Shown piece by piece: positions 1-64,000 of a stretch of DNA of 64,000 bases. Within the stretch, counting starts at the first letter, position 1; every line of letters starts with the position of its first letter. The stretch covers positions 165,234 through 229,233 of the forward strand of contig JBAZSC010000002.1 in the NCBI GenBank assembly GCA_041662665.1, read 5' to 3'. The notes under the pieces were generated by a model. It worked only from the letters and a program-made list of their open reading frames with translations. It searched no databases and was not told the origin of the DNA. A program made the translations under genes and the position numbers. The stretch is from Patescibacteria group bacterium (GTDB lineage Bacteria > Patescibacteriota > JABMPQ01 > JAQVVF01).

Positions 1-372
1 AAAACTTATGAAATTAGATTAGAAAACGACAAAGAAGTTGATAAAAAATTAGTCTCTGAAGAAAAAACTCTAGAGCCTCAAAACAAAATTATAGTTTATG
101 GTACAAAAAAACATCCACAAGGCAAGGTAATTACTGGCGGTCGAGCAACTTACTATTACGGTCCAACTATCGCAGCATGCAATCTTTTTCCCAAAGGAAC
201 CAAACTTCGCGTTACTAATGTAGATAATGGCCAGAGTATTGAAGTTATTGTTGACGATACCGGCGGTTTTGGCTGGCCGACAGTAATTGATCTTCGCCAA
301 GATTATTTTGAAAAAATCGGCGGTACAACAAATGCCGGCATTATTAATGTTACAATAGAAGAAATCCTTTAG
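1..372 (+). CDS. Partial (5'-truncated) cell-wall-binding protein with G5-like and 3D (RlpA/MltA-like double-psi beta-barrel) domains
   Basis: An open frame runs from nt 1 to the TAG at 370-372. The translation GGRATYYYGPTIAACNLFPKGTKLRVTNVDNGQSIEVIVDDTGGFGW... is typical of the 3D domain found in YabE/Rpf/MltA proteins. The listed minus-strand ORF 70..393 is its antisense shadow. Confidence 0.6.
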   Translation, partial: KTYEIRLENDKEVDKKLVSEEKTLEPQNKIIVYGTKKHPQGKVITGGRATYYYGPTIAACNLFPKGTKLRVTNVDNGQSIEVIVDDTGGFGWPTVIDLRQDYFEKIGGTTNAGIINVTIEEIL

Positions 373-567
373 AATGCCTAAATCTATTGCCAAATTGCTA
401 ATCCTATGCTAAAATCAAAGAACTAGAATAATTTTAAATAAAACAAACAGTGTTCAACAATTTAGCAATTGAACAATTAAAAATTTTGGAATACAAAATT
501 TTTAAGCAATTCAACATATTTAACCAATCTAACTAGTCTAACCAGTTTAACTCATTAATCAATACGT

Positions 568-783
568 ATGTCTAATATCTTAAGTATTATCCAAATTGTT
601 ATTTCTGTCTTTTTAATGATCACAATTTTAGTTCAAAATAAAGGCGTCGGATTATCTGCCACCTTTGGCGGTGAAGGCAATGTTTACCGTACCAAAAGAG
701 GTGCAGAAAGAGCCATTTTTATAACTACAATAGTTTTGGCTGTACTATTCTTAGTTACGGCTATGCTAAATCTGTTTTTCTAA
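568..783 (+). CDS. secG: Preprotein translocase subunit SecG
   Basis: The 71-aa product has two TM helices separated by a Gly-rich loop (LVQNKGVGLSATFGGEGNVY...VLAVLFLVTA). This closely matches the known SecG pattern LLQ..K..GLSGA..GG....VLAVLFF. Confidence 0.7.
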   Translation: MSNILSIIQIVISVFLMITILVQNKGVGLSATFGGEGNVYRTKRGAERAIFITTIVLAVLFLVTAMLNLFF

Positions 784-799
784 AACCAAACTAGCTTAA

Positions 800-2524
800 A
801 TGAACAAATTTAAAACGGAGGACAAAAAACAAAAATTTCCTCATTTTTCTCAGCTTAAATTTCTTCCAAAGACTCTAAACAAAAAAGAAAAAATTCAAAG
901 CTTAGTCCTAATTATAATTTTGATTTTTAGTTTAGGATTTTTAGGCTATCAAGAATATACAAAAAGAATTGAAGTAATTGCCAAAGATGGCGGAAGATAT
1001 ACTGAAGGCGTTGTTGGCACGCCAAAATTTGTTAATCCATTATATTCTCAAACTAGTGACGTAGATTCAGATCTTACAAAACTGATTTACAGAGGCTTAA
1101 TGAAATATAATGCCAATCAAGAATTAGTCCCTGATCTGGCTGAATCTTATGAAATTTCCAAAGATAAAAAAATCTATACTTTCAAACTAAAAAATAACGT
1201 CAAATGGCATAACAATGAATCGTTTAATGCTGATGATGTCATTTTTACAGTTCAAGCAATCAAAAACCCAGAGTATCAAAGTCCTTTACAAATCAATTTT
1301 GAAGGCGTCGAAGTCAGCAAGATTGACGATTTTACTGTCCAATTCACTTTGCAGAAAGAAAAATATTCTCCATTTCTTACCGAAAATACACTTTTTGGCA
1401 TCATTCCCAAAAAAGTTTGGGAAAGCATTCCACCAAAAAATGCGCCTTTTTCAGAACAAAATTTAGTTCCTGTAGGATCAGGACCTTTCAAATTCAAAGA
1501 ATATAAAAAAGATAAAACTTCTGGCCAAATTGTTTCTTATACTCTTGAAAAATTTCCTGATTATTATGGCAAAAAACCATATCTTTCAGAAATAATTTTC
1601 AAATTTTATAATGATTATCCTGATTTAGCAAAAGCTTACAACAAAAAACAAATTGACGCCATTAGCTATATTCCAATTGAAGAACAACAAAATATCAAAA
1701 AAGAAATAAATTCTTTCAATCTTAATTTACCTCAATATTACGCTATCTTTTTTAACACTGATCAAAATGATGCATTGAAATATAAACCAGTCCGTCAAGC
1801 TTTAAATTTTGCAATTGATCGCGATAAAATAGTTAGCGAAGCTTTAAACAAACAAGCAATTTTAATTGATTCTCCAATTCTGCCAAATTATCAAGAATAT
1901 AATCCAGATGCCAAAAAATATAATTTTGATTTGGAAAAAGCAAAAAAAACTTTAAAAAAAGGCGGTTGGACAAAACAAGGAGATTATTTAGCTTTTGAAG
2001 ACACGACGCTTGAAATAACTTTAACTATCATCAACCAACCAGAATTTCAAAAAATAGCTGAAATTATCAAATCAAATTGGGAAAGTTTAGGAGTCAAAGT
2101 CAATATTGAAGCCCTAGAGGCAACTGATCTTCAATCAAATTATATTCGACCAAGACAATATCAAGCTTTGCTTTATGGACAATTACTAGGCCATGATCCA
2201 GATCCATATCCATTCTGGCATTCTTCACAAGCTAAAGATCCAGGTTTGAATTTAACATCTTTACAAAGAGATAAAATTGATAAGTTATTAGAAACTGCCC
2301 GCCAACAAATCAATCCTGAAGAACGCAAAAAAACTTATCAAAAATTTCAAGAACTTTTAATCAATGAAGCTCCTGCAATATTTTTATACAGTCCAACTTA
2401 TTTGTATGGACAGAATAAAAAAGTTAAAGGCTTCAACCAAAAATTTACTTTTGTTCCATCAGACCGATTTTCAGATGTGGAAAATTGGTACGTCAAAACA
2501 AAATTAAAGATAAAAAATCCCTAA
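800..2524 (+). CDS. ABC transporter substrate-binding protein, family 5 (peptide/nickel-like), N-terminal membrane anchor
   Basis: The 574-aa product has an N-terminal TM segment, and its length and architecture fit the SBP_bac_5 family (OppA/DppA-like). No permease or ATPase genes are adjacent. Confidence 0.7.
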   Translation: MNKFKTEDKKQKFPHFSQLKFLPKTLNKKEKIQSLVLIIILIFSLGFLGYQEYTKRIEVIAKDGGRYTEGVVGTPKFVNPLYSQTSDVDSDLTKLIYRGLMKYNANQELVPDLAESYEISKDKKIYTFKLKNNVKWHNNESFNADDVIFTVQAIKNPEYQSPLQINFEGVEVSKIDDFTVQFTLQKEKYSPFLTENTLFGIIPKKVWESIPPKNAPFSEQNLVPVGSGPFKFKEYKKDKTSGQIVSYTLEKFPDYYGKKPYLSEIIFKFYNDYPDLAKAYNKKQIDAISYIPIEEQQNIKKEINSFNLNLPQYYAIFFNTDQNDALKYKPVRQALNFAIDRDKIVSEALNKQAILIDSPILPNYQEYNPDAKKYNFDLEKAKKTLKKGGWTKQGDYLAFEDTTLEITLTIINQPEFQKIAEIIKSNWESLGVKVNIEALEATDLQSNYIRPRQYQALLYGQLLGHDPDPYPFWHSSQAKDPGLNLTSLQRDKIDKLLETARQQINPEERKKTYQKFQELLINEAPAIFLYSPTYLYGQNKKVKGFNQKFTFVPSDRFSDVENWYVKTKLKIKNP

Positions 2525-2546
2525 TTAACTGATTGATTAGTTTAAT

Positions 2547-2629
2547 GCCGGAGTGGCGAAATGGCAGACGCGTAGCGTTCAGGACGCTATGTTCTTTTGG
2601 ACATGTGGGTTCGACTCCCACCTTCGGCA
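2547..2629 (+). tRNA. tRNA-Leu (anticodon CAG), type II with long variable arm
   Basis: A cloverleaf can be folded by eye. The acceptor stem is GCCGGAG/CTTCGGC, the D-arm is TGGCGAAATGGCAG, the anticodon stem-loop is TAGCG-TTCAGGA-CGCTA (anticodon CAG), the variable arm is long, and the T-arm GTGGGTTCGACTCCCAC is followed by discriminator A. Confidence 0.8.
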
Positions 2630-2645
2630 GTAACTTACAACTTCT

Positions 2646-3245
2646 ATGATAAAAACTATTATCTTTGATATTGATGGAATGATTATTAAGAGAGAAATGT
2701 ATTTTAGCCAATATTACTCACAAAAATTCAAAGTTCCTATAGAAAAAATGCTTCCATTTTATAATAATAAATTTCAACTTTGTTTAATTGGAAAAGCAGA
2801 TCTAAAAAAAGAAATTGCCAAATATCTAAATCAATGGAAATGGAAAAAATCAGTCGATGATTTTCTCTTACTTTGGTTCAAATACGAAAGCAATCTAGAT
2901 AATAAAGTTTTGGAAAGCATAAAAAAATTGAGAAAGAAAAAGATCAATTGTTATATTGGTACTGACAACGAAAAATATCGTGTCAACTATCTACTTAACA
3001 ATCTGAAATTAGCAAAATATTTTGATGGAATTTTTGCTTCATCCAAAATTGGTTACCAAAAATCACAACAAGAATTTTGGTCACAAGTCTACAAAAGTCT
3101 TAAGCAACCTAACAAATCAGAAATCCTATTTTGGGACGATGATCCAAAAAACGTAAAGTCAGCACAAGATTTTGGCTTCAACGCTAAAGTCTATACTAAC
3201 TTTTCAGATTACGAAAACAAAATAAAATTATTAATTAACATTTAA
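2646..3245 (+). CDS. HAD-superfamily hydrolase
   Basis: The N-terminal motif IIFDIDGMI is HAD motif I (DxDG), and a C-terminal motif WDDDPKNV is also present. Confidence 0.7.
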   Translation: MIKTIIFDIDGMIIKREMYFSQYYSQKFKVPIEKMLPFYNNKFQLCLIGKADLKKEIAKYLNQWKWKKSVDDFLLLWFKYESNLDNKVLESIKKLRKKKINCYIGTDNEKYRVNYLLNNLKLAKYFDGIFASSKIGYQKSQQEFWSQVYKSLKQPNKSEILFWDDDPKNVKSAQDFGFNAKVYTNFSDYENKIKLLINI

Positions 3246-3329
3246 CAACAAAAAACAAAAACATTTTAAAAGTAAATTTTTATTTACTAATTAACAAATA
3301 AAACTAATAAACTAATTAAACTAAATATT

Positions 3330-5021
3330 ATGAACAATAAATTTATTCCAAAATTAAAAATTATTCCGCTAGGCGGATTAGAAGAAATAGGTCGAAATAT
3401 GACCTTAATTGAATATGCAAGAGACATCATCATCATTGATATGGGCTTGCAATTCCCAGAAGAAAACATGCCTGGAATTGATTATATCATTCCAAACATC
3501 GCCTATTTGAAAGGCAAAGAAAATTATATTAGAGGCGTTATTATTACTCATGGTCATTTTGACCATATCGGCGCTATCCCTCACATCATGGATCGCATTG
3601 GCAACCCAACTATTTTTACTGCCAAATTAACAAGGGCAATGATTGAGAAACGCCAGGAAGAATTTGATAAAAAAGAAAAATTATCAATTTATACAATTTC
3701 AGAACAAGACCAAATTCAGCTTGGCCAATTTAAAGTTGAATTTTTTAAAGTCAATCACAACATTCCAGATGGCTATGGAGTAATCGTCCACTCGCCTGTC
3801 GGTACGATCATTCATACTGGCGATTTTAAATTTGATCCAACACCAGTTGGAGACATGCCAGCAAATAAAGAAAAATTAGCCAAAATTGGAAAACAAGGAG
3901 TTCTCGCATTAATGTCAGATAGCACTGGTGCTGAAAATTCAGGTCATTCCATTTCTGAAAAAACGATTATGGAAACATTAAACAAAATTATTTCTGAAGC
4001 AAAAGGCAGAATCATTTTAGCTACTTTTTCATCACTTATTACTCGTATTCAACAAGTTATTTTCATTGCTGAAAAATTAGGCAAAAAAGTTGCAATCGAA
4101 GGTTTTTCTATGAAAACAAATGTTGAAATCTGCAAAAAGCTAGGCTATTTAAAAACTGGCAAGAAAATTCTCGTCAGTACAAAACAAGCTTTGAAATTAC
4201 CAAAAGATAAAATAATTATTTTATGCACTGGTGCTCAAGGTGAAGAAGCAGCTGTTCTAATGCGTATTGCCAATCAAGATCACAAAGAAATAGAAATCGA
4301 AAAAGGAGATTCTGTTATTTTTTCATCATCAGTAATTCCAGGAAATGAAAGAAGTGTTCAAAGATTAAAAGATAATTTGACTAGATTAGGTGCTGATATT
4401 TTTCATTACAAAATGATGGATGTCCATTCCAGCGGTCATGGTTTTATTGATGATCTAACAGAAATGATTACCTTAACCAAACCAAAATATTTTATTCCAG
4501 TTCATGGAAATCATTTCTTATTAAAATTACATGGCGATATTGCAAGAAACACAAATATCGTCAAAGATCCAAATATCTTTGTTTGCGACAATGGCCAAAT
4601 CATGGAATATCAAAAACAAGGCGAAACAGTTGTCGGCGAATTAACAAAACGAAAAGTTCCAGCAGGACATGTTATGGTTGATGGACTTGGCGTCGGCGAT
4701 GTTTCAAATGTTGTTTTAAGAGATCGTCAAGCTATGGCAGAAGATGGCATGTTCGTGATAATCTTAACTATGGATGGAAATACTGGAAAATTAGTCAGCG
4801 ATCCAGATATCATCTCTCGTGGCTTTGTCTTTATGAAAGAATCAAAAAGATTAATTGGCCAGACCAAAGAAAGAATCAAAAAAATCTTAATTGATCATGA
4901 TCCAAAGACTTCATCAAATGATACTTATATCAGAAATAAAGTCCGCGATCAAATTGGTCAATTCTTATTTACCAGAACTCAAAGAAGACCAATGATTCTT
5001 CCAGTCATCATCGAAGTTTAA
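3330..5021 (+). CDS. rnj: Ribonuclease J (metallo-beta-lactamase/beta-CASP RNase)
   Basis: The product has the HxHxDH-type motif ITHGHFDHIGAIP, the N-terminal motif IIPLGGLEEIGRNM, and a 563-aa length typical of RNase J. Confidence 0.85.
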   Translation: MNNKFIPKLKIIPLGGLEEIGRNMTLIEYARDIIIIDMGLQFPEENMPGIDYIIPNIAYLKGKENYIRGVIITHGHFDHIGAIPHIMDRIGNPTIFTAKLTRAMIEKRQEEFDKKEKLSIYTISEQDQIQLGQFKVEFFKVNHNIPDGYGVIVHSPVGTIIHTGDFKFDPTPVGDMPANKEKLAKIGKQGVLALMSDSTGAENSGHSISEKTIMETLNKIISEAKGRIILATFSSLITRIQQVIFIAEKLGKKVAIEGFSMKTNVEICKKLGYLKTGKKILVSTKQALKLPKDKIIILCTGAQGEEAAVLMRIANQDHKEIEIEKGDSVIFSSSVIPGNERSVQRLKDNLTRLGADIFHYKMMDVHSSGHGFIDDLTEMITLTKPKYFIPVHGNHFLLKLHGDIARNTNIVKDPNIFVCDNGQIMEYQKQGETVVGELTKRKVPAGHVMVDGLGVGDVSNVVLRDRQAMAEDGMFVIILTMDGNTGKLVSDPDIISRGFVFMKESKRLIGQTKERIKKILIDHDPKTSSNDTYIRNKVRDQIGQFLFTRTQRRPMILPVIIEV

Positions 5022-5022
5022 A

Positions 5023-5067
5023 CCACAGATTTGCACAGATACTGAACAGATTTAACACAGATACTAA
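5023..5067. repeat. CACAGAT tandem array (reverse orientation of the ATCTGTG family)
   Basis: The sequence is ccacagatttgcacagatactgaacagatttaacacagatact. Confidence 0.7.
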
Positions 5068-5091
5068 AACAAATTAAACAAAAATAAAATT

Positions 5092-5520
5092 ATGTTTTTA
5101 CACAAAGAGTTAAGTTGGAAAATTATTGGTATTTGTATGAAAATTCAAAATGAATATGGTTCAAATCATAATGAAAGAATTTATCATTCATTACTAATAG
5201 AGCAATTTACTCTTCAAAAAATCAATTTTTTATCCAAACCCAAAATTCCAGTTTTATCTAAACAAACAGGCAAAAAAATTGGCCTATATGAACCTGATTT
5301 TCTCATCGAAAAATTAATAATCTTAGAAATCAAAGCCAAACCTTTTAATTTTAAAAAAGATGAAACTCAATTACAAGAATATCTGAATACAACGCCTTAT
5401 GAAATTGGTTATTTAGTAAATTTTGGTTTTCAAAATAAATTATATTTCAAAAGAATTATCTGTACCAATAATCTCAAAAATTTCCTAAGCCTTCCTAAAA
5501 AATTATATGCGTCTCAATAA
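5092..5520 (+). CDS. GxxExxY family protein (PD-(D/E)XK-like)
   Basis: The N-terminus GICMKIQNEYGSNHNERIYHSLL matches the GxxExxY signature. The gene is flanked by inverted arrays of the ATCTGTG repeat (5023-5067 and 5533-5582). Confidence 0.6.
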   Translation: MFLHKELSWKIIGICMKIQNEYGSNHNERIYHSLLIEQFTLQKINFLSKPKIPVLSKQTGKKIGLYEPDFLIEKLIILEIKAKPFNFKKDETQLQEYLNTTPYEIGYLVNFGFQNKLYFKRIICTNNLKNFLSLPKKLYASQ

Positions 5521-5532
5521 ATCAGTAGTAAA

Positions 5533-5582
5533 GTATCTGTGTCTCTGTGAACATCTGTCTCGTATCTGTGTAAGATCTGTGG
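5533..5582. repeat. ATCTGTG tandem array (period about 10-11 bp)
   Basis: The sequence is gtatctgtgtctctgtgaacatctgtctcgtatctgtgtaagatctgtgg. Confidence 0.7.
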
Positions 5583-5607
5583 TAAACTAATATCTAACAA
5601 TAAAAAT

Positions 5608-6597
5608 ATGTCTAAAGTTATTTTCTCAGGTATTCAACCAAGTGGAGAATTACACATTGGCAATTATTTCGGTGCAATTAAAAACTGGTTAGAATTACAA
5701 AAACAAGAAAGTCTTTGCTATTTCTGCGTTGTTGATTTACATGCCATTACTATCGATTATGATCCAAAACAATTTCAAGACAAAATTCTAGACACTATAG
5801 CAACTTATCTTGCGTGCGGAATTGATCCAGAAAAATCAATTATTTTTGTTCAATCAAAAGTCAAAGAACATGCTGAATTAGCCTGGCTTTTAAACACTAT
5901 TACTCCTATTTCCGAGCTTGAAAGAATGACTCAATACAAAGATAAGCGCGCCCAACATATCAAAAACGTTAATATTGGCCTTCTAGATTATCCAGTTTTA
6001 CAAGCCGCCGATATATTGCTTTATAATACAAACATCGTTCCAGTGGGCCAGGATCAAAAACAGCATATTGAATTAGCAAGAACTATTGCCAATAAATTCA
6101 ATACTAAATTTGGAAAGACTCTTACAATTCCAGAACATTTCATTCCAGAAGTTGGCGCTAAAATTATGTCGCTTCTTGAGCCAACCAAAAAAATGTCCAA
6201 ATCCCATAATCCAAAATCATATATTTCTTTATCTGATTCCAAAGAACATATTGAGAAAAAAATAATGTCAGCAGTTACTGATTCTGATAATAAAATATTT
6301 TTTGATCCAGAAAAAAAGCCAGCTATTTCAAATCTATTATCAATCTATCATTTAGCAACTGGCTGGACTTTGCAACAAATTCAAGATAAATATAAAGATT
6401 CAACTAGCTATGCCCAATTTAAAAAAGATTTGGCAGAAAATATAATAAAATTATTGCAACCGATTCAAGATAAAAAACAAGAATTATTAAAAGACGAAAC
6501 TAAGCTTTTAGAAATCTTAGATAATAGCACCAAAAAAGCTCAAACCGAAGCTACAAAAACAATGCTTATTGTTAAGAAAAAAATGGGTTTAATTTAA
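5608..6597 (+). CDS. trpS: Tryptophanyl-tRNA synthetase
   Basis: The class I HIGH motif (GELHIGNYFGA) and the KMSKS motif are present. The length is 329 aa. Confidence 0.9.
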   Translation: MSKVIFSGIQPSGELHIGNYFGAIKNWLELQKQESLCYFCVVDLHAITIDYDPKQFQDKILDTIATYLACGIDPEKSIIFVQSKVKEHAELAWLLNTITPISELERMTQYKDKRAQHIKNVNIGLLDYPVLQAADILLYNTNIVPVGQDQKQHIELARTIANKFNTKFGKTLTIPEHFIPEVGAKIMSLLEPTKKMSKSHNPKSYISLSDSKEHIEKKIMSAVTDSDNKIFFDPEKKPAISNLLSIYHLATGWTLQQIQDKYKDSTSYAQFKKDLAENIIKLLQPIQDKKQELLKDETKLLEILDNSTKKAQTEATKTMLIVKKKMGLI

Positions 6598-6632
6598 ACT
6601 ATTTTAAAGTTTAATAATTAAAATAAAAAAAT

Positions 6633-6770
6633 ATGCCAACATGCAAAGATTGCAAAAATTTCGCTCCAAATCCAACTGATCCAAACAAAGGTGAATGCTA
6701 TGGACACGAAGTTGATGCAAACATGGACTCAGAAAAATGCCCAGCAAAAAGCTTTCAAGCAAAAGAATAA
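6633..6770 (+). CDS. Small Cys-rich protein (45 aa, CxxC...C...C, zinc-ribbon-like), absent from the ORF track because it is under 60 aa
   Basis: The ATG at 6633 opens a frame encoding MPTCKDCKNFAPNPTDPNKGECYGHEVDANMDSEKCPAKSFQAKE. An intrinsic terminator follows directly. Confidence 0.4.
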   Translation: MPTCKDCKNFAPNPTDPNKGECYGHEVDANMDSEKCPAKSFQAKE

Positions 6771-6785
6771 TTGATTTTAAAGAAA

Positions 6786-6818
6786 CAAAAACGAGACCAT
6801 TTCAGCCTCGTTTTTTTA
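6786..6818 (+). terminator. Rho-independent terminator downstream of trpS/small ORF
   Basis: A hairpin AAAAACGAG-N11-CTCGTTTTT is followed by a T-run. Confidence 0.5.
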
Positions 6819-6821
6819 TTT

Positions 6822-6870
6822 ATCTGTGTCTCTGTGCTTTATCTGTAAAGTATCTGTATAAAATCTGTGG
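6822..6870. repeat. ATCTGTG tandem array
   Basis: The sequence is atctgtgtctctgtgctttatctgtaaagtatctgtataaaatctgtgg. Confidence 0.7.
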
Positions 6871-6871
6871 C

Positions 6872-8725
6872 CTAGCCTAATATTTCAAATCTCTCTCCAC
6901 CAATAGAAATTTTTTCTGCTCTCAAAACAAAATCTTCCAAAATTTCATGCACTAACTTATCACATTTCTCTTTTATCTCTTGATATTCTTCATCAGATTT
7001 ATTAATGCCAACTTCCATTCCACAAGCTGCATAAAATTTTATTTTGGGTTCAGTTCCAGATGGTCTAACAACTACTCTGATTGTCTTTTCTTTATTTAAA
7101 TAAAATATTAATGCATTATCTGGAAAACCAATATATTTTCCAACAACTTTATTAGTTTTTGGATCAATAAATTTTTTTTCTAATTGATCTAAAACAGTAA
7201 ACACTTCTAATCCAGAAACTTTAGTTGGCAATTTCGCTCTAAATTTATCCATTATTTTTTTCATTTTATCCATTCCATCCATACCCTTGTAAAAAACAGC
7301 TTGCAACAATTCGCGATAATAACCATATTTTTTCTTTATAATTTCTAATTGTTGATACAAAGTCTTCCCTTCTTTTTTTAACAAACCAGCATATTCACAA
7401 ATTAATAATGCTGCAATTGCACCATCTTTATCTCTCGCATAATCTCCATACAAATATCCATGGCTTTCTTCAGCCCCAAATAAAAATTTATTGCCTTTTA
7501 ATCTTGTATCAATTGCATTGCCAATATATTTAAAACCAACTGGCAAATCTGTTATAACTTTACAACCATTATCTTCGGCAATTTTTGTCAGCAAGTCAGT
7601 AGTTACAACAGTTTTAATCATCATTGTTTTTTTCAAATCTGTTTTTTTACTCAACATTCTTGTTATATAATCCAAAAGCAAAACTCCAATTTGATTGCCA
7701 TTCAAAAATATATATTTTTCTTTTTTTATTGTTTCTGGACTAACAACGCCAATTCTATCAGCATCAGGATCAGCAGCAACCAACACATCAACCTTATTTT
7801 TTTTAGCCTGTTTTGTCCCAAGATCTAAAGAAATTGGAACTTCAGGATTTGGAATTTGTTTTGCAACACTTTTAAAATCTGGATCAAAAGGCATTTGGCT
7901 TTTTACAGTTTCAACTTTTTTGAAACCAACATTTTTCAAAACTGGCAAAAAAGAAGTACTCGCACAACCATTCAAAGGCGTAAATAAAATATGAACGTCT
8001 CGATAATTACCTAATGACAATTTACTTACAGTATCAACAAAAGCTTGATCAATATCTTTACCTAAAATTTTAATCTTTCCAGATTCTTTTGCTTTATTAA
8101 AATCAATTGTTTTTATTTTTTTAACAGCCATGACTTTATTAATAATATTTTTGTCATGAGGAGGAACAATTTGACCGCCATTATCAAAATATACTTTAAT
8201 TCCATTATCAGAAGGAGGATTATGGCTTGCACTAATCATTGCTCCACCGACTGCTTTCATTTTCCTAATTGTAAAAGATATCTGCGGAGTTGATCTAACA
8301 CCCTCATAAAAATATACTTTAAAATTATTTCCAGCAAAAACTGAAGCTGCTGTCTTTGCAAACAATTCAGAATTATGACGAACATCATAAGTCACTACAA
8401 TTCCTTTTTTTAACGCTTTATTCCCAAAAAATTTAATTAGATAATCAGCAAAACCTTGTGCAGATTCAGAAATTGTTCGAACATTAATTCTATTTGATCC
8501 AACTCCCATCATTCCCCTTCTTCCTCCAGTTCCAAAAGGAATAACCTGAAAAAAAGCGTTATTCAAATCATCAACTTTTTCATTATTAATCATCTCAATA
8601 ATTTCATCCCAAAATTTTTCACATTCATCACTATTCAACCAAATTTTTATATTTTTAACAGCCGAATCCACCAAACCTTTTTTCTTTAAACTAAGGAGTT
8701 TAGCATTTATTTCATTTATTTTCAT
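6872..8725 (-). CDS. Phosphoglucomutase/phosphomannomutase (alpha-D-phosphohexomutase family)
   Basis: The active-site serine loop ISASHNPPSDNGIKV is present, and the 617-aa length is compatible with PgcA-type enzymes. Confidence 0.85.
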   Translation of the reverse strand: MKINEINAKLLSLKKKGLVDSAVKNIKIWLNSDECEKFWDEIIEMINNEKVDDLNNAFFQVIPFGTGGRRGMMGVGSNRINVRTISESAQGFADYLIKFFGNKALKKGIVVTYDVRHNSELFAKTAASVFAGNNFKVYFYEGVRSTPQISFTIRKMKAVGGAMISASHNPPSDNGIKVYFDNGGQIVPPHDKNIINKVMAVKKIKTIDFNKAKESGKIKILGKDIDQAFVDTVSKLSLGNYRDVHILFTPLNGCASTSFLPVLKNVGFKKVETVKSQMPFDPDFKSVAKQIPNPEVPISLDLGTKQAKKNKVDVLVAADPDADRIGVVSPETIKKEKYIFLNGNQIGVLLLDYITRMLSKKTDLKKTMMIKTVVTTDLLTKIAEDNGCKVITDLPVGFKYIGNAIDTRLKGNKFLFGAEESHGYLYGDYARDKDGAIAALLICEYAGLLKKEGKTLYQQLEIIKKKYGYYRELLQAVFYKGMDGMDKMKKIMDKFRAKLPTKVSGLEVFTVLDQLEKKFIDPKTNKVVGKYIGFPDNALIFYLNKEKTIRVVVRPSGTEPKIKFYAACGMEVGINKSDEEYQEIKEKCDKLVHEILEDFVLRAEKISIGGERFEILG

Positions 8726-8784
8726 ATTTATTTTTATTACTTTTTATAATAAAAAATGCCGAAGTTTCCTTCGACATTATATTG

Positions 8785-9000
8785 TTATCTTACAAAAGTA
8801 AGCAATCCCAATACCCTTGCTCTTTTAATTGCCTTAGCAACCATTCTTTGGTGTCTTGCGCAATTTCCAGTTCTTCTTGTTGAAGCAATCTTAGAATAAG
8901 GAGTCAAAAATCTTTTTAAAAAATTAATGTCTCGATAATTGATTGTTTCAATTTTTTCCGCGCATAGCATACACGGTTTTCTAAAAATAGTCTCCGCCAT
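8785..9000 (-). CDS. rpsR: 30S ribosomal protein S18
   Basis: The motifs RKPCMLCAEK..INYRDINFLKRFLT..KI..RRTGNCARHQR..AKAIKRAR fit S18. It is the last gene of the rpsF-ssb-rpsR operon. Confidence 0.85.
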   Translation of the reverse strand: MAETIFRKPCMLCAEKIETINYRDINFLKRFLTPYSKIASTRRTGNCARHQRMVAKAIKRARVLGLLTFVR

Positions 9001-9022
9001 AAAATATTATGAATTAAATAAT

Positions 9023-9634
9023 TTAAAATGGAATATCTTCAACTTTAATTTCTTCATCTTTATTAACTTCTGTTGCAACTGGACTTGGCATTGCTTGTGG
9101 CATTACATTTTCAGAAGGCTGTGCTTGCGCAACAGAATTAGCTGGCTCTTCTAATGATATTGATGGTAGATTTTCAGATACAGGTTTTGAAACTGCTCCA
9201 AAGCTTTCTGATTGATTAACTGGTCTTGCAAAAGACTGAGTTTGTGCTTGAGTTTGAACAGGATTTTGATTTGCAAAATTTCCTGAATTAACTGGCTGAC
9301 TTGCACCTCTTGAATCTAGCATAATCATATTTTCTGCAACTATTTCTGTTCTATATCTTTTAACACCATCTTGTCCTACCCAATCGCGAGTTTGAATTCT
9401 GCCTTCAAGATAAACCTTTTTGCCTTTTGATAAATATTGGCTACAAATATCAGCTAATTTTCTCCAAGTAACAATATTGTGATATTCAACTTTTTCTTGT
9501 CTTTGACCTGATGCATCTTTCCACATCAAATTAGTTGCTACACTGAAACTGCAAACATTAGATCCCGAAGGAATAGTTCTTGTTTCTGGATCACGAGTCA
9601 ATCTTCCGATAATCATTGCTTTGTTCAAATCCAT
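9023..9634 (-). CDS. ssb: Single-stranded DNA-binding protein
   Basis: The N-terminus MIIGRLTRDPETR is an OB-fold SSB signature, and the C-terminal acidic tail ends in DIPF. Confidence 0.9.
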   Translation of the reverse strand: MDLNKAMIIGRLTRDPETRTIPSGSNVCSFSVATNLMWKDASGQRQEKVEYHNIVTWRKLADICSQYLSKGKKVYLEGRIQTRDWVGQDGVKRYRTEIVAENMIMLDSRGASQPVNSGNFANQNPVQTQAQTQSFARPVNQSESFGAVSKPVSENLPSISLEEPANSVAQAQPSENVMPQAMPSPVATEVNKDEEIKVEDIPF

Positions 9635-9820
9635 AGTTTTCTAGAGCTCTACCCCTTATCCGCCAAAATCCCGAAAATTTCGGGAATCAAACGGAGTTTC
9701 CCAAATGCTTAAGCTATTTGTAAGCTATGGGCAAGGGCGAACTCGTATTTATTTATATAAAATTTTTGTTTAAAAAATTTTTTTTACCTATTTTTAATTT
9801 CATCAAAAATTTTTATTGAC

Positions 9821-9880
9821 TTCTGCGTTTTTCGCGTCAGCTTCCGCATATTCCGCGTCAGCTTCTGCGTAGGTCTGCGG
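9821..9880. repeat. CGCGTCAGCTTC(C/T)GC tandem repeat just downstream of rpsF
   Basis: The sequence is ttctgcgtttttcgcgtcagcttccgcatattccgcgtcagcttctgcgtaggtctgcgg. Confidence 0.55.
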
Positions 9881-9883
9881 TTA

Positions 9884-10543
9884 TTAGTCAATTATGTCTT
9901 CTTCTAAAATTTTATCTAATTTTTTATCCAAATCAATTTCTTTTGATTCTTTCTTTTTCAAAGCTGGTTTTTCTTCCTTGTCCGCCGAAGCTTTAGCGAA
10001 GGCGGATTCTTCCTCTTTAACGTCAACAGGTTTTTCTTCCTTTTCTTTTTCTTCACCTTCAATCTTTTCTTCCTTGTCCGCCGGTTTGTCCACTGAAACT
10101 TTAGTGGAGGTGGAAGCTTTAGCGAAGGCGGATTTCTTTTCAACTTTTTCAGTTTTTTCTTCTTTCACTTCTTCTTTTGTTTCACCTTCACCTTCAACTT
10201 TTTCCTTATGTTCCTTGACTGCCGAAGCTTCAGCGGAGGCAGTAGCTTCTAATTTAACGTCTTTTTCTTGCTTTGTTACTAATATTCTGACGACATCCAT
10301 TTCATCAGCAACTTGATATCTAATCTTTTTAATTTTAGATGGATCAGCTTCAATCTTTGCAATAAAATAATATCCTTGGCTAAAATGTTTAATTTCATAA
10401 GCCAAATCTTTCATTCCCAAAAAATTTGATTCCAAAATTTTTGCATCAAACTTTGCTAAAATCTTTTCTAATTCTTGAGCCTTTTTTTCTGCTTGTTCAT
10501 CAGTCATTTTAGGAGACAAGAACATTGATAATTCGTACTTCAT
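9884..10543 (-). CDS. rpsF: 30S ribosomal protein S6 with a long Lys/Glu-rich C-terminal extension
   Basis: The N-terminal roughly 95 aa (MKYELSMFLSP...LAYEIKH..GYY...VVRILV) fit S6. The extension of about 120 aa contains three in-frame copies of the palindromic element encoding SAFAKAS-type peptides. The plus-strand ORFs 9894..10316 and 9958..10143 are shadows of this gene. Confidence 0.8.
   Translation of the reverse strand: MKYELSMFLSPKMTDEQAEKKAQELEKILAKFDAKILESNFLGMKDLAYEIKHFSQGYYFIAKIEADPSKIKKIRYQVADEMDVVRILVTKQEKDVKLEATASAEASAVKEHKEKVEGEGETKEEVKEEKTEKVEKKSAFAKASTSTKVSVDKPADKEEKIEGEEKEKEEKPVDVKEEESAFAKASADKEEKPALKKKESKEIDLDKKLDKILEEDIID
9981..10006. repeat. Palindromic element copy (TCCGCC-GAAGCTTTAGCGAAG-GCGGA) in frame in rpsF
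   Basis: Exact 26-mer also at 38264-38289; variants at 10077-10132, 10218-10241, 19057-19082 and 40655-40684. Confidence 0.7.
10077..10132. repeat. Nested palindromic element: outer TCCGCC...GCGGA interrupted by inner TCCACTGAAACTTTAGTGGA
   Basis: The sequence is tccgccggtttgTCCACTgaaactttAGTGGAggtggaagctttagcgaaggcgga. Confidence 0.6.
10218..10241. repeat. Palindromic element variant CTGCC-GAAGCTTCAGCGGAG-GCAG
   Basis: It encodes TASAEASAV in the rpsF tail. Confidence 0.55.
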
Positions 10544-10671
10544 AATGTAGTAAATTAAATCCTCCTTCGTCCTGCTGGACTACGGCGGATGCTAAAATTT
10601 GTATTTCTTATCTTATCACAAAAATCTGAATAATGCAAGGAAATTCGGTATTTTTTATTTTAGCGATAATT

Positions 10672-10944
10672 TTATTCCTTAAAAATTTTTCGTAGTTCAT
10701 CTTTTGCCTTATTTAAAACATTTTTCTGCTGTCCAGATAAGTTCCTTCCTGCTCGATTAATATAAAAATTCAACATCGACATCGCTGACTGAAATTCAGT
10801 TCCTTTTCTACGATTGCTTTTTTCCGCCGATTTTTTTAAAGATTCAGCAATTTTTTTAGGATCATTAAATGTAAAAACACCATCTTCTAAATCCAAAGCA
10901 TTACTTTCTTTTGTTACTTTGCCGGACCAATATTTTTTTGTCAT
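10672..10944 (-). CDS. DUF3175-family protein
   Basis: The product contains SAMSMLNFYINRAG and DLEDGVFTFNDPKKIAESLKKSAEKS, which are motifs characteristic of DUF3175. Confidence 0.6.
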   Translation of the reverse strand: MTKKYWSGKVTKESNALDLEDGVFTFNDPKKIAESLKKSAEKSNRRKGTEFQSAMSMLNFYINRAGRNLSGQQKNVLNKAKDELRKIFKE

Positions 10945-11183
10945 ACTTTTTTATTTTACATCCATCACTAGTTTTATTAATTTTATCAATTTTACTTATT
11001 TTACTCATACCATTCCATCCTGTTTTTACAAAAAGTTTGCCAGAACCTCTAAAAAATCTTTAAAAAAATTTAGACAATATTATTATATCAAATTGTTTTT
11101 AATTAACAAAAATATAATCTTTAAAATTAGTTCTTCTCTTGCAAAAAACAAGGAAATAAGCTAAAATTCAGTTTGAATCTAAA

Positions 11184-11230
11184 TATCTGTGTTATCTGTC
11201 ATAATCTGTAATTAATCTGTGTTAAATTTG
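11184..11230. repeat. ATCTGTG tandem array immediately upstream of ychF
   Basis: The sequence is atctgtgttatctgtcataatctgtaattaatctgtgttaaatttgtag. Confidence 0.7.
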
Positions 11231-11236
11231 TAGCTT

Positions 11237-12295
11237 ATGAAAATCGGTATCGTTGGTCTTCCAAACGTTGGCAAGTCAACACTTTTCAACGCTCTGACCA
11301 AAAAACAAGTTGACGCTTCAAATTATCCTTTTTGTACAATCGACCCAAATGTCGGTATTGTTAGCGTACCTGATGAAAGAATAGATCAACTAGTAAAAAT
11401 TGATCATCCTGCAAAAATCGTACCTGCAGTTGTAGAATTTGTTGATATTGCTGGTCTTGTTCGAGGTGCTCATAAAGGTGAAGGTCTTGGCAACAAATTT
11501 TTAACTCACATTAAAGAAGTTGACGCTATTGTCCATGTTCTAAGAAATTTTTCTGACAAAAATGTTACTCATGTTCATGGAAAAATCGACCCCAAAGAAG
11601 ATGCCGATACAGTTGAATTAGAATTGATTTTAGCTGATCTTGATCTTGTTTCAAAATTATTTGAACAAGCAAATAGAAATTCCAAATCAGGCGATAAAGA
11701 AATGATTGCCAGAGCATCAGCATTAGAAAAAATTAAATTAGCATTAGAAAAAAATGAGCTTGCAAGAAAAGTCACTTTAGAAAAAGATGAAAAAGATTCA
11801 ATCAGAGATGTTCAACTTTTAACAACCAAACCAATTCTGTATGTTTTAAATATTGATGAAAATGAAATTGGCAAAGAAATTAATTGTCCAAAACAACCTT
11901 GTATTCCAATTGCCGCTAAAATTGAATCAGAATTAGTTCAGTTATCAGCCGAAGAAGTTAAAGAATATTTACAAGAATATAATCTAAAAGAAACAAGCTT
12001 GAATAAATTTATCAAAGCATCATATGATCTTTTAGGTTTAATCACTTTTTTCACTTCTGGCATTACCGAAACTCATGCCTGGACAATCAAAAATGGTAGC
12101 AATGCACAACAAGCTGCTGGCAGAATCCATACTGATTTTTATAATAAATTTATTCGAGCTGAAATTATTTCGTTTGACGATTATGTATCTTCAGGCGGAG
12201 AATCAAAAGCCAAAGAAAAAGGCAAAATGAGAGTTGAAGGCAAAGACTATATTATCAAGGATGGCGATGTCGCCTATTTCAGAATTGGTCAGTAA
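11237..12295 (+). CDS. ychF: Ribosome-binding ATPase YchF (Obg-family GTPase)
   Basis: The G1 motif GIVGLPNVGKSTLFNALT, a coiled insert and a C-terminal TGS-like domain are present. Confidence 0.9.
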   Translation: MKIGIVGLPNVGKSTLFNALTKKQVDASNYPFCTIDPNVGIVSVPDERIDQLVKIDHPAKIVPAVVEFVDIAGLVRGAHKGEGLGNKFLTHIKEVDAIVHVLRNFSDKNVTHVHGKIDPKEDADTVELELILADLDLVSKLFEQANRNSKSGDKEMIARASALEKIKLALEKNELARKVTLEKDEKDSIRDVQLLTTKPILYVLNIDENEIGKEINCPKQPCIPIAAKIESELVQLSAEEVKEYLQEYNLKETSLNKFIKASYDLLGLITFFTSGITETHAWTIKNGSNAQQAAGRIHTDFYNKFIRAEIISFDDYVSSGGESKAKEKGKMRVEGKDYIIKDGDVAYFRIGQ

Positions 12296-12300
12296 AACAG

Positions 12301-12420
12301 AAGAATCTTGAATTTAGAATCTAGAATCTTAAATAGAATATGGAATAAAGAATTTAGAATTCTCTATTCTCTATTCTAAATTCATTCTAAATTCAAGATT
12401 CCAGATTCTAAATTCTTATA
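12301..12420. repeat. AT-rich imperfect palindrome built from AATTTAGAAT/TCTAAATTC units (ychF-efp intergenic region)
   Basis: The left half gaatttagaatctagaatcttaaatagaat is the reverse complement of a right-half segment attctatt...tctaaattc. Confidence 0.6.
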
Positions 12421-12439
12421 AATATTTAATTCAAAATTT

Positions 12440-12997
12440 ATGTTAAGCATGAACGATCTAAAATCAGGAACAATTATTGATTACGAAGATCAACCTTACG
12501 AAGTTTTATCCAAAGACTTTGTTAAAAATGCTCAAAGACGTCCAGTAATGTTTACCAAATTAAAAAACTTAATTTCTGGAAAAATCATTGAACATTCTTT
12601 CCAACAAAGCGATCGCTTGAATGAATCTGACGTTACCAAAAAAGACGCTCAATATATGTATGAAGACAATGGCAATTATAATTTCATGGACAGCGAGACT
12701 TATGAACAATTCTCTTTAGCCAAAAATATTCTAGGCAACAAAACTGATTTTTTATTAGAAAATGGCACAGTAAAAATTGTTTATTATAACAATGATCCAA
12801 TTAACATTGAATTACCTATTAAAATGGAATTCAAAATTATTGAAACTGCTCCAGGCGTAAAAGGAAATTCTGCAACAAACGCCATGAAAGAAGCAACAAT
12901 AGAGACTGGCAAAAAAATTCAAGTTCCATTATTCGTCAAAGAAGGAGATTTGATCAGAATTGATTCTAGAACTGGTGAATATTTGGAAAGAGTTTAA
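12440..12997 (+). CDS. efp: Elongation factor P
   Basis: The 185-aa product has three OB/KOW-like domains, and the N-terminus NDLKSGTIIDYEDQPYEV is typical of EF-P. The true start may be the Met at 12449. Confidence 0.9.
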   Translation: MLSMNDLKSGTIIDYEDQPYEVLSKDFVKNAQRRPVMFTKLKNLISGKIIEHSFQQSDRLNESDVTKKDAQYMYEDNGNYNFMDSETYEQFSLAKNILGNKTDFLLENGTVKIVYYNNDPINIELPIKMEFKIIETAPGVKGNSATNAMKEATIETGKKIQVPLFVKEGDLIRIDSRTGEYLERV

Positions 12998-13016
12998 TAT
13001 TATAAAATAATCAAAA

Positions 13017-13046
13017 CAAAACCGAGCCTCAACACTCGGTTTTTTA
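13017..13046 (+). terminator. Rho-independent terminator after efp
   Basis: A hairpin AAACCGAG-CCTCAACA-CTCGGTTT is followed by a T-run. Confidence 0.6.
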
Positions 13047-13129
13047 ATATCCGTAATTTCCGAATATCCGAATATCTTAATTTCCGTCAGTACTTTATGG
13101 ACTTTAAAAACTTTATGAACTTTAGAAAC
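13041..13129. repeat. Composite tandem repeats: ATATCCGAAT family followed by AACTTTA(A/T)AA family (downstream of recA)
   Basis: atatccgtaatttccgaatatccgaatatcttaatttccgtc ... actttatggactttaaaaactttatgaactttagaaactt. ATATCCGAAT-family arrays also occur at 20911-20945, 25291-25330 and 44621-44650. Confidence 0.65.
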
Positions 13130-14188
13130 TTAGTCAACTTTCGCTGCTTTAATCAAGTCCCAAATTTTCTTTTCAATCATATTTGCAACTTTTGGATTAT
13201 CTCGCAAAAATTGTTTTGAAGCTTCTCTACCTTGACCCAATTGCGCTTTATCAAAAGTATACCAAGATCCAGACTTGCCCAAAACTTTGTAAACAACTCC
13301 AGTATCCAATAAATCACCAACTCTTGAGATTCCTTCATTATACATAATATCAAATTCTGTCGTCTGAAATGGCGGAGCAACTTTATTTTTAACAATTTTT
13401 ACTTTCACTCTATTTCCAATAATTTTATCATTCATTTTAATTTGAGCTGCTCTTCTTAATTCAATTCTCACTGAAGAATAAAATTTCAATGCTTTTCCAC
13501 CAGTTGTTTCTTCTGGATTGCCAAACATCACACCAATCTTCATTCTTATTTGATTCAAAAATATTACTGTTGTTTTTGAACTAGAAATTGCAGCTGTTAA
13601 TTTTCGAAGAGCTTGCGACATTAATCTTGCATGCAAACCCATATGAGAATCACCCATATCGCCTTCAATTTCTGCGCGCGGAGTCAAAGCTGCTACAGAA
13701 TCGATTACAATTACATCAACTGCGTTTGATCGAACAAGAGTTTCAACAATTTCCAAAGCTTGCTCGCCTGTTTCTGGCTGAGAAATTAGCATATCATTAA
13801 TATTAATGCCAATTTTTTTTGCATAATCAGGATCCAAAGCATGTTCAGCGTCAACAAATGCCGCTAATCCGCCTTTTTTCTGAATATTAGCAATGATATG
13901 TTGTGCCAAAGTCGTCTTGCCAGAACTTTCCATACCAAAGATCTCAATAATTCTTCCTCTTGGCACTCCGCCAATTCCCAAAGCAATATCCAAAGAAATT
14001 GATCCAGTAGTAATTGCATCAATTTGCATTGTCTTTACTTCTCCTAACTTCATTATCGCTCCTTCACCAAAACGATCCTTAATCTGATCAATCGCTGATT
14101 CCACAGCCTTTGCCTTTCCCTCCATCGCACTACTTTTTTTTGCATCTTTCGCCATAAAATTAAATTGTTTAATTACTAAATTGCTCAA
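13130..14188 (-). CDS. recA: Recombinase RecA
   Basis: The Walker A motif [13 protein letters not shown] is present, and RecA L1/L2-loop context is conserved throughout. Confidence 0.95.
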
Positions 14189-14224
14189 TTGTTAAATCGC
14201 TAAATTGTTAAAACAAACGAACAT

Positions 14225-14330
14225 CGCCAACAATTTAACAATTCAACAATTTAACATTTTTTAACTAGTCTAACTTATCTAACTCGTTTTTTACTTTACG
14301 AACTTTAAAAACTTTAAGAACTTTATAACT
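14225..14330. repeat. Composite repeat module: AATTGTTAAAT inverted units, then TAACTAGTCTAAC/TATCTAACTCG, then AACTTTAAAAACTTTAAGAACTTTATAACT (recA upstream region)
   Basis: The same three repeat families occur in combination at 48125-48215. AACTTTA units also occur at 13091-13129 and 32691-32740. TAACTAGTCTAAC units also occur at 521-560 and 44551-44590. Confidence 0.65.
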
Positions 14331-15375
14331 ATTTGATTTCTTTATCACGTACAACTTCACCTTCTTTTCCCAAAAATCCCAAATCTTTTCCATTCAAAAC
14401 AGCTTTTGTTTTATCTGCTTTTCCTGATGACACAAAAAACTTTTCTTTTGCTTTAAAAGTTTGCGAAGCATCAGGCAACATCATTCCAGAATAAATTAAT
14501 CTATCATCAGCCTTTATTTGTATCCAAGCTGCCTTGTCTACAACTGTAATTACTAATTCTGATTCTTGTTTTACAGGAGTTGTCGGTGTTTTATTTTTAT
14601 CTTTTGAATTAGGATCTTTTACAGGTTCTTCTTTTTTATATTCTCCTCTCAAAGCTAATTTTTCATTTTCTTTTTGTCTCTCCAAATCACCAGTCAATTC
14701 AACCATAATATTTCTCTTTACTTCCGTACTCTTACCGAATTTATTATTAGCAACGATTTTTAGAATATTCAATCCATCTTGCAAAGCAACAGTCTCTTTA
14801 AATTTTCCGCTTCCATCAACTTGAATCGGCTGATCATTTATTTTTACTTCTGCTTCCAAATCTGTTTCGCCAACCAAAACAATCACATCATCATTTACTG
14901 TTTTATCTTCAGATGGATCCAAAATTGTTAATACTGGCGGTTTTGACAATCCGCTTAATTGAAACCATATATACAAAAACATTACAAAAACAGCCAAACA
15001 GACTAAACAAATCTTTATCAATCTTGGCGTAATTACAAATGAATTAGACTTATATGATGACAATGGAGCGGGCTCTTTTGATTTCTTAATATTTTCCTGT
15101 ATTCCTCGCTCATTTTTATAAATATTTAATGCCGCTTGAAAATCAATTCCAACATAATTACAGTAGCTTCTCAAAAAACCTCTGACATAAACATCAGCCG
15201 GCAATTCACTGTATCTTCCTTCTTCCAAATATCTAATATATGTTTCTCGAACTCTAATACTTTGTGAAATTTCTTTTAACGTCAAATTAGCCTCTTCTCT
15301 TGCATTCTGCAATCTCTCGCCCAAAGTTTCGGCACTTTTCAGACGATGAGTAGTAAAACCTTCACCTAATTTCAT
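14329..15375 (-). CDS. rodZ: RodZ-like cytoskeleton protein (HTH-XRE, TM, extracellular domain)
   Basis: The N-terminal HTH is followed by the RodZ-type motif YVRGFLRSY, a single TM segment and a C-terminal DUF4115-like region. Confidence 0.65.
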   Translation of the reverse strand: MKLGEGFTTHRLKSAETLGERLQNAREEANLTLKEISQSIRVRETYIRYLEEGRYSELPADVYVRGFLRSYCNYVGIDFQAALNIYKNERGIQENIKKSKEPAPLSSYKSNSFVITPRLIKICLVCLAVFVMFLYIWFQLSGLSKPPVLTILDPSEDKTVNDDVIVLVGETDLEAEVKINDQPIQVDGSGKFKETVALQDGLNILKIVANNKFGKSTEVKRNIMVELTGDLERQKENEKLALRGEYKKEEPVKDPNSKDKNKTPTTPVKQESELVITVVDKAAWIQIKADDRLIYSGMMLPDASQTFKAKEKFFVSSGKADKTKAVLNGKDLGFLGKEGEVVRDKEIK

Positions 15376-15614
15376 AACAGATTATTATTACTTTCCTAAA
15401 CCAAAAAAATAAAAATGAAAAAAATATTTTTTTACGAACAAAGCTATTAACTTTTTTGATTAAAAAAGTTAATCAGCACCTTTTGGAAATATGACCCAAC
15501 AAAATTTAAAAATTAAGCTAATAAATTAATAAATAGTCACACTCATCATATCAAAACCTCAAAAGGTGCGGGCGAAATACTGCAGTGAGTAAAAAAATAA
15601 TTTTTTCATTAATT

Positions 15615-17903
15615 TCATAACTGATTGTTATTAAACTGTTTATTTGCTAATTCTTCTTTGCTTGGAAGTCCCATCGTATCACCTGGCGCAACTAAAATTT
15701 CTCTTGGCTTTGCACCATCAGCTTGTCCAACAATTCCTCTTTCTTCCAAAATATCTAAAAGTCGAGCAGCTCTCGCATAACCAACTCTCAATCTTCTTTG
15801 CAATAATGACGCTGAAGCCTTTCCTGACATTATAACAGTTTCTTTTGCTTCTTCATATAATTCGTCATCAACTTCACCCTCAACTGATATTCCTCCATTA
15901 GCCATCATTTTTTGTTGCTTTTGAACTATTGATTCATCATATTCTGGCTGTCCTTTATCTTTCAAATATTTAGTTACAGAATGGATATCTTTTTCAGTTA
16001 CAAATGACCCTTGAACTCTTCTTGGCTTACCAAGATCTGGAGAGATAAAAAGCATATCACCATTGCCTAATAATCTTTCCGCTCCACCAACATCAATAAT
16101 CGTCCTTGAATCAATTTGTGATGCTACTGCAAAAGCAATTCTCGCTGTAATATTAGCTTTAATTAAACCAGTAATAACATTAACTGACGGTCTTTGTGTT
16201 GCCAAAATCAAATGGATGCCAGTTGCACGAGCCATTTGCGATAATCTGACAATTGCTGCTTCAACCTCTTTAGATGCAACAGCCATCAAATCAGCCAACT
16301 CATCAATTACAACTACGATAAATGGCAATCGATCTTTTCCAGCCGAAGCATTATATGAATGAATATCTCTTTTTTTGCATTCTGCAAACAAAGTAAAACG
16401 TTTCTCCATTTCCGATACTGTCCAACGCAATGCATTAACAGTTTTATCAACTTCAGTAATTACTGGAGTTAATAAATGCGGAATATCTGCATAACTCGTC
16501 ATTTCTACTTTTTTTGGATCAACTAAAATCAATCTCAAATCATCAGGAGAATTTTGGTATAACAAACTCATAATAATCGTATTCAAACAGATTGACTTTC
16601 CAGAACCAGTTGCACCAGAAATCAAAAGATGAGGCATTTTATCAAGCTCGCAAACTGTTGGACTTCCTGCCACATTCCTACCCAAAACCATTGTTAAAGA
16701 AGATTTTGAACCAACAAATTCTTTGCTTTCTAAAACTTCTCTCAAACGAACAATCGCTACTTTCTGATTTGGCACTTCTACGCCAACCAATGATTTACCA
16801 GGAATTGGCGCTTCAAGTCTTATTGGATGTGCTGCAAGAGCCAATGCTAAATCATTATTCAAAGTAACAATTTGACTTAATTTTACTCCTTCGTCAGGCT
16901 TAAAAGTATATTGTGTAACTGTTGGACCGACATTAACTTCATGCATTTTTACATTAATATTGAAACTTTTCAAAGTCTGCTGAATTACTCTCGCATTATT
17001 CTTGACATCACCAGCCATTGGCGTAGTGCTTTGATTATTCAATAGATCAAGAGGATAAGGTTTCCAATCGCTCCATTTCTTTGAACGTATTATACTCTTT
17101 TTTGCTTTTCCATCTTCCATATTTTTCACTCGCAATTCTGAATTGCCTTCGCCTTCAACAGGTACAACAACTCTTTCGTTCATTCCTTTGATTGTTAATT
17201 CTCCTTCTATTGGCTGCTTATGTAATAATTTCAAAATAAATAATCTCAATTGCTTGAAACTTTCGATAACATCTTTCAAAGAAATATTAAAAGTCATTAT
17301 TGTTCCAATTGTAAAAATCGCCAGCAAAATCACTCCTGAAGCCCAAAATCCCATAAAAAGCTGCAATGGATAAGAAAAAACATAACCCAAATATCCTCCG
17401 CCAACTCCATCTTTTATTACGCCTAACGCTGCTTCTCCATTATATTTCACATGAAAAACTCCGCATAAACCAACTAACAACATTATTGATCCAATCAAAT
17501 TATATTTGCTGAAATTCGGCTCTTCCAACCTTTCTGATCTAAAAATTGCAATAGCTAAACCAATTAATAAAAATGGAAAAATATATGCTGGCCTGCCCAT
17601 TGCCTGCCTTAAGCCAATACTTAAAAAATGTCCCATTTTTCCAGCCATTCCAACTAATGCCAATAAACTTAAAATTCCAACAATAAAAAAGACAACCAGC
17701 ATAATGCCTCGAACGACTTCGGGCTGCATGCCAATATTAAACAAAAAACCCATTGAGCCTTTTCTTTTTCGCCCATGTATTTTTGGCGGTCTGCCTGGTT
17801 TTCTTTTTTGTTGCTTCAAAATTGAAGCTGGAATTATATTTTTCGCTTTTGGCGGACGTCCTCTTTGTGCCATTTTATTTTGTTTATTTTTATTTAATTT
17901 CAA
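15615..17903 (-). CDS. ftsK: DNA translocase FtsK/SpoIIIE
   Basis: N-terminal TM helices are followed by the motor-domain Walker A GATGSGKS and a C-terminal winged-helix gamma domain. Confidence 0.9.
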   Translation of the reverse strand: MKLNKNKQNKMAQRGRPPKAKNIIPASILKQQKRKPGRPPKIHGRKRKGSMGFLFNIGMQPEVVRGIMLVVFFIVGILSLLALVGMAGKMGHFLSIGLRQAMGRPAYIFPFLLIGLAIAIFRSERLEEPNFSKYNLIGSIMLLVGLCGVFHVKYNGEAALGVIKDGVGGGYLGYVFSYPLQLFMGFWASGVILLAIFTIGTIMTFNISLKDVIESFKQLRLFILKLLHKQPIEGELTIKGMNERVVVPVEGEGNSELRVKNMEDGKAKKSIIRSKKWSDWKPYPLDLLNNQSTTPMAGDVKNNARVIQQTLKSFNINVKMHEVNVGPTVTQYTFKPDEGVKLSQIVTLNNDLALALAAHPIRLEAPIPGKSLVGVEVPNQKVAIVRLREVLESKEFVGSKSSLTMVLGRNVAGSPTVCELDKMPHLLISGATGSGKSICLNTIIMSLLYQNSPDDLRLILVDPKKVEMTSYADIPHLLTPVITEVDKTVNALRWTVSEMEKRFTLFAECKKRDIHSYNASAGKDRLPFIVVVIDELADLMAVASKEVEAAIVRLSQMARATGIHLILATQRPSVNVITGLIKANITARIAFAVASQIDSRTIIDVGGAERLLGNGDMLFISPDLGKPRRVQGSFVTEKDIHSVTKYLKDKGQPEYDESIVQKQQKMMANGGISVEGEVDDELYEEAKETVIMSGKASASLLQRRLRVGYARAARLLDILEERGIVGQADGAKPREILVAPGDTMGLPSKEELANKQFNNNQL

Positions 17904-17982
17904 AAATCCTAAAAAATAGGGTTACCATTATTATACTATAATTAAACATTTACAACAATAAAAAATCGTAGATAAACTACGA

Positions 17983-19023
17983 TTAACCTCCATAAAAACA
18001 TAAAGGATCAGGACCTTGCAACATATTGCCATTATAAGCAGAAAATCTTTGTGCTAAACATCCTCCTTTACATGAATCCAACAAAACGCATTTTCTACAT
18101 TTACCTTTTAATCTTTTATAACCATAACTTTGGAATCTTCTAAATATATCAACCATTGGATGTTTTAGCCAAAAATATTCCAAATTATTTTCCAAAATAT
18201 TACCAAATGCCGGATATTTCATTGCCGAACAATATGTCACATCGCCATTTGCTCTAATCAAAATCTTTTCTTGACCAATATTACAACTTCTAATTGGAAA
18301 ACTTTCATCATAACTATATCGTCTATCAATGTTATGTCCTAATATCAAATCAAAACGTTGAGGTATCAAATAAGAGAAAAATCTTTGCGCGACTCTAAAT
18401 TGTTCTTGATTCAAAACTAATTCTGGATGATTTGCGCAACTGCCTTGAACAACCAATCTCAATAAGTGCCAGTTCTTTACTCCCAGATCTCTCAACAAAT
18501 CATACATCAAACCCAATTCAAGATAATTCACTGCCATTACAGTAGTATGCACTTCAACTTTTAATCCTCTTGCAACAGCTAAGGCAATACTTGCCATCAA
18601 CAAATCAAATGATCCTTCTAGTCCTGTCACTTTTTCATGCGTTTCTTTCATCCCATGCAAACTAAAAACTATTCTGTCATCTTTATGAGAATAACGTCTC
18701 CAAAAATCAAAGAAAGCTTCTTTCAAAGAAAACATTTTTCCTTTTTCATTTTTATAAATAGCGCTCGTCTGCAATCTTACAGAAAAACCAAATCGCCATG
18801 CATAAAGCATTAAATCAATACAATCTTTTCGCATCAAAAGCTCGCCTCCGCTAATCGTAAAAATACTTGCCCCAAGCCATTTTGCTTGTCTCAAAATATC
18901 CATTATTTCTGCCTGCGATAATTCTCTTTCAAAAGGCAAACCAGCATTTGAAGAACAATGAAGGCAACTTAAAGCACATTGATTTGTGATCTCAATTGAA
19001 ATTTCTTTCAATAGCCTTGGCAT
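17983..19023 (-). CDS. Radical SAM enzyme with C-terminal SPASM domain
   Basis: The CALSCLHCSS (Cx3Cx2C) motif is present. A C-terminal Cys cluster (CNIGQ...YCSAMKY...CRKCVLLDSCKGGCLA) is typical of SPASM auxiliary Fe-S domains. A strong RBS (AAAGGAGGGAGA) precedes the gene. Confidence 0.8.
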   Translation of the reverse strand: MPRLLKEISIEITNQCALSCLHCSSNAGLPFERELSQAEIMDILRQAKWLGASIFTISGGELLMRKDCIDLMLYAWRFGFSVRLQTSAIYKNEKGKMFSLKEAFFDFWRRYSHKDDRIVFSLHGMKETHEKVTGLEGSFDLLMASIALAVARGLKVEVHTTVMAVNYLELGLMYDLLRDLGVKNWHLLRLVVQGSCANHPELVLNQEQFRVAQRFFSYLIPQRFDLILGHNIDRRYSYDESFPIRSCNIGQEKILIRANGDVTYCSAMKYPAFGNILENNLEYFWLKHPMVDIFRRFQSYGYKRLKGKCRKCVLLDSCKGGCLAQRFSAYNGNMLQGPDPLCFYGG

Positions 19024-19056
19024 TTCTCTTCTCCCTCCTTTGTCCCATCAACTTTG

Positions 19057-19082
19057 TCCACCGAAGCTTTAGCGCAGGTGGA
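19057..19082. repeat. Palindromic element variant TCCACC-GAAGCTTTAGCGCAG-GTGGA (intergenic, in the 5' region of the rSAM gene)
   Basis: Its arms and loop are homologous to those of the rpsF copies. Confidence 0.6.
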
Positions 19083-19162
19083 AGCGTAAACGAAGATGGA
19101 CTTGTTTTCAAAGAACATTTTCAATCAACAATATCATATTAATTTGATACTTACAATAAAAA

Positions 19163-19192
19163 ATAGAGGCACAAAATCTTGTGCCCCTAGAT
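19163..19192 (-). terminator. Intrinsic terminator hairpin, identical copy of the one at 20881..20910
   Basis: On the minus strand, a GGGGCACAA-GATT-TTGTGCC hairpin is followed by CTCTATTTTTT. Confidence 0.6.
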
Positions 19193-19237
19193 TAGAGATA
19201 GCATTCGAGAATCGTATTCGAGCTCGCATTAGAGAAA

Positions 19238-20794
19238 TCATTTCACCCCAATTGCAAAATACTGCGTCTTCGTTGGATATTTAGTGAAATACTTTACAAT
19301 GAATTTTCTGTTTTTCTTTATTACTTTAGCATCAGTAAATACTGTAGATATATTCTGCCAAGAACCACCTTTTTTCTTGTATTTCAAATAAAGATTTGAT
19401 GCTGTTGCTGATTTATTTTTCTTTAAAAATTTCTTTAATGCTTTCTTAGTATATTTGAATGTTACTTTAATTTTATATTTCTGTGATAACTTTTTTGCTT
19501 TGTATTTATATAGATTAGTCTTTAATTTCCAATTGCTTAAGAATGTCTTATTTGGATATTTGCTTAATTTATTCCATTGCATCCAATAAGCGCTGTTCTT
19601 TGTTAATTTTGTTGGAAGCTTGGTGAAATTGATAACTAGATTTTGGCCTGAAATTGTTTGTTGATTTAGAGCTGGCATCAACGTAACTTTGTCACCATTA
19701 ATCAAATTGTTCTCCTCTAAAAGCCTATCGTATTCTTTTTGCTCTTCAGCGCTTAAAGTGTATTTCCAGACCTTTCCGACATAACTTTCATCAGAATTAC
19801 TATCACCTCCAGCATAAATTGAACCATCTGAGACTTGAATCAAAGAATAAACATCAGACCCAGCCATTATTCCAGTAAAATCTGACCAAGAACCATTCGA
19901 ATATTTAGAAACTTTAGCATAAACACCATTACCACCTGCATAAATCGAACCATCTAAAGCCTGAGATAGAGAATAAACATGGGTCATATCCAGCGTACCA
20001 GTGATATCTGTCCAAGAATTATTTGAATATCTATAGACTTTAGCATAATTAGTAGAATAAAAACCACCTGAATAGCCACCAGCATAAATTGAACCATCTA
20101 TCGCCTGAAACAAAGATCGAACGTTAGACATATTTAATGTTCCAGTAACATCTGACCAAGAACCATTTGAATATTTAAAAACTTTACCATAATCATCACT
20201 ACCATCATAATAATGTCCTCCAGCATAAATTGAACTATCTGAAGCTTGAATCAAAGAAGTTACAACAGACATATTTGAAATTTCAGAGATACTGATCCAA
20301 GAACCATTTGAATATTTAAAAATTCTATCATCATAATTAAAACCATTATAGACATATCCACCAGCATAAATCGAACCATCTGAGGCTTGAAGTAAAGTAG
20401 TAACAAAAGACATATCCGATAATCCAGAAACATCAGTCCAAGAACCATTCGAATATTTATAGACTTTAGCAAGATAATCGCTAGCTAAAACATATCCGCC
20501 AACATAAATCGAACCGTCTGAGGCTTGAAGTAGAGAAGCTACATTAGACATATTTAATGTTCCAGTAATATCTGACCAAGAACCATTTGAATATTTAGAA
20601 ACTCTACCATAAAAATGGCTACCATCATCATAATTCCCACCGGCATAAATCGAACCATCTGAAGCATAAACCAAAGAATAAACTGTAGATATACTCAATG
20701 TCCCAGTAATATCTCCCCATTCAGCACTAGCAATTCCGCCTAATCCAAACAATAACCCCACGCAAAACAAACTTGTTAATAAAAACTTTCTCAT
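19238..20794 (-). CDS. Secreted beta-propeller repeat protein with the shared Lys-rich C-terminal module
   Basis: A signal peptide is followed by about eight repeats of roughly 45 aa (YSNGSW.D.TG...SLLQASDGSIYAGG). The C-terminal segment of about 150 aa is homologous to the C-termini of four other secreted proteins in this window. Confidence 0.7.
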   Translation of the reverse strand: MRKFLLTSLFCVGLLFGLGGIASAEWGDITGTLSISTVYSLVYASDGSIYAGGNYDDGSHFYGRVSKYSNGSWSDITGTLNMSNVASLLQASDGSIYVGGYVLASDYLAKVYKYSNGSWTDVSGLSDMSFVTTLLQASDGSIYAGGYVYNGFNYDDRIFKYSNGSWISISEISNMSVVTSLIQASDSSIYAGGHYYDGSDDYGKVFKYSNGSWSDVTGTLNMSNVRSLFQAIDGSIYAGGYSGGFYSTNYAKVYRYSNNSWTDITGTLDMTHVYSLSQALDGSIYAGGNGVYAKVSKYSNGSWSDFTGIMAGSDVYSLIQVSDGSIYAGGDSNSDESYVGKVWKYTLSAEEQKEYDRLLEENNLINGDKVTLMPALNQQTISGQNLVINFTKLPTKLTKNSAYWMQWNKLSKYPNKTFLSNWKLKTNLYKYKAKKLSQKYKIKVTFKYTKKALKKFLKKNKSATASNLYLKYKKKGGSWQNISTVFTDAKVIKKNRKFIVKYFTKYPTKTQYFAIGVK

Positions 20795-20880
20795 AATTTT
20801 TTGATTTTATTTTTATATAATAAATTTAGTTAATAATATTATACCACAATCAAAGAAGAAGAAGAAGTTATCCACAAAAA

Positions 20881-20910
20881 AATAGAGGCACAAAATCTTG
20901 TGCCCCTAAT
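20881..20910 (-). terminator. Intrinsic terminator downstream of rpoC
   Basis: This is the same 30-nt hairpin plus T-run as at 19163..19192. Confidence 0.6.
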
Positions 20911-20945
20911 ATCCGTAATTTCCTAATTTCTTGATATCCGAATAT

Positions 20946-23900
20946 TTAGACCTTCTTCACGTATCCAGTACCAGCTGGAATTAACTTGCCAAGAATTACA
21001 TTTTCTTTCAAACCTTTCAATTCATCAACCTTGCCAGTGATTGAAGCATCAATCAATACTCTTGCAGTTTCTTGGAAAGAAGCAGCAGATAGGAAACTAT
21101 CAGTTGATAATGAAGATTTTGTAATACCTAATAATAATTCATCAGCCTCTGGTAATTCTTTTCCTTCTTTTCTTAATTTATCGCGAACAGCCAAGAATTT
21201 TACTCTATTCATTACATCGCCAGCAATCAAATCACTCTTGCCAGTTTTTCTAACTCTTACCCAATTCAACATTTGTCTGATAATCAATTCAACATGTTTA
21301 TCATCTACATCCTGACCTTGGCTTGAATAAATATATTGTACTTCTTTCAAAATATATTTTTGAATTGCTTCTCTTCCACAAGACTTGAATAGATTTTGCA
21401 AATCTAATGCGCCTTCTGATAATTGTTGGCCCTTGCTTACCAAATCCTTATTCTTTACCCACAAGACAGCATTGCTAGGCAAAATATATTCTTTTTCAAC
21501 ATCGCCTTCTTTGACAATAATTAAATTCTGTCCATCAATTTTCACAAAACCAGAAGCTTTTGCTTTAATTTCTTTGCCTTTTTCTGTTTTGATCAAAACA
21601 TCGCCTTTATTAACATCTGTTGCATCTTTAACAACAAGTTTGTCATTTGTTCCAAATTGATATAAATCTTTGCTGACATTTGAAGCAACGATTCTCAAAA
21701 TTTTTCTGTCTTTTTCTTCTTCAATTGAAGCAATACCATCTAATTCTGCAAAAATCGCTGGTTTTTTAATTCCTCGAGCTTCAAATAATTCTTCAACTCT
21801 AGGCAAACCTTGAGTAATATCGCCTTCGGAAGCTACACCACCAGTATGAAAAGTTCTCATTGTCAACTGTGTTCCTGGCTCACCAATTGATTGAGCAGCA
21901 ATAATACCAACTGCTTGTCCAATTGCTACTTTTTCATTTCTACCTAAATCCCAACCATAACATTTTTGACAAATTCCTCTTTCCATTTTACAAGTTGTTA
22001 CTGAGAAAATTCTAACACCATCCAAATCCAAACTATCAATCAATTTTCCATAAATTTTTGTAACAATTTCTCCTTTTTTAATAACAACCTTACCAGTTTT
22101 ATCTTTAATGTCTTGAGCCAAAGTTCTACCTAAAATTCTATCACCAATAGTTGTATTCATTTCTGTACTATCTTTTTTGGTTATTTCAAGACCTTTTGTA
22201 TCACTGCATTCGGGAGCTTGGACAATGATATCTTGAGAAACATCAATCAATCTTCTTGTTAAATAACCAGCATTAGCAGTTCTCAAAGCTGTATCAGTCA
22301 AACCTTTACGAGCACCGTGAGTAGAAATGAAATATTCCAATACGCCTAAGCCTTCTTTAAAACTATTCTTAACTGGCAACTCAATAGTCTTTCCAGATGG
22401 AGCAGCCATCAAGCCTCTCATACCCATCATCTGAACAATTTGTGGCCATGAACCTCTCGCACCTGATTCAACCATTGCATAAACTGGACCAAATTCTTCA
22501 ACTGTATTTCTAGTTACTTCTGTAATCTTCTCTTTTACATTTGCCCAAGTTTCAATAACTTTGACATAACGTTCATGATCAGTTAGAAGACCAGCTTTGT
22601 ATTGTTGTCTGATTTCTTCAATTTTCTTTGTTGCATCGGTCATCATTCCTGCTTTTTCTTTTGGCAATTTCAAATCATCCATACCCCAAGAAAGTCCAGC
22701 CTTAGTCAAATATTCAAAACCAATTTCTTTAATTGCATCAACTAATAATACAGTTTCATCACCGCCATGCTTATGCAAACATTCGCCAATTAATTCTCTT
22801 AATACTTTTTTATCAAAAACATTATTTCTAAAACCAAAATCTGCTGGCAAAACTCGATTAAAGATAATTCTACCAACGCAAGTTTCTACTATTTCTTCAT
22901 TTATTCTAACTTTGATTTTTGCTCTAATATCAACTAAATCATTTTCATAAGCTAAGATTGCTTCTTCAGCATCTGAAAAGATTTTACCTTCTCCCTTCAT
23001 TCCAACTCGCATATTAGAAATATAATAACAACCCAAAACAATATCTTGAGAAGGAGTAGTAATTGGAACACCAGTCGCAGGCTTTAATAAATTTTTTGTT
23101 GAAGCCATAATTTCTTTTGCTTCTTTTTGCGCTAAAACTGTTAACGGTACATGGACAGCCATCTGATCACCATCAAAATCAGCATTAAAAGCAGAACATA
23201 CCATTGGATGAATCTGCAATGCTTTGCCTTCAATCAAAATTGGCTTGAAAGCTTGAATACCTAGTCTATGCAAAGTCGGAGCACGATTTAACAACACATA
23301 TTTATCAGCAATAATTTCTTCCAATGCATCCCAAACTTCTGATCTGCCTTCTTCAATTAATTTTCCTGCTGATCTAACATTATGAGCATATTCATTCTTA
23401 ATCAAACTATTAATAACAAATGGTTTAAATAATTCCAAAGCCATTGTTTTTGGAATACCACACTCGCCTAATTTTAAGTGAGGTCCAATAACAATTACTG
23501 AACGACCAGAATAATCAACGCGCTTACCTAACAAATTTTGTCTGAAACGTCCTTGCTTGCCTTTCAACATATCAGCCAAAGATTTTAATAATCTTTTCTG
23601 TCCAGTTGAAGCAGCAGTTACTTTTCCAGATCTTGCTGAATTATCCAATAATGCATCAACAGCTTCTTGCAACATTCTTTTTTCATTTCTACAAATAACT
23701 TCTGGCGCATTTAATTCAATCAATCTTTTTAAACGATTATTGCGATTTATAACTCTTCTATACAAATCATTCAAATCAGAAGCTGCATATCTGCCACCAT
23801 CCAATTGAACCATTGGACGTAGATCAGGAGGAATAACAGGAAGAACAGTTAAAATTGTATATTCTGGTCTGATTCCAACTTTAATTAAATTTTTAACTAA

Positions 23901-24770
23901 TTTTAATCTTCTTTTAATTTTCTTTTTAATTTGGGCTGGTGCGTTGATTACTTCTTTTTCTAAATCAACTGCCATTTTTTCCAAATTAATTTCTGCTAAT
24001 ACTTTTCTAACGGCTTCAGCGCCAATCGATGCTTTAAAAACATGTCCATATTTCATGGACAAATTTCTGTATTTTAATTCAGAAATAACACTTAATTTTT
24101 TAATGTCTTTAACTTCTTCTTTTTCAAAATTAAAAACTTTATTCAACTTTTGTTGTTCTTTTTCTTTATCGGAATACAAAACTTTTAATCTTTTTTCAGC
24201 ATCTGCTGAATTTCCTTTTTCAGCTTTTTGTTTAACTCTTAGTTGTTTTAATTCGGAAGCTAAATTTTTGTACTTATCATCAATTCCTCTTTTCTTAGAT
24301 TTAAATTCGTCTTCTAATTCATTCAAAGTTTCTGTCTTTGCTTTTTCATCAACTGAAGTTATTAAATAGCTGGCAAAATATACAACTTTTTCCAAACTTT
24401 TTGCTGACAAATCTAAAATCAATCCAACTTTTGATGGAACACCACGTAAAAACCAGATATGAGAAACAGGAGCTGCTAATTCAATATGTCCCATTCTTTC
24501 ACGTCTGACAATTGATCTCGTAACTTCAACACCGCATTTGTCGCAGATTATTCCTTTGTATCTAATTCTTTTATATTTTCCGCAATAACATTCCCAATCT
24601 TTTGTTGGACCAAAAATTCTTTCCGAAAAAAGTCCATCTTTTTCCGGACGTTGGGTACGATAATTGATTGTCTCTGGTTTTTTTACTTCTCCATAAGACC
24701 AATCTAAAATTTCGTCTGGAGAAGCCAGTTTCAATCTTATCGCATTAAAATCAGTTGTAATATTTGCCAT
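20946..24770 (-). CDS. rpoC: DNA-directed RNA polymerase subunit beta'
   Basis: The 1274-aa product has the zinc-binding motif CYCGKYKRIRYKGIICDKCGVEV, the catalytic motif NADFDGDQM and a trigger-loop region. Confidence 0.95.
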   Translation of the reverse strand: MANITTDFNAIRLKLASPDEILDWSYGEVKKPETINYRTQRPEKDGLFSERIFGPTKDWECYCGKYKRIRYKGIICDKCGVEVTRSIVRRERMGHIELAAPVSHIWFLRGVPSKVGLILDLSAKSLEKVVYFASYLITSVDEKAKTETLNELEDEFKSKKRGIDDKYKNLASELKQLRVKQKAEKGNSADAEKRLKVLYSDKEKEQQKLNKVFNFEKEEVKDIKKLSVISELKYRNLSMKYGHVFKASIGAEAVRKVLAEINLEKMAVDLEKEVINAPAQIKKKIKRRLKLVKNLIKVGIRPEYTILTVLPVIPPDLRPMVQLDGGRYAASDLNDLYRRVINRNNRLKRLIELNAPEVICRNEKRMLQEAVDALLDNSARSGKVTAASTGQKRLLKSLADMLKGKQGRFRQNLLGKRVDYSGRSVIVIGPHLKLGECGIPKTMALELFKPFVINSLIKNEYAHNVRSAGKLIEEGRSEVWDALEEIIADKYVLLNRAPTLHRLGIQAFKPILIEGKALQIHPMVCSAFNADFDGDQMAVHVPLTVLAQKEAKEIMASTKNLLKPATGVPITTPSQDIVLGCYYISNMRVGMKGEGKIFSDAEEAILAYENDLVDIRAKIKVRINEEIVETCVGRIIFNRVLPADFGFRNNVFDKKVLRELIGECLHKHGGDETVLLVDAIKEIGFEYLTKAGLSWGMDDLKLPKEKAGMMTDATKKIEEIRQQYKAGLLTDHERYVKVIETWANVKEKITEVTRNTVEEFGPVYAMVESGARGSWPQIVQMMGMRGLMAAPSGKTIELPVKNSFKEGLGVLEYFISTHGARKGLTDTALRTANAGYLTRRLIDVSQDIIVQAPECSDTKGLEITKKDSTEMNTTIGDRILGRTLAQDIKDKTGKVVIKKGEIVTKIYGKLIDSLDLDGVRIFSVTTCKMERGICQKCYGWDLGRNEKVAIGQAVGIIAAQSIGEPGTQLTMRTFHTGGVASEGDITQGLPRVEELFEARGIKKPAIFAELDGIASIEEEKDRKILRIVASNVSKDLYQFGTNDKLVVKDATDVNKGDVLIKTEKGKEIKAKASGFVKIDGQNLIIVKEGDVEKEYILPSNAVLWVKNKDLVSKGQQLSEGALDLQNLFKSCGREAIQKYILKEVQYIYSSQGQDVDDKHVELIIRQMLNWVRVRKTGKSDLIAGDVMNRVKFLAVRDKLRKEGKELPEADELLLGITKSSLSTDSFLSAASFQETARVLIDASITGKVDELKGLKENVILGKLIPAGTGYVKKV

Positions 24771-24814
24771 AATATTTAGTTAATTAACCTTTTTAAATTA
24801 ATTTTTGTCAATTG

Positions 24815-25174
24815 CTAAAAATCAGTCCCATTTACATCATTTTCATTATAATCAATTGTTATTTCTTCGCCAAAATAAATATTTCTAACAGCAATAGTAT
24901 CTTTAAATTGTCCTAGACTTTTTGTATTTGGATTTTCTGAATGATTTATAAACCTTGCATTATCAGTATCCAAATAAACATAATCTTCACCATTATCAAC
25001 AGCGTATGTGTCAAAAAATTCTTCTGCATTTTTCGGTATATCTTTTTTGTTTACTTTTATATCAATGACAGAATTAAAAACCCAAACAGATTGACCTTTT
25101 TTAATTTCTTGATCAGCAATCAAACCAATCCCTTTCCCATTTATTTCTTTTAACCTTGTCTTAACTACTAACAT
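24815..25174 (-). CDS. Minimal SET-domain protein (putative protein-lysine methyltransferase)
   Basis: The 119-aa product has GKGIGL (GxG), RFINHSENPN (NHSxxPN) and GEEITIDY (GEELxxDY) in canonical order. It lies between rpoB and rpoC on the same strand. Confidence 0.75.
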   Translation of the reverse strand: MLVVKTRLKEINGKGIGLIADQEIKKGQSVWVFNSVIDIKVNKKDIPKNAEEFFDTYAVDNGEDYVYLDTDNARFINHSENPNTKSLGQFKDTIAVRNIYFGEEITIDYNENDVNGTDF

Positions 25175-25330
25175 ATATTTTTACAGTTTAACTAGATTAA
25201 TTTAAAATTATTTCGCTAATCATAACCGCATATACTTTTATTATGTAATATCACAAAGCGAATAATCAATTAATTTCACATAACTCGTCAATATCTAATA
25301 TCCGAATATCCGTAATTTCCGAATATCCGT

Positions 25331-28300
25331 CTATTTACGTTCGTACTTTTTTTCTTCAGTTTCAAGAATATTTCCATTTTTATCCAAAATTTCAACATTC
25401 AAAGCTAAGCTTTTTAATTCTTTAACTAAAACGCTGAATGATTCTGGAACATTTGGCTGTCTGATTGGTTCACCCTTAATAATCGCTTCATAAGTTTTTG
25501 AACGTCCAATAACATCATCTGATTTTATTGTTAACAATTCCTGTAACACATGAGAAGCGCCATAAGCCTCAATTGCCCAAACTTCCATTTCACCAAATCT
25601 TTGTCCACCAAATTGTGCTTTACCGCCTAATGGCTGTTGAGTAACTAATGAGTACGGCCCGATTGATCTTTGATGGATCTTATCTTCAACTAAGTGATAA
25701 AGTTTCAAGATATACATCACACCAACTGTTGTTTTTTCCGTAAATGCATTACCTGTTCTACCATCATAAAGTTGAACTTTGCCATTTTCTGGCCAGTTTG
25801 CTCTTTTTAATTCAGATTTAATTGTTTCTTCTTTTACACCATCCAAAACTGGAGTTGCAACTTTATAGCCTAATAATTTTGCCGCCATGCCTAAGTGAAC
25901 TTCCAAAATCTGACCTTGATTCATACGAGAAGGCACGCCTAATGGATTCAAAATAATATCAACTGTTCTTCCATCTGGCAAATATGGCATATCTTCCTGT
26001 GGAACAATCTTTGAGATAACACCTTTATTACCATGACGTCCAGCTAATTTATCGCCAACTTGAATTTTTCGAAGTTGTGCGACAGAAACTTGAATCGTCT
26101 TGATAACGCCAGTTGGCAATTTATCGCCTTTTTCTCTAGAAAATATTTTAACATCAACAACCTTACCATGTTCGCCATGTTGCAAATATAATGAAGTGTC
26201 TTTTACATCTCTAGCTTTTTCACCAAAGATCGCTCTTAATAATCGCTCTTCTGCTGTTAATTCAGTTTCACCTTTTGGTGTAATTTTACCTACCAAAATA
26301 TCACCTGAAGTAACTTGAGCTCCGACTCTAACAATTCCTTCTTCATCCAAATCTTTTAGTTTTTCTTCACCAACATTTGGAATATCGCGAGTAACTAATT
26401 CTGAACCTAATTTTGTATCACGAACATCAATCGAAAAATCCTCAATATGAATTGAGCTATAAACATCTTCGCGAACTAGTCTATCAGAAATCAACATCGC
26501 GTCTTCAAAATTTCCACCTTGCCATGCCATGAATGCAACTACAACATTTTTTCCTAAAGCTAATTCGCCTTTATCAGTTGAAGATCCATCAGCAATAATC
26601 TGACCCTTTTTTACTTTCTCACCAACTGAAACGATTGGTCTTTGATCAATACAAGTTGAAGTATTTGATCTTAAGAAATTTAATAATTTATATTCTCTAA
26701 TATTTTTATTAGCTTCCAATACTTTTATTCTTTTTCCAGATACTTCAATGATCTCTCCATCTTTTTTACAAACAATAACTACACCTGAATCTTTAGCAGC
26801 TCTCTCTTCACAACCAGTACCTACAATTGGTGAATCAGGATTAATACATGGCACAGCCTGACGTTGCATGTTTGAACCCATCAAAGCACGATTAGCATCA
26901 TCATGTTCCAAAAATGGAATCAAAGCTGTAGTAATAGATACAATTTGTTTTGGAGAAACATCCATATATTCGATTCTGCCTGTTGCTTCCATTGATGGCT
27001 CGCCTGCAACTCTAACTTCTGCTCTTTTATCAACAAAATAGCCTTTTTCATCAATTAAAATTGTTGCTGGAGCTGTCACATGTTTTTCTTCCTCAATTGC
27101 ATCTAGATATTCAATTTCATCAGTAACTCTTGATCTAATTTGAACTACTTTCAAACCAGCATTTTTAATTTTATTGATATCTTTTTTATCAAGAACTTTG
27201 TCAGCTGGAATAATCACTCTTCTTTTTTCATCTAGGATTCCAGATTTATAAGAAATCTCGCCGATTGCCTTTTCTGCTCTTTCAATTGGAATTTCTCTTA
27301 AAATCTTTCTATAAGGAGTTTCAATAAAACCATATTCATTAATTCTTGCATATGAAGAAAGATGGCCTACCAAACCAATGTTTGGACCTTCAGGAGTCGA
27401 AATAGGACAAATTCTGCCATAGTGAGTTCTGTGTACATCACGTACATCAAAACCAGCTCTTTCACGAGACAAACCTCCAGGACCCATTGCTGATAATCTT
27501 CTCTTATGTTCTAACTCGGATAATGGATTTGTTTGATCCATAAATTGAGAAAGTTGAGAAGACATGAAAAATTCTCGAATTGAAGAAATAACTGGTCTAG
27601 CATTAATCAATTGAGCTGGAGTAGAAGTATTAATATCCAAAGTACTCATTCTATCTCTAATGATTCTTTCCATTCTCATCAAACCAACTCTCATTTTATT
27701 TTGGACCAATTCACCAATCGCTCTAACTCTTCTATTTCCTAAATGATCAATATCATCAGGATTGCCTTGATTAATATTTAATTTAATTAATTCTTTTATA
27801 ACATTAACAAGATCTTCTTTTCTTAAAACTCTATTTTGCTTGTTAATAATAATTTTTTCACCTAATCTTTTGTTCATTTTGAAACGTCCAACTTTGCCAA
27901 AATCATATCTTTCAAAATTAAAAAACATTGCTTCAATCAATGATCTTGCATTATCCGCAGTTGCTAAATCTCCAGGTCTAATTCTTTTATATACTTCAAT
28001 AAAACCTTCAGCTTGATTTTTTGCAATATCTTTTTCTAATGTATTTTTGATAAATTTTCGATCAGGCAAAGTATCAACATCCTTGAATTGAGCCAAAATT
28101 TCAGAATCTGTGGAAAACCCAAAAGCCCTTAACAATGACGTTACAGGTACTTTTCTTTTGCGATCGATTTTTGCATAAATAACACTTTTTGAGTCAGTTT
28201 CAATTTCTATCCAAGCGCCTCTGTTTGGAATAATTTTTGCGCCAAATAATTTTTCGCCTTTTGTTAATTCAGCAGTAAAAAATACGCCAGGAGATCTAAT

Positions 28301-28696
28301 CAATTGAGAAACAACTACTCTTTCAACACCATTGATAATAAATGTGCCTCGATCAGTCATCAATGGAAATTCGCCTAAATATACTTCTTGTTCTTTTATT
28401 TCACCAGTTTGTTTATTAACTAATTGAACTTTGCAACGAACTGAAGCTTCATAAGTTGCATTTCTTGATTTTGCTGCAACTTCATCAACTTTTGGTTCAT
28501 CAATTACATAATCAACAAAACTTAATTCTAGATTTTTTTCAGTAAAATCTTTGATTGGAGAAATTTCATCAAACAATTCTCTCAAACCTTCTTTAAAAAA
28601 CCAATCATAAGAATCAGTTTGAACTCTGATTAAATCAGGAAGTTCAATAACATCATGCAATTTAGTAAAAAATTTTCTTTTTTGCTTTTGAGGCAT
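25331..28696 (-). CDS. rpoB: DNA-directed RNA polymerase subunit beta
   Basis: Conserved beta-subunit regions are present throughout. The ORF-track start at 28741 uses TTG and adds 15 hydrophobic residues. The ATG at 28696 ([10 protein letters not shown]...) is the more plausible start. Confidence 0.95.
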
Positions 28697-28744
28697 ACTA
28701 TAAAAAATTAATATATAATAACAAATACTAATCATTTGCAATTA

Positions 28745-28803
28745 AATCTGTATGCATCTGTGTCTCTGTATCAAATCCGTTATAAATCTGTGTAAAATTT
28801 GTG
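28745..28803. repeat. ATCTGTG tandem array in the rpoB upstream region
   Basis: The sequence is aatctgtatgcatctgtgtctctgtatcaaatccgttataaatctgtgtaaaatttgtg. Confidence 0.7.
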
Positions 28804-29023
28804 CGCTAAAGATAACAAAAAATGACCAAAAATTAACACTTTTGGCTTATTTAAAGTCTTTTATAAATATCACGCCCGAGGCTATTCACCTCTGCTTTGA
28901 ATATCATACTTCAAGTATAAGCGTTTTATTTAAAAAGTCAAGCTATTTTTAATTAAAAACAATATTTAGGCTTATCTAAAACAAAAATAAAGCTATCAAA
29001 TTTTCTTATCCACAACGACTTCT

Positions 29024-30253
29024 TTACATCAAAGCTGCAGTTAGAATATTTCTTAATTCCGTTAAACGACCCAGTTCTTCTTCATCTTTAGTCTTTCCAA
29101 TCTTCTTTTCTACCCCTTTTAATTCTTTTTTATATTTGCTTCTTACTCCTCTTTCTTTTTTGGATAATGTAAAAAAAGTTTTCAATTCTTTTCCTGTTCC
29201 CATCACTGAACCAGCAATTCCAGACAAACTAGTTTCTGCTAAATTTCTAGCACTTGCCAAAATTTTTGCCATATTAGCACTAGCTTTCTCCAATCCAGGC
29301 GTTTGTCTAAGCTGTTCAGCAGTATAACCCAATTCTCCAGCAATACTCCCAACATTATTAACAACCTTAACCAACCTGTTTTCAGCATCATGAGCTACCT
29401 GTTTTTCTTTCATAAATTGATCTCTTGACACATCATTAACTTTTTTTTCAAGTGATCCAGTATCTTCAGATGAGATTCTTTCATCTTCAACCATTTTAGC
29501 TAATTCCTCAAGTGTTGGTGGCTCTATATCATCATATTCTGCCTTCGGAACATTAGGTGCTGGCAATTTTGCCTCTTTTTTTGACACAGCTAAACCACCT
29601 TCAATCAATCCTTGTACGTCAACATACTCCTCTTCACCACGTATCTCTTTAGGTGTTGGTTCATCGATTTCAACCACACCTTCTCCTTCCTGCGAAGAAT
29701 CTGGCAATGTACGTTGTACATCAGCTCTGCGAGTAAATTCAGTTTCAGTAAAATTGCCGGTTTTTTCATCATATTCAGGCAGATCCGGTACTAAAACAAG
29801 CTCAGTCGGATCAAATTTTTCTAAGTCTGCTTCAGTTAATTCCATTTCATCTGTTTCTAAAGCAGGAGCTGCTTGAACTTTTTGTTCGCCATAAGCACCT
29901 TCCTTAACTGTTGGCACATCCTCAATATTTATTTCTTTTTGAGTCGGCGCTTCATAAATATCTTTCATTGCTTGATCAAGTTTATTGCTCCATTCAGCCC
30001 AGACTTTTTTTTCATCATCAGTTTCTGGCATTCTTGGCAAATCTTCTTTTTTAAATATTTCAACGCCTTGTAAACCAATTTGTTCAATTTGCGAATCCTC
30101 AACTTCTGGAATTACTTCTTCAGCTGTTACAGCTTCTTCAATTCCTGGTTTTATTTCTCTGCCTTTTTTGTCTATAGAAACTTTTTTAAATTCTGTTTCA
30201 CCAGCTGCTTTTCTTTGGACTTCTAACGCTTGCGCATTATCACCTTTTGCCAT
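29024..30253 (-). CDS. Acidic low-complexity protein of unknown function (paralog of 30739..31899)
   Basis: The 409-aa product is Glu/Asp-rich with no signal peptide. Its C-terminal block (GELGYTAEQL...GKELKTFFT) resembles that of 30739..31899 (ELGYGAVSAGENL...GKSLKSFFSG). Confidence 0.5.
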   Translation of the reverse strand: MAKGDNAQALEVQRKAAGETEFKKVSIDKKGREIKPGIEEAVTAEEVIPEVEDSQIEQIGLQGVEIFKKEDLPRMPETDDEKKVWAEWSNKLDQAMKDIYEAPTQKEINIEDVPTVKEGAYGEQKVQAAPALETDEMELTEADLEKFDPTELVLVPDLPEYDEKTGNFTETEFTRRADVQRTLPDSSQEGEGVVEIDEPTPKEIRGEEEYVDVQGLIEGGLAVSKKEAKLPAPNVPKAEYDDIEPPTLEELAKMVEDERISSEDTGSLEKKVNDVSRDQFMKEKQVAHDAENRLVKVVNNVGSIAGELGYTAEQLRQTPGLEKASANMAKILASARNLAETSLSGIAGSVMGTGKELKTFFTLSKKERGVRSKYKKELKGVEKKIGKTKDEEELGRLTELRNILTAALM

Positions 30254-30279
30254 ATTTTTAAAAAATTAATTTTTAATAA

Positions 30280-30669
30280 CTATTGGATTTGCTCTTTTAT
30301 TCTTTTTTTCTTGTCTTCTTCAACCAATTTTACTGCTTCTTGAAAAACATCATCTAGCCTTTTATCTAATTTCTCAATTCCTTTTTGATATTCGTCATTT
30401 GCATATTTCATCCTTTTCAACATTCTAAAATAAATCAAATCCAAAACTAATTTGTCTTGATGAATTTGAGTACCCAAACCTTCTTTAGTTTTTTCTTTGT
30501 CTTTAATTCCTTTTTGCACTTTTTTGATATGATTATCAATTGCTTTGATAATGCTATCTCGCACTTTTTTACTTAAACCTTCTGTTTCTATTTTTTTAAT
30601 CAAACTATTTTTCTCGCGAGTTGTTAAATCGGATTGCTTGATTAGTTCTATTGCTTTTTTTGTTTCCAT
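30280..30669 (-). CDS. Hypothetical coiled-coil protein
   Basis: The 129-aa product is Lys/Glu-rich and predicted helical. It lies between two paralogous acidic proteins on the same strand. Confidence 0.45.
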   Translation of the reverse strand: METKKAIELIKQSDLTTREKNSLIKKIETEGLSKKVRDSIIKAIDNHIKKVQKGIKDKEKTKEGLGTQIHQDKLVLDLIYFRMLKRMKYANDEYQKGIEKLDKRLDDVFQEAVKLVEEDKKKRIKEQIQ

Positions 30670-30738
30670 ATTTTTGTATTTAAAAGATTAAATAATTAAG
30701 CTTGTCCACCAGAGTCTCCCGCAGAAGACGCAGGTACA

Positions 30739-31899
30739 TTATTCACCAAATTTTGCTCTTAATTCTTTAAAACGAACTTCTTGCGCTTTTAATTTTTCAT
30801 ATTCTCTTCTTTCCATTTTTTCTTTTGCAGATCCTACTAATACTTTTGCTTGTTCCTTTTTAAATCTTTCCCATTCCGCTATTTTCCTTTTCGTTCTAGC
30901 AATTTCAATTGGAAAATCAGTTGCCATTTCTTTATATGCTTTAACAGCCTCTTCAGAAACCGTTCTTAATCCTGAATCCATTCTTTTCATTGCTATTTTT
31001 GGCAAATTTTCTCCAGCCGAAACAGCACCATATCCTAATTCAGTCATAGTTTTACCAAAAGAAGTTAAAGTATTTTTTACAGGACCGCTAAAAAAACTTT
31101 TTAATGATTTACCTGCCTTATCTAATCTATCTTTTGCAAATCTTGTTAAGCTCTCTACTCTTTGCCTGCCCAATTCAGTATCCCAAATTTGATCTTCTTC
31201 TGCTTTTTTTACTAAAGCTAATCTCTCTGTATCTCTAACAAGAGTATCGGTATTATATATAACAGTATCAACATCTTCGCCACTTGGATTAACCAATGCT
31301 AAATCCAAAGCTGTTTCAACTCTTTGCCAATCGCTATCAAATTGTGCGTCAAATTCAGGATCTAAAAATTGCTCATTATTTCCAGCATTTAAAATCTCTA
31401 AAACCTCAGCTGTAGCTACTTCTTGTCCAGTATCTTTTTTGAGCTCTCTGACCATTTGAGCTAAAACATCTTCTTCTGGAAGTCCTTCCTCGAGTGAAGA
31501 TTTTGGAGGCTCAACTTTTGGAAGCTCAATTGTCTGAGCGCTTTCGATTTGCTTATGTGCGGCAGCCCTTCTCAAAGAAGCTTTTTCTTCTTCTGTTGCT
31601 CCACCTTTTTCAGTTTGAGTAATTTTATGTTCTGCTTTTACACCAGTAGTTGTTATTGGTTGACCATTTTCATCAACTTCTTTAACATCTTTATCAGCTA
31701 CTTCAGTTCCTTGTGCTTCTGGCAACGTTGGTGCAGTTTCCTCTTTAATTGTTGGCGCACCAATCTCAGCAACTGTTGGCGCTTCTTCAATCACAACGCC
31801 CTTGCCACTTTTTCCTTTTTTTCTCGCAGATCTCGATTTTCCTTTATAAAAAGCTTCCTGTTCTTTTGGATTTGGCACATCAATACTTTTTCTTGCCAT
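30739..31899 (-). CDS. Acidic low-complexity protein of unknown function (paralog of 29024..30253)
   Basis: The 386-aa product has PT/E-rich repeats (APTVAEIGAPTIKEETAPTLPEAQ) and a C-terminal block shared with 29024..30253. Confidence 0.5.
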   Translation of the reverse strand: MARKSIDVPNPKEQEAFYKGKSRSARKKGKSGKGVVIEEAPTVAEIGAPTIKEETAPTLPEAQGTEVADKDVKEVDENGQPITTTGVKAEHKITQTEKGGATEEEKASLRRAAAHKQIESAQTIELPKVEPPKSSLEEGLPEEDVLAQMVRELKKDTGQEVATAEVLEILNAGNNEQFLDPEFDAQFDSDWQRVETALDLALVNPSGEDVDTVIYNTDTLVRDTERLALVKKAEEDQIWDTELGRQRVESLTRFAKDRLDKAGKSLKSFFSGPVKNTLTSFGKTMTELGYGAVSAGENLPKIAMKRMDSGLRTVSEEAVKAYKEMATDFPIEIARTKRKIAEWERFKKEQAKVLVGSAKEKMERREYEKLKAQEVRFKELRAKFGE

Positions 31900-31968
31900 A
31901 AATTTTAATTTTATTTTTTAACAAAAACTACCAATAATTAAGTATAGCACAAAATAACAAGTTTCGCA

Positions 31969-32649
31969 TTATTTTTTTGGTTTTGTAATATGCGGTTCTC
32001 TTAAATAATACGGCATAACAACTTCATTTTGTTCTTTATTATTTAATTTTTCTTCTCCAATTTTTAACAAATTTTCCAGAATATCTTGATCAAAATCATC
32101 TTTAATCTTTATATCTAGAACTTTATTTTTCAATTTTTCTCTAATTATTTTTTCTTTTTCTGAATTTATTTGTCCAATAAAATAAGTTGGCAAAGTTATT
32201 TTTTCACACAACTGCTCAACAGTGCAAACGTATCTTTCTGTTTTCTGTTTCCTGTTTCCTGTTAACAATAGTTCTACATAAATCAAATCACTAATATTTT
32301 CTAAAATTGTAACAACATTATTCAAAACTCCATCGTTCTGACGTTCTAACGCTCCGACGTTCTGACGCTCCATTACTTCAAATCTATCCACACCCACAAC
32401 CTTGCAATTAAAACCAAAAGCCAAAGCATTCGCAGTAGCAACACCAACGCGCAATCCAGTATAAGATCCAGGCCCAATCACTACAATAATTCCGTCAATT
32501 TTATTATTTCCAACTATTTTTTTAATAATTGGCAATAATTCTTCAGATTGCCGAAAATTTGCTTCCCAAATTTTCTTCCTTATAATCTTATTTTGGTCAG
32601 CCAATCCGACAAAAGAAATATAAGTAGCTGTATTTATTAATAATATCAT
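31969..32649 (-). CDS. tsaB: tRNA threonylcarbamoyladenosine biosynthesis protein TsaB (YeaZ-like) with in-frame repeat insertions
   Basis: The N-terminus LLINTATYISFVGL...IIVVIGPGSYTGLRVGVATANALAFG fits TsaB. Internal repeats tctgttttctgtttcctgtttcctgtt and cgttctgacgttctaacgctccgacgttctgacgctcc encode VMERQNVGALERQNDGV. Confidence 0.75.
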   Translation of the reverse strand: MILLINTATYISFVGLADQNKIIRKKIWEANFRQSEELLPIIKKIVGNNKIDGIIVVIGPGSYTGLRVGVATANALAFGFNCKVVGVDRFEVMERQNVGALERQNDGVLNNVVTILENISDLIYVELLLTGNRKQKTERYVCTVEQLCEKITLPTYFIGQINSEKEKIIREKLKNKVLDIKIKDDFDQDILENLLKIGEEKLNNKEQNEVVMPYYLREPHITKPKK

Positions 32650-32737
32650 TTTAAAAAAATAAATTTTATGCTATATTTTCTATATCTAAGTTCAATTTTA
32701 TGAACTTTAAAAACTTTATAACTTTATAACTAATAAC

Positions 32738-33193
32738 ATGCTTATCATCCCAAAAGTACTTATTATTGCACTTGCATCAGGCGTTGTTGTACAAATCATC
32801 AAAGCTTGCATCATGTCTTGGCAAAACAAAGAAATTTTTAATTTTCATTATCTCTCTCGTTATGGCGGCATGCCTTCAACTCATTCTGCATTTCTAGCAT
32901 CTTTATCATCTGCAGTCTTTCTTGAAGACGGCTTTGCATCTACCTCTTTTGCCATCTGCTTAATTTTTTCTATTATTATAATCAGAGATGCCTTTGGTTT
33001 TAGAATGCTTTTGGAAAATCAAGGTAAAACATTAAAGAAAATGATTGATAATAACGAGAAAGAATTCAAAGAAATTGAAAAATACGATCGATACAAAACT
33101 TTAGGCTTGCGTGTCGGCCACACTTTACCAGAAATTATTGTTGGAACAATGATTGGAATCCTTGTTACCTTGTCTTTATTCTTTATAATCTAG
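32738..33193 (+). CDS. Divergent PAP2-family membrane protein (PF02681-like)
   Basis: The GGMPSTHSA motif is present, with four TM helices in a 151-aa product. Confidence 0.7.
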   Translation: MLIIPKVLIIALASGVVVQIIKACIMSWQNKEIFNFHYLSRYGGMPSTHSAFLASLSSAVFLEDGFASTSFAICLIFSIIIIRDAFGFRMLLENQGKTLKKMIDNNEKEFKEIEKYDRYKTLGLRVGHTLPEIIVGTMIGILVTLSLFFII

Positions 33194-33194
33194 A

Positions 33195-33340
33195 CTCAAA
33201 ACTCTAAATCCTAAATTCTAAATCCTAAACAAACTCAAAACCCAAATATCCAAATTCCAAAAACTCCGAAGTGCACTTTTGAATTTTATATTTTAGTTAT
33301 TTAAATTTGTTTAGAATTTAGAATTTAGTGCTTAGAATTT
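33195..33340. repeat. AT-rich imperfect palindrome of CTAAATCCTAAATTC / GAATTTAGAATTTAG units between convergent genes
   Basis: ctaaatcctaaattctaaatcctaaac ... gtttagaatttagaatttagtgcttagaatttt. Confidence 0.6.
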
Positions 33341-34731
33341 TAACGACTTAGGATTTTTTCCAATTCTTCTCTCACAACTACCCTGTCATCCCACGCAATT
33401 CCTTTTCCACTTCCAACTGGTCCAGTCATTATCATTTGCTCGCAACCTTTTCCAGTTATCAAAACCACATCGCCCTTCTGGGCTTTTTTTATTGCCAAAG
33501 CAATGGCATCTCGTCGATTCAAAATTTTAAATAAATTCTCATTCAATCGTTTTGGTTTAGCATTCGAAAAAGTATTTGATTTATTCGAAAAAGAATTTGA
33601 GTGATTCAACACGCCTGCCACAACATCATCGATAATGGTCTTCGGGTCATCATCATAAGGATCTTCATTCGTCACAATCACAATGTCAGCATATTTTGCA
33701 GCTAGTGCTCCTAGCTTTGGTCTTCTTGCCACATCACGTCCTCCACCAGTTGATCCTAAAACAGAAATTATCCGTCCCCGAGTACCTAAAAAACTAAGTA
33801 ACTTAGTAACTGCTTGATAAACATTTTCTAAAGCATTTGGCTCAAATGCATAATCAACAATTACTTTAAAATCTTGTCCTTCTTCAATAAACTCCATTTT
33901 GCCTAAATGCAATTTTACTTTTTTCAAAATATTTGCGCAATCTTCAAGTTTCATTTTATATAATGAACAAACCGCAATTGCAGACAACGCATTATAAACA
34001 TTATACTCACCTAACATATTCAAACTAAAATCAATGTCATTATTTATATTCGAAACTTCACATTTTGAATTCATTTGACATTTCGGATTTAAAATTTGAA
34101 ACTTTACTTGCAATCCTTCTGTTTTAATATTAACTGCTCTAAAATTGCAATTTTCATTTTTAATTCCAAATGTTAATTTTTCTCTAACTAAAAAATCCAA
34201 AAATTCAGGCGCATATTTGCTATCTGCATTTGCGACAATTTTATTTTTTACAACTTTGAAAAATTTTAATTTTGCTTTTTTATAATTCTCAAATCCACCA
34301 TGCGCTTCAACATGTTCTGAAAATAAATTTGTAAAAACTCCGCAATCAAAATCAATGCCTTTATGACGATATTGTTCAATTCCTTGCGAAGTTACTTCAA
34401 TAATACAAAATTTACAGCCTTCTTTAACAGCTTCTTTCAAAAATTTTTGTGTTTTAAATCTGCCAAGCATTGTCTGTTTGTACTTGCTGATCCATTCTTT
34501 ATCGCCAATTGCAAAATTTGATGTTGACATCATCGCGCATTTTTTTCCAGATTTTTGTAAAATTTGATAAATTAAATTGCATGTTGTTGTCTTACCAGTT
34601 GTGCCAGTTACTCCAATTACTGTCAATTTTTTTGATGAATGACCATACAAAAAAGCAGCTAAACCAGCCAAAACAAAATGATAAGCTCTCAAAATCGGCT
34701 TTGGAATAATTTTTCTTAAAATATTCATCAT
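33340..34731 (-). CDS. Mur ligase family protein (MurE-like)
   Basis: The motif VIGVTGTTGKTTT is a Mur-ligase P-loop. The C-terminus TNEDPYDDDPKTIIDDV...DRRDAIALAIKKAQKGDVVLITGKGCEQ is MurE-like. An in-frame tandem repeat is inserted (HSNSFSNKSNTFSN). Confidence 0.7.
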   Translation of the reverse strand: MMNILRKIIPKPILRAYHFVLAGLAAFLYGHSSKKLTVIGVTGTTGKTTTCNLIYQILQKSGKKCAMMSTSNFAIGDKEWISKYKQTMLGRFKTQKFLKEAVKEGCKFCIIEVTSQGIEQYRHKGIDFDCGVFTNLFSEHVEAHGGFENYKKAKLKFFKVVKNKIVANADSKYAPEFLDFLVREKLTFGIKNENCNFRAVNIKTEGLQVKFQILNPKCQMNSKCEVSNINNDIDFSLNMLGEYNVYNALSAIAVCSLYKMKLEDCANILKKVKLHLGKMEFIEEGQDFKVIVDYAFEPNALENVYQAVTKLLSFLGTRGRIISVLGSTGGGRDVARRPKLGALAAKYADIVIVTNEDPYDDDPKTIIDDVVAGVLNHSNSFSNKSNTFSNAKPKRLNENLFKILNRRDAIALAIKKAQKGDVVLITGKGCEQMIMTGPVGSGKGIAWDDRVVVREELEKILSR

Positions 34732-34845
34732 ACATCTAAAATAACATAGAAAACGTCTTTTTTCAACTTAGCCAAAAAAAATACGGCTAAACATTTTAGC
34801 CGTATTAGAGATTTATTCGTCGTATTAGAGACTTTATTAGAGAAA

Positions 34846-36897
34846 TTACTTCACGCCAATCGTCAGCAATGTGTCTTTCTGTTTAAAATATCTGAAATCA
34901 GTTGCAAATGTATTTTTCTTAGTCTTCTGTTTTGTATTCGCTATCAATTTCAACTTGTTAGCATTGATCCAAGTCTTAGTTCCTTTGTCATAGATTTTTA
35001 ACCATAACTTCTTTTCAGCTTGTTTTTTCGTTAGCTTCTTTAAAACAGAATTCTTCAGTCTCAATTTATTCACCAATTTAGTAGTATAGTAAAACTTTAT
35101 TCTTACCTTAAACATTTTATTCTGATATTTTACTACCTTCTTTTTGTAAGTCTTCAATTTCGCACTACTACAACTCAAACTGTTATAGCAATCCGCATAA
35201 TTGCTTTCAGCATTTATCAATTTTTTTCTATAAGCTTTTCTATATGTATAAAGATTTGTTCTAACTTTCCAATATCTTTTAATCGTATTTGATTTGTATT
35301 TTGGATATTTTTTATTATATTTTTTGTATCTAAAAGTCTGCAACCAATACCTAGTTGGATCATTAGGAACTTCTTTCCAAGTATAAACTAAATCATAATT
35401 AACTATTTCTTGACCAATAATATCCTCTGTTACAGTTCGCCTTTCAGATTCACCAGTTTCCTCTTCGGCAGCTGATTCAGTTAAAGCAGTTGATATTGTA
35501 TTGCCTGCCCAATCTGACACTCTGAAATATATTGTTTTAACAGTTGAACTCGAAGCAGGATATATACGATCAGTAAAAGTTTCTGAAGTCAAAGCTGTTC
35601 CTATTCCAGCTGTCAAAGGATTGCAAGTATCATTTTCATCAATGCAATAATACTTTGCTCCACCCATTTTTGCATAATCAGATGCCGACATTTTATAACT
35701 AAATTCAGCTCCTGCCTTGCCAGTTAAAGCAACAGTTGCAGTTGGAATAACAGAATCAAGTAAAACTAAATTTTGATTATCATTACCAGTGGAATAATCT
35801 GATATAAAATAATTTTCATTACCATTTATCATTGATGTGTTTGTATTGCCCGCATCCATAGATTCTATTACTGTATCGCTAATTCCAGCAGAGCTATTTG
35901 TAGCATAATTTAAAAAATAGGCTGAAGTATAAGAAGAATGAGAAATATGAGAATAATTTTGACTATCTAATACAATCGATGGTGCTCCACCAATTCCAGT
36001 ACTATTGCAAGTATAAGATTCTGAAGTAAAACCGCTCACACTGCCAGCAGCAACTTTCAAACAAAACGTTGAGCCATTGTAATAAAAATAACCAATTCTT
36101 ACAACATTATCGCTTCCGATAGAAATACTATTATTTTTATACAAAAAATGACTTAGCGCAATAGTAGTAGCAACAGCAACATCCAGCGACCATGACCCAT
36201 TCGCATGCAATTGAATATATCTAATAGCTGCAGTACTTCCTCTATAATATGAAATATGAATATTATCAGATGAATCAACAACCGCCGATATATCCCATCC
36301 ATTATTTCCTGAAACAGCTGCATTTTCTGTAATCCAACTGTCACCACTTAAATATGCATGTTTTACATAACTAGTACCAGCATCAAAAACTTTTTGATAA
36401 AAAACATGGGGAGTACCATTTGAAGTTAAAACTATTGATGTATGATAACCTGTATCGCCATCAGCGTCAGCCGTCCAAACAGAAGACCACGAACCACCAG
36501 TATTTTTATAAACGTACAAATTTGAATCCGATTGAAAACTAATCCAAATATTATTATTAGACTTGTCTATCGCAATCGAACAATATTTTCCGAAATCAAC
36601 AAACAATGAACGCCCAACAACTTCAACTTGCCAAGCAGTTCCATCCCAATATGCATGTTTCAATCCATGATATGTCCCATCCTCATAATACGAACAAAGA
36701 TGAGGATAATCATTACTATCAAGAGCGATAAATCTATCACCAAAATAATCCTTGGCATCACCAACTACGTCTGCAAAAGTCACCTTTCCACTTTCATTCG
36801 TTTGCGTCACTGCCTTCGCTTGATTTGTATTAGCAATCATTCCAAATGCAAAGAAAATTGCTAAAAAACAAAGTAAAGACAATACTTTTTTCTTCAT
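34846..36897 (-). CDS. Secreted repeat protein with the shared Lys-rich C-terminal module
   Basis: A signal peptide is followed by W-containing beta-propeller-like repeats, a CHB_HEX_C-like segment (TVKTIYFRVSDWAGN), and a C-terminus homologous to the other four secreted proteins (RYWKVRTNLYTYRK...TIGVK). Confidence 0.65.
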   Translation of the reverse strand: MKKKVLSLLCFLAIFFAFGMIANTNQAKAVTQTNESGKVTFADVVGDAKDYFGDRFIALDSNDYPHLCSYYEDGTYHGLKHAYWDGTAWQVEVVGRSLFVDFGKYCSIAIDKSNNNIWISFQSDSNLYVYKNTGGSWSSVWTADADGDTGYHTSIVLTSNGTPHVFYQKVFDAGTSYVKHAYLSGDSWITENAAVSGNNGWDISAVVDSSDNIHISYYRGSTAAIRYIQLHANGSWSLDVAVATTIALSHFLYKNNSISIGSDNVVRIGYFYYNGSTFCLKVAAGSVSGFTSESYTCNSTGIGGAPSIVLDSQNYSHISHSSYTSAYFLNYATNSSAGISDTVIESMDAGNTNTSMINGNENYFISDYSTGNDNQNLVLLDSVIPTATVALTGKAGAEFSYKMSASDYAKMGGAKYYCIDENDTCNPLTAGIGTALTSETFTDRIYPASSSTVKTIYFRVSDWAGNTISTALTESAAEEETGESERRTVTEDIIGQEIVNYDLVYTWKEVPNDPTRYWLQTFRYKKYNKKYPKYKSNTIKRYWKVRTNLYTYRKAYRKKLINAESNYADCYNSLSCSSAKLKTYKKKVVKYQNKMFKVRIKFYYTTKLVNKLRLKNSVLKKLTKKQAEKKLWLKIYDKGTKTWINANKLKLIANTKQKTKKNTFATDFRYFKQKDTLLTIGVK

Positions 36898-36970
36898 TTT
36901 TTTGATTTTATTTTTATAAAAATTTTGTTAAGTATATTATAACACAAATAATAATAATAGATATCCCAAC

Positions 36971-38125
36971 TTAATTAAACTTCGCCACTACATTATAAAA
37001 AATCTGATAAACAATTCCTCCGCCAAAAATTATATACAAAATATAAATTAAAAATTTCGGCAATCTCAATGAATAAGCTGGCTTTAATTGTCCTATTTTT
37101 TTTGCCTTCAAAAACATTCTCAATATCATAATACCTTGCAAACCGCCAGTCACTGTTCCAACTATTTCAATAACCGCAATAAAACTCCTTGCACCTAAAA
37201 CAAAAATTATTAATGGTATTGTAACTGTAATAACCCACGCCCAAATATTTTTTATTTTATAATCAAATTGAAACATATCTTTCATTGTCATACCAAGACT
37301 AAAAAAAGAAGTTGCCACAGCTAAAATACCTAAGATCGCTCCAGCAACAACAATCTTCCTACCCAAAATTTTGCTAACACCAACAATTGCTTCCTCGCTT
37401 GTTTGATCGCCAGAAATTCCAACAATCACAAAACTAAAAAATAAATAAACTAAAAAAGCAATTATCATTCCAAATATAATCGCAATTTTTAATCTTCTCT
37501 TATTCTTCGCTAATAAATCAACCATGCCCGGAATAGTCGACGCACCTTCATAAGAAAATAGAATAACACCATAAGGCAAAAACAAAGATCCTATTCCTAA
37601 ACCAATAAAATTAGTTAAACTTATTTCACGAACTCCGATAATAATCACAAAACCAACAATTAATAAAAGCAGAAAAACCATTAAATTCTCGAGCTTTTCT
37701 ATTACTCTCATGCCGAATAATAAAGCAATACTCGCTAGAATATAAAAAATGAGCGAGTATAAAAAAGGCGTCCCACCAAAATAAGGCTTAAAAACTATCG
37801 CTAAAAAATTACCGATACCTATAGTATAAGCTAAAGTTGCACCAAAAACTCCAAAAATTAACGAAAATGCTACTGTTCTTTGTCCCCAAATTCCAGCATA
37901 TTTTTTTGCATAACCAGTCATCTGATGATGACCTTTTGTCCTCAAAATAATCTCGCCAAACGCCAAAGTTGTAATTGTTACCATAATTCCCAAAATCAAC
38001 AAATACAAAAAACCAACTCCAAAACCAACTTTGGAAATTACATAAGGAATACCAAACATACCAACACCAATCACAGTGCCAACCAACATCGCTACAGCGC
38101 TAAAAAAATTTGCTTTCAATTTCAT
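36971..38125 (-). CDS. Amino acid permease (APC/aromatic amino acid transporter-like), about 11 TM helices
   Basis: The product is hydrophobic throughout, and its N-terminus FSAVAMLVGTVIGVGMFGIPYV is typical of amino-acid permeases. Confidence 0.65.
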   Translation of the reverse strand: MKLKANFFSAVAMLVGTVIGVGMFGIPYVISKVGFGVGFLYLLILGIMVTITTLAFGEIILRTKGHHQMTGYAKKYAGIWGQRTVAFSLIFGVFGATLAYTIGIGNFLAIVFKPYFGGTPFLYSLIFYILASIALLFGMRVIEKLENLMVFLLLLIVGFVIIIGVREISLTNFIGLGIGSLFLPYGVILFSYEGASTIPGMVDLLAKNKRRLKIAIIFGMIIAFLVYLFFSFVIVGISGDQTSEEAIVGVSKILGRKIVVAGAILGILAVATSFFSLGMTMKDMFQFDYKIKNIWAWVITVTIPLIIFVLGARSFIAVIEIVGTVTGGLQGIMILRMFLKAKKIGQLKPAYSLRLPKFLIYILYIIFGGGIVYQIFYNVVAKFN

Positions 38126-38214
38126 AGATATAATACAAATATACGAATTTATACAAATGATACAAATATGCGAATTCGTATATTCGCAACATTTGCATTA
38201 TTTGTATATTCGTA

Positions 38215-38472
38215 TTATTTTTTCCAGAATTCCCACCATTTCTTTTGTATTTTTTCTTCTTTATCCGCCGAAGCTTTAGCGAAGGCGGACTCTCTCATCT
38301 TTTCTGCAACGTCTTCTTGTTCGTCTGGCCTTAGATTAAATTTGCTTTCTTCGTTCATTTCATTATGTTGCTTATCAATTGTTTTCTCTTGCATCTTGTT
38401 TGCATAACCAGAATCACGCGCATCTTCTCTCTTCTTTTCAACACGATCAAATGGATTTTGTTGGTCTACCAT
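38215..38472 (-). CDS. Small charged hypothetical protein carrying an in-frame palindromic element (SAFAKASADKEEK)
   Basis: The 85-aa ORF contains the 26-nt element at 38264-38289. Its coding status is uncertain. Confidence 0.35.
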   Translation of the reverse strand: MVDQQNPFDRVEKKREDARDSGYANKMQEKTIDKQHNEMNEESKFNLRPDEQEDVAEKMRESAFAKASADKEEKIQKKWWEFWKK

Positions 38473-38490
38473 AAATTTAAAATTATTTTA

Positions 38491-40329
38491 TTAAATAGTG
38501 CTGATCGCAAACTTATTCTTTTGCCATCTAAAATTATTAATCCAAATTCTAAACTTTTTTTCTTTTTTTAAATATACTGCTGGCATAGTCTGCCATTGAT
38601 TAGTATTATTATTATAAAATTTTAATTTCAAATCTTTTTTCTTTAACCCATGCAATAATCTATTTCTAAATTTAAAAACCATTTTAATTTTAAATTTTTT
38701 ATCACTTTTTATCTTGTTTAAATTTGATTCTATTTTCCAATAGCCTTTTAATGTTTTTGATTTATTCAAACCACTCGGTTTTTTTGCTATTCTCGCTATT
38801 TTAAACCAATAATCAGTCGGTTTGTTAGGTATTTTTTTAAACTTAAAATCCAATAATTTTCCTTCTAAAGCAATATTTTTCAATCCTTTTCTTAAATCAA
38901 ATTTCTTATCATTATAAACGATATTGTAATTTTCTGTCCTGACGATTTCTTGATTACCAAGACTATCAACTGAAAAAAATTTTAATGTTTTGTCATTAAA
39001 AATTCTAAACGCTGAAGAATATTTTGTTGAACTAATGGTCGGTGTTGAACCGTCAAGAGTATAATAAATTCCTGAAATGCCATTTGTATCTGTAGCAGTT
39101 AAAGTAATTTTTTTATATTTTTTATAATCTCCGCCTACAGGCACTGCTACAGTTTTCGGCTCCAAAAAATTTTCTGAAATTTTATTCCACAAATCAGCAT
39201 ATCCATTGTCATATCCCAAAGCCCAAATTCCAATACCTAACAAAGCATTATCATTCACCAAATCATATTTATATTGCAAGCTTTCTTCATCCTCATACCA
39301 AGTCTGCCTAAAACTTCCATATTTATAGTAAGGAGTTTTTGAATCATTATCCCAAATTCGTGAATAATTTAAAATTGCCAATCTATTTTCAGCATAAGTT
39401 TTTGCTTCACCAGTCCCAATCGTATTAGCTGGAACTGTATCAGCACTAACTTCCCAATCATAACCATAATAAGGCACACCTAAAATCAATTTTTGTCGAT
39501 TATTATTTGTTAAACTTAAATAAGTTTCTAATGTACTCACAACATTATAATTACCCCAAGTACTACTATCATCATATGGAGCAATTGGACCTGCAGTTGA
39601 TCCGCTTTGCCAATGGTAATCATAAGCCATAATCATCAATCCATCAGAATTTAAAGCTAGCGCATTTTCATCAAAAGCATCAGACCAATCAACAGCCGGC
39701 ACATCAATTGCAATATGATAAGAAGAATTGGAAATTTTAAAAGTATTATTCAAATCAGTGATAAAAGTCGTCAAATTTGTTTTCATCGCAGAATCGACAT
39801 TTTCAAAATCAATATTTATTCCGTCAGCAGATGTGCTTTTAACTTCATTCAATAAATTATTAATTAAGTTATTTCTATAAGTTGCGTTTGATAATAAAGT
39901 TGATAAATCAGATGAACTAAAATTTTGTGCTGTTAAAACAACTTTCACTCCATTTTGATGAGCCAAATTTAATAAAGTATTATTTGGCCAGCCATGTTTA
40001 TCTCCCAAACTCCCATCGCTATTAACTTCAATTGAAAAATATGCCAAATGCGTAATCAAATTCCATTGAAAATTTGCATAAGTATCACCCATCCAATAAG
40101 GAAAAAAACCATAAACAACTTTAGAAACATCTGGCGATAAACTAACATTGCCATTGCTGACAATTCCAATATTACTTTCTTTAATTCTATAATCCTTATA
40201 TTTTTCAAGTTCAGTTTGATGAATACTCTTATCATCCGACAAAACATTAAGTGAAGATAAATTAGCAAAAACAAAATTTCCAGAAAATAGAATTAAACAA
40301 ATAATTAAAATATAAAATATTTTTTTCAT
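38491..40329 (-). CDS. Secreted GH18-family (chitinase-like) protein with a CHB_HEX_C-like domain and the shared Lys-rich C-terminal module
   Basis: A signal peptide is followed by the GH18 core (VVYGFFPYW...DGINIDFEN, MAYDYHW), the segment YYTLDGSTPT, and the shared C-terminus (GYWKIESNLNK...). Confidence 0.7.
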   Translation of the reverse strand: MKKIFYILIICLILFSGNFVFANLSSLNVLSDDKSIHQTELEKYKDYRIKESNIGIVSNGNVSLSPDVSKVVYGFFPYWMGDTYANFQWNLITHLAYFSIEVNSDGSLGDKHGWPNNTLLNLAHQNGVKVVLTAQNFSSSDLSTLLSNATYRNNLINNLLNEVKSTSADGINIDFENVDSAMKTNLTTFITDLNNTFKISNSSYHIAIDVPAVDWSDAFDENALALNSDGLMIMAYDYHWQSGSTAGPIAPYDDSSTWGNYNVVSTLETYLSLTNNNRQKLILGVPYYGYDWEVSADTVPANTIGTGEAKTYAENRLAILNYSRIWDNDSKTPYYKYGSFRQTWYEDEESLQYKYDLVNDNALLGIGIWALGYDNGYADLWNKISENFLEPKTVAVPVGGDYKKYKKITLTATDTNGISGIYYTLDGSTPTISSTKYSSAFRIFNDKTLKFFSVDSLGNQEIVRTENYNIVYNDKKFDLRKGLKNIALEGKLLDFKFKKIPNKPTDYWFKIARIAKKPSGLNKSKTLKGYWKIESNLNKIKSDKKFKIKMVFKFRNRLLHGLKKKDLKLKFYNNNTNQWQTMPAVYLKKEKKFRIWINNFRWQKNKFAISTI

Positions 40330-40332
40330 TAA

Positions 40333-41307
40333 TTATTTTAGAGAATCCAAATAATATTTTAAAATTTTAGTCCAAATTTCTAATAATTTTTCTTTCTCTT
40401 CAAGAGGAATATCTGATCCGCCTATATCTGCCAAAATTGTCCCAACAGATCTTCCCAACATTCCTAAATCAAACCCTTTTTTATCAGTAAGTTCATTCTT
40501 AACAAAAATATTTTTCCAATCCAAACTTTCTTTCAATGCCAAATCATAATTTATAATCTTTCTTGCATCTTGAATTATTGACCAAACTATAAAAGGTCCT
40601 TCGGCAAATTCAGGTTGCCAACAACAATGAGCAAAATCAGTCAAATAATACTTGTCCGCCGAAGTCCCACAGGACGTAGGCGGATTTACCTTAAAAATTT
40701 CCTTTGGCTTAAAATGTCCATGTGTCCAGATAAATTTATATCCATTGCCATCTTTTTTCAAAACATCAATCGCTTTTTCACACAAATCATAACTCTCTTG
40801 TTTTAACCAACTTTTTTCTTTTGCCAATTTTTTCCATTTTGATATATTTCTCAACGCCCAATCGCCAACTGTCTTATCTTTAAAAATTTTTAATTCAGGA
40901 TTTTTGGGCCAGATCTTTTTATATTCGATAAAAACTTTAAAAAATTCTTCTCTGTTTTCAACTTTCGGCATGCCCTCAAAAATATGTTTGCTTGTATCAA
41001 TGTATTCTTCAATCAGCCAGCCGGAATGATCATCATACATTTTATAATTATATAATTTCGGAGCAGTTAAAATTTCACTTTTATTATTTTTTAAAAATTC
41101 TTTCAAATTCAAAGGTTCATACACTTCTCTTGGATCTTTCCACATTTTCAAAATCGCTTTTTTATTTTCAAAATTTCCTTTAAAAATAATATTTCTTGTT
41201 TTGCCTTTTCTATAATAGGTACTTGAATAAATTTCTTTTTCGGAAACAAAGCGAGCCTCTAAAATTATCCTTTTTATTTCCGCATCGCTTAAAAAATCAA
41301 ATTTCAT
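40333..41307 (-). CDS. Phosphotransferase (APH/choline-kinase-like kinase fold) with a palindromic element inserted near the catalytic loop
   Basis: The motifs HGHFKPKEIF and YYLTDFAH resemble the HGD.hp.N / DFE motifs. The element at 40655-40684 encodes NPPTSCGTSADK between them. Confidence 0.55.
   Translation of the reverse strand: MKFDFLSDAEIKRIILEARFVSEKEIYSSTYYRKGKTRNIIFKGNFENKKAILKMWKDPREVYEPLNLKEFLKNNKSEILTAPKLYNYKMYDDHSGWLIEEYIDTSKHIFEGMPKVENREEFFKVFIEYKKIWPKNPELKIFKDKTVGDWALRNISKWKKLAKEKSWLKQESYDLCEKAIDVLKKDGNGYKFIWTHGHFKPKEIFKVNPPTSCGTSADKYYLTDFAHCCWQPEFAEGPFIVWSIIQDARKIINYDLALKESLDWKNIFVKNELTDKKGFDLGMLGRSVGTILADIGGSDIPLEEKEKLLEIWTKILKYYLDSLK
40655..40684. repeat. Palindromic element variant TCCGCC-GAAGTCCCACAGGACGTAG-GCGGA in frame in the kinase-like gene
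   Basis: It has the same 6-bp arms and the GAAG...AG loop ends, but the loop core differs. Confidence 0.55.
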
Positions 41308-41316
41308 AACTCAAAA

Positions 41317-41394
41317 TATCTGTGTTATTTGTGTAAAATTCTTATTAATTTGTCATCAATCTGTGTAATTTGTGTTCATCTGTAATAAATCTGC
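41317..41394. repeat. ATCTGTG/ATTTGTG tandem array
   Basis: The sequence is atctgtgttatttgtgtaaaattcttattaatttgtcatcaatctgtgtaatttgtgttcatctgtaataaatctgcc. Confidence 0.7.
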
Positions 41395-41396
41395 CG

Positions 41397-43373
41397 TCAT
41401 TTGCGGGAAGCTAAAGTAAACCAGTTTTTCATTTTTGAAAAAAATCTGATATCTGTCGACAATAATTTTTGATTTTTTTTCAAAATAGTTTTGTTCCTTT
41501 TATTCCAAAAATTTATATAACTTTCTTCTTTCGAAAATAATTCCAAATTTTTTGCTTTTATCTTAGATTTTTTTATACTTTTTTTTGTATATGGAAAAGA
41601 AATTTTTACTCTAAACTTTCCAGAACTTTTTTTATACAAATTTGTCCTCAATTTCCAATAATATTTTAATGATTTTTCATTCTCCAAAAAATTAGGCTTT
41701 TTCTTTACTTTTTCAATTTGTATCCAAAATTTTTCTGGAGTTTCAGGCAAATTCAAAAACTTTATTCCAACTCCTGTTTTACTAGAAATATATTTTATAC
41801 CCAAAGAATCGTCATTAAATTTAATATATTTTTTAAAATATTTAATTGCAATTTTTGACAAAGATCCAATGCTCGCTTCAGGTTCGTCAGCTGTATATTT
41901 CCTATCGCCAAAAAGTTTTATCATCCAATCATTATCAGAATCACCAGTTGAAAAGCCAGCTAAAACGAAATCATCATTTTGATTAAAATCGATATCTAAA
42001 TATGCCTCGTCATTGCTTTCATCTTCTACAATTTCTTTCAACAAATTTCCATCACTATCATATTTCCTAACCAATAAATCATTGCCTGTTTCTGCTTTTG
42101 AATTTCCAACAACCATTATTTCATCAGCAATATTAACTTCCATTCCATACAAATAATCGTTTCCTAATTCGCTATCATACAACCTATCCCACAATAAATT
42201 TCCTTCAGAATCTAATTTTCGAAGCAACCAATTATTATCTGTTTCATTATAATATCCGCCTAAATAAATGTTATCATTTGAATCTACATTAACTGCTTTA
42301 AAATAATCAGCAGTTCCTTTTTCATAATTAGAATTCCAATCTTCAACTAAATTATTATCATATTTTATTGTATAAAATTCAAAGCTTGAAGCAGTCGCAC
42401 TGTTTCCAGTTGCAATAATATTATTTCCTGAATCAACCACTAAATCATACAAAATATCATCACCAAGTCCAGAATTATATTCTTGATCAGTTATGACATT
42501 ACCATTTGCGTCATATTTTCTAAGATACCAATTCTTATCAGAATTTATTTTTAATCCTCCAACAATAATATTATCATCAGAATCAGTTATTACCGCATTT
42601 GCTTCGTCGATATTTCCTGAATCATAAATTTTACTCCACAAAATATTGCCATCAGAATCATATTTTCTAAGATACCAATCTTTATCGCCTAATAATTCAT
42701 AATAACCAATAACAATAATGTTATCCGATTTATCAATTGCCAAATCTTTAACCTCGCCATTATCAAAATCAAAAGTATCTGACCAAATTTCCTCTCCATC
42801 GTTATTGTATTTTATTAATCGCCAATCATTGCCATCAGCTTCATTAATATAATTTCCAGCTATAACAAATTCACCAGTTGATAAAAATTTTACGCCTTTC
42901 GCTTGATCATTGCCATTTCCACTATCATAATTTTTAACAAAAAAATTGACTGGCTCTAGTTCCATTGTTTCATTATATGAACTTGCTAAAACAGCTTCTG
43001 AATTTCCAAAATAAAGATAAATTGTCTTATTGCTATTTGCCAAAAGTTCTGACACTTCCACCCAAATAATTGCCGAATTTTCTTCATAATCAAATTCTTT
43101 CAGCCAAAAATCAAGATCTGTTGAATCATCAGCATCAACTAATCTAATATCTGATCCATCACTTTTTATCCTTGCCCAAAAATCAACTTGTTCGTCTGTC
43201 AAAGTTATTTTTACTTGATAATTGCTCAGGTTTTCTGAATTTAAAGAATTTTCCAAAACAATTGGCATTCGATAATCATAATCATTACTATACCAAGCCG
43301 AAGCCGAATTAGAAATAACAAAATAACAAAATAACAAAATAACAAAAATCGCCCCAATTAAAATTCGTTTCAT
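41397..43373 (-). CDS. Secreted SBBP-type beta-propeller repeat protein with a DUF2341-like N-terminal domain and the shared C-terminal module
   Basis: A signal peptide/TM is followed by six or more repeats of the form KDWYLRKYDSDGNILWSKIYDSG...DNIIVGG, which fit the SBBP motif. The C-terminus KYYWKLRTNLYKK... matches the family. Confidence 0.7.
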   Translation of the reverse strand: MKRILIGAIFVILLFCYFVISNSASAWYSNDYDYRMPIVLENSLNSENLSNYQVKITLTDEQVDFWARIKSDGSDIRLVDADDSTDLDFWLKEFDYEENSAIIWVEVSELLANSNKTIYLYFGNSEAVLASSYNETMELEPVNFFVKNYDSGNGNDQAKGVKFLSTGEFVIAGNYINEADGNDWRLIKYNNDGEEIWSDTFDFDNGEVKDLAIDKSDNIIVIGYYELLGDKDWYLRKYDSDGNILWSKIYDSGNIDEANAVITDSDDNIIVGGLKINSDKNWYLRKYDANGNVITDQEYNSGLGDDILYDLVVDSGNNIIATGNSATASSFEFYTIKYDNNLVEDWNSNYEKGTADYFKAVNVDSNDNIYLGGYYNETDNNWLLRKLDSEGNLLWDRLYDSELGNDYLYGMEVNIADEIMVVGNSKAETGNDLLVRKYDSDGNLLKEIVEDESNDEAYLDIDFNQNDDFVLAGFSTGDSDNDWMIKLFGDRKYTADEPEASIGSLSKIAIKYFKKYIKFNDDSLGIKYISSKTGVGIKFLNLPETPEKFWIQIEKVKKKPNFLENEKSLKYYWKLRTNLYKKSSGKFRVKISFPYTKKSIKKSKIKAKNLELFSKEESYINFWNKRNKTILKKNQKLLSTDIRFFSKMKNWFTLASRK

Positions 43374-43400
43374 TTTAGTTTTTATTTTTAATCAAATTAC

Positions 43401-43440
43401 TAATTTTATTAGTCTTACCAATTTTATAGTTAATAAATCT
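43401..43440. repeat. ATTTTACCAATTTTACT-family tandem repeat
   Basis: Related arrays lie at 44585-44620 and 49281-49320 (both intergenic) and in frame in queH at 44990-45060. Confidence 0.55.
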
Positions 43441-43447
43441 AACTTAT

Positions 43448-43915
43448 TTAACTCGCCTTTAATACCTCGACAGCTTTATCAATAATAACTTGCATATTCT
43501 TATAGCTTTCAATCCTACTTAGTTCATCAACAGTGACCCATTTCAATTCTGCAATTCCTTCTGCATCTTGCAACTCAATATTAACATCTTCTGGTGCTTC
43601 CATCAAATACCAATATACCACTTTATGAATCAAATCTTTGCCTCCTGGCTTGCCTTTTGAATCAGCTTTAAACCAATAGTCCATTTCACCAAGTTTTTCG
43701 CTTAATTTAAGCCCATACATTCCTGTTTCTTCAGCTACTTCTCGCAAAGCTGCACGCTCCACTCTTTCACCTTCTTCAACATGTCCTTTTGCAAAAGTCC
43801 ATTTATGAAAAGGATCCAAAATCAAGGCGATTTTAACACCTGCTTTTGTTTTTTTGAATACTATACCACCTGCCGAAAATTCTAGTTTTGATGACATATA
43901 AAATATTATACACAA
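43448..43915 (-). CDS. NUDIX hydrolase
   Basis: The Nudix box GHVEEGERVERAALREVAEETG is present. Confidence 0.85.
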   Translation of the reverse strand: MCIIFYMSSKLEFSAGGIVFKKTKAGVKIALILDPFHKWTFAKGHVEEGERVERAALREVAEETGMYGLKLSEKLGEMDYWFKADSKGKPGGKDLIHKVVYWYLMEAPEDVNIELQDAEGIAELKWVTVDELSRIESYKNMQVIIDKAVEVLKAS

Positions 43916-43973
43916 AAATTTTGAATTAAAAAAGACTAAAATTAGTCTTTTTTTACTATTATCTTATAATTTT

Positions 43974-44528
43974 TTACTTTTGCCTTATTTTAACATCATA
44001 CAAAATTTCTTCCAGCCTCTTCAAATTTCTTTTAGCTTCATCGAATTTTACTCTCAATTTTCCAGTCAGATCAAATTTGATTAACTCGCCAATAATATCA
44101 TCAACAGCTTGCTTATAATCAGAAATTTTTTCAGCCTCGCCTTTTGTTACCAAAATTACAGCCATTCTTACCATCTCACCAGTCAAATCACAAATTCCAG
44201 AAATCATTGTTTCAAAACCAAATTTCAATTCTGATTTAAAATCAATATCACCACTATTTAAATATTCAAAAAACATTTTTGCTTCCACAAATTCTTCCGC
44301 AGCTTCATAATATGCACCAACTCCTGAAGAATTACCCAAAGCAATCAATTTCTTTTCAGCATCTGTCAAAACTTCTTCCGCTTTTTTCAAATCATCGCGA
44401 TGCATTAAAAAAATCGCTTGTTTTGACATTTTTAAAACAACTCTTGCCTCACCAATAATTTTTTCGCGCATCAAACTATGCTCTTGATTTTCGACTAATA
44501 ATCTTTCAAATAATTCTTTGTTCAGCAT
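43974..44528 (-). CDS. Hypothetical all-helical protein, possibly translin-family
   Basis: The motif ISGICDLTGEMVRMAVI resembles the translin/TRAX GxxDLTGELMR signature. The call is weak. Confidence 0.35.
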   Translation of the reverse strand: MLNKELFERLLVENQEHSLMREKIIGEARVVLKMSKQAIFLMHRDDLKKAEEVLTDAEKKLIALGNSSGVGAYYEAAEEFVEAKMFFEYLNSGDIDFKSELKFGFETMISGICDLTGEMVRMAVILVTKGEAEKISDYKQAVDDIIGELIKFDLTGKLRVKFDEAKRNLKRLEEILYDVKIRQK

Positions 44529-44632
44529 AAATATTTATTAATTAATTTAACTAATCTAACTGGTCAAACAAATTTAACTCGTCAATTTTACTAATTTTAC
44601 CAATTTTACTAAATAATCAATATCCGAATATC

Positions 44633-45220
44633 TTAATATCTCGAATATTCACATCCGCAGTAACGCTGTCTATAAATTCCATTTAATTTACACAACTCAA
44701 TACTTCTTTTATATAATCCGCTAAAATCTTGTTCCAAAAATTTCACTCCATATTTCTTTTCTAATTCAAGACCGATTCTATTTATCATCATTGTATTCTT
44801 GTATGGCGAAATAGACAAGGTCGTTCCAAACATTTCAAAGCCATTCAACATCGCAAATTCTGCTGTTTTTTCTAATCTGAATTTAATGCAAGCCTCGCAT
44901 CTTTTTCCGCCTTCCTTTTCTTTTTCTAAACCAACAACTTTTTTTTGCCAATTCTTAACATCATTTTTCGGAACAGCGAATTTTAGTTTATCAATTTTAG
45001 CATTATCAATTTTACTTATTTTACTAATTTTACTAACATTATTAATTTTACCAATTTTACTCGCAAGTTTATTCAAATTCTCTAATCTTAAATCATATTC
45101 GCTTTTTGGATAAATATTTGGATTATAAAAATAGCCAGTAATTTCATAATCTGGTTTTATTTTTTCTAAAACTGCACTCGCACATGGGCCGCAGCAAATA
45201 TGTAATAATAATCTTGTCAT
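44633..45220 (-). CDS. queH: Epoxyqueuosine reductase QueH (DUF208)
   Basis: The motifs LLLHICCGPCAS...YFYNPNIYPKSEY and the C-terminal CGCEYS are present. An in-frame tandem repeat encodes NNVSKISKISKIDNAKIDKL. Confidence 0.8.
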   Translation of the reverse strand: MTRLLLHICCGPCASAVLEKIKPDYEITGYFYNPNIYPKSEYDLRLENLNKLASKIGKINNVSKISKISKIDNAKIDKLKFAVPKNDVKNWQKKVVGLEKEKEGGKRCEACIKFRLEKTAEFAMLNGFEMFGTTLSISPYKNTMMINRIGLELEKKYGVKFLEQDFSGLYKRSIELCKLNGIYRQRYCGCEYSRY

Positions 45221-45349
45221 AATTACTGCATTATATTCTAAAAAATATAAATGTCAAAAAACACAATAAAAACATAGAGACGTTGCAATGCAACGTCTCT
45301 ACCATATTCGAAAATAATTAGAATTTAATTCGAAAATTAATTCGAATAA

Positions 45350-47713
45350 TTACTTCACAATCGGCGCATCCAACGCATTCTTCACCACATCATCCATTGT
45401 TTTTACAAAAACAATTTTCAAATCTTTCTGAATATTCTTTGGAATATCTGCCAAATTTGGCCTATTTTCTTCTGGCAACAAAACAATTTTTACACCAGCT
45501 TGTTTAGCAGCCAAAACTTTTTCCTTAACTCCGCCAATTGGCAAAACTTTTCCTCTCAAAGTTACTTCACCAGTCATTGCCACATCTTTATTTATTTTTC
45601 TGCCAGACAAAACCGAAACTAAAACTGTTGCCATTGCTGTACCTGCCGAAGGTCCATCTTTTGGAATTCCGCCAGCTGGAACGTGAATATGAATATCGTC
45701 ATTTTTGTAAAACTTTTCTTCAACACCTAATTTATCAGCAATTGTTCTAGCATAAGAATAAGCTGCTTCTGCTGATTCTTTCATTACTTTTCCTAATTGT
45801 CCGGTCAATCTTAATTCGCCTTTACCAGGCATGCGAGATGCTTCAATATGCAAAATATCGCCACCAGCTGGAGTCCAAGCAAGTCCGGTCACTACTCCAA
45901 CTTCATCTTTCTTTTCAGTTTTTTCTTGAGTAAATGTTGCTGGCCCTAAATATTTTTTCAAATCAGCAATTGTTACATTGTTATCGCCCTTGCCTCCAGA
46001 AGCAACTGATTTTGCCATTTTTCGGCAGATTGCTGCAATTTGTCTTTCCAAATTTCTAACACCAGCTTCTTTAACATAATCAGAAATAATATGACGCAAT
46101 GATGGATCGGAAAATAAACATTGCTCTTTTTTCAATCCATTCTCTTTTAATTGTCTTGGAATTAAATATTTTTTAGCAATATGAAATTTTTCTTCTTCTG
46201 TATATCCCAAGAATTCGATTATTTCCATTCTATCTCGCAAAGCTGGCGGAATTGTATCCAAGACATTTGCAGTTGTAATGAACATTACGTCAGACAAATC
46301 AAATGGCACTGATAAATAATTATCTACAAATTCTTTATTCTGAGCTGGATCTAATGCTTCAAGTAAAGCCGAAGACGGATCGCCTCGATAGTCATTACCA
46401 ACTTTATCAATCTCATCTAACATAAAAACTGGATTTCTAGATTTCACTGAATTTATTCCTTGAATAATTCTGCCTGGCATTGCTCCAACATAAGTTCTGC
46501 GATGTCCACGAATTTCTGCTTCGTCTCTAATTCCACCAAGACTCATTCTAAAAAATTCTCGACCTAAAGACTTTGCAATTGATTTTCCTATTGAAGTTTT
46601 TCCAACTCCTGGAGGTCCAAAGAAACAAAGAATTGGACCTTGAATTTGATTTGTTAATTTTCGCACTGATAAATATTCCAAAATTCTTTCTTTAACTTTT
46701 TCCAAACCATAATGATCATGATCCAAAATCTGTTTTGATTTTTTGACATCAACTTTGCATTCGCTTCTTTTATTCCATGGAAGTCCAACCATCCAATCAA
46801 TATATGTTCTGATATACGAAATTTCTGGTGAAAAAGATGGCATGCCTTTCATTCTGTTGAATTCTTTCATCACTTCTTCTTCTGTTTTCTTCGGCATTTT
46901 CACTGCCTTTATTTTTTTCTCCAAAGAAACAGTTTCATCTTCTCCTCCGCCTAATTCGCCCAATTCTTTTTGAATTGATTTCATCTTTTCTCGCAAATAC
47001 ATTTCTTTCTGCATTTTTTCTAATTCTTTTCCAGTGTTCTCTTCCAATTTTTGCGCCATTGCAAAAACTTTTGTCTGTTTGCCTAATAATTCATTCAAAT
47101 TTTTTAATTTTTCTTTAACATCATTTAATTCCAATAACTTTTGTTTTTCTGAAACTTTTAGATCTAAATTTGAAACAATTAAATCACATAATTGCCATGG
47201 ATCTTTCATATTCAAAATCACCATCATTACATCCAATGGCACATTCGCGCCCATTGAGACAACAGATTTGAATTGATTAATTACTGTATACATCAATGCT
47301 GTAACTTCTTCTGTTTTTTCAAATTTTTCTTCTCCCAAAGATTCAACATCAATTTTCAAATATGGATCTGTTTGTGCTAATTTTTGGAATTTTGCTCTGC
47401 CTAATCCTTCCACCAAAACAGTCATTGATCCGTCTTCAGTAACTTCCATATCTCTAATTCTGCCAATCGTTCCAATTTGATAAATCTCGTCTTCTTTTTT
47501 AATTTCTTCTAAATCTTCTTTTTTCTGCGCAACAAAAAATAGAACATTATCATTATGCTCTTTTGCAAATTCAATTGCTTTGATTGATTGCTTTCTTTTT
47601 ACAACCAATGGCACAGCTAATTTTGGAAAAATAACAGCATCTTTTAGCGCAACAGATGGCAATGTTTCTTTCTTTTTACCCAAAATAAGCTCTTTCAAGA
47701 AATTATCCTTCAT
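45350..47713 (-). CDS. lon: ATP-dependent Lon protease
   Basis: The Walker A motif GPPGVGKTS and the protease Ser-Lys dyad region PKDGPSAGTAM are present. The length is 787 aa. Confidence 0.95.
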   Translation of the reverse strand: MKDNFLKELILGKKKETLPSVALKDAVIFPKLAVPLVVKRKQSIKAIEFAKEHNDNVLFFVAQKKEDLEEIKKEDEIYQIGTIGRIRDMEVTEDGSMTVLVEGLGRAKFQKLAQTDPYLKIDVESLGEEKFEKTEEVTALMYTVINQFKSVVSMGANVPLDVMMVILNMKDPWQLCDLIVSNLDLKVSEKQKLLELNDVKEKLKNLNELLGKQTKVFAMAQKLEENTGKELEKMQKEMYLREKMKSIQKELGELGGGEDETVSLEKKIKAVKMPKKTEEEVMKEFNRMKGMPSFSPEISYIRTYIDWMVGLPWNKRSECKVDVKKSKQILDHDHYGLEKVKERILEYLSVRKLTNQIQGPILCFFGPPGVGKTSIGKSIAKSLGREFFRMSLGGIRDEAEIRGHRRTYVGAMPGRIIQGINSVKSRNPVFMLDEIDKVGNDYRGDPSSALLEALDPAQNKEFVDNYLSVPFDLSDVMFITTANVLDTIPPALRDRMEIIEFLGYTEEEKFHIAKKYLIPRQLKENGLKKEQCLFSDPSLRHIISDYVKEAGVRNLERQIAAICRKMAKSVASGGKGDNNVTIADLKKYLGPATFTQEKTEKKDEVGVVTGLAWTPAGGDILHIEASRMPGKGELRLTGQLGKVMKESAEAAYSYARTIADKLGVEEKFYKNDDIHIHVPAGGIPKDGPSAGTAMATVLVSVLSGRKINKDVAMTGEVTLRGKVLPIGGVKEKVLAAKQAGVKIVLLPEENRPNLADIPKNIQKDLKIVFVKTMDDVVKNALDAPIVK

Positions 47714-47802
47714 GTAATTTTTATTTTAAATTATTTGTAAATATAACTAAGTATAACAATTATTACACTTTTGACCAAGTGTATAACAAAAAACAATATC
47801 TT

Positions 47803-47849
47803 ATCTGTGTATCTGTGTAAATCCGTCTTAAATCTGTGTTAAATCTGTC
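47803..47849. repeat. ATCTGTG tandem array upstream of lon
   Basis: The sequence is atctgtgtatctgtgtaaatccgtcttaaatctgtgttaaatctgtc. Confidence 0.7.
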
Positions 47850-48124
47850 GCCTTCATCTCTTCCCATCCATTCTTTTCTTCACTAAAAATATAAGCTTTA
47901 ACATAATTAATCATTTCTGATTCCGAATCAGCATCATCAACATTAACATTTTTAAAGCCAGATTTTTTTTGTTTTTCTACCCATTCCAATCTCATCTTGC
48001 CTTGAGGATTTTCAAATTCAATCCATTCCATTTTTTCTCCATAACCTTCATCAATTCCTTTATCAGAAACTTCAAATTTTTTTTCAACATTTTCCAAAAT
48101 CAAATCCCATTTTTCTTTAGTCAT
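47828..48124 (-). CDS. Hypothetical small protein
   Basis: The 98-aa ORF has no recognisable motifs. A composite repeat module lies in its upstream region. Confidence 0.4.
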   Translation of the reverse strand: MTKEKWDLILENVEKKFEVSDKGIDEGYGEKMEWIEFENPQGKMRLEWVEKQKKSGFKNVNVDDADSESEMINYVKAYIFSEEKNGWEEMKATDLTQI

Positions 48125-48215
48125 ATATAAACATTTAACAATTAACTATTAACATTTAACTTTACAAACTTTAAGAACTTTATAACTAGTCTAATTTGTC
48201 TAACCTATCTAACTC
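48125..48215. repeat. Composite repeat module (ATTTAACAATT, AACTTTAAGAACTTTATAACT, AGTCTAATTTGTCTAACCTATCTAACTCG)
   Basis: This is a paralogous arrangement to 14225-14330. Confidence 0.65.
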
Positions 48216-49302
48216 GTATTTTTCCCGCTAAATTATAAAACCAATACCAAGCTTTTTTATACACTAGATCCCAAGCTCCCACATAATTTTTTTCAAATCC
48301 ACCAAACCCACGTTTAAATCTCGAAATTCCTTCCCATTCCTCAACTTTTGCTGTTGGCATAACTAATTTATTTGCAGGTGCTATTCCCCAAAAATCATAG
48401 TATTTACAACCTCTTGCTTTTGCTTCTTTAATCGCTTCCCATTGCAAAACATTAGGCGCCATGTATTTTCGATATTCATAATCTGATGCTCCATGCATGT
48501 ATACCGCAGTATCGCCCCAAAAAGAAACAATAATTCCAGCCACAACTTTTCCATTCAATTCTGCCAAAAATAAATTAATAAAATCTTTCTTGCCAAAATA
48601 TTCTAATTGCTTAATATAATAATCTTTTGGATGCAAAGCAAATTTATCTCTTGCAGCTGTCTTTTCCAAAATCTTCCAAAATTCTTCAAACTTAGTATCT
48701 TTAATTCCATCAACACTAGAATATCTATTTACTTTGATATCTTTTTTTTGCGCCAATCTAATATTGTATCTCGCCTTACTATGCATTGACGACATCAATT
48801 CATCTTCATTTTTACTTAAATCCAAAATCCAAGTATCTTTTGGCTGAACTTCTTTTTTTGCTTTTTTAAATCCTAAATCACTCAAAAATTTTACATTCAC
48901 TTCATCCATTTGCCAGTCAGGATCAATCCTTAAAAACATCGATTTTTCCTGTTTAGCAATTCGTCCAATCTCGTCCAAAAGGTTTGTAATTTGAGTTTTG
49001 TAATTTGTAATTTGTTTGGAATTTGGGATTTGGAATTTAGGATTTCCAATAATTGGTCCGCGACCACAATATAAATAATGCAAATTTTTCGTTAAATCCA
49101 TTTTTACAATTAAGCTACTTCCAATTAATTCATTATTTTCTTCCAATCCAATCCGCCAAATTTTTCTGCCTACCATTTTCTGAAATTCTCCCCAATCAAA
49201 ACTCTGCAACATTGATCCATTATTTTGCTTTAAAAAAATATTTAATTTTTCATGATCTTTTATTTCAACAACTTGCATTATCAATTTTATTAATTTTACC
49301 AA
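48205..49302 (-). CDS. FemAB-family peptidoglycan interpeptide-bridge aminoacyltransferase-like protein with an in-frame repeat insertion
   Basis: The overall FemX/FemA pattern is present (LQSFDWGEFQ...FLRIDP...MHSKARYNIR...YMAPNVLQWEAIKEAKARGCKYYDFWGI). The repeat caaattacaaattacaaa... encodes IGNPKFQIPNSKQITNYKTQITNL. Confidence 0.7.
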   Translation of the reverse strand: MVKLIKLIMQVVEIKDHEKLNIFLKQNNGSMLQSFDWGEFQKMVGRKIWRIGLEENNELIGSSLIVKMDLTKNLHYLYCGRGPIIGNPKFQIPNSKQITNYKTQITNLLDEIGRIAKQEKSMFLRIDPDWQMDEVNVKFLSDLGFKKAKKEVQPKDTWILDLSKNEDELMSSMHSKARYNIRLAQKKDIKVNRYSSVDGIKDTKFEEFWKILEKTAARDKFALHPKDYYIKQLEYFGKKDFINLFLAELNGKVVAGIIVSFWGDTAVYMHGASDYEYRKYMAPNVLQWEAIKEAKARGCKYYDFWGIAPANKLVMPTAKVEEWEGISRFKRGFGGFEKNYVGAWDLVYKKAWYWFYNLAGKIRVR

Positions 49303-49321
49303 TTTTACAAACGTTAGGTTT

Positions 49322-49882
49322 TTATCTTCCTAGATATTTTAACGCTTCTCTAATCTGCTCTTGCAACGCCAATTTAGAATCAACTTTTTTCAAAGCCTCG
49401 CTTAAATCATCACGTTTATATCCCAAACTTACCAAACTATCTGCTAAATCTTTATTCTCACAAAAATCAAAATTATCATCACAAGTTCCTAATTTATCTT
49501 TCAATCCAAAACAAATTTTTTCTGCCATTTTTTTGCCAATTCCAGGAACGCTTGTCAAAAAATCCAACTTTTTATTAATAATTGCCGATTTTACTTGATC
49601 AGCTGGACCAGTTGATAAAATTGCAATTGCCTTTTTTGGACCAACACCTGAAACAGAAATAATTTTTTCAAAAAAATTCAATTCATTGCAATTTTCAAAT
49701 CCAAATAGATCATTCATATTCTCGCCTAAATGCTGGAAAATAAAAAATTCTTGTTCTCTGTTAATTTCTGTTTTTAACAAGACTTTTGCTGACAAAAAAA
49801 TTTTATAACCAATATTATTTACATTAAGAATTATAAAATTATTTCCCTTAAATATAATTTTTCCAAATAAATAAGCAATCAT
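49322..49882 (-). CDS. ruvA: Holliday junction branch migration protein RuvA
   Basis: The N-terminus MIAYLFGKI...NNIGYKIFLS is OB-fold domain I, followed by HhH motifs. Confidence 0.85.
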   Translation of the reverse strand: MIAYLFGKIIFKGNNFIILNVNNIGYKIFLSAKVLLKTEINREQEFFIFQHLGENMNDLFGFENCNELNFFEKIISVSGVGPKKAIAILSTGPADQVKSAIINKKLDFLTSVPGIGKKMAEKICFGLKDKLGTCDDNFDFCENKDLADSLVSLGYKRDDLSEALKKVDSKLALQEQIREALKYLGR

Positions 49883-50030
49883 TATTTTAAAAAAATTAGA
49901 ACAAAAAACTGCTTCTTTATCTTAGCAGATTTTAAACACTTCTGCCAGAATTTATACAAAACAAAAACACCTCTAAATAGGTGTCAAAAAAATGAACGAA
50001 CTTCTTAAGATATTTTTCATCTTCAAAAAT

Positions 50031-50786
50031 TTAGGAACAAGCCTGCATATTCAAACTCAACTGAGTTCCAGAACTATTATCATTTTTATCATCATTATCA
50101 TCAACAGCGTCGTCGTCGTCATCGTTATCTTCTTCATCATCATTCACAACCTTCGGACGTTCAAGATTGATTTCTGCCAAAGAAATATCTCGTCCAAACT
50201 CATAAACAACATCAGCTTGTCTTCTCAATTCCTGATGCAAGAAGAAAGAATACATGCAAACAATTCGATAGACACTCTTACCTTTGTATTGATTAATCAA
50301 GCTAAAGGTAATTGCAAAATTCCGACTACCTGAAACCAAAACAAGATGAGTGATTTCACCATAAAAAGCATTTGCCAACATCAATGATGCAATTGCTGTA
50401 TCTGTACCATATACATCTTCTGTCTCCATTTGAAAACCCATGCCTATCTTTTCAAAATCAAAGTGAAGTGCACTCGCAAACGATGTTTCAGTCTTTTTTT
50501 CATTTACTACCAAAATAACTCTGCAATCTTTATATTCAAGGCACATCTTTTCACAAATCTTCTGAGCCAAAACTACCAAATCAATCCGGAATCTTCTTCT
50601 TGCACATGCATTTAAAATTGACCTTGCATCCATCACGATCAATGCTTTTCCTACGATTTTCCCACGCATCGGAACTCCTTCGTCAACCCTTCTTGCAATT
50701 GAGGGTTGACTAATCGATGGAAATATCTTAAAATTATAAAGATCAAGCGTACTCACTAATCTACCAGCTTTATCAAACACTGTCAA
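50031..50786 (-). CDS. NYN/LabA-like (PIN-related) domain protein with a poly-acidic C-terminal tail
   Basis: The segment ALIVMDARSILN...VILVVNEK...LVLVSGSRNF resembles NYN-domain cores. The tail is DDEEDNDDDDDAVDDNDD. Confidence 0.45.
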   Translation of the reverse strand: MTVFDKAGRLVSTLDLYNFKIFPSISQPSIARRVDEGVPMRGKIVGKALIVMDARSILNACARRRFRIDLVVLAQKICEKMCLEYKDCRVILVVNEKKTETSFASALHFDFEKIGMGFQMETEDVYGTDTAIASLMLANAFYGEITHLVLVSGSRNFAITFSLINQYKGKSVYRIVCMYSFFLHQELRRQADVVYEFGRDISLAEINLERPKVVNDDEEDNDDDDDAVDDNDDKNDNSSGTQLSLNMQACS

Positions 50787-50835
50787 GAGATTCGCCCAAA
50801 GTTATTATACAAAAAAATCAAGGATATTACTATAT

Positions 50836-52902
50836 ATGAAATTTAAATTAATCTCAAAATTCGAACCAAAAGGAGACCAGCCTCAAGCAATTGACAAGCT
50901 TTATAATAATCTTAAAAATAAACAAAAATTTCAAACTCTTCTTGGCGTAACAGGTTCAGGTAAAACCTTTACCATGGCCAAAGTGATCGAAAAAAATCAA
51001 AAACCAACTTTAGTTATTTGCCATAACAAAACATTAGCTGCTCAGCTCGCATCAGAATTCAAATCATTTTTTCCAGATAATGCTGTCCATTATTTTGTCA
51101 GTTTTTATGATTATTATCAGCCAGAATCTTACATGCCTGTTACTGATACTTATATTGCCAAAGATGCCAGTATTAATGAAGAAATTGAACGCCTCCGCCA
51201 TGCAGCCACAGAAAGCCTTTTAACTCGCAAAGATGTCATAATCGTAGCTTCAGTTTCTTGTATTTATGGTTTAGGCTCTCCAGCAGAATATCAAAAAGAA
51301 AGTATTAAATTAACCTTAAATGGAAAAATTGAATTACCAGATTTATTAAGACAGTTGACTTCAATCAATTACGAACGTGATCAATTCACTTTAAAACGCG
51401 GAACATTCCGAGTCCGTGGCGACATTGTTGATATTTTTCCTCCATATTCTATTAATGAAATTGTCAGAATTGAATTATTCGGCAATAAAATTGAAAAAAT
51501 TTCCAAAATAAACTACTTAACAGGAGAAATAATTAGAGATTCATTAGAGAAAAAGTATTCGAGCAACATTAGAGAAATAGTTATATTTCCAGCATCTCAT
51601 TACATCGCCCCACACGATAAATTTAACCAATCTCTAAAACAAATTTCACAAGACATGATTTTAGAAGTTGAAGAATTAAAAAAAAGAGGCAAAGAATTAG
51701 AAGCTCAAAGATTAAAACAAAGAACAGAATATGATTTAGAAATGCTAAAAGAAACAAGCTATTGTAATGGCATTGAAAATTATTCTCGCTATTTTGATGG
51801 AAGAAAACCAGGCCAGCCTCCATACACTTTAATGGATTTCTTTCCACAAGATTTTCTGATGTTTATTGATGAATCACATATGACAATTCCACAAATTGGC
51901 GGAATGTATTATGGTGATCGCGCCAGAAAAGAATCATTAGTTCAATATGGTTTTCGACTTCATTCAGCTTTTGATAATCGTCCATTAAAATTTAATGAAT
52001 TTGAAAAACATATTAATCAATGCATTTTTGTATCAGCTACTCCAGGACCATATGAATTTAGTCAAAGCAAAATTAAACAGAATTCGAGATCGCATTCGTC
52101 TAATTCGAGATTAAATTCGGGAATAGTTGAACAGATAATCAGACCAACAGGCTTAATCGACCCAAAGATTGATATTAAACCTACCAAAAATCAAATTGAT
52201 GATTTGTTAATCAGAATTCAAAACCGAATAAAAAATAAACAGCGAGTTTTAGTCACAACTTTAACCAAAAAATTGGCAGAAGAATTAACTGATTATCTAA
52301 AAGACCTAAATCTAAAAGTCGCCTATCTCCATTCTGACATTGCCACTTTAAAAAGATTAGAAATATTGCGAGATTTAAGACTTGGAAATTATAATGTTTT
52401 AGTTGGTATCAATCTATTGCGCGAAGGACTTGATTTGCCAGAAGTTAGCTTAGTTGCAATTCTGGATGCTGACAAAGAAGGCTTTTTGCGTTCTGAACAA
52501 GCCTTAATTCAGACAATGGGCAGAGCTGCTAGACACATTGATGGCCAAGTAATAATGTACGCTGATACAATTACTGGCTCCATGAAAAAAGCAATTTCTG
52601 AAACTAGCCGCCGTCGAAAAATTCAAGTTGAATACAATAAAAAACACCATATTACTCCAAAAACAATTGAAAAAGAAATCAAAGATGAAAGATTGGCTGG
52701 TCAAAAAAGCGAAGAAGAAATAGCTTCAAATGAAACAATAAAAATCGCTGCTGAAAAATCCGATCCTAAAAAAATAAAAATTTTAATTAAAGAATTGACT
52801 GACCAAATGAATTTATCAGCCAGAAATTTAGAATTTGAAGAAGCAGCAAAATTGAGAGATGAAATTAGAAATTTGCGAAAAGCCTTGCAAAAATTGCAAT
52901 AA
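50836..52902 (+). CDS. uvrB: Excinuclease ABC subunit B
   Basis: The motif GVTGSGKTFT is present, along with helicase motifs and a C-terminal UVR domain. An in-frame repeat is inserted (IKQNSRSHSSNSRLNSGIVEQ). Confidence 0.95.
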   Translation: MKFKLISKFEPKGDQPQAIDKLYNNLKNKQKFQTLLGVTGSGKTFTMAKVIEKNQKPTLVICHNKTLAAQLASEFKSFFPDNAVHYFVSFYDYYQPESYMPVTDTYIAKDASINEEIERLRHAATESLLTRKDVIIVASVSCIYGLGSPAEYQKESIKLTLNGKIELPDLLRQLTSINYERDQFTLKRGTFRVRGDIVDIFPPYSINEIVRIELFGNKIEKISKINYLTGEIIRDSLEKKYSSNIREIVIFPASHYIAPHDKFNQSLKQISQDMILEVEELKKRGKELEAQRLKQRTEYDLEMLKETSYCNGIENYSRYFDGRKPGQPPYTLMDFFPQDFLMFIDESHMTIPQIGGMYYGDRARKESLVQYGFRLHSAFDNRPLKFNEFEKHINQCIFVSATPGPYEFSQSKIKQNSRSHSSNSRLNSGIVEQIIRPTGLIDPKIDIKPTKNQIDDLLIRIQNRIKNKQRVLVTTLTKKLAEELTDYLKDLNLKVAYLHSDIATLKRLEILRDLRLGNYNVLVGINLLREGLDLPEVSLVAILDADKEGFLRSEQALIQTMGRAARHIDGQVIMYADTITGSMKKAISETSRRRKIQVEYNKKHHITPKTIEKEIKDERLAGQKSEEEIASNETIKIAAEKSDPKKIKILIKELTDQMNLSARNLEFEEAAKLRDEIRNLRKALQKLQ

Positions 52903-52942
52903 CGTGATAATCTAATGTTAATTATTAATTGTTAAATGTTAA

Positions 52943-53266
52943 TTGTTATATATGCCTATCAAACACGCAGCTAAAAAAGCTTTAAGAAAATCTAAGAGAC
53001 AACAAAAAGTAAACTTAGTCTGGAAAGACAAGATCAAAAAAATTACTAAAACTGTTCGAGAATTAGTCAGAGATAATAAAAAAGAAGAAGCTAAAAAAGA
53101 ATTAGCTACAGCTTACAAAATTTTTGACAAAGCTAGCAAAGCAAAAAAAATCAAGAAAAATACAGCTGACCGCAAAAAATCTAGATTAACAAAACTAGTA
53201 AATAAATCAGAAAAAGAAGTCAAAACAGAAGTTAAGAAAAAAGCAAAAAAAGTAGTAAAAAAATAA
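52943..53266 (+). CDS. rpsT: 30S ribosomal protein S20 with a Lys-rich extension
   Basis: The motif PIKHAAKKALRKSKRQQKVN is an S20 N-terminal pattern. The start is possibly at 52952. Confidence 0.7.
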   Translation: MLYMPIKHAAKKALRKSKRQQKVNLVWKDKIKKITKTVRELVRDNKKEEAKKELATAYKIFDKASKAKKIKKNTADRKKSRLTKLVNKSEKEVKTEVKKKAKKVVKK

Positions 53267-53280
53267 TTAAGATACAAAAA

Positions 53281-53308
53281 CAAGGCGTTAATTTCAGCCT
53301 TGTTTTTT
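53281..53308 (+). terminator. Rho-independent terminator after rpsT
   Basis: A hairpin CAAGGC-N10-GCCTTG is followed by TTTTTT. Confidence 0.6.
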
Positions 53309-53360
53309 AATTTTTGTAATTTGGAATTTGTAATTTGTTTGGGATTTGGAATTTGTAATT
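53301..53360. repeat. GTAATTTG/GGAATTTG tandem array (intergenic); the same family is inserted in frame in the femAB-like gene at 48961-49040
   Basis: The sequence is tttgtaatttggaatttgtaatttgtttgggatttggaatttgtaattt. Confidence 0.65.
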
Positions 53361-53363
53361 TTT

Positions 53364-54323
53364 TTATAGCTCAACAATGAATTTATCCATTTTCAACATA
53401 ATATCACCTTCACCATTTTTTAAATCTCGCTCAATTCTAAACAATTGATCATAAATATTTTTTAAATCAGCAATTTCAAAATTCTTAACAACATCTAAAG
53501 ATTTCAAAACTGCATATGGATGAATTTTTGCCATCTTTGCAATTTGATATTGATTAAAATTTTTGCTAGCCAGATCTTTAACTCTAATCATATTTCGAAA
53601 TTGAAAAACAATCATTGATAAAAAATAATTAAAATCACTATCAAAAACAAATTGCTCATGGAAAAGTTTTAAAGCATTTTTTTTATCTTTTCGACTTAGA
53701 CTTTCAGTAAAATTAAAAATATTTTCATCAATATTTGCACCTACTAACAAATCAATATCGGAAACAGAAATTTGTCTTTTTCCACCCTCGCCAACAACAG
53801 TATAAGCAATCAATTTATCAATTTCTTTATTTAATCTAAAAAGATCCGGACCAACAAAGCTCGCCAATTTATTTATCGCCATTTTATCTATTAATCCATT
53901 CCTCTTTTTTACTTCATTTTCTATCCATAAATTTACTTGAGAATAATTAAGCTGGTTAAAAACAAGAACCTGATCTGATTTTAATAATTTTTTAAATATT
54001 TTTTTTCGACTATCAATTTTTCCATTCTCAAAAAATATTACAATAAAATCTTTAGAAATATTTTTTTTATCAAGCAAATCAACAATTTTTTCCTGCAAAT
54101 CTTTTTTTGCTTTACTAATAATATTTTCAATGACAACCATTTTTTTATCGCTAAAAAAAGTGCTAGTTGAAACAGCTTGCTGTATTTTTAGCCAATCTAA
54201 ATTATTGTCAGAAAAATAAATAAAATTCAAACCTGATTTATCAGTCTTTATAAAATTATTTTTAATTTCATTCAATTTTTGGCGAGCTAAAAATTTATCC
54301 TCGCCATAAATAAATATTGTCAT
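53364..54323 (-). CDS. holA: DNA polymerase III subunit delta
   Basis: The size (319 aa) fits, and the N-terminus IFIYGEDKFLARQKLNEIK and overall helical C-terminus resemble HolA. Confidence 0.65.
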   Translation of the reverse strand: MTIFIYGEDKFLARQKLNEIKNNFIKTDKSGLNFIYFSDNNLDWLKIQQAVSTSTFFSDKKMVVIENIISKAKKDLQEKIVDLLDKKNISKDFIVIFFENGKIDSRKKIFKKLLKSDQVLVFNQLNYSQVNLWIENEVKKRNGLIDKMAINKLASFVGPDLFRLNKEIDKLIAYTVVGEGGKRQISVSDIDLLVGANIDENIFNFTESLSRKDKKNALKLFHEQFVFDSDFNYFLSMIVFQFRNMIRVKDLASKNFNQYQIAKMAKIHPYAVLKSLDVVKNFEIADLKNIYDQLFRIERDLKNGEGDIMLKMDKFIVEL

Positions 54324-54407
54324 ATCAGCCCATTTTATCTTTTTAAGTAAATTTTGTAAACAATAAAAAACTCCTCAGTTTTTACTAAGGAGCTTAATCA
54401 ACTTAAA

Positions 54408-54740
54408 TTATTTTTCTCTCCATTTTCCTTCTAAAACACTAGCTATATCATCCAATACATCAACAAGCTTTCTATTTGAATATTCAGGATGCCCCTCAAT
54501 TTCAGGAGTCATTATATCTAGTGACTTTCCATTAAACTTTAAATCACTATAATTAGCTTTTAATTTGTCCAAATCTTTAATAATCGTCTGCTTTTCGACC
54601 TCATCCTTATTTAACAGAACTTTATCAAGCGCTTTGACTGTATCTTTAAGTTCACCTTCCAACAGACCTATTTCACGTGCTTGATCTTTTTCATCTTTTA
54701 TTCCCAAATCTTCTGGGCTTGGTCCTTCATTTTCTACCAT
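54408..54740 (-). CDS. Hypothetical protein
   Basis: The 110-aa acidic ORF has no recognisable motif. Confidence 0.4.
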   Translation of the reverse strand: MVENEGPSPEDLGIKDEKDQAREIGLLEGELKDTVKALDKVLLNKDEVEKQTIIKDLDKLKANYSDLKFNGKSLDIMTPEIEGHPEYSNRKLVDVLDDIASVLEGKWREK

Positions 54741-54851
54741 AAATTTTTGTATTAATTAATAATAATTTTAAAAATTTTTTGTTATTTTTAATTTCTAATT
54801 TATCATTTACATTTTACCCCCCCCTATTATTTGTAAAGCCAGCACCTGTGG

Positions 54852-54879
54852 ATAAAAAAACGAACTACAAGAGTTCGTT
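54852..54879 (-). terminator. Intrinsic terminator downstream of small ORF 54897..55085
   Basis: On the minus strand, a perfect 8-bp stem AACGAACT-CTTGT-AGTTCGTT is followed by TTTTTTT. Confidence 0.6.
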
Positions 54880-54896
54880 ATAAACAAAGAACAAAA

Positions 54897-55085
54897 TTAC
54901 ACACCGTAAAAACCAGTTGACTCAGTAATAGGCTTCCTATTAGGATCACGTGTTGTGTCAACAAAAGTCACACAAATTCTCAAGTTATTTCTACCATCAA
55001 TCACCAATCCCTGCTTTTTTGCTTCCACATTTCGAGATTCATTTTCCAGCAAGTACGTAAGCAACAATCTTTTCAGTGCTCTCAT
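54897..55085 (-). CDS. Small hypothetical protein (62 aa) preceded by a conserved leader motif and terminator hairpin
   Basis: The ATG at 55085 is preceded by the RBS GAGGAGGGAAGGAAG, and the product is MRALKRLLLTYLL.... The ORF-track start at 55136 adds 17 aa that overlap the RBS and are unlikely. Confidence 0.45.
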   Translation of the reverse strand: MRALKRLLLTYLLENESRNVEAKKQGLVIDGRNNLRICVTFVDTTRDPNRKPITESTGFYGV

Positions 55086-55120
55086 CTTCCTTCCCTCCTC
55101 TTCTGGTCTGTGGCCAAGGT

Positions 55121-55214
55121 GCAAAATAAAGAACAAAAAACCACTGACTGCAGTGGATTGTTTCTTTGCTTTTTAATTTAGGCAATCAAACAATTCACCG
55201 CTGTCCGTGGCTAA
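55121..55214 (-). promoter_or_regulatory. Conserved leader element: motif TTAGCCACGGACAGCGGTG, spacer, GC hairpin CCACTGCAGTCAGTGG and T-run (candidate attenuator or small RNA); paralogous to 59826..59911
   Basis: The two copies are about 75% identical over some 45 nt, and each ends in a CCAC...GTGG hairpin followed by a T-run on the minus strand. Confidence 0.35.
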
Positions 55215-55370
55215 AAAAGAAAAAATATCTATTTGTTAGTATATTCTTTTTCATCAAATTAAATATAATCTAATAAAAATAATTAGTCAAGATTTTATTA
55301 TCAACCAAAAAAAATTAAAAAATATAAAAAACAGGCATTTTGTTTTTGCCTGTTTCATAATTTTTAATCT

Positions 55371-58300
55371 TTATTCAAAAAAGAAATCTTGACTATCCGA
55401 TGTTTCAGAATTTGTTAAATTAGATAAAGCATTTTTCTCAGCAATCACGAATTTAATCTTTTTCAATGTTCTAAAATAGAAAGATGGAGCAAATGGTCTG
55501 TTCTTTGTTTTAATATCTAGCGGATTTGGAATTGGATTCTTTGGAGGTTTTACTAGATAATTTCTAATTTTAAATTTCAGAGTATGAGTTGTTTTGTTTT
55601 GATATATTCTGTATGGTCCTCGCCAGATGTTGTCTCTGTCTTTGATGAATAATCTTAAATTCTTTTCTTTAATATTTGTCTTGTTTAATTTTGTCTTGGA
55701 ATATCTAACTGAAACTCTGAAATTAATATGTTTATTAACATTTTTTTGATAAGCTTTTTTGACTGTGCCGATATTTGATAATAGTTTTAAATAACCAGGA
55801 TAGCTGTTCTTCTTAGTAAATCCATTTAGATGTTTCTTCTTGTTTCTGATTAATTTAATGTAGAGATCTTTGATTACTTTTTGTTTTGGAAGAAGATAGA
55901 AAAGAAGATCTGCATTATCTGTAACGCTTTGATAGGTTTGATTTAGAATTACGTTTTCTAAATTAAGTTTTTCGGTAAAAAGAATGGCTGAAATGATAAC
56001 ATAGTTTTCTGTTTTGATACTTTCTGTATGGCCTAAAATGTCAACTGAAAAGAATTTAAGTGTTGCTGTTTCAGAAATTGTAATTGGCGTTGTGTATTGT
56101 GTTGATAACGTAGTTGGATCTATACCATCAAGTGTATAATATGTTATTGCTGTTTCATCTGTTGTTAAAGTTACAGCTTGAGCGTTATCGTATGTTCCAC
56201 CAGCTGGAGTAGCAGTTGTTACTGGTGCTTCTGTATCAATGATAACAGAACCAGTTGCTGACCAATCAGATATATTGTCAGCTATATCTACTGCATTGAC
56301 TCTAAAATACCAAGTACCATCAATCAAAGAAATTGTATGAGTAAAAGAGTTTGCTATTGCAGTTGAGATATTCAAATCACAACCAATAAAGCTTGAATTA
56401 TCGCACCATTGTACATTGTAAGCTGGATCACCTAGTCCTGAAGTTGTATCTGTTGATGCTGTCCATGTCCATTCTGGCTTGTTATTATTAGTTGGTGAGG
56501 TTGTTATAGGATCACCTGGAATTGAAGGAGGTGTTGTGTCAATTTGAACTAGATAACTGTTGTAATTGTTAGATGGATCATTATCAAGATTAACAGCGAT
56601 CGTATGAATATACCAAACTCCATCTGAAGGAACAGTTGCAGTAAATATGCCATCTGCATCAAAAGTACCAGCAAGTACTTCAACTTGAGTTGGTGTTGAA
56701 TTTTGAGAAACTAGATAATGATAATTTGTTGTAGAAGATCCATTGGATGATAATGACATATCAACTAATGCATCTGAATACCAAGTAACATGGGATGGAT
56801 GAGATGATGATGTAAATGTTGGATCTGGTGGTGTAACATATTCATACGCTCCCATATCATAATAGTCTACTGCACCTGCTCCTGTATTTACTACATCTGG
56901 ATCATCATATCTTTGCTTGCCAGCATAGTCAGTGGCAATATCTGTGTCGTAACCAGCATCGATGGCTGGAGAATCAGATTGAAGATGAAAGTCCGATCCA
57001 AAAGTTACAAATTTTGGATCAGTTATAATACTGCCTGTTCCACCTTCATTAGATGAATTATAGTAATCATTATATGAAATACTTTGTGTTCCAGCAGTAC
57101 TCGACAACACATCCGTAATGTTATAAAAAATATCATCTTTAAGATTAAGCGTTCCACCGCTCTGATTGATAAAAATACTTCCTGCAGAAGCTCTCCAAAA
57201 AACACTGTTATAAATATTAGCTGTCCCGCCAGCGAGTGTTATAAATGTTGTAGGAGCAATATTCATCACCTTTGATGCTATATTCAATGTTCCGTTGGTC
57301 ACAGTAAACGTGTTTGATGCGCCCATTGTTGGAGTATCAACAAGAGTGAGAGTTCCACCAGGAGCGTTAAGAGTTAAATTTTTTCCCCAAGTATTACCAT
57401 TTGTAGTCAGAGTATAAGATGATCGCCCTTCGAAAGTATACAATTGTGTCGATGCCGAAAACGTCCAGCTTGCAACAGGAGCAAGGGTCAGCGATCCAAA
57501 TATACTTGTAGCAGTACTTGTTGTGAAAGTCGGATTATTCGTAATGCCAGATTCTCCATTTAAACCTAAAAAAGTGGTAGTCGATATACGAGGCATATCC
57601 TGTATCAAAGTCATTCCTGTTGAACCAAAAGATGCCGAATCAAAAATAGCTGTGTCTTGACAAAGAGGCACGCGGCCAGCACCACCAATACCTCCAGAAG
57701 ATAGATACCAATTACCATCAGTACTCCAATTATTGCTAGCCCCGCTTAACTTGTACCAATATTGAGGAGTAGATGTTGTAAATAAAATACTGGAATTACC
57801 ACCACAATCCCCGCTTCTACCCGAAATATTACTCAGATCGTTCATAGATGCTAATTCCCATGTAACGGCAGAATAAATAGTATTAGCAATAGCTGCATAT
57901 CCAGCAGCAGACGGATGTAAATGATCACCATTATCATAAATTGGAAGAAGTTTATCCGGATCTGATGGATCTTCTAGAGCAGTATAAGTTTCAGCAACTA
58001 TATCCACGTCTGTAGCGCTATTTTGAATCCAATCATTGATCTGATCAGTTTTAATCTGTGCTGCTTCATACCACTCTGAATGTCCTTTCCATGGTGTTAT
58101 TTTTGCGGCAATTACAGTGAGACCTGCAGTTTTTAACGCGGTATACATGCTTTGCAGATTAGATTCAGTGCTCGCCACACTGTATCCGCTGCGTATGTCA
58201 TTCACTCCACCTAATACAATCGCATAACGAACATTCTGCAAGCTTGTGATAGAAGAAATTCTAGCAAGCATCGCATCGGTCTTTTGCCCATCGACACCAA

Positions 58301-59324
58301 AATTATATACACCGTATCCATATTCATTTGAATTTAGCTCTGTCGTCAAAAATTGAGGATAGGAACCATTATTTGCAGGTGTAGGATAACCTCTTGTAAT
58401 ACTGTCCCCAATAGCACCAATTGACTTAGTCGGCAAAGAAACATCGCGAAAATCTGTATTTGAGATAGAAATAGAAATAGCATTTATAATTCGTCGAAGG
58501 TTGATAGTGTCTGAGGCAACCAACATCCGGTTTGTCGAACTATTTCCGTTAATGGTTAAACTGTGTGTAACTGTAATATCTCCAGCAAGTGTAAATGTGT
58601 TGGTTTTACTGTTTGTGCCAGTTCTAGTCAGATCATAAAATGAGATATTTCCTGTGAGAGTATGAGCCGTTCCACTAAATGAAACTGCATGTGCATTAGG
58701 ATCAAAGTATCCAGAATTCAAAGCAAAAAGAACAGCTAAACCGAAATCCACATTGCTTGCTAGTTGTAATGTCCCAGTACCGGACATAATAAGAGAAGTC
58801 TTTATTTGAACACCGTTTGTGTTTAATGTTGTGGTAGTCCCAGTTGCTGGCGCAAAACGAGTGTATCCGCCACCATCTCCATAGGTCATACCTGATACCA
58901 GCACTGTTGATCCATATGAAAAAAGTGATACTCCTCCTGCAATAAATAATGTCGGATTTCCAGTGGCCGGATTAGCCCATGTAACATTATTACAATAGCC
59001 TGTGGCATTAACATTAACACTGTACGAATTAGCTGATGAATTGGAATCAAAAAAACAATTATCACTAGAGGTTGGCAGATTGCCTGCATCAGGACTGCCA
59101 CCAGACGTAGCTGCCCAATGAGTTGCAGCATCGCTCCAATTTCCTGAACCACCTACCCAATATCTTTCCGCTGCACTCGCCACCGCACCTCCAAAAAAAC
59201 AAACTCCCAAAACAAAAAAAAGACTCAAAAGAATCTTGTATTTTGAAATACCAAAAAATTTTACCTTTCCATTAAGCCCCCCCCCTCGTACTTTTTTGTT
59301 TATTTTTGTATTAAAAAAATACAT
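55371..59324 (-). CDS. Large secreted SGNH/GDSL-hydrolase-domain surface protein with beta-helix and Ig-like domains, a CHB_HEX_C-like domain and the shared Lys-rich C-terminal module
   Basis: A signal peptide precedes the GDSL motif IGAIGDSITRGYPT and a later DHLHPS. The protein also has YYTLDGIDPT and the shared C-terminus. A G9 tract lies at codons 13-15. Confidence 0.75.
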   Translation of the reverse strand: MYFFNTKINKKVRGGGLNGKVKFFGISKYKILLSLFFVLGVCFFGGAVASAAERYWVGGSGNWSDAATHWAATSGGSPDAGNLPTSSDNCFFDSNSSANSYSVNVNATGYCNNVTWANPATGNPTLFIAGGVSLFSYGSTVLVSGMTYGDGGGYTRFAPATGTTTTLNTNGVQIKTSLIMSGTGTLQLASNVDFGLAVLFALNSGYFDPNAHAVSFSGTAHTLTGNISFYDLTRTGTNSKTNTFTLAGDITVTHSLTINGNSSTNRMLVASDTINLRRIINAISISISNTDFRDVSLPTKSIGAIGDSITRGYPTPANNGSYPQFLTTELNSNEYGYGVYNFGVDGQKTDAMLARISSITSLQNVRYAIVLGGVNDIRSGYSVASTESNLQSMYTALKTAGLTVIAAKITPWKGHSEWYEAAQIKTDQINDWIQNSATDVDIVAETYTALEDPSDPDKLLPIYDNGDHLHPSAAGYAAIANTIYSAVTWELASMNDLSNISGRSGDCGGNSSILFTTSTPQYWYKLSGASNNWSTDGNWYLSSGGIGGAGRVPLCQDTAIFDSASFGSTGMTLIQDMPRISTTTFLGLNGESGITNNPTFTTSTATSIFGSLTLAPVASWTFSASTQLYTFEGRSSYTLTTNGNTWGKNLTLNAPGGTLTLVDTPTMGASNTFTVTNGTLNIASKVMNIAPTTFITLAGGTANIYNSVFWRASAGSIFINQSGGTLNLKDDIFYNITDVLSSTAGTQSISYNDYYNSSNEGGTGSIITDPKFVTFGSDFHLQSDSPAIDAGYDTDIATDYAGKQRYDDPDVVNTGAGAVDYYDMGAYEYVTPPDPTFTSSSHPSHVTWYSDALVDMSLSSNGSSTTNYHYLVSQNSTPTQVEVLAGTFDADGIFTATVPSDGVWYIHTIAVNLDNDPSNNYNSYLVQIDTTPPSIPGDPITTSPTNNNKPEWTWTASTDTTSGLGDPAYNVQWCDNSSFIGCDLNISTAIANSFTHTISLIDGTWYFRVNAVDIADNISDWSATGSVIIDTEAPVTTATPAGGTYDNAQAVTLTTDETAITYYTLDGIDPTTLSTQYTTPITISETATLKFFSVDILGHTESIKTENYVIISAILFTEKLNLENVILNQTYQSVTDNADLLFYLLPKQKVIKDLYIKLIRNKKKHLNGFTKKNSYPGYLKLLSNIGTVKKAYQKNVNKHINFRVSVRYSKTKLNKTNIKEKNLRLFIKDRDNIWRGPYRIYQNKTTHTLKFKIRNYLVKPPKNPIPNPLDIKTKNRPFAPSFYFRTLKKIKFVIAEKNALSNLTNSETSDSQDFFFE

Positions 59325-59436
59325 ATTTGTTTTTCTTATATAAATTTTGATAATCTAAGTATACCACATCTAAAAGAAAAAATTATCCACAAAAAAAGAG
59401 CGTCAAAACGCTCTACTCAAAAAAAGAACAAAAAGA

Positions 59437-59667
59437 TCAGCCGAGTTGTCCGAAATTGGAATGAATCAAAGGATTAAAACGCGAACCGTACTCACGTTCA
59501 AATTGCATTTCAACATCATTCAAATCCTTTCGATTTTTGCGATACACGTAAATGAGCTTTTCATGATCAGTCATCTCATCCCATGTCTTCGTCTTCATCT
59601 TCTCTCTTCCTCCTTTTCCGCAGGCACAGACACTACAAGGAGTCGTACAATTGCAGACCATACTCAT
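59437..59667 (-). CDS. Small Cys-rich hypothetical protein (N-terminal CNCTTPCSVCAC)
   Basis: The RBS AGGAGGGAGGA precedes the ATG. The ORF has higher GC than its surroundings and is preceded by the conserved leader motif/hairpin. Confidence 0.45.
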   Translation of the reverse strand: MSMVCNCTTPCSVCACGKGGREKMKTKTWDEMTDHEKLIYVYRKNRKDLNDVEMQFEREYGSRFNPLIHSNFGQLG

Positions 59668-59762
59668 TTTCCTCCCTCCTTTTCCTCTCCTCTCTCGCAG
59701 ACAAAATGAACTAATAATTATTAGCAGATTTGTGAATAATTATCAAGACATTTTGACAATCA

Positions 59763-59830
59763 GATGTCGGATGTCGGAAGTCGGAAGTCGGAACGTTCCG
59801 AAGTTCTGACGCTCCGACGTTCCGACGCTC
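59763..59830. repeat. GC-rich GTCGGAA / CGTTC(C/T)GACG repeat with dyad symmetry; the same family is in frame in tsaB (32330-32372)
   Basis: The sequence is gtcggatgtcggaagtcggaagtcggaacgttccgaagttctgacgctccgacgttccgacgctcc. Confidence 0.65.
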
Positions 59831-59911
59831 CAAAACAAAAGACCACCGGCATCGGTGGCTAGTTTATTTCAAAATATAGAAACTAAACATCACACCGCTG
59901 CCTGTGGCTAA
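59826..59911 (-). promoter_or_regulatory. Conserved leader element copy 2: TTAGCCACAGGCAGCGGTGTG, spacer, hairpin CCACCGATGCCGGTGG and T-run
   Basis: See 55121..55214. This copy lies about 170 nt upstream of ORF 59437..59667. Confidence 0.35.
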
Positions 59912-60053
59912 TAATAATGCTAATAATCAATTCAGTTTTAAGAACATTATTTTTCATCAATTTAATTTTAGCCTACAAAAAATTTCCAGTCAATAATTTT
60001 TATCAACAACTTGTTTTCTTGTTTCGTTGTTTCTTTGTTTTCGCCGTTTCCCC

Positions 60054-60083
60054 TTGACTTTTCTTTTTCATACAGTGTAATAT
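60054..60083 (+). promoter_or_regulatory. Near-consensus sigma-70 promoter (TTGACT-18 nt-TAATAT)
   Basis: The -35 element TTGACT is at 60054-60059 and the -10 element TAATAT at 60078-60083. About 55 nt downstream lies the RBS GGAGGA and the ATG at 60143. Confidence 0.5.
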
Positions 60084-60142
60084 ATTTAATAACAGTTTAC
60101 ACTCGCACCCTACAATCCCGAGGGAAACAAGGAGGAAGAGAA

Positions 60143-61300
60143 ATGCAATACTTGTTCCAAACACCACAGCAGAATCAACCGATTCATCAGCATCCATTTG
60201 TTTGGTGCAACGGCAGATTTTATAACATTCAAGATTTCGGTTTTCCAGTTTCTAAGCATGGTTTTCATTATGGCACAACAACGTTTGGCGGAACTGGCGT
60301 TCGCAAATGTATTGATGGAAAACATCGTATTTTCAGAGCAGAAGATCATGCCCAGCGATTTCTAGATCATGCCCAAGGCTTTGGACTTAAAGTTCCTTTC
60401 TCAGCTAAAGATATTCTTAATGCTTGCGTAGAAATCAGTCGGCGAAATATGCCAAGTTTAAAAACAGAAGATCTCTATTTACGCATGGCACTTGATCCAT
60501 TTGATCAATACCTTGGCGTTGGCTCTTCTGAACAAACAGATGTGGTCATTCTCGCTCAAGACTTAACCCAATACTTAAAGATTGCTGAAGGACGAACTGG
60601 CGCTTCATTGCTATTGCCAGGACAACAACTGTTTCGTAGAGGCGATGAAACTGTTGGGCTTCCTTTCTTCAAAAGTGCTATAAATTACGGACTTGGAAAT
60701 ATGTGGAAGCGTATTGCCCACCATTTTGGCGCAGTTGAAACTCTCGCTGCCGGACCAAGTTCAAACAGTTTGAGCGAAGCAACAGGAGCTTGCCTATTTG
60801 TTATCAAAAATGACGAAACGATTGCAACTCCTAGTCTTGATTACATGTGTCTAGATAGTATTACCAGACGAACAGTGCTTTGGATTCTTAGAACACTGAA
60901 TATTTTTGTTCATGAAACTCGCATCTCCGAAATTGATGTTCTATCTGCAAAATGCGTTTTTCTTGTCGGAACTTGGGCTGGACCAGTTTTCATTGAAGAA
61001 ATCCTTCATGATATCAGCACTCCAAGTATTCCAAAAGAAATTTTAACCGCTAACAATGGAAAAAATTTCTTTCAATATATTCTTGACAACCTGCATCCTA
61101 CATCGTATATGTTTCCAACATCAGGCGAGCATTATGATTTTTTCAGAAAAGTTGAAAGGATTTATTGGGACATTGTTCGTTGTAATTTCTCTGCCTTGCC
61201 ATCAGAATTTGTTATTCCAGAAAACTGGCACACATTGATTCCTCCTTCAGCTCCAAAAGAACCTGTAATCGATCCCGAAGATATTAAAGATTGGCCTTAA
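60143..61300 (+). CDS. Class IV (fold type IV) PLP-dependent aminotransferase family protein (BCAT/DAAT/ADC-lyase-like)
   Basis: The start is taken at the ATG at 60143, preceded by a strong RBS. The ORF-track N-terminal 44 aa lie upstream of the RBS and promoter and are unlikely. The motifs FVWCNGRFYN...FHYGTTTFGGTGV...RIFRAEDHAQRFLDHAQ match fold-IV transaminases. Confidence 0.6.
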   Translation: MQYLFQTPQQNQPIHQHPFVWCNGRFYNIQDFGFPVSKHGFHYGTTTFGGTGVRKCIDGKHRIFRAEDHAQRFLDHAQGFGLKVPFSAKDILNACVEISRRNMPSLKTEDLYLRMALDPFDQYLGVGSSEQTDVVILAQDLTQYLKIAEGRTGASLLLPGQQLFRRGDETVGLPFFKSAINYGLGNMWKRIAHHFGAVETLAAGPSSNSLSEATGACLFVIKNDETIATPSLDYMCLDSITRRTVLWILRTLNIFVHETRISEIDVLSAKCVFLVGTWAGPVFIEEILHDISTPSIPKEILTANNGKNFFQYILDNLHPTSYMFPTSGEHYDFFRKVERIYWDIVRCNFSALPSEFVIPENWHTLIPPSAPKEPVIDPEDIKDWP

Positions 61301-61326
61301 TCTTTATTTATTAGCTCCTTCATCAC

Positions 61327-61352
61327 AAAATCCACATTCCTGTGGATTTTTT
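61327..61352 (+). terminator. Rho-independent terminator after the aminotransferase gene
   Basis: A hairpin AAAATCCACA-TTCC-TGTGGATTTT is followed by TT. Confidence 0.65.
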
Positions 61353-61510
61353 AGTTGAGCAAGCATTTTTTCCGAACCGCAGTGAAGGAAAAACATGCTT
61401 GATCAAGTATCCCGCACCAAATGCCAAAATAAAAAAAGTATTATATAAAATTAAAATAATACTTTTTAAAATCCTAAAAACAAAGAATTCTATTTCATTT
61501 GGTGTGGGAT

Positions 61511-61858
61511 TTATTTCTTTTCTTTATATTGATTAATTGTCCAAAAAGGACTAGTTGGAATAATTGCTTCAAAATCACCTTCAACATAATACCACTTTTT
61601 CTTTTCAATCAAAATCATATCGCCAGATTTGAATTTGAATATTTTATTATCCAAAAAAAATTTTCCTTTTCCTTTTAAAATATAATACATTTCATCAACC
61701 TTTTCATTCATCGCTAAACCAAACTTTGGATATCTTTTTTTTATTTTCACAACACATAAACTCAAATTCCTATTTCCACCATATTCATAAATTACACAAT
61801 TTGGCTTTTTAATTTTTTCTGCCTTATTTTTAGAAACCAACATATTAGCGATTTGCAT
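61511..61858 (-). CDS. Cupin-domain protein
   Basis: The 115-aa product fits a small beta-barrel pattern (YEYGGNRNLSLCVV...YYILKGKGKF...GDMILI). Confidence 0.5.
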   Translation of the reverse strand: MQIANMLVSKNKAEKIKKPNCVIYEYGGNRNLSLCVVKIKKRYPKFGLAMNEKVDEMYYILKGKGKFFLDNKIFKFKSGDMILIEKKKWYYVEGDFEAIIPTSPFWTINQYKEKK

Positions 61859-61938
61859 ATTCGTATCATTTGCATTATTTGTATATTCGTATTATATTTC
61901 ACAAAGTTTTCAAAACTTAACGTGAAATATCAATTAGT

Positions 61939-64000
61939 CTATTCTTTTAAATCCCCCCAGTTTTTACCGATTCCAATATCAACAACCAAAGGCACTTCTA
62001 ACTTATAAATATTTTCCATTACATCTTTAACTTTTTTCAACACTTCATCAACTTTATTTTCTTTAACCTCAAAAACCAATTCATCATGCACTTGAAGTAT
62101 CATCCTAACATCATTTGCAGACATTAGAGATTTATTAGAGAAATCCGATTCGAGAAGGATTCGAGATATTTCTATCATAGCCATTTTAATAATATCAGCC
62201 GCAGTACCTTGTATTGGCATGTTAATCGCCATCCTCTCTCCCGCCATTTTAACCCTAAATGCAGATCCATCTTTTAATTCTGGCAAATATCTGCGTCTTC
62301 CAAATAATGTTTCCACATATCCATTTATTCTTGCAAAATCCAATGTCTGTTTCATATAAACAGCAATTGTTGGAAATTGCGCAAAATATTCGTTGATAAA
62401 TGTTTGCGCTTCTTCTCTTGGAATTCCTAATGACAATGACAGACCATGTGCTGACATTCCATACATAATTCCAAAATTAATTGTCTTAGCAACTCTTCTT
62501 TCTTTGTCCGAAATCTTATCCAAATCTTTTTTAAAAATTTTTGACGCAGTTGCAGTATGAATATCCTGTCCTTCTTCAAAAGCTTTGATCATATTCACAT
62601 CGCCTGAAACATGCGCCATTATTCTCAATTCAATTTGTGAATAATCAGCTGCCAATAATTTATAGCCTTTTTCAGCAATAAATGCTTTTCTTATTTGCTG
62701 ACCGACATCAGTTTTAATTGGAATATTTTGCAAATTCGGATCAGAAGAAGACAATCTGCCTGTTGCCGTAATTGTCTGGTTAAAACTCGTATGCACTCGA
62801 TCATCAGAATTTACTAATTCAGGTAAAGCATCCAAATAAGTGCTTTTTAATTTTGATAATTCTCGATGCTCTTCAATTAGACCAATAATTGGATGAACTT
62901 GTCTTAATTTTTCCAATTCTGATGCAGCTGTCGAAAATCCAGTTTTTATTTTTTTAATTTCTAAAGTCGATAATTTTAATTTATCAAATAACACTTCTTT
63001 CAATTGCAAAGTTGATCGCACATTAAAACGACAGCCTGCCATTTTATAAATTTCTGTTTCTAATCCTAATATTCTTTCGCCAAATTCTTTAGATAATTTT
63101 TTCAAAAAAGGAACATCAATTTTGATTCCATTATCTTCCATTTCTGACAACACAGGAACTAAAGGAATTTCAATTTTTTCTAAAACTTCAGTTAATTTTT
63201 TTTCATTTTTTAATTTTTCGCTAAATTTCTTAAACAACCTAAAAGTAAAATCAACATCTTCACAAGAATACCAAGCTAATTTTTTTGGATCAACTTCCAA
63301 AATATCTTTTTTTATTTTTTTCTTACTGCCATTTAAATCTTCAAAAAAAGCTGGACCAACTAATTCATCAAAACTCATCATTTCATAACCAAATTCTGAA
63401 AATGCCAAATCATCCAAGCTATGTTTTCTTGTTCCTGGATTCAAAACATATGATGCAAGCATTGTGTCAAAGCTAGCATTTTTTACTTTAATGCCAAAAT
63501 TTTCCATTACTAACAAATCATATTTTAAATTCTGGCAGATTTTTCTATATTTAGAATCTTCTAAAACTTTTTTTAATTCATCAAATTTTAATCTTGAATT
63601 AAACACTTGAATATAATAAGCAATTTTTTCTTGCCAACAAAGACTTATTCCAACTAATTCTGCTTCAAATGCTGCCTTGCTTGTTGTCTCAGTATCAAAA
63701 GCAAATTCTTTTTGCGATTTTAAATCATTAACTAATTTATCTAATTCTTGTTGTGTTTCAATTAATTTATAATCAACATTTTTATTCTTATTCCATTCTT
63801 CCATATAAAAATTTTCATTTTTTTTCAAATCAAATAATCCAACTTGTTTTTCTTCTTTTTTGCTTTCTGGTAATCTGTTTAATAAGCTTCTGAATCCTAA
63901 TTCTTGAAATAATTTAATTACTTTTTCTCGATCATAATCTTTCAAATCACATTTATTCAAATCAAAATCAAAATTAATGTCTGTAATTATTCTCGCCAAT
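61939..64000 (-). CDS. polA: DNA polymerase I, N-terminally truncated by the window edge (3'-5' exo-like and polymerase domains present)
   Basis: Motif B RVAKTINFGIMYGMSAHGL, motif C LQVHDELVFE, RRRYLPEL and the end of the H3TH region at the ORF start are present. An in-frame repeat is inserted (SDFSNKSLMSAND). Confidence 0.9.
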   Translation of the reverse strand, partial: LARIITDINFDFDLNKCDLKDYDREKVIKLFQELGFRSLLNRLPESKKEEKQVGLFDLKKNENFYMEEWNKNKNVDYKLIETQQELDKLVNDLKSQKEFAFDTETTSKAAFEAELVGISLCWQEKIAYYIQVFNSRLKFDELKKVLEDSKYRKICQNLKYDLLVMENFGIKVKNASFDTMLASYVLNPGTRKHSLDDLAFSEFGYEMMSFDELVGPAFFEDLNGSKKKIKKDILEVDPKKLAWYSCEDVDFTFRLFKKFSEKLKNEKKLTEVLEKIEIPLVPVLSEMEDNGIKIDVPFLKKLSKEFGERILGLETEIYKMAGCRFNVRSTLQLKEVLFDKLKLSTLEIKKIKTGFSTAASELEKLRQVHPIIGLIEEHRELSKLKSTYLDALPELVNSDDRVHTSFNQTITATGRLSSSDPNLQNIPIKTDVGQQIRKAFIAEKGYKLLAADYSQIELRIMAHVSGDVNMIKAFEEGQDIHTATASKIFKKDLDKISDKERRVAKTINFGIMYGMSAHGLSLSLGIPREEAQTFINEYFAQFPTIAVYMKQTLDFARINGYVETLFGRRRYLPELKDGSAFRVKMAGERMAINMPIQGTAADIIKMAMIEISRILLESDFSNKSLMSANDVRMILQVHDELVFEVKENKVDEVLKKVKDVMENIYKLEVPLVVDIGIGKNWGDLKE

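Follow-up and report, generated by a model that had tools for sequence, protein, structure and literature searches.

A minimal nuclease gene between inverted heptamer arrays as a candidate selfish cassette in a Patescibacteria operon

We analyzed a 64,000-nucleotide stretch of a Patescibacteria group bacterium genome, hereafter the window, in which the genes for RNase J (rnj) and tryptophanyl-tRNA synthetase (trpS) flank a single GxxExxY gene with an array of short repeats, or arm, on each side (Table 1). The left arm begins 1 nt past the rnj stop codon with the outer end CCACAGAT (5023-5030), continues with CACAGAT at 5034-5040 and 5056-5062 and AACAGAT at 5045-5051, and degenerates inward into ACAAAT and ACAAAA units that end 8 nt before the ATG. 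The right arm contains ATCTGTG at 5535, 5564, and 5575 and units with one mismatch at 5543 (CTCTGTG) and 5553 (ATCTGTC). Its outer end, ATCTGTGG (5575-5582), lies 25 nt before the trpS ATG and is the exact reverse complement of CCACAGAT. Units in both arms are phased at 10-11 bp. The arms form terminal inverted repeats of ~45-60 bp that are imperfect overall and exact over the outer 8 bp. Neither arm is self-complementary, the units being direct heptamer repeats and not hairpin-forming palindromes. A first-pass annotation of this DNA had described inverted arrays with exactly complementary outermost units around a 142-aa nuclease-fold gene, and both the arrays and the gene are as described.

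Table 1. Coordinates of the GxxExxY locus, its neighbors, and related arrays in the window.
Feature	Coordinates	Strand	Description
rnj (RNase J)	3330..5021	+	upstream host neighbor
Left arm	5023..5084	+	CACAGAT-type units at 5024, 5034, 5045, 5056
GxxExxY protein gene	5092..5520	+	142 aa; PF13366 and TIGR04256 matches
Right arm	5533..5582	+	five ATCTGTG-type units: 5535, 5543, 5553, 5564, 5575
trpS (tryptophanyl-tRNA synthetase)	5608..6597	+	downstream host neighbor
Bidirectional terminator hairpin beside A3	6787-6815		
Solo arm A3	6822..6870	+	5 units; between bidirectional terminator hairpin and minus-strand phosphoglucomutase stop codon
Solo arm A4	11185..11226	+	4-5 units; 10 nt upstream of ychF start
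Solo arm A5	28746..28805	+	directly upstream of minus-strand rpoB ORF
Probable gene-less inverted pair	38135..38190		same heptamer family; ACAAAT/ACGAAT units, then ATTCGT-type units
Solo arm A6	41318..41384	+	between two minus-strand genes (324-aa protein; DUF2341 protein)
Solo arm A7	47803..47849	+	upstream of minus-strand lon; overlaps 3' end of a 98-aa ORF

The repeat is far more frequent in the window than composition predicts. We counted 20 exact copies of the 7-mer, compared with 5.0 +/- 2.1 per dinucleotide-preserving shuffle, and none of 100 shuffles reached 20. Eighteen of the 20 occurrences sit in seven short intergenic arrays (A1-A7) of 4-5 units spaced 10-11 bp apart, all of which can be aligned as one ~55-bp, five-unit element. 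A1 (5024-5062) lies on the minus strand, whereas the units of A2 (5535-5581), A3 (6822-6869), A4 (11185-11221), A5 (28746-28803), A6 (41318-41384), and A7 (47803-47849) all lie on the plus strand.

The protein encoded between the arms matches PF13366 (PDDEXK_3) over residues 6-122 (E 5.8e-23, 81.9 bits, cutoff 22) and TIGR04256 (GxxExxY; 74.8 bits, cutoff 35). No other Pfam or NCBIfam model matched this ORF, and in particular no DDE, HUH/Y1, serine, or tyrosine transposase. Residues E28, P68-D69, E79-x-K81, Q93, N110, F111, and R121 are invariant across 37 homologues. Judged by these profile matches and residues, the protein is a bona fide GxxExxY / PF13366 member of the PD-(D/E)XK superfamily, and its catalytic motif (the helix-1 E, PD, and ExK) is intact. 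An AF2 model, built from an input of 35 rows, has a pLDDT of 92.5. Among solved structures it is closest in fold to Cas4 SSO0001 and lambda exonuclease, and the fold search returned generic PD-(D/E)XK neighbors alone, at TM scores of about 0.45-0.5. A search of the PDB by sequence found no solved homologue. The protein is confidently modeled as a minimal RecB/Cas4-like PD-(D/E)XK nuclease. PF13366 / GxxExxY is a very large family, with 22,185 clusters at 50% identity (E <= 1e-3), and its function is entered as ‘Unknown’ in a survey of the PD-(D/E)XK superfamily from 2012 (PMC3424549). We rejected the possibility that the gene belongs to an anti-phage defense system or a phage, as it has no PADLOC or PHROGs match; a search for relatives in viral contigs, a potential vector, also found none.

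Comparison of the rnj|trpS junction between relatives reveals that the insert is optional. In one relative (L004; RNase J 94% and TrpRS 85% identical) the gap between rnj and trpS is 16 bp, and both gene and arrays are absent, leaving an empty site. In a second (L003; RNase J 96% identical) an unrelated 161-aa ORF lies between the two genes. ATCTGT-type arrays were not found in the about 21 kb covered of each of these genomes. The first-pass annotation had proposed a cassette with imperfect terminal inverted repeats and a check for presence or absence between relatives; the empty site, together with recurrence at more than 30 contexts described below, supports that proposal. Two further loci are 100% identical to the window, and so uninformative on strain variation within its species. 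Across 57 related loci, rnj and trpS are directly adjacent in about 30. The arrangement of arrays, gene, and arrays is also found at rnj|trpS in two distant loci, L022 and L023 (RNase J 52-53% identical, GC 48-50%), although there the left arm and the gene have a terminator hairpin between them. In a neighbor-joining tree without support values, the GxxExxY protein of the window is not sister to the proteins of these two loci. We considered whether rnj|trpS is a hotspot for such cassettes and rejected this idea, as the other inserts are ordinary accessory genes, some on the opposite strand, that lack arrays.

The association of arms with the gene recurs across the family. Among 58 non-redundant homologous loci, CACNNAW occurs upstream of the gene at 1.83 per 80 bp against a background of 0.13 (14-fold), and WTNNGTG occurs downstream at 1.24 per 80 bp against 0.11 (11-fold), while heptamers in the opposite orientation stay near background on both sides (0.21 and 0.24 per 80 bp). 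Unit spacing peaks sharply at 10-11 bp (mean about 10.4), and the median distance from array to start or stop codon is 8-9 bp. Heptamer variants match between the two arms of a given cassette (r = 0.66-0.95). The nearest homologues are single co-oriented genes in atpD|atpC and ruvA|femAB, each with inverted arrays of a related heptamer on either side. Farther afield, GxxExxY genes are surrounded by an 11-bp inverted repeat, ACACGGATTCG, in Treponema; by three copies each of CACAGAGGA and CCTCTGTG in Bacteroides; by CACAGAG / CTCTGTG in Bernardetia; and by three copies each of CGCGGAT and ATCCGCG in Gemmatirosa. The unit period in Bacteroidota and Gemmatirosa is 9 bp, which is not one helical turn. 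In locus L060, a gene of PF05635, a family known from rRNA intervening sequences, is flanked by inverted arrays of its own.

The cassettes occupy more than 30 flanking-gene contexts, including the essential operons for ATP synthase, rnj-trpS, and fabD-fabG, and neighboring genes are co-oriented with the cassette in >90% of loci. The additional copies that the first-pass annotation proposed to look for do exist, with the same kind of flanks and in large numbers, in related and unrelated genomes, but not in the 64-kb window, which holds a single GxxExxY gene. The commonest context, atpD|atpC, is occupied in at least 12 loci. These copies form a single clade in the neighbor-joining tree, which fits long vertical inheritance after one insertion, with movement at best rare. 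Near-identical GxxExxY copies at different sites were not seen, so that recent transposition is at most a possibility.

Arms also occur without the gene. The window contains five solo arms and a probable gene-less pair, and A3, which lies in a convergent 3' region, is absent from the orthologous place in both L003 and L004. Locus L063 has back-to-back gene-less pairs at 4694-4802 and 18540-18640 as well as one pseudogenized copy, and several pairs in F-then-R order are found in L065, L074, L081, L093, L123, and L124. A 24.8-kb record of Bacteroides finegoldii holds three gene-less pairs beside one full cassette, one of the pairs having perfect 26-bp terminal inverted repeats. Gene-less pairs are located in 3' and intra-operon spacers. 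Such MITE-like pairs and solo arms are almost confined to loci that are GxxExxY-positive, with 112 extra arrays per Mb there against 4.4 per Mb in GxxExxY-negative relatives (0.92 Mb).

We looked for signatures that would assign the arrays to a known class of element. The window cassette has TAAA(C) on both sides, but a flanking direct repeat of at least 4 bp is present in only 2 of 32 cassettes against 8% of shuffled pairings. We rejected target-site duplication as a family signature on these numbers, and since it is not a family feature, the TAAA(C) of the window may be due to chance. Promoter elements were rejected as well: 12 sigma-70-like sites were predicted in 4900-6900, a count equal to the shuffled expectation, and none overlaps an array. 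The first-pass annotation had counted five further ‘promoter-proximal’ array sites; the five sites are real, but their proximity to promoters is not established, given the convergent setting of A3 and the lack of sigma-70-like overlap. A known RNA family was rejected for 4800-7000, where no Rfam covariance model matched at E <= 1. In the Bacteroides record only tRNA exceeded the Rfam gathering threshold, and a snoR125 match over a gene-less pair scored 26.5 bits, far below its gathering score of 100.

We consider 5023-5582 to be most likely a compact selfish mobile unit of a kind for which we found no description. Specifically, our favored explanation, to which we give a probability of about one half, is a single ~560-bp selfish cassette composed of a GxxExxY (PF13366) nuclease gene and two terminal arms, in which the nuclease recognizes its own ends. 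Each arm comprises 4-6 heptamers of consensus CACRRAT, reading inward on its respective strand and about one helical turn apart, and the cassette would have inserted, co-oriented, into the very short spacer between the co-transcribed housekeeping genes rnj and trpS. We found neither a promoter nor a terminator of its own inside the window cassette, so its expression is probably by read-through. We infer binding of the heptamers by the GxxExxY protein, several copies of which would engage the phased units of both arms, and a mode of movement in which the arms would be the cis-acting ends required for moving or copying the unit. Gene-less arms, both A3-A7 and the back-to-back pairs seen elsewhere, would have arisen as non-autonomous derivatives that the nuclease spreads in trans, by analogy with REP/RAYT systems and with MITEs and their parents. 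Several observations speak against this explanation: solo arms are not the expected product of simple two-ended cut-and-paste, the unit period in Bacteroidota and Gemmatirosa is 9 bp, and we found no general target-site duplication, no near-identical copies at different sites, and no relative in viral contigs.

The main rival, which we regard as doubtful, places the role of the arms in RNA. Here the arms would pair into a long stem in the rnj-cassette-trpS transcript, looping out the ORF with little harm to the operon; the stem might be cut by a double-strand-specific RNase, as in 23S rRNA intervening sequences, or might bring the upstream stop codon beside the downstream start codon. This rival concerns arm function, and a cassette mobile by another route would still be compatible with it. 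Predicted folding agrees with such a stem: when 5010-5600 is folded, A1 pairs with A2 nearly end to end in the minimum free energy structure as well as in the centroid (-108.5 kcal/mol; z = -4.9 relative to shuffled sequence), although the same is expected of any inverted repeat. The position of the arms also agrees, since they adjoin the host stop codon (at 1 nt in the window) and, in many loci, have a host start codon 2-9 nt away, as do the predominant co-orientation with neighboring genes, the lack of a terminator or promoter within the unit, and the PF05635 gene with its own arrays in L060. However, spacer identity, and with it complementarity, is 0.62 between cognate arms and 0.63 between non-cognate arms. 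Selection therefore acts on the heptamers themselves rather than on an unbroken duplex, and we rejected a continuous RNA duplex under selection on this basis. A stem also leaves the sharp 10-11 bp phasing unexplained and cannot be formed by the five solo arms of the window, and in L022 and L023 the terminator hairpin between left arm and gene may put the two arms on separate transcripts.

Multimeric DNA binders typically use direct repeats phased once per helical turn, and the arms may instead be operators at which the GxxExxY protein or a host factor regulates the GxxExxY gene together with trpS, ychF, rpoB, and lon, so that the dispersed arms would make up a regulon rather than a collection of mobile relics. 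The placement of arms next to the starts of these genes and the co-variation of heptamer variants between the two arms of a cassette are in keeping with this explanation. We nonetheless judge it unlikely, because the invariant nuclease catalytic residues would not be expected in a pure repressor and the neighboring genes are wholly different between genomes. Moreover, A3 occupies a convergent 3' region, gene-less pairs are found in 3' and intra-operon spacers, the arrays have no associated promoter consensus, and in the closest relatives these genes function with no array nearby.

One nuclease gene wedged into a conserved junction that is occupied in some genomes and empty in others could also be a homing endonuclease gene of the free-standing type. 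Such an enzyme would cut cassette-free alleles of the junction and be copied in by repair. The arrays would then not be ends in the transposon sense but secondary to this process, for example a by-product of repair or slippage or a means of protecting the occupied site. Small PD-(D/E)XK homing endonucleases are known, I-Ssp6803I among them, and the absence of target-site duplication would fit, as would the repeated occupancy of atpD|atpC and, by two lineages, of rnj|trpS. Against this, homing has no need of conserved inverted arms with multiple units, and known homing genes do not have them; nor does homing predict the scatter of gene-less pairs and solo arms over unrelated sites, and more than 30 unrelated insertion contexts are difficult to square with a single long recognition site; we find homing rather improbable. 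Scarcely credible is the first-pass alternative that there is no unit at all, only two independent promoter-type repeats facing each other by chance around an ordinary gene: five other intergenic sites in the window do carry the repeat, but the correctly oriented arrangement in 58 non-redundant loci and several phyla, the lack of a promoter consensus at the arrays, the convergent position of A3, the close abutment of arrays to the ORF, and the close relatives without arrays all contradict it.

Returning to the selfish cassette, we compared its organization with that of known systems. It resembles REP/RAYT in that a small nuclease-type gene lies between inverted copies of a short repeat, one on each side. 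In both systems the repeat is also dispersed gene-free in extragenic DNA and becomes abundant only in the company of the gene family. However, the cassette enzyme is of the RecB/Cas4-like PD-(D/E)XK type whereas RAYT is an HUH/Y1 (IS200/IS605-type) transposase, non-palindromic heptamers arrayed every 9-11 bp take the place of the hairpin-forming palindromes of REPs, and the cassette is located inside operons. With MITEs and their autonomous parents (Correia/NEMIS, IS-derived MITEs) it shares terminal inverted repeats and insertion polymorphism between relatives, and in both cases gene-less versions of only 60-180 bp are found in intergenic DNA beside full one-gene versions. It differs from them in lacking a DDE transposase and a general target-site duplication, in having ends built from repeated phased heptamers, and in that one-armed copies are common.

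Free-standing homing genes (seg/mob of phage T4; I-Ssp6803I) share with the cassette a small nuclease gene placed between essential genes that are conserved and co-oriented, the existence of both occupied and empty alleles, and the absence of target duplication, but have neither conserved inverted arms nor dispersed gene-less derivatives. The intervening sequences of 23S rRNA, some with a PF05635 ORF, are likewise optional inserts in a transcribed essential region, bounded by inverted repeats able to pair in RNA, and the PF05635 gene of L060 extends the likeness; the cassette differs in its protein-coding host operon, in arms that are heptamer arrays, and in pairing that is here a prediction. 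Finally, the transposon ends of Tn7, Mu, plant CACTA, and Ac/Ds elements also repeat a short protein-binding motif in inverted orientation at both ends, as we propose for the arms, and in Tn7 a PD-(D/E)XK subunit, TnsA, takes part in end cleavage. Those elements, in contrast, are large and have DDE transposases and target duplications, whereas the sole protein of the cassette is a ~130-aa nuclease. In a literature search that lay mostly outside subscription journals, we found no published description of such an architecture for GxxExxY, PF13366, TIGR04256, PF05635, or Bacteroides MITEs.

We tentatively extend this proposal to the whole GxxExxY / PF13366 family as the protein partner of an unrecognized pan-bacterial class of minimal mobile elements, an extension that we think possible and hold with less than even confidence. 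Such elements would terminate in inverted arrays of CACRRAT-type heptamers and would insert preferentially into the spacers of essential operons, and their gene-less derivatives would be spread through intergenic DNA from Patescibacteria to Bacteroides. Parallel systems of the same design may be represented by other small orphan genes, PF05635 for example, and by the remaining phased repeat arrays of the window.

The bracketing heptamer arrays, the scattered gene-less arms, and the location in essential operons together suggest a concrete role for a very large protein family, in which PF13366 / GxxExxY would act as a selfish nuclease on cis sites that belong to it. The cassette reading would account for part of the repetitive intergenic DNA in the tiny genomes of Patescibacteria and in Bacteroides, and, if true, would extend the few proteins that drive REP- or MITE-like repeats by a further class of enzyme. 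The arms would also be easy markers for annotation, and may account for spurious ‘fusion proteins’ at cassette loci.

The GxxExxY gene between rnj and trpS had been described in the first-pass annotation as bracketed by inverted arrays of an ATCTGTG repeat. That observation is correct and non-random: the exact heptamer occurs 20 times in the window (31.7% GC) against 5.0 ± 2.1 expected, a four-fold excess reached by 0 of 100 shuffles, and 18 of the 20 copies fall within seven short intergenic arrays (4-5 units each, 10-11 bp apart), all alignable as a single ~55-bp, five-unit element. Two of these arrays form the arms of a cassette around the gene. The two outermost 8-mers of the cassette are exact reverse complements of each other, and the left array is extended by two degenerate units, ACAAAT and ACAAAA, reaching 8 nt from the ATG.

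Features of the cassette, its neighbours and related repeats (window positions unless a locus is named)
Feature	Position	Description
rnj (RNase J)	3330-5021	upstream neighbour of cassette gene
Left array	5023-5067	units in order: CCACAGAT, CACAGAT, AACAGAT, CACAGAT
GxxExxY ORF, 142 aa	5092-5520	between rnj and trpS; PF13366 (PDDEXK_3) and TIGR04256 (GxxExxY), both far over curated cut-offs
Right array	5533-5582	units in order: ATCTGTG, CTCTGTG, ATCTGTC, ATCTGTG, ATCTGTGG
trpS	5608-6597	downstream neighbour of cassette gene
Cys-rich ORF, 45 aa	6633-6770	MPTCKDCKNFAPNPTDPNKGECYGHEVDANMDSEKCPAKSFQAKE; 3' of trpS
Solo arm A3	6822-6870	
Other direct repeats	13047-13125, 14270-14325, 44586-44640, 48135-48210, 3286-3325	ACTTTA x4 (three sites), TTTTAC x3, ATATCCG/ATTTCCG, TCTAAC, TTAACA, ACTAAT x5
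Gene-less inverted pairs, other motifs	12310-12415, 33198-33341, 14160-14260	TAGAAT/ATTCTA, between ychF and next gene; CTAAAT/ATTTAG, 65-nt arms 14 nt apart, between convergent genes; AATTGTT/AACAATT, third such pair
L052 ORF pair	11962-12448	two 80-aa ORFs at rnj|trpS
L060 PF05635 gene	610-1130	upstream of atpG
L156 gene-less elements	5405-5582, 8749-8890, 12841-12902	62-180 bp; inverted CCACAGAGGA-type arrays
Treponema saccharophilum cassette		11-bp inverted repeat ACACGGATTCG
Bacteroides finegoldii cassette		CACAGAGGA x3 upstream, CCTCTGTG x3 downstream
Bernardetia cassette		CACAGAG / CTCTGTG
Gemmatirosa cassette		CGCGGAT x3 opposed to ATCCGCG x3

The gene and its two arms constitute a conserved, optional and widely scattered unit. 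The closest homologues of the window protein (55-66% identical) are located in different operons, occupying the atpD|atpC spacer in three lineages and ruvA|femAB in another, and each is flanked by inverted arrays of CACAGAA / TTCTGTG, CACGGAT / ATCCGTG, or mixtures. A metagenome scan that used the protein alignment as query yielded 80 further loci, and statistics were computed on 58 non-redundant cassettes; the heptamer counting pattern was derived from the data, with the orientation control and background windows counted by the identical pattern. Upstream of the gene, the density of CACNNAW on the sense strand is 1.83 per 80 bp, compared with 0.13 in background windows taken from those loci; downstream, WTNNGTG reaches 1.24 per 80 bp versus 0.11. 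Heptamers in the reverse orientation remain at 0.21 and 0.24. Successive units are most often 10-11 bp apart, a narrow peak that holds 176 of some 290 intervals (mean close to 10.4). The median distance from array to coding sequence is 9 bp at the start codon and 8 bp at the stop codon, and cassettes measure 473-658 bp between outermost units. More than 30 unrelated flanking-gene groups are represented, with neighbours co-oriented with the cassette gene in >90%. Heptamer variants (central AG, AA, GA or GG) are matched between the arms of one cassette (r = 0.66-0.95), and inter-heptamer spacer likeness is 0.62 for cognate arms versus 0.63 for arms of different cassettes; conservation and matching between arms are thus confined to the heptamers and do not extend to the spacers.

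Annotated GxxExxY genes of cultured organisms outside Patescibacteria have the same array-gene-array design and are co-oriented among housekeeping genes (after radA, after ade, fabD|fabG). Among eight plasmid-database examples, the flanking arrays are direct, not inverted, in two (Prevotella, Fusobacteria) and ambiguous in two (Sphingomonas, Persicobacter). Prevotella nigrescens (ACAAAT x3-4 each side) and Fusobacteria bacterium ZRK30 carry direct copies of a ~40-70-bp array-bearing block around the gene, which may reflect tandem cassettes.

Using RNase J as a scan query, we retrieved 57 related loci; within the genome collection, uncultured Patescibacteria MAGs are the species nearest to the window. 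In about 30 of the 57, rnj and trpS are immediate neighbours, mostly overlapping or separated by 10-15 bp. The near relative L004 (RNase J 94% identical) has a 16-bp gap with neither gene nor arrays, and in L003 (96% identical) the junction holds an unrelated ORF of 161 aa and no arrays. Homology between the window and L004 ends at the rnj stop codon and restarts ~25 nt 5' of the trpS ATG. Two MAGs of a distant lineage, L022 and L023 (RNase J 52-53% identical to the window's; GC 48-50%), have the order rnj, ACAGAT units, GxxExxY gene, ATCTGT units, trpS, and in a neighbour-joining tree without support values their proteins are not sister to the window protein. The cassette is therefore an optional occupant of the rnj|trpS spacer, which it has probably entered on more than one occasion. 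The junction is also repeatedly broken, but not by array-flanked cassettes, since it holds an ORF pair resembling a small toxin-antitoxin pair in L052 and ordinary accessory genes in further relatives. Movement of the cassette appears to be rare, given that all atpD|atpC copies group in a single clade (again neighbour-joining, no support values) and that no near-identical copies were seen at different sites. The Cys-rich ORF beyond trpS has a weak BssB/TutG family match (20.4 bits, under cutoff), is a gene call on an identical contig and is missing from L004.

Arms lacking the gene are nearly confined to places where the family occurs: with the cassette masked, phased arrays of this motif class number 112 per Mb in GxxExxY-positive loci versus 4.4 per Mb in GxxExxY-negative relatives (0.92 Mb). 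One positive locus, L063, has two gene-less, back-to-back inverted array pairs, at atpE|atpF and after leuS, and a second GxxExxY copy interrupted by a stop codon. Pairs in forward-then-reverse order are common in further positive loci (L065, L074, L081, L093, L123, L124). The Bacteroides finegoldii record L156 (NZ_OY725952.1, 24.8 kb) contains a single complete cassette together with three pairs that lack the gene, the first with perfect 26-bp terminal inverted repeats and the other two with 2-3 units per arm. One of these elements lies inside the start region of annotated CDS 8731-9846, which may therefore be mis-annotated. Each of the window's five extra arrays is a single arm. One of them, A3, has a terminator hairpin on one side and the stop codon of a convergent phosphoglucomutase gene on the other, and is missing from the orthologous spot in L003 and L004 (~21 kb of each compared), which have a 22-36 bp unrelated spacer instead.

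Many intergenic spacers of the window genome are built from further kinds of phased short direct repeats, unrelated in motif and with periods of 8-10 bp, including ACTAAT x5 immediately 5' of the rnj ATG. The inverted pairs with other motifs have the appearance of parallel systems with the same layout, without a resident gene in the window. In L060, the PF05635 gene (23S rRNA intervening-sequence protein, four-helix bundle) has inverted arrays of its own, with CGAAAT-type units on the upstream side and ATTTCG-type units on the downstream side, and the same ATP synthase operon holds DUF559 fragments and a GxxExxY cassette.

The catalytic residues of the protein are conserved. Invariant in 37 sequences are E28, P68-D69, E79-x-K81, Q93, N110-F111 and R121, comprising the PD-(D/E)XK signature and a Q-x-x-x-Y element, the latter a usual feature of the RecB/Cas4 branch. 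AlphaFold predicts the structure with confidence (pLDDT 92.5); among solved structures the model most resembles Cas4 SSO0001, lambda-type exonucleases and a restriction-enzyme nuclease domain, with modest TM-scores throughout. A PDB sequence search found no relative, and PADLOC and PHROGs gave no match. A profile search returned 22,185 clusters at 50% identity (E <= 1e-3), and a 2012 survey of the PD-(D/E)XK superfamily lists the function of PF13366 as 'Unknown' (PMC3424549). Many database proteins with the domain are 250-900 aa long, some being tandem doubles (~265 aa). In other long proteins the domain occupies roughly positions 455-600, where it would fall if an upstream ORF (atpD, for example) read through an arm without an in-frame stop; the atpD reading frame enters the left arm in several loci.

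In the mechanism that we propose, several nuclease copies would occupy the phased heptamers in both arms, and the arms would serve as cis sites for copying or moving the unit and, in trans, gene-less arms. The nearest functional analogy is REP/RAYT or a MITE and its parent element, but the cassette belongs to neither, because its enzyme is neither an HUH nor a DDE transposase, its repeats are not palindromes and target-site duplication is not a family feature (2 of 32 cassettes versus 8% in controls).

A role of the arms at the RNA level, in excision or translational re-coupling, would suit both the predicted fold of 5010-5600, which pairs the arms almost fully (z = -4.9), and their adjoining host stop and start codons. 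However, such folding is expected of any inverted repeat, the spacers are not co-conserved, solo arms are unable to pair and the phasing is left unexplained. Phasing agrees with arrays that are operator sites of a regulator, a reading opposed by the invariant catalytic site, the arrays at 3' ends and the close relatives without arrays. Pure homing agrees with the empty and filled alleles and with the missing target duplication, but with neither the arms nor their dispersed derivatives. The first-pass alternative of two opposed promoter elements is contradicted by the orientation-specific brackets of the 58 cassettes, the same design in cultured organisms and a promoter scan of 4900-6900 in which no site overlapped an array.

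Literature on the family names and on Bacteroides MITEs, incompletely covered, does not describe this architecture, and an earlier description is possible. Judging from sequence comparison, we regard the cassette as most likely a selfish nuclease gene accompanied by scattered non-autonomous repeats, and consider it of high interest because a large function-unknown family gains a testable role.

Follow-up and report, generated by a model that had tools for sequence, protein, structure and literature searches.

A 30-nt tagged hairpin inserted in frame in the ribosomal protein S6 gene of a Patescibacteria group bacterium and present in at least 12 phylum-level groups

Several described systems resemble the palindromic inserts reported here. 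Rickettsia palindromic elements (RPE) are said to have been described by Ogata et al. in 2000; RPE-1 measures about 100-150 bp and occurs in Rickettsia only. The SDR of Nostocaceae, reportedly described by Elhai et al. in 2008, are said to be mobile, hairpin-capable repeats of ~21-27 nt that give clean indels and nest, and SDR5 reportedly has a specific short insertion site, HIP1. IS200/IS605 elements and the PATEs derived from them depend on hairpins, insert 3' of a short specific sequence without target duplication and have their orientation coupled to the replication strand; IS200/IS605 elements need two different subterminal hairpins, at the left and right ends, and TnpA.

The tagged REPs are grouped in GTAG and CGTC super-families in passages of Di Nocera et al. 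2013 (PMC3733652; for REPINs, PMC3116915), which also put on record intragenic copies, insertion into other palindromes and tagged families without a dedicated transposase. The same passages of PMC3733652 equate the short RPE-4 and RPE-6 with CGTC REPs, and give short RPEs a CGTC tag, a stem of 8-9 bp that begins with AT, a loop of 4-5 nt and a CCA tail. SDRs, according to a passage in PMC5861425, are confined to one cyanobacterial family.

We analyzed a 64,000-nt stretch of a contig from a Patescibacteria group bacterium (the window). The original prediction had recognized a palindromic 26-mer at 9981-10006, repeated, in part as a nested compound copy, within the reading frame of rpsF. The 26-mer, TCCGCCGAAGCTTTAGCGAAGGCGGA, has exact matches at 9981-10006 and 38264-38289, with none expected from shuffles. 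The rpsF gene (9884..10543, minus strand, as are all the units that follow), assigned through PF01250 homologues, encodes a ribosomal protein S6 of 219 aa, whose Lys/Glu-rich C-terminal extension carries four units. The canonical unit, translated as SAFAKASADK, occupies 9977..10006 (hairpin 9981-10006, tag CAAG 9977-9980), matches our covariance model at 54.5 bits and folds as RNA at -11.7 kcal/mol. In the S6 DNA alignment it is missing in the relatives L002-L005, and L001 has an unrelated-looking 30 nt of the same length.

The compound copy at 10077-10132, with the peptide SAFAKA-STSTKVSVDK-PADK, resolves into two units of different age. The inner one, TCCACCTCCACTAAAGTTTCAGTGGACAAA (10085..10114; STSTKVSVDK; 47.1 bits), is a clean 30-nt gap in L001-L004; it splits an older host copy, whose 5' half (TCCGCCTTCGCTAAAGCT) was located by orthologue alignment at 10115..10132 and whose 3' half (CCGGCGGA plus tag CAAG) lies at 10073..10084. 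The uninterrupted host copy, TCCGCCTTCGCTAAAGCTCCGGCGGACAAG, occupies the corresponding site in L001-L003 and is missing in L004 and L005; among S6 orthologues this older SAFAKA..PADK copy is common only to the closest relatives. The last unit, with ACTGCC..GGCAGT stems and the peptide TASAEASAVK (10214..10243; 45.1 bits), corresponds to the diverged copy predicted at 10218-10241; the copy is present, but its 3' arm GGCAGT reaches to 10243. It appears as a 30-nt gap in every relative aligned.

Two of the rpsF insertions, TASAEASAVK and STSTKVSVDK, are thus specific to the window, one of them inside an older copy, even though the orthologues share ~80-85% DNA identity; both are lacking in ten S6 orthologues, outgroups included, as would be expected of the lineage-specific insertions originally proposed. 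Each discrete insertion is 30 nt long, a 26-nt hairpin with its CAAG-type tag. It could be argued that SAFAKAS-type segments are parts of an old S6 tail deleted by the relatives, and the length of the tail does vary among orthologues; however, the absence of both peptides from all ten, the exact coincidence of the gaps with hairpin-unit boundaries and the occurrence of the unit in unrelated genes and phyla leave this explanation barely credible. Nor are the inserts an assembly artefact, since the exact 219-aa S6 with all of them is also encoded on contigs in ENA ERZ27249449 and Logan SRR6484324, with a third contig, of the 0.2-1 Mb class, counted; SRR22388014 and SRR27710321 are further samples that hold this organism. 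The conserved S6 C-terminal motif DLDKKLDKILEEDI(I/V)D sits downstream of all inserts, hence the reading frame is maintained and the inserts are most likely translated.

A further window-specific hairpin, of 35 nt (10560..10594; TCCGCC-GTA-GTCC-AGCA-GGAC-GAA-GGAGGA), lies 17 nt upstream of the start codon ATG, within the 5' leader of rpsF; it is absent from L001-L004 and folds as RNA at -14.1 kcal/mol (z -3.8). Five units therefore stand within ~620 bp at rpsF, against three in the other 63 kb. These three correspond to the two further ORFs and one intergenic site foreseen in the original prediction. The intergenic unit (19053..19082; TCCACC..GGTGGA with tag CAAA; 52.2 bits) lies upstream of a radical-SAM ORF (17983..19023); its hairpin, 19057-19082, differs from the 26-mer at three positions and the stem change is compensatory. 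A canonical unit with tag TAAA (38260..38289; exact 26-mer and model match) is translated as SAFAKASADK in an 85-aa ORF (38215..38472), and in the orthologous ORF of a relative, L130, the same copy carries an additional nested 30-nt unit. A long-loop relative of the unit (40651..40684; 31 bits), TCCGCC-TAC-GTCC-TGTG-GGAC-TTC-GGCGGA plus CAAG, shares the outer stem of the 26-mer and is read in frame (copy 40655-40684, PPTSCGTSADK) in an APH-like phosphotransferase ORF of 324 aa (40333..41307); relative to P0016 and P0017 this ORF has a net insertion of 27 nt, or nine residues, lineage-specific and flanked by conserved motifs. The covariance model found six window copies with E<2e-6, all on the minus strand. 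Six of the eight window units are inside ORFs, the exceptions being those in the rpsF leader and at 19057, and the units have 58-62% GC, compared with 31.7% for the window.

The unit is a 26-nt imperfect GC-rich palindrome followed by a 4-nt tag, YARG, usually CAAG; the hairpin consists of a 6-bp outer stem, a 3x3 internal loop, a 2-bp inner stem and a tetraloop. In 125 copies the 3' tag reads C (86) or T (37), A (80), A (72) and G (75), and because this conserved tag abuts an unconserved 5' flank, the unit boundary is independently defined. The two stems covary (Fisher p=1.9e-9 and 2.3e-5; unpaired controls not significant), five of the eight stem pairs change on both sides, and the observed values were reached in 0 of 500 shuffles, with slid controls at about zero; it is clear that base-pairing is maintained in both stems. 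Flanking bases -1/+27 showed no Watson-Crick covariation that would extend the stem. The antisense strand has the more stable fold (-15.0 vs -11.7 kcal/mol), and its internal loop forms a symmetric purine motif, GAA/GAA or GUA/GAA. Rfam 15 returned only one tRNA and noise, both for the window at gathering threshold and for 9600-10700 at a relaxed E-value. Sub-families are marked by CCTTC vs CCTCC and by ACTGCC stems, and the three intact rpsF copies belong to different ones. The ACTGCC..GGCAGT variant of the 10218 copy was also found at seven unrelated metagenomic loci; therefore this copy arrived ready-made. These results show that the units enter the chromosome as discrete DNA insertions from several co-existing sub-families.

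The nested copies define the insertion point. At rpsF the host copy is split between T18 and Y19, as it is in seven other genomes; the eight independent nested events, from Patescibacteria, Geomonas, Planctomycetota, Dehalococcoidaceae and Alphaproteobacteria, all have an exact 30-nt insert at one shared point, AARGCT^YCGG. A unit that strikes another copy thus lands at one fixed position, after ...AARGCT and before YCGG. In four of the eight events the inner copy is of the canonical type and the outer copy of a GC-adapted type. Since inner and outer sub-families differ and the nesting position recurs in the seven other genomes, nesting is the outcome of repeated insertion, as had been proposed. 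Beyond nesting, a 5' junction GCT is found in 15/120 copies among the matches listed and in 3/5 window copies. No target-site duplication beyond a 1-2-nt ambiguity was seen at the rpsF, L130 or other nested junctions.

These observations bear on local duplication and slippage, by which the rpsF copies would come from a tandem ~100-140-nt tail unit and an 18-nt internal duplication that then diverged. The tail does have direct repeats at 96-141-nt spacings and an 18-nt offset between 10095 and 10113; yet the length differences from orthologues correspond exactly to the 30-nt unit and not to tail units, the copies differ in sub-family (CCTTC vs CCTCC, and ACTGCC stems that recur at unrelated loci), the nesting position is the same in seven unrelated genomes with inner and outer types differing, and identical copies lie 28 kb away. 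Local duplication is in our view largely refuted and has only a very slim chance of being correct.

Copies are oriented irrespective of gene direction (31 vs 30), which rules out coupling to transcription. With respect to the G-rich strand there is a weak bias in low-GC loci (40 vs 21, p=0.015), all window copies counted (7/7) are on that strand, and the overall replication-strand bias is weak and not significant (60 vs 49).

The original prediction had expected further copies, and these exist in the window as well as in other genomes. A degenerate-pattern search retrieved at least 120 loci from at least 12 phylum-level groups, in hosts of 28-68% GC, with near-identity over 26-30 nt; the element is therefore neither peculiar to AT-rich small genomes nor lineage-specific. 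Complete genomes with copies include those of Bdellovibrio sp. HCB274 (NZ_CP178623.1), Bradyrhizobium spp. and Geomonas diazotrophica. Among the matches listed, 46/67 copies (~69%) in lower-GC cross-phylum loci are intergenic, often adjoining tRNA genes, the tRNA-Ile/tRNA-Ala spacer typical of rRNA operons, or tmRNA genes. A single 'master' tRNA locus was ruled out, many different tRNAs being found next to copies. Both orientations occur inside ORFs, and copies in ORFs of at least 230 aa in lower-GC genomes use three frames only, SAFAKASADK (7), LSAEALAKAD (4) and RRSFSEGG (1). Density in the window is seven copies per 64 kb, vs ~1 extra copy per 55 kb elsewhere, as counted in 8-kb pieces. Doublets were seen only in Alphaproteobacteria loci and the viral contig L127, and the window copies are singlets. 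In Bradyrhizobium a CGTC-type REP has the 26-mer in its loop, which probably corresponds to the 'GCGG/CCGC-type loop up to 27 bp' mentioned in a passage of PMC3733652. BLAST of the unit gave no match in all complete E. coli genomes and only partial, chance-level matches in PLSDB plasmids and INPHARED phages; an IMG/VR scan found the element on two contigs only, so phages are no obvious vector. A full-text literature search returned no earlier description of the DNA sequence, of the encoded peptides or of palindromic repeats in CPR/Patescibacteria.

Near-identity across such a range of base composition, together with covarying stems, points to constraint, and could mean that the hairpin works as a signal in RNA or DNA (for mRNA 3' ends or stability, RNase or protein binding, or non-canonical termination) conserved by function, new copies arising by recombination or being kept as useful and genic copies being by-products. 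The frequent sites beside tRNA genes, in the tRNA-Ile/tRNA-Ala spacer and beside tmRNA genes agree with such a role, as does the symmetric purine loop of the stabler antisense fold; moreover, many REPs are argued in passages of PMC3733652 to act as RNA elements. However, copies are present or absent at the rpsF coding region and leader among relatives of ~85% DNA identity, which means that no copy is required at these sites; orientation is random with respect to transcription and both orientations occur in ORFs; no Rfam family matches; and the host hairpin is destroyed by self-nesting at a fixed position, for which a functional rationale is hard to see. We regard a selected structural element as quite improbable.

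The four nested cases with a young canonical inner copy and an older outer copy drifted toward host GC suggest another possibility, an RNA-templated or master-copy origin, in which a reverse transcriptase or a template-switching polymerase would produce short cDNA or templated-repair copies and the master would keep fresh inserts canonical in every host. The canonical sequence is indeed independent of host composition, and for the GC42 clusters of yeast mitochondria a spread through RNA has been proposed (PMC4478555). Against this, the window holds no reverse transcriptase, the loci have no longer parent sequence in common (doublets aside), several stable stem sub-families would need several masters, and no candidate master lies beside any specific tRNA. 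Such an origin is therefore, in our estimate, very unlikely.

The best reading, and to us a probable one, is that the unit is a non-autonomous, REP-like 'tagged hairpin' mini-element mobilized in trans, which behaves like an RPE and is not an RPE. A trans-acting enzyme would recognize the folded single strand and insert the unit. Taking into consideration that (i) there is no target duplication, (ii) the insertion site is specific and (iii) the unit carries a tag, the obvious candidate is an HUH/Y1 nuclease of the RAYT or IS200/IS605 type. Selection would purge most genic insertions; survivors in ORFs would be those whose ten codons read without a stop and give a bland peptide (sense SAFAKASADK, antisense LSAEALAKAD) in places that tolerate it, such as the Lys/Glu-rich, presumably disordered C-terminal extension of S6. 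In-frame insertion would be tolerated because the 30-nt unit amounts to ten stop-free codons. An existing copy may itself be a preferred target, and rpsF would have gained four units and one leader unit because its tail is tolerant and its copies attract others, a qualitative account of the clustering.

In the search for the mobilizing enzyme, Pfam identified no transposase, RAYT or reverse transcriptase among 20 window ORFs. When 2048 ORFs from 120 of the matches listed were clustered all-vs-all, only generic protein families recurred near copies, and between inverted copies 2.5 kb apart (L062/L084) Pfam identified only housekeeping genes. This negative result counts against our preferred reading, as does the weakness of the replication-strand bias, and we saw neither a transposition intermediate nor filled and empty alleles in a single population. 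A RAYT model would require several cognate enzymes for the several stem sub-families in a CPR genome of the ~1-Mb class, which seems unlikely, and near-identity across at least 12 phylum-level groups is unlike the species-specific REP/RAYT systems. That same near-identity would suit a pan-bacterial minimal mobile element, site-specific 3' of GCT in its own loops and in other palindromes, and kept near-invariant through recognition or templating by a widely distributed trans-acting machinery or by repeated acquisition of foreign DNA; we hold this possible but on balance unlikely. If true, a pan-bacterial 30-nt element would form a class distinct from species-specific REP/RAYT systems.

Near-identity of a non-coding 26-30 nt over a dozen phyla is unusual and implies either that the element has spread horizontally over a very wide range or that its hosts have a constraint in common. 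Selfish DNA in coding sequences, of which Rickettsia is the classic case, would extend to the Candidate Phyla Radiation, to a core ribosomal gene and its leader, and would explain simply why some CPR proteins have inserts peculiar to one lineage; annotation could mask or flag SAFAKASADK and LSAEALAKAD as signatures of the unit. How very small repeats such as CGTC REPs, cyanobacterial SDRs and mitochondrial GC clusters move is a question of long standing, and the element offers a sharply defined substrate for an enzyme hunt, since its insertion point is fixed, its unit measures exactly 30 nt and its stem sub-families co-exist.

Compared with known systems, the unit differs from MITEs, which have terminal inverted repeats, a target-site duplication and ~50-500 bp, in its 30 nt and lack of duplication. 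The traits of IS200/IS605 elements are compatible with the unit; however, our whole unit comprises a single 26-nt hairpin and 4 nt more, and the analysis found no TnpA. Yeast mitochondrial GC clusters (GC42; PMC4478555) and sponge and fungal mitochondrial hairpins (PMC2800124) are likewise 30-45-nt GC-rich hairpins proliferating in AT-rich compact genomes, with constrained stem and freer loop, merging and nesting, and no known element-encoded enzyme; the GC clusters, though, are organellar, mostly intergenic and have a putative AG target duplication (PMC4478555), whereas our unit is on a bacterial chromosome, shows no AG duplication at its junctions and also inhabits high-GC hosts. With SDRs it shares very small hairpin-capable repeats, clean orthologous indels, a specific short site and nesting, but cross-phylum spread is unreported for SDR, and the sequences are presumably unrelated.

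The tagged REPs come closer. They too are imperfect GC-rich palindromes of 20-40 nt, one end of which carries an unpaired, conserved tetranucleotide; most copies are intergenic and some lie in ORFs, where they are translated as 10-30 extra residues; a genome has several families, some hosts have doublets in inverted orientation, and CGTC families have no dedicated transposase (all from passages of PMC3733652). Our unit differs in its tag, YARG (CAAG, or CTTG on the other strand; also TAAA and CAGG) instead of GTAG/CGTC, in its near-identity across phylum-level groups where REPs are species- or genus-specific, and in its precise self-nesting at one internal position, not described in those passages of PMC3733652; no RAYT or REPtron was found in the window or between inverted copies, and none recurs near the 120 copies listed. 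REPs are predominantly extragenic and number hundreds per genome; the unit is mostly intergenic elsewhere and mostly genic in the window. A REPIN comprises two REPs in inverted orientation that together form a long hairpin, while the window copies and indels are single 30-nt units. The likeness to RPE put forward in the original prediction lies in behavior: in a small AT-rich genome, palindromic inserts lie in frame in genes, essential ones among them, and the proteins apparently tolerate them, here in rpsF, the 85-aa ORF and the APH-like ORF. The host is different, the window proteins matching 'Patescibacteria group bacterium' MAGs and not Rickettsia, and in architecture the 30-nt unit, with its 6-bp stem TCCGCC, 14-nt structured loop and YARG tag, departs from RPE and is closer to the tagged REPs.

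In the window, whose GC content is 31.7%, the minus-strand ORF at 9884..10543 encodes ribosomal protein S6 (rpsF; PF01250 homologues); ssb (9023..9634) and then rpsR (8785..9000) come after it on that strand. The 26-mer TCCGCCGAAGCTTTAGCGAAGGCGGA (plus-strand reading), for which zero matches are expected in shuffled sequence, occurs exactly at 9981-10006 and 38264-38289 and with three mismatches at 19057-19082. A compound structure at 10077-10132 ends with the 3' 20-mer of the 26-mer, recurring at 10113-10132; at 10218-10243 there is a diverged copy whose stems are ACTGCC/GGCAGT, and at 40655-40684, within a 324-aa ORF, a longer-loop hairpin with the outer stem of the 26-mer. A window scan with R1, a covariance model of the 26-nt hairpin, gave six copies at E<2e-6, on the minus strand every time. 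The sense translations of the rpsF copies are SAFAKASADK, SAFAKA-STSTKVSVDK-PADK and TASAEASAVK. The original prediction of palindromic copies in the rpsF frame is correct, except that the diverged copy ends at 10243, 2 nt off the predicted 10241.

The nearest S6 homologues in the protein alignment are 88%, 86% and 78% identical (P0001, P0002 and P0003, the last from a 'Patescibacteria group bacterium' MAG), the others being more distant. We retrieved the DNA of five loci of S6 relatives (L001-L005) and aligned their rpsF genes with the window. The 30-nt block (T)ACTGCCTCCGCTGAAGCTTCGGCAGTCA(A), which encodes TASAEASAVK, is present in the window and absent from all five. At the site of the compound structure, L001, L002 and L003 carry one unit, TCCGCCTT(C/T)GCTAAAG(C/T)TCCGGCGGACAA(G/A), and L004 and L005 no unit whatever; the window has exactly 30 nt extra, TCCACCTCCACTAAAGTTTCAGTGGACAAA, inside the unit. 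The alignment of S6 orthologs for which the original prediction had called therefore bears it out, in that the TASAEASAVK and STSTKVSVDK blocks are missing from the relatives' DNA, and the nested copy does represent repeated insertion, into a single unit that three relatives carry uninterrupted. The C-terminal rpsF copy is missing in L002-L005, and L001 has there an unrelated-looking 30 nt of equal length. In the syntenic comparison of 6838-11002, the only window-specific insertions of at least 30 nt were the ACTGCCTCCGCTGAAGCTTCGGCAGTCA block, the TCCACCTCCACTAAAGTTTCAGTGGACAAA block and a 35-nt block, TAGCATCCGCCGTAGTCCAGCAGGACGAAGGAGGA (10560-10594), a hairpin with outer stem TCCGCC/GGAGGA in the short leader of rpsF, 17 nt ahead of the ATG. 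Run on the relatives, R1 found the rpsF copy only. An identical 219-aa S6 is encoded on ENA ERZ27249449, on Logan SRR6484324 and, by count, on a third contig (0.2-1 Mb class); because other contigs encode the exact protein, an assembly artefact is excluded. The inserts are very probably translated, since the conserved S6 C-terminal motif, DLDKKLDKILEEDI(I/V)D, which follows all four units, stays in frame.

In the relatives, the rpsF leader (L001, L002, L004; window 10544-10660) is short and without Shine-Dalgarno-like sequence, and a promoter-like TTGCAT-N17-TGTGATAAGAT lies ahead of it. The window-specific leader hairpin supplies GGAGGA at 17 nt from the ATG, a distance that is probably too great for a ribosome-binding site. 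Directly 3' of the rpsF stop, a 73-nt GC-rich block of ~21-nt tandem units (ACGCAGAAGCTGACGCGGAA-like; 9812-9884), diverged in L001 and missing from L002 and L004, looks like another lineage-specific repeat insertion; it is possibly a distant relative of the hairpin family, with a GAAGCT..GCG core common to both. The rpsF-ssb spacer (~250 nt) holds GC-rich segments (9640-9740), among them the perfect hairpin TCCCGAAAATTTCGGGA (9669-9685); it has no Rfam match and is possibly a structured ssb leader. A private 43-nt insertion of L001 (~2125-2170, window ~8777), between rpsR and the phosphoglucomutase gene, contains a different GC palindrome, CCTGCCTGCCGGCAGGCAGG; other hairpin families are therefore also inserting in the lineage. 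At 476-516, the window has a 41-nt AT-rich insertion absent from L004, with a perfect, terminator-like 12-bp stem, so lineage-specific hairpin indels here are not all GC-rich.

Two cases, the APH-like phosphotransferase gene and an 85-aa ORF, are independent of rpsF. The former reads FKVN-PPTSCGTSAD-KYYLTDFAH versus FKIN-NKYCLTDFAH in the closest homologues, a net insertion of 27 nt flanked by conserved motifs; in the latter, the window copy is intact and that of the relative L130 holds a second, nested 30-nt unit. Between these two genes lies one for a 612-aa GH18 (chitinase-like) protein with CHB_HEX_C and Fn3-associated domains (38491-40329), lacking at this place in the syntenic L130. A 1317-aa GDSL-lipase/CHB_HEX_C protein is encoded at 55371-59324, a stretch of GC 0.38 (0.31 for the window) that is possibly acquired DNA; upstream of this ORF are a long imperfect intergenic palindrome (59766-59834; four GTCGGAA heptads, then inverted TTCCGAC/CTCCGAC units) and a second hairpin, CCACCGGCATCGGTGG (59843-59858). 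Identical 18-nt hairpins, GGCACA-AAATCT-TGTGCC (19168-19185 and 20887-20904), flank a 518-aa propeller-repeat ORF (19238..20794), and a 119-aa SET-domain protein (24815-25174), unusual for a bacterium in both position and domain, lies between rpoB (25331-28735) and rpoC (20946-24770).

A scan of one genome per GTDB species with the pattern TCCRCCTNYRCTAAAGYTYCRGYGGA (~43 bits; ~0.1 chance matches calculated for 596 Gb of uniform composition) returned at least 120 loci. By record title, the hosts among the matches listed include Alphaproteobacteria (with Bradyrhizobium isolates), Gammaproteobacteria, many Bacteroidota, Acidobacteriota, Planctomycetota, Verrucomicrobiota, Geomonas, Bdellovibrio (complete genome), Nitrospira, Dehalococcoidaceae, Omnitrophota, TA06, FCPU426 and several Patescibacteria lineages; the loci have GC contents of 28-68%, and the commonest variant is the window's exact 26-mer. 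Because base use is strongly skewed at the four positions 3' of the hairpin (C86/T37, A80, A72, G75 in 125 copies among the matches listed) and the 5' flank is unconserved, the unit is 30 nt, which is also the length of the rpsF indels. No copy occurs in 5,426 E. coli genomes, plasmid and phage collections are essentially free of it, and 2 of 2.9 million viral contigs carry it; it matched no Rfam family, and we found no paper giving its sequence, its peptides or such repeats in CPR bacteria. On 717 kb of cross-phylum loci among the matches listed, R1 found only ~13 copies beyond those selected for; its exact family is sparse elsewhere (~1 per 55 kb) and dense at rpsF.

The hairpin has an outer stem of 6 bp and an inner one of 2 bp, separated by a 3x3 internal loop, and is closed by a tetraloop (RNA fold energy -11.7 kcal/mol sense, -15.0 kcal/mol antisense). 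The TCCRCCTNYRCTAAAGYTYCRGYGGA pattern left two R/Y stem positions unconstrained; among the matches listed, positions 4-23 (Fisher p=1.9e-9) and 10-17 (p=2.3e-5) are strongly coupled; control pairs of unpaired positions are not coupled. In the R1 alignment of 113 copies among the matches listed, 97.6% of cells pair and both sides change in 5/8 pairs, values reached by 0/500 shuffles, with slid controls at about zero.

At loci of up to 47% GC among the matches listed, 46/67 copies lie outside ORFs of 100 aa or more, and the 12 within ORFs of 230 aa or more are read in just three frames: SAFAKASADK (7), LSAEALAKAD (4, antisense) and RRSFSEGG (1). About ten of the copies listed adjoin stable-RNA genes, namely the tRNA-Ile/tRNA-Ala spacer usual in rRNA operons, tRNA-Ser, -Pro, -Gly/Leu and -Thr, and a tmRNA gene. 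Inverted doublets of the unit and a GC-richer partner (CCGKCGWAGCCTTGGCG…), REPIN-like, occur in Alphaproteobacteria other than Bradyrhizobium (L006, L010, L049, L068, L075, L100, L109, L114) and in the viral contig L127, and at several loci a larger perfect palindrome has the unit in its loop (L121, L103, L098, L069, L079). In Bradyrhizobium (L038, L103, L118), the 26-mer occupies the loop of a CGTC-type REP (…GGATTGCT-[unit]-CAAGTCGCTGCGCTCGCAATGAC); we infer that it is the self-complementary 'GCGG/CCGC-type loop' of up to 27 bp that Di Nocera et al. (PMC3733652) reported in Bradyrhizobium only.

Self-nesting is the most informative result on insertion. It was found in eight independent events: in the window rpsF, in L130 and in six among the matches listed, from Geomonas (L020), Planctomycetota (L030), Xanthobacteraceae (L040), an Alphaproteobacterium (L050), Dehalococcoidaceae (L058) and Bradyrhizobium (L067). 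In all eight, exactly the hairpin and its 4-nt tag lie between T18 and Y19 of the host copy (...AARGCT^YCGG...); in four, a canonical inner copy of the GCTAAAGCT type lies within a GC-adapted outer copy of the GCCAAGGCT type, which rules out the neighbouring copy as donor. A 5' GCT junction is found at 15/120 copies among the matches listed versus ~2 expected (3/5 of the window copies), and no target duplication is evident at the insertions. Two compensatory stem changes set the copy at 10218 apart from the canonical form; as this variant also occurs, with the usual tags, at 7 unrelated metagenomic loci, it was inserted ready-made. It shares CCTCC with the nested rpsF copy, the other two having CCTTC, and from such differences at least three sub-families have inserted in rpsF.

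Among the matches listed, orientation does not depend on gene direction (31 vs 30) and shows a weak preference for the G-rich strand, which is not significant overall (60 vs 49) and has p=0.015 at lower-GC loci (40 vs 21); the window copies are all on the G-rich minus strand, plus-strand GC skew being uniformly negative in the region. In single-strand HUH/Y1-type transposition (IS200/IS605, RAYT), a specific site, no duplication, a tag, hairpin dependence and a replication-strand bias are expected. Because the unit has a specific site, no duplication, a tag, hairpin dependence and possibly such a bias, we propose that it would be moved in this way. The window holds no candidate mobilising enzyme, no protein family recurs near the copies among the matches listed, and between inverted copies there are housekeeping genes only, with no candidate enzyme.

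Five units lie within ~620 bp at rpsF (9976-10594) versus three across the remaining 63 kb. The Lys/Glu-rich C-terminal extension of S6 occurs in all orthologues with variable length, and so would tolerate ten extra bland residues; an existing copy would itself be a favoured site. In highly transcribed genes, single strands may be exposed, which fits the tRNA, rRNA-spacer and tmRNA associations.

The observation behind the original prediction is confirmed, and its interpretation is supported with qualifications. The unit behaves like Rickettsia palindromic elements in inserting within genes, but does not share their host, size, CGTC tag or stem architecture. In architecture it is a tagged REP whose tag (YARG; CYTR on the other strand) is new. 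Intragenic REPs, insertion into palindromes and families without transposase are known REP behaviours (PMC3733652). The CPR host, insertion as a 30-nt singlet, the fixed site of self-nesting and near-identity across a dozen phyla appear to be undescribed. In size and nesting the unit resembles cyanobacterial SDRs. These are the repeats of Elhai 2008, as cited in PMC5861425; the unit also resembles the GC42 clusters of yeast mitochondria (PMC4478555), which like it are GC hairpins in an AT-rich genome. The unit is best filed as a variant, with new features, of REP-like small palindromic repeats.

What the first reader, a model, noticed from the sequence alone, without database searches (positions are those of the whole stretch)
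14225..14330. Modular intergenic repeat composites with helical (about 10-11 bp) periodicity recur at multiple loci
At least a dozen distinct short-unit families form tandem arrays of 3-6 units in intergenic DNA. They include AACTTTAAAA, ATATCCGAAT, AATTGTTAAAT, TAACTAGTCTAAC, AATTTAGAAT, ATTTTACCAATTTTACT and GTAATTTG. The same families are combined in the same order at different loci, for example 14225-14330 and 48125-48215. Others lie at 13041-13129, 32691-32740, 20911-20945, 25291-25330, 44551-44650, 43401-43440, 49281-49320 and 53301-53360. Phased A/T tracts at helical spacing predict strongly curved DNA. Placement in promoter and terminator regions suggests UP-element-like or nucleoid-organising functions. 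Alternatively the arrays are a signature of pervasive replication slippage in this genome.
Basis: seen in the sequence. Interest (0 to 1): 0.6.

Follow-up and report, generated by a model that had tools for sequence, protein, structure and literature searches.

The report
Mosaic short tandem repeats between genes
The gaps between housekeeping genes of this tiny candidate-phyla-radiation bacterium are packed with recurring cassettes of 7-9-base tandem repeats; the feature is real and shared by related genomes, and it resembles the still-unexplained short tandem repeats of cyanobacteria and Beggiatoa, not curved promoter DNA.

Summary
The repeats are real. TRF arrays cover 21% of intergenic DNA, against 1.7% of coding DNA and 1% of shuffles. 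At least ten unit families recur at several loci, and whole arrays at different loci are 80-90% identical.

The claimed 10-11 bp helical period is wrong. Periods are 7, 8 and 9 bp, and autocorrelation peaks there, not at 10-11. Only the ACAGAT family is spaced about 11 bp. The two named composites share families but not their order.

The window is a Patescibacteria chromosome. The arrays lie in transcribed spacers:
- between stop codon and terminator hairpin;
- in gaps between cistrons, up to the next ATG;
- in 5' leaders;
- in frame inside queH, femAB, a tsaB-like gene and a signal peptide.

Inverted pairs of arrays fold into 25-55 bp stems. The rodZ-recA stem is kept in four genomes but is built from three different families.

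Relatives carry the same families. They gain or lose single units, or swap whole cassettes. Three independent assemblies of this strain show no copy-number change.

Best reading: mosaic repeat cassettes like cyanobacterial STRR (short tandemly repeated repetitive) sequences or enterobacterial BIMEs (mosaic REP elements). They grow by slippage, are copied between loci, and are partly used as RNA stem-loops. The function of the direct arrays is unknown.

The parts
14161..14212 (-). TAAATTGN array (8 bp, 6.5 copies). It forms the 3' arm of the rodZ-recA stem-loop and ends 5 nt before the recA ATG at 14155.
   Evidence: TRF; RNA fold of 14156-14265(-): -29.9 kcal/mol, z -4.9
14229..14260 (-). AACAATTT array (8 bp, 4 copies). 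It forms the 5' arm of the same stem-loop.
14262..14285 (-). TCTAACTNN array (9 bp, 3 units; reads GTTAGA on the sense strand).
   Evidence: 87% identical over 31 nt to 48192-48222 (D13)
14293..14328 (-). ACTTTAARA array (9 bp, 3.7 copies; reads AAAGTT on the sense strand). It directly abuts the rodZ-like stop codon.
   Evidence: 89% identical over 37 nt to 13091-13127 (D9)
48127..48222 (-). Composite of AACAATT (48130-48160), ACTTTA (48158-48184) and TCTAAC (48185-48222). The TCTAAC module encodes the last codons (RVR) and the stop codon of femAB.
13044..13129 (-). recA 3' UTR: AAAGTT array (13092-13129) followed by CGGATATT array (13044-13085). It runs straight into the terminator hairpin at 13018-13043.
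   Evidence: the AAAGTT array is kept in L002 and L003
20883..20945 (-). rpoC 3' UTR: CGGATATT-family array (20909-20945) abutting the terminator hairpin at 20883-20908.
25290..25330 (-). CGGATATT array (4 units) starting 1 nt after the rpoB stop codon. The same array is kept in L002 and L003.
32697..32731 (.). ACTTTA-family array in a spacer between divergent genes.
44538..44650 (-). queH-translin spacer, read on the sense strand: CGGATATT (overlaps the queH stop codon), then GTAAAATT x3, then GTTAGA-like units up to the translin ATG.
45000..45061 (-). GTAAAATTN array (9 bp, about 7 units) in frame inside queH. It encodes a 21-aa insert that is absent from the orthologues.
   Evidence: 88% identical over 42 nt to the intergenic array at 49275-49316 (D5)
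48983..49045 (-). CAAATTC/CAAATTA heptamer array in frame inside femAB, encoding KFQIPNSKQITNYKTQITN.
   Evidence: 77% identical over 62 nt to 53300-53361 (D7)
49278..49310 (-). GTAAAATT-family array filling the ruvA-femAB gap up to the femAB ATG.
53303..53363 (-). TTTGTAATTTGGAA array (7/14 bp) between the holA stop codon and the terminator at 53272-53303.
12302..12416 (+). Inverted pair of AGAATTT / AATTCTA arrays (7 bp, about 9 copies each) between ychF and efp. They form a long stem-loop.
   Evidence: TRF; fold -38.3 kcal/mol, z -5.7
33198..33341 (.). Inverted pair of CTAAATC / TTTAGAA arrays between convergent genes.
   Evidence: I1; fold -54.3 kcal/mol, z -10.2
38118..38215 (-). Inverted pair of ATACAAAT / ATTCGTAT arrays forming a stem-loop between cistrons.
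   Evidence: fold -34.7 kcal/mol, z -7.1
59766..59832 (+). Inverted pair of GTCGGAA / ACGTTCCG arrays forming a stem-loop.
   Evidence: fold -42.6 kcal/mol, z -5.8
32334..32372 (-). CGTTCTGA array (8 bp, 4.2 copies) inside a tsaB-like coding sequence. It is 90% identical over 39 nt to the hairpin arm at 59794-59832.
   Evidence: (D3)
5023..5080 (+). CACAGAT array, the only ATCTGT-family array in the reverse orientation on the + strand. It lies upstream of the PDDEXK_3 gene.
5535..5590 (+). ATCTGT array downstream of the PDDEXK_3 gene, inverted relative to 5023-5080.
6835..6871 (-). ATCTGT-family array between the pgm stop codon and the terminator at 6787-6815.
11185..11233 (+). ATCTGT array (5 units, period about 10-11) in the ychF leader, downstream of a TTGCAA-17-TAAAAT promoter match. 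It is kept in L003.
28740..28812 (-). ATCTGT-family array (6 units) directly upstream of the rpoB start codon.
41308..41396 (-). ATCTGT/ATTTGT array filling a gap between cistrons.
47795..47852 (-). ATCTGT-family array at the 3' end of a 98-aa ORF, upstream of lon.
456..553 (+). AACAATT (456-478) and TCTAAC (519-553) arrays in the secG leader. Their orientation on the + strand matches the other loci, so they are antisense to the plus-strand genes here.
61851..61892 (-). ATTCGTAT/ATTTGCAT array, the same family as 38174-38215.
43313..43347 (-). Perfect AAATAACA array (x4.4) encoding the hydrophobic core of the signal peptide of the DUF2341 protein. L080 and L081 have degenerate versions.

Best explanation
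These are dispersed families of short-unit tandem-repeat cassettes. They are of the STRR (short tandemly repeated repetitive sequence) or long-SSR (simple sequence repeat) kind, arranged as mosaics much like enterobacterial BIMEs (mosaic REP elements). They occupy the transcribed spacers of a reduced Patescibacteria genome.

Anatomy (shown). Each cassette has 3-6 units. A unit is a conserved 5-6 nt core plus a variable 2-5 nt linker. Periods are 7-9 bp, or about 11 bp for ACAGAT.

How they change (shown by comparing genomes).
- They grow and shrink by whole units.
- They can arise at a new site, including in frame inside genes.
- Whole cassettes are swapped between orthologous spacers.
- Arrays at different loci share the same order of unit variants. 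Cassettes are therefore copied between loci and do not each arise independently.

Where they lie (shown). They lie between stop codon and terminator hairpin, in gaps between cistrons up to the next ATG, and in leaders. They are therefore almost certainly part of mRNAs.

How they work (inferred).
- Two arrays of one family in inverted orientation make a long RNA or DNA stem. This stem would act as a stem-loop between cistrons or at the 3' end: a terminator, a processing site or an mRNA stabiliser.
- That the structure is selected, not the sequence, is inferred from the rodZ-recA stem. It persists in four genomes while its building family changes.
- Solitary direct arrays are mostly dispensable filler at any one locus. 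Whether they also act as landing sites for a protein is open.
For: Enrichment and periods.

Families and copying of whole arrays:
- 77-90% identity over 31-62 nt between unlinked loci, including pairs of a coding-sequence copy and an intergenic copy (D3, D5, D7, D9, D11, D13).
- Shared unit order and shared left edge (CGAGTTA...; TAGTTATAAAGTT...).
- Sharing of repeated 7-mers exceeds the null.

Position:
- At 7 minus-strand genes the order is stop codon, then array, then canonical terminator. Four of these arrays are called by TRF; three are irregular repeats read by eye.
- Arrays fill rpoB-rpoC in L002 and L003 up to the ATG with no terminator.

Stems:
- Five inverted pairs in the window have z from -4.9 to -10.2.
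- The orthologous rodZ-recA stems have z -6.6 (L002), -7.2 (L003) and -2.3 (L005), and are built from three different families.

Unit gain and loss, and new arrays:
- recA 3' has 1 unit against 5; an 8-nt indel separates L002 and L003.
- queH has a 21-aa insert of 7 units that is absent from orthologues.
- femAB carries heptamer inserts of different lengths at one site in four genomes.

Turnover: a 13-nt spacer in L080 corresponds to 80 nt with three arrays in the window; other orthologous spacers hold different families.

Constraint: arrays that are retained are 82-94% identical, whereas four-fold degenerate (synonymous) codon sites are 61-66% identical.

Stability within the strain: L001, L078 and L079 are identical across arrays.

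Spread across the lineage: 9-23% of intergenic DNA in five related genomes, against 0.1-1.8% in shuffles.
Against: - There are no expression or 3'-end data. Transcription of the arrays and any role of the stems are inferred from position only.
- The stems lack a clean U-tract in the window and in L003. The rodZ-recA stem is absent in the more distant L083.
- Direct arrays are neither unusually unstructured nor unusually structured as RNA (mean z -0.44). No physical property explains them.
- A conserved core with a variable linker, and identity above four-fold degenerate sites, would also fit arrays of protein-binding sites.
- 24 of 25 arrays in six families have one orientation on the + strand. 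This bias is unexplained and cannot be assigned to transcription or replication here.
- AT-rich 7-9-mers with one G/C occupy a small sequence space. Part of the family sharing may be convergence from common seeds, for example the conserved GAATATTCG (EYS) codons at the end of queH.
- No copying mechanism has been identified.
Confidence: 0.55

Rival explanations
1. The arrays are sets of binding sites for sequence-specific multimeric proteins acting on RNA or DNA. Each family would be the target of one protein that reads the 5-6 nt core at a fixed spacing. For example, an OmpR/PhoB-type regulator could read ACAGAT-N5 direct repeats, or an S1, Csp or ring-type RNA binder could read the 8-9 nt families. 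Together they would form a regulatory code in UTRs.
For: - Cores are nearly invariant while linkers vary in sequence and length.
- Typical arrays hold 3-5 units.
- The ACAGAT family is spaced mostly 11 bp apart (17 of 31 intervals), like the direct-repeat boxes of winged-helix regulators (the comparison is from my own knowledge).
- Retained arrays are more conserved than four-fold degenerate sites.
- There is a strong orientation bias.
- MacGregor 2015 (PMC4679880) proposed the same for TAACTGA repeats.
Against: - At least ten families would need as many specific binders in a genome of roughly 0.6-0.7 Mb.
- Arrays are dispensable at each locus and are swapped between families among close relatives.
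- The same families occur in frame inside enzymes and a signal peptide.
- Arrays occur in both orientations relative to transcription (456-553, 5023, 11185, 52916).
- The flanking genes are unrelated housekeeping genes.
- The core information is inflated because the units were anchored on the core.
Confidence: 0.2
2. The arrays are pure local replication slippage with no copying between loci and no function. Each array would be born where it lies in an AT-rich, repair-poor genome. Family resemblance would be convergence within a small AT-rich sequence space.
For: - Related species differ by whole units.
- The queH array sits next to native AAAATT-rich codons that could have seeded it.
- The CGGATATT array after queH starts in the conserved EYS codons GAATATTCG.
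- Long SSRs of 5-11 nt are attributed to slippage in the literature (Mrazek 2007, as cited in PMC4679880).
Against: - Unlinked arrays share 80-90% identity over 31-42 nt, including the order of unit variants and non-repeat edges (D3, D5, D9, D11, D13).
- Sharing exceeds the composition-matched null.
- GC-containing units such as AATATCCG recur at 4 loci.
- Inverted pairs of one family recur at the same spacer in different genomes with different families.
- There is no copy-number variation among three assemblies of the strain.
Confidence: 0.12
3. One reading: A/T tracts phased at the helical repeat make intrinsically curved DNA. This DNA acts as an UP-element or organises the nucleoid.
For: - The spacers are AT-rich and some arrays lie near promoters (456-553, 11185-11233, 28740-28812).
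- One family (ACAGAT) has a period of about 10-11 bp.
Against: - There is no 10-11 bp peak in base or AA/TT autocorrelation.
- 27 of 38 arrays have period 7-9, at which unit bends largely cancel.
- Most arrays lie downstream of stop codons and upstream of terminators, and some lie inside coding sequences.
Confidence: 0.04
4. The cassettes are miniature mobile elements (MITE- or REP-like) moved by a transposase encoded elsewhere in the genome.
For: - Cassettes are dispersed in both orientations.
- Presence or absence differs between close relatives.
- Insertions occur in coding sequences.
Against: - No terminal inverted repeats, target-site duplications or constant element ends were seen.
- Cassettes are only 25-60 nt long and combine freely.
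- None of about 47 ORFs in the window is a transposase or RAYT (REP-associated tyrosine transposase).
- Arrays change by single units.
Confidence: 0.05

Closest known systems
STRR (short tandemly repeated repetitive) sequences of heterocystous cyanobacteria (Mazel et al. 1990; Vioque 1997, listed in PMC4046671). The details given here are from my own knowledge.
   Same: - Several families of short tandem units per genome.
- Dispersed at many non-coding loci.
- Can sit inside functional genes: STRR in the RNase P RNA gene; here queH, femAB and a tsaB-like gene.
- Function unknown.
   Different: - STRR units are strict heptamers with other sequences (CCCCAGT and others), in large cyanobacterial genomes.
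- Here units are 7, 8 and 9 nt (one family about 11), AT-rich and degenerate.
- They are joined into mosaics, in a genome of about 0.6-0.7 Mb.
TAACTGA heptamer direct repeats of marine Beggiatoaceae, some Cyanobacteria and Bacteroidetes (MacGregor 2015, PMC4679880)
   Same: - 2-6 copies per set, mostly intergenic, some inside ORFs.
- Often directly upstream of start codons that lack a Shine-Dalgarno (SD) motif. Here 5 of 47 genes have an SD-like motif.
- Not linked to any functional class of genes.
- No mechanism known.
   Different: - There it is one dominant heptamer in one preferred orientation upstream of starts.
- Here there are ten or more families, mostly downstream of stop codons, and often paired as inverted arrays.
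GGGNATC / GGGGAYT heptamer repeats of Xanthomonas and Nostoc (Rehm et al. 2015, PMC4692102)
   Same: - Enriched in non-coding DNA between co-directional genes, within about 50 bp of stop or start codons.
- About four units preferred.
- Transcribed.
- Length and sequence vary between close species at the same spacers.
   Different: - Those are G-rich and form G-quadruplexes.
- The present units are AT-rich and cannot.
REP/BIME mosaic elements of enterobacteria (from my own knowledge)
   Same: - Modular mosaics of a few motif families.
- Located after stop codons and between cistrons, and transcribed.
- Inverted copies form stem-loops that stabilise the upstream mRNA.
- Fast turnover between relatives.
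   Different: - BIMEs are built from roughly 35-nt imperfect palindromes (REP) and are linked to RAYT transposases.
- Here the building blocks are tandem arrays of 7-9 nt units, and no RAYT was seen in the window.
Rickettsia palindromic elements (RPE) (from my own knowledge)
   Same: - A repeat family otherwise found in non-coding DNA is inserted in frame into conserved protein genes of a reduced genome.
- It adds a peptide segment that the protein tolerates.
   Different: - RPEs are 100-150 nt palindromic elements, not short-unit tandem arrays.

Membership tests
Long simple-sequence repeats / STRR-like short tandem repeats | Head-to-tail copies of a 5-11 nt unit, more frequent and longer than chance | tested here: met
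   20.8% of intergenic DNA against 1.0% in shuffles; periods 7-9
Long simple-sequence repeats / STRR-like short tandem repeats | Several unit families, each dispersed at many loci of one genome | tested here: met
   Ten or more families at 2-7 loci each in 64 kb
Long simple-sequence repeats / STRR-like short tandem repeats | The specific STRR heptamers (CCCCAGT, TTGGTCA, CAACAGT) and a cyanobacterial host | tested here: not met
   The units are different and AT-rich; the host is Patescibacteria
Intrinsically curved DNA / UP-element | A-tracts or repeat units in phase with the helix (10-11 bp) | tested here: not met
   No autocorrelation peak at 10-11; 27 of 38 arrays have period 7-9; geometry
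Intrinsically curved DNA / UP-element | Position just upstream of the -35 element of promoters | tested here: not met
   Arrays lie between stop codon and terminator, between cistrons, in leaders and inside coding sequences
Phase-variable contingency repeats | Perfect repeats whose copy number differs between cells or strains | tested here: not met
   Units are 70-90% alike. Three assemblies of the strain from different samples are identical over about 16 kb. Read-level heterogeneity was not testable.
REP/BIME | Imperfect palindromic REP units of about 35 nt in alternating orientation | tested here: not met
   The units are 7-9 nt direct repeats; palindromy arises only from paired arrays
REP/BIME | Extragenic and transcribed, in 3' or intercistronic positions, forming stem-loops | tested here: inconclusive
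   Position and predicted stems fit. Transcription was not measured.
REP/BIME | Associated RAYT (REP-associated tyrosine) transposase | tested here: inconclusive
   None among about 47 ORFs of the window. The rest of the genome was not examined.
Intrinsic (Rho-independent) terminator, for the inverted array pairs | A stable stem-loop followed directly by a U-tract at a gene end | tested here: inconclusive
   The stems are very stable. A U-run follows directly in L002 and L005 but not in the window or L003. Several pairs lie between cistrons with no room for a new promoter.
OmpR/PhoB-type direct-repeat operator, for the ACAGAT family only | Direct repeats of 6-7 bp at about 11 bp spacing upstream of a regulated promoter | tested here: inconclusive
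   Spacing is mostly 11 bp. The arrays lie in leaders, 3' UTRs and gaps between cistrons of unrelated genes. No regulator was identified.
MITE | Terminal inverted repeats and target-site duplication with constant ends | tested here: not met
   None seen in the presence/absence comparisons

The most novel reading that the evidence does not exclude
A reduced candidate-phyla-radiation (CPR) genome runs an active copy-and-paste or templated-insertion process. This process writes family-specific short-unit cassettes into transcribed spacers and even into ORFs. The cell uses the cassettes as interchangeable parts of a modular UTR system. Inverted pairs serve as terminators or processing stems. Direct arrays serve as multivalent landing sites for a few RNA- or ssDNA-binding proteins, replacing classical regulators and Shine-Dalgarno-based initiation.
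Probability: 0.12. Interest if true: 0.75.

Novelty: new variant of a known kind. Interest (0 to 1): 0.45.

Why it matters
Short-unit (7-9 nt) dispersed repeats are known from cyanobacteria, Beggiatoaceae and Xanthomonas, but no function or spreading mechanism has been established. I found no description of them in Patescibacteria in the library searched.

This case has features that make the questions tractable:
- The genome is tiny and gene-dense, so every spacer can be assigned to a 3' UTR, a gap between cistrons or a leader.
- Orthologous spacers can be compared across close relatives.
- Those comparisons show conservation of structure with replacement of sequence (the rodZ-recA stem).
- They also show recent in-frame birth of an array (queH).

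If the stems are terminators or processing sites, annotation of operons in CPR genomes should take them into account. If the direct arrays bind proteins, they could reveal how these regulator-poor, largely SD-less organisms control mRNAs. If they are only slippage-and-copy debris, they are a marker of the repair and recombination regime of CPR genomes. They are also a source of low-complexity inserts in CPR proteins.

Tried and rejected
1. Helical phasing or curvature: rejected by autocorrelation and geometry.
2. Direct arrays as deliberately unstructured RNA spacers: 17 arrays have mean z -0.44 against shuffles, no trend.
3. Backup in-frame stop codons in the AAAGTT array after recA: the TAA triplets are out of frame (read).
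4. Known RNA families: Rfam finds only tRNA-Leu.
5. Transposase or RAYT in the window: none found.
6. Strain-level copy-number variation: L001, L078 and L079 are identical to the window across the arrays.
7. Genome-wide scan for three AATATCCG units: 72 hits. Most are unrelated simple repeats in many phyla, including coding repeats. It was useful only for a few CPR loci and for showing similar degenerate arrays in Bacteroidota.
9. Orientation relative to transcription or replication: 24 of 25 arrays share one orientation. The window is a single replichore with nearly all genes on one strand. The six arrays next to plus-strand genes split 4:2. Undecided.
10. Literature searches for such repeats in Patescibacteria, Parcubacteria or CPR found nothing relevant.
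Full report
WHAT THE WINDOW IS

The window is a 31% GC piece of a bacterial chromosome carrying housekeeping genes. They include secG, RNase J, a Tyr/Trp-tRNA synthetase, pgm, S18, ssb, S6, ychF, efp, recA, a rodZ-like gene, ftsK, rpoC, rpoB, lon, femAB, ruvA, uvrB, S20, holA and polA. RecA is identical to a protein annotated as coming from a Patescibacteria MAG, on a 258-kb NCBI contig. GC skew is negative throughout, so the window lies on one replichore. Nearly all genes are on the minus strand. About 10% of the window is intergenic.

CHECK OF THE OBSERVATION

The arrays are real and far beyond chance.
- TRF arrays of period 5-30 with at least 2.5 copies cover 20.8% of 6,601 intergenic bases. 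The figure is 1.66% for coding DNA and 1.0 +/- 0.6% for dinucleotide-preserving shuffles of the same spacers.
43401-43440 is only a degenerate remnant.

The stated period is wrong.
- 27 of 38 intergenic arrays have period 7, 8 or 9. Four have 10-11, and three have 14, which is 2 x 7.
- Base autocorrelation of intergenic DNA peaks at lags 7, 8 and 9 (z 5.5, 7.3, 6.5). It is flat at 10 (z 0.8) and 11 (z 2.5).
- AA/TT autocorrelation peaks at 9 and at 13-14.
- At periods of 7, 8 and 9 bp, four equal unit bends sum to 25%, 5% and 56% of the in-plane maximum. At 10-11 bp they sum to 94%.

FAMILIES

Read on the sense strand of the minus-strand genes, the main families are:
- CGGATATT (8-9 nt): 13044, 20909, 25290, 44619.
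- TAAAGTT (8-9 nt): 13092, 14293, 32697, 48158.
- GTTAGA (9 nt): 519, 14262, 44538, 48185.
- AATTGTT (8 nt): 456, 14161/14229, 48130, 52916.
- GTAAAATT (9 nt): 10972, 44585, 45000, 49278.
- ACAGAT (mostly 11 nt): 5023, 5535, 6835, 11185, 28740, 41308, 47795.
- CAAATTC/CAAATTA (7 nt): 48983, 53303.
- AGAATTT (7 nt): 12302-12416, 33198-33341.
- ATTCGTAT/ATACAAAT (8-9 nt): 38118-38215, 61851.
- GTCGGAA/CGTTCCGA (7-8 nt): 59766-59832, 32334.

Each unit is a nearly invariant 5-6 nt core plus a variable linker. The core information there is inflated, because the units were anchored on the core.

Whole arrays at unlinked loci are 77-90% identical over 31-62 nt (D3, D5, D7, D9, D11, D13). They share the order of unit variants and their edges, for example CGAGTTA at the start of the GTTAGA arrays and AAAGTA at the end of the AAAGTT arrays. 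Ten exact tandem 7-mers, from five families, are shared by two or more spacers, against 1.8 +/- 1.2 under a composition-matched null. The cassettes are therefore copied between loci, or held to a common form. They are not only born in place.

WHERE THEY LIE

At seven minus-strand genes the order is stop codon, then array or arrays, then a canonical GC-rich terminator hairpin, with no gap:
- pgm, 6871-6787;
- recA, 13129-13018;
- the propeller gene, 19237-19164;
- rpoC, 20945-20883;
- the 683-aa gene, 34845-34780;
- lon, 45349-45274;
- holA, 53363-53272.
Four of these arrays are called by TRF. Three are irregular CTCTAAT/TCGAAT repeats read by eye.

About fourteen further arrays fill gaps between co-directional genes up to the next ATG, with no canonical terminator. 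Four lie in leaders downstream of promoter matches (secG, ychF, rpoB and the divergent 32650-32737 spacer).

Arrays can supply the end of a gene. The last codons and stop codon of femAB lie in a GTTAGA unit. The rodZ stop lies in TAGTTATAAAGTT. The queH stop lies in a CGGATATT unit that starts in the conserved EYS codons GAATATTCG.

Only 5 of 47 start codons have a Shine-Dalgarno (SD)-like motif. Rfam finds nothing but tRNA-Leu.

INVERTED PAIRS

Where two arrays of one family face each other, they fold into long stems:
- 14156-14265(-): -29.9 kcal/mol, z -4.9.
- 12296-12425(+): -38.3 kcal/mol, z -5.7.
- 33196-33343(-): -54.3 kcal/mol, z -10.2.
- 38118-38220(-): -34.7 kcal/mol, z -7.1.
- 59755-59835(+): -42.6 kcal/mol, z -5.8.

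The rodZ-recA spacer is the most telling case. Relatives with RecA 95%, 92% and 87% identical also have a stem of paired arrays there (L002 z -6.6, L003 z -7.2, L005 z -2.3). The units differ: AATTGTT in the window, CAAATTC/TTTGGAA in L002 and L005, and TTTGCGAATA in L003. Structure is kept while sequence is replaced. A more distant relative, L083, has no stem there.

Solitary direct arrays are neither more nor less structured than shuffles (17 arrays, mean z -0.44).

COMPARISON WITH RELATIVES

Arrays cover a large share of intergenic DNA in related genomes. Shuffles give 0.1-1.8% and coding DNA gives 0-2%.

| Locus | Intergenic DNA in arrays |
|---|---|
| L002 | 23% |
| L003 | 14% |
| L083 | 13% |
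| L082 | 11.5% |
| L081 | 10% |
| L080 | 9% |
| L005 | 9% |
| L084 (42% GC) | 4.5% |

Some arrays are orthologous and well kept.
- AAAGTT x4 after recA is present in the window, L002 and L003.
- CGGATATT x4 after rpoB is present in the same three.
- The ATCTGT leader of ychF is present in the window and L003.
- The whole 150-nt rpoB-rpoC spacer of L002 and L003 consists of four array modules. It is 93% identical with one 8-nt unit indel.
- These identities (82-94%) exceed those at four-fold degenerate (synonymous) codon sites of the flanking genes (61-66%). Alignment of low-complexity repeats inflates them, and paralogous arrays within the window are nearly as similar.

Other orthologous spacers differ completely.
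- femAB to the next gene is 13 nt in L080, 80 nt with three arrays in the window, and a paired AATTGTT stem in L081.
- The queH-translin, nudix-DUF2341, lon 3' and rpoC 3' spacers hold different families, plain hairpins or nothing.
- After recA, L002 has one CGGAAATTA unit where the window has five.

ARRAYS INSIDE GENES

- queH of the window has a 21-aa insert, ASKIGKINNVSKISKISKIDN. It consists of seven 9-nt GTAAAATTN units and is absent from the L080 and L081 orthologues, which are 74-76% identical. It is 88% identical over 42 nt to the intergenic array at 49275-49316.
- femAB carries CAAATTC heptamers, encoding KFQIPN..., at one site in the window, L080, L081 and L082. L082 is only 50% identical in protein. 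The inserts differ in length, and more distant homologues lack the segment.
- L081 femAB also holds GATATTCG x4.8.
- A tsaB-like gene holds a CGTTCTGA array that is 90% identical to the hairpin arm at 59794.
- The signal peptide of the DUF2341 protein is encoded by a perfect (TGTTATTT)4.

Arrays therefore arise without regard to coding. They survive where the frame and the protein tolerate them.

STABILITY WITHIN THE STRAIN

Three contigs from other samples match the window.
- JGI 3300014208 (3.2 kb) has two SNPs and no indel.
- Logan SRR18595301 (10.0 kb) is 100% identical.
- ENA ERZ27249449 (2.8 kb) is 100% identical.
No array differs in copy number. This argues against contingency-type hypermutation. 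Consensus assemblies would hide minority variants.

INTERPRETATION

Shown:
- Dispersed families of short-unit arrays.
- Strong enrichment in spacers.
- Periods of 7-9 bp.
- Position between stop codon and terminator, between cistrons, in leaders and in frame in genes.
- Stable predicted stems for inverted pairs.
- Spread across the lineage.
- Whole-unit gain and loss, wholesale replacement, and recent birth of arrays.

Inferred:
- The arrays are transcribed.
- The stems act as terminators, processing sites or stabilisers.
- Cassettes spread by recombination or template switching between loci.

The conserved cores, the preference for 3-5 units and the one-sided orientation (24 of 25 arrays in six families) leave room for protein binding. 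The 11-bp ACAGAT family in particular resembles operator arrays of winged-helix regulators (from my own knowledge). Against a code of specific binders stand four points: the number of families in so small a genome, the dispensability of arrays at each locus, the occurrence inside enzymes, and both orientations relative to transcription.

COMPARISON WITH WHAT IS KNOWN

The nearest described phenomena are:
- cyanobacterial STRR heptamers (own knowledge; Vioque 1997, cited in PMC4046671);
- TAACTGA direct repeats of Beggiatoaceae, Cyanobacteria and Bacteroidetes (PMC4679880);
- GGGNATC repeats of Xanthomonas and Nostoc (PMC4692102);
- the long simple-sequence repeats (SSRs) of Mrazek 2007 (cited in PMC4679880).
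In architecture and position the arrays resemble REP/BIME mosaics. Their in-frame insertions resemble Rickettsia palindromic elements (own knowledge).

None of these has an established function. The present case differs in four ways:
- unit lengths of 7-9 nt;
- the number of families;
- the mosaic joining of families and the stems built from paired arrays;
- the host, a reduced Patescibacteria genome.

Four literature searches found no description of such repeats in CPR bacteria. The library is incomplete.

VERDICT

The curvature and UP-element reading is not supported, and slippage is only part of the story. The finding is a new variant of a known but unexplained kind of bacterial repeat, with moderate interest.

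Noticed in passing
window 20872-20880, 59380-59388, 29005-29013; reverse complement at 54846-54854: The perfect DnaA-box 9-mer TTATCCACA sits directly after terminator T-runs and ahead of the next promoter at several spacers. L002 has a degenerate copy after its recA terminator.
   Followed up: no
window 19164-19189 and 20883-20908: The same 26-nt terminator hairpin, TAGGGGCACAAGATTTTGTGCCTCTA, occurs twice. L002 has a similar one after recA. Terminators are themselves a repeat family here.
   Followed up: partly
window 9976-10243 (four copies), 19052-19082, 38259-38289: A GC-rich 26-31 nt palindromic repeat, TCCGCCGAAGCTTTAGCGAAGGCGGA, occurs in seven copies. Four lie inside a long C-terminal extension of the ribosomal protein S6 gene (219 aa). 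One lies in the leader of a radical-SAM gene and one in an 85-aa ORF.
   Followed up: no
window 24815-25174: A 119-aa SET-domain ORF lies between rpoB and rpoC in this genome only. L002, L003 and L005 have rpoB directly followed by rpoC.
   Followed up: partly
window, all start codons; 43897 and 45220 in particular: Only 5 of 47 genes have an SD-like motif. TATAAT boxes lie 7-10 nt before the ATG of the nudix and queH genes, which suggests leaderless or near-leaderless mRNAs.
   Followed up: partly
window 5023-5590; L083 16856-17327; L084 18836-18933: A PDDEXK_3 nuclease gene (5092-5520) is flanked by inverted ATCTGT arrays. The same slot between RNase J and the Tyr/Trp-tRNA synthetase holds a bAvd/23S-rRNA-IVP gene in L083 and nothing in L084, so it is a variable small-gene slot.
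   Followed up: partly
window 54741-55370 and 59710-60142: Two long ORF-free stretches (630 and 433 nt) carry several hairpin terminators and have no Rfam match. They may hold small RNAs or small proteins.
   Followed up: no
L017, L047, L051 (Saprospiraceae, Cyclobacteriaceae); L018, L020, L024, L045, L073 (Prevotella): Bacteroidota MAGs hold long degenerate arrays of 7-9 nt units (CCGAATAT, CCGGAATAT, CGTCCGAAT and variants). These look like the same kind of feature in another phylum.
   Followed up: no
L001, corresponding to window 12230: The JGI contig of the same strain has AGA changed to TGA in ychF. This truncates the called protein to 331 aa. It is a population variant or a sequencing error.
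   Followed up: no
window 19928-20714: 5.6 tandem copies of a 141-nt unit lie inside the 518-aa beta-propeller gene (Reg_prop hits). These are ordinary protein repeats, unrelated to the short-unit arrays.
   Followed up: partly
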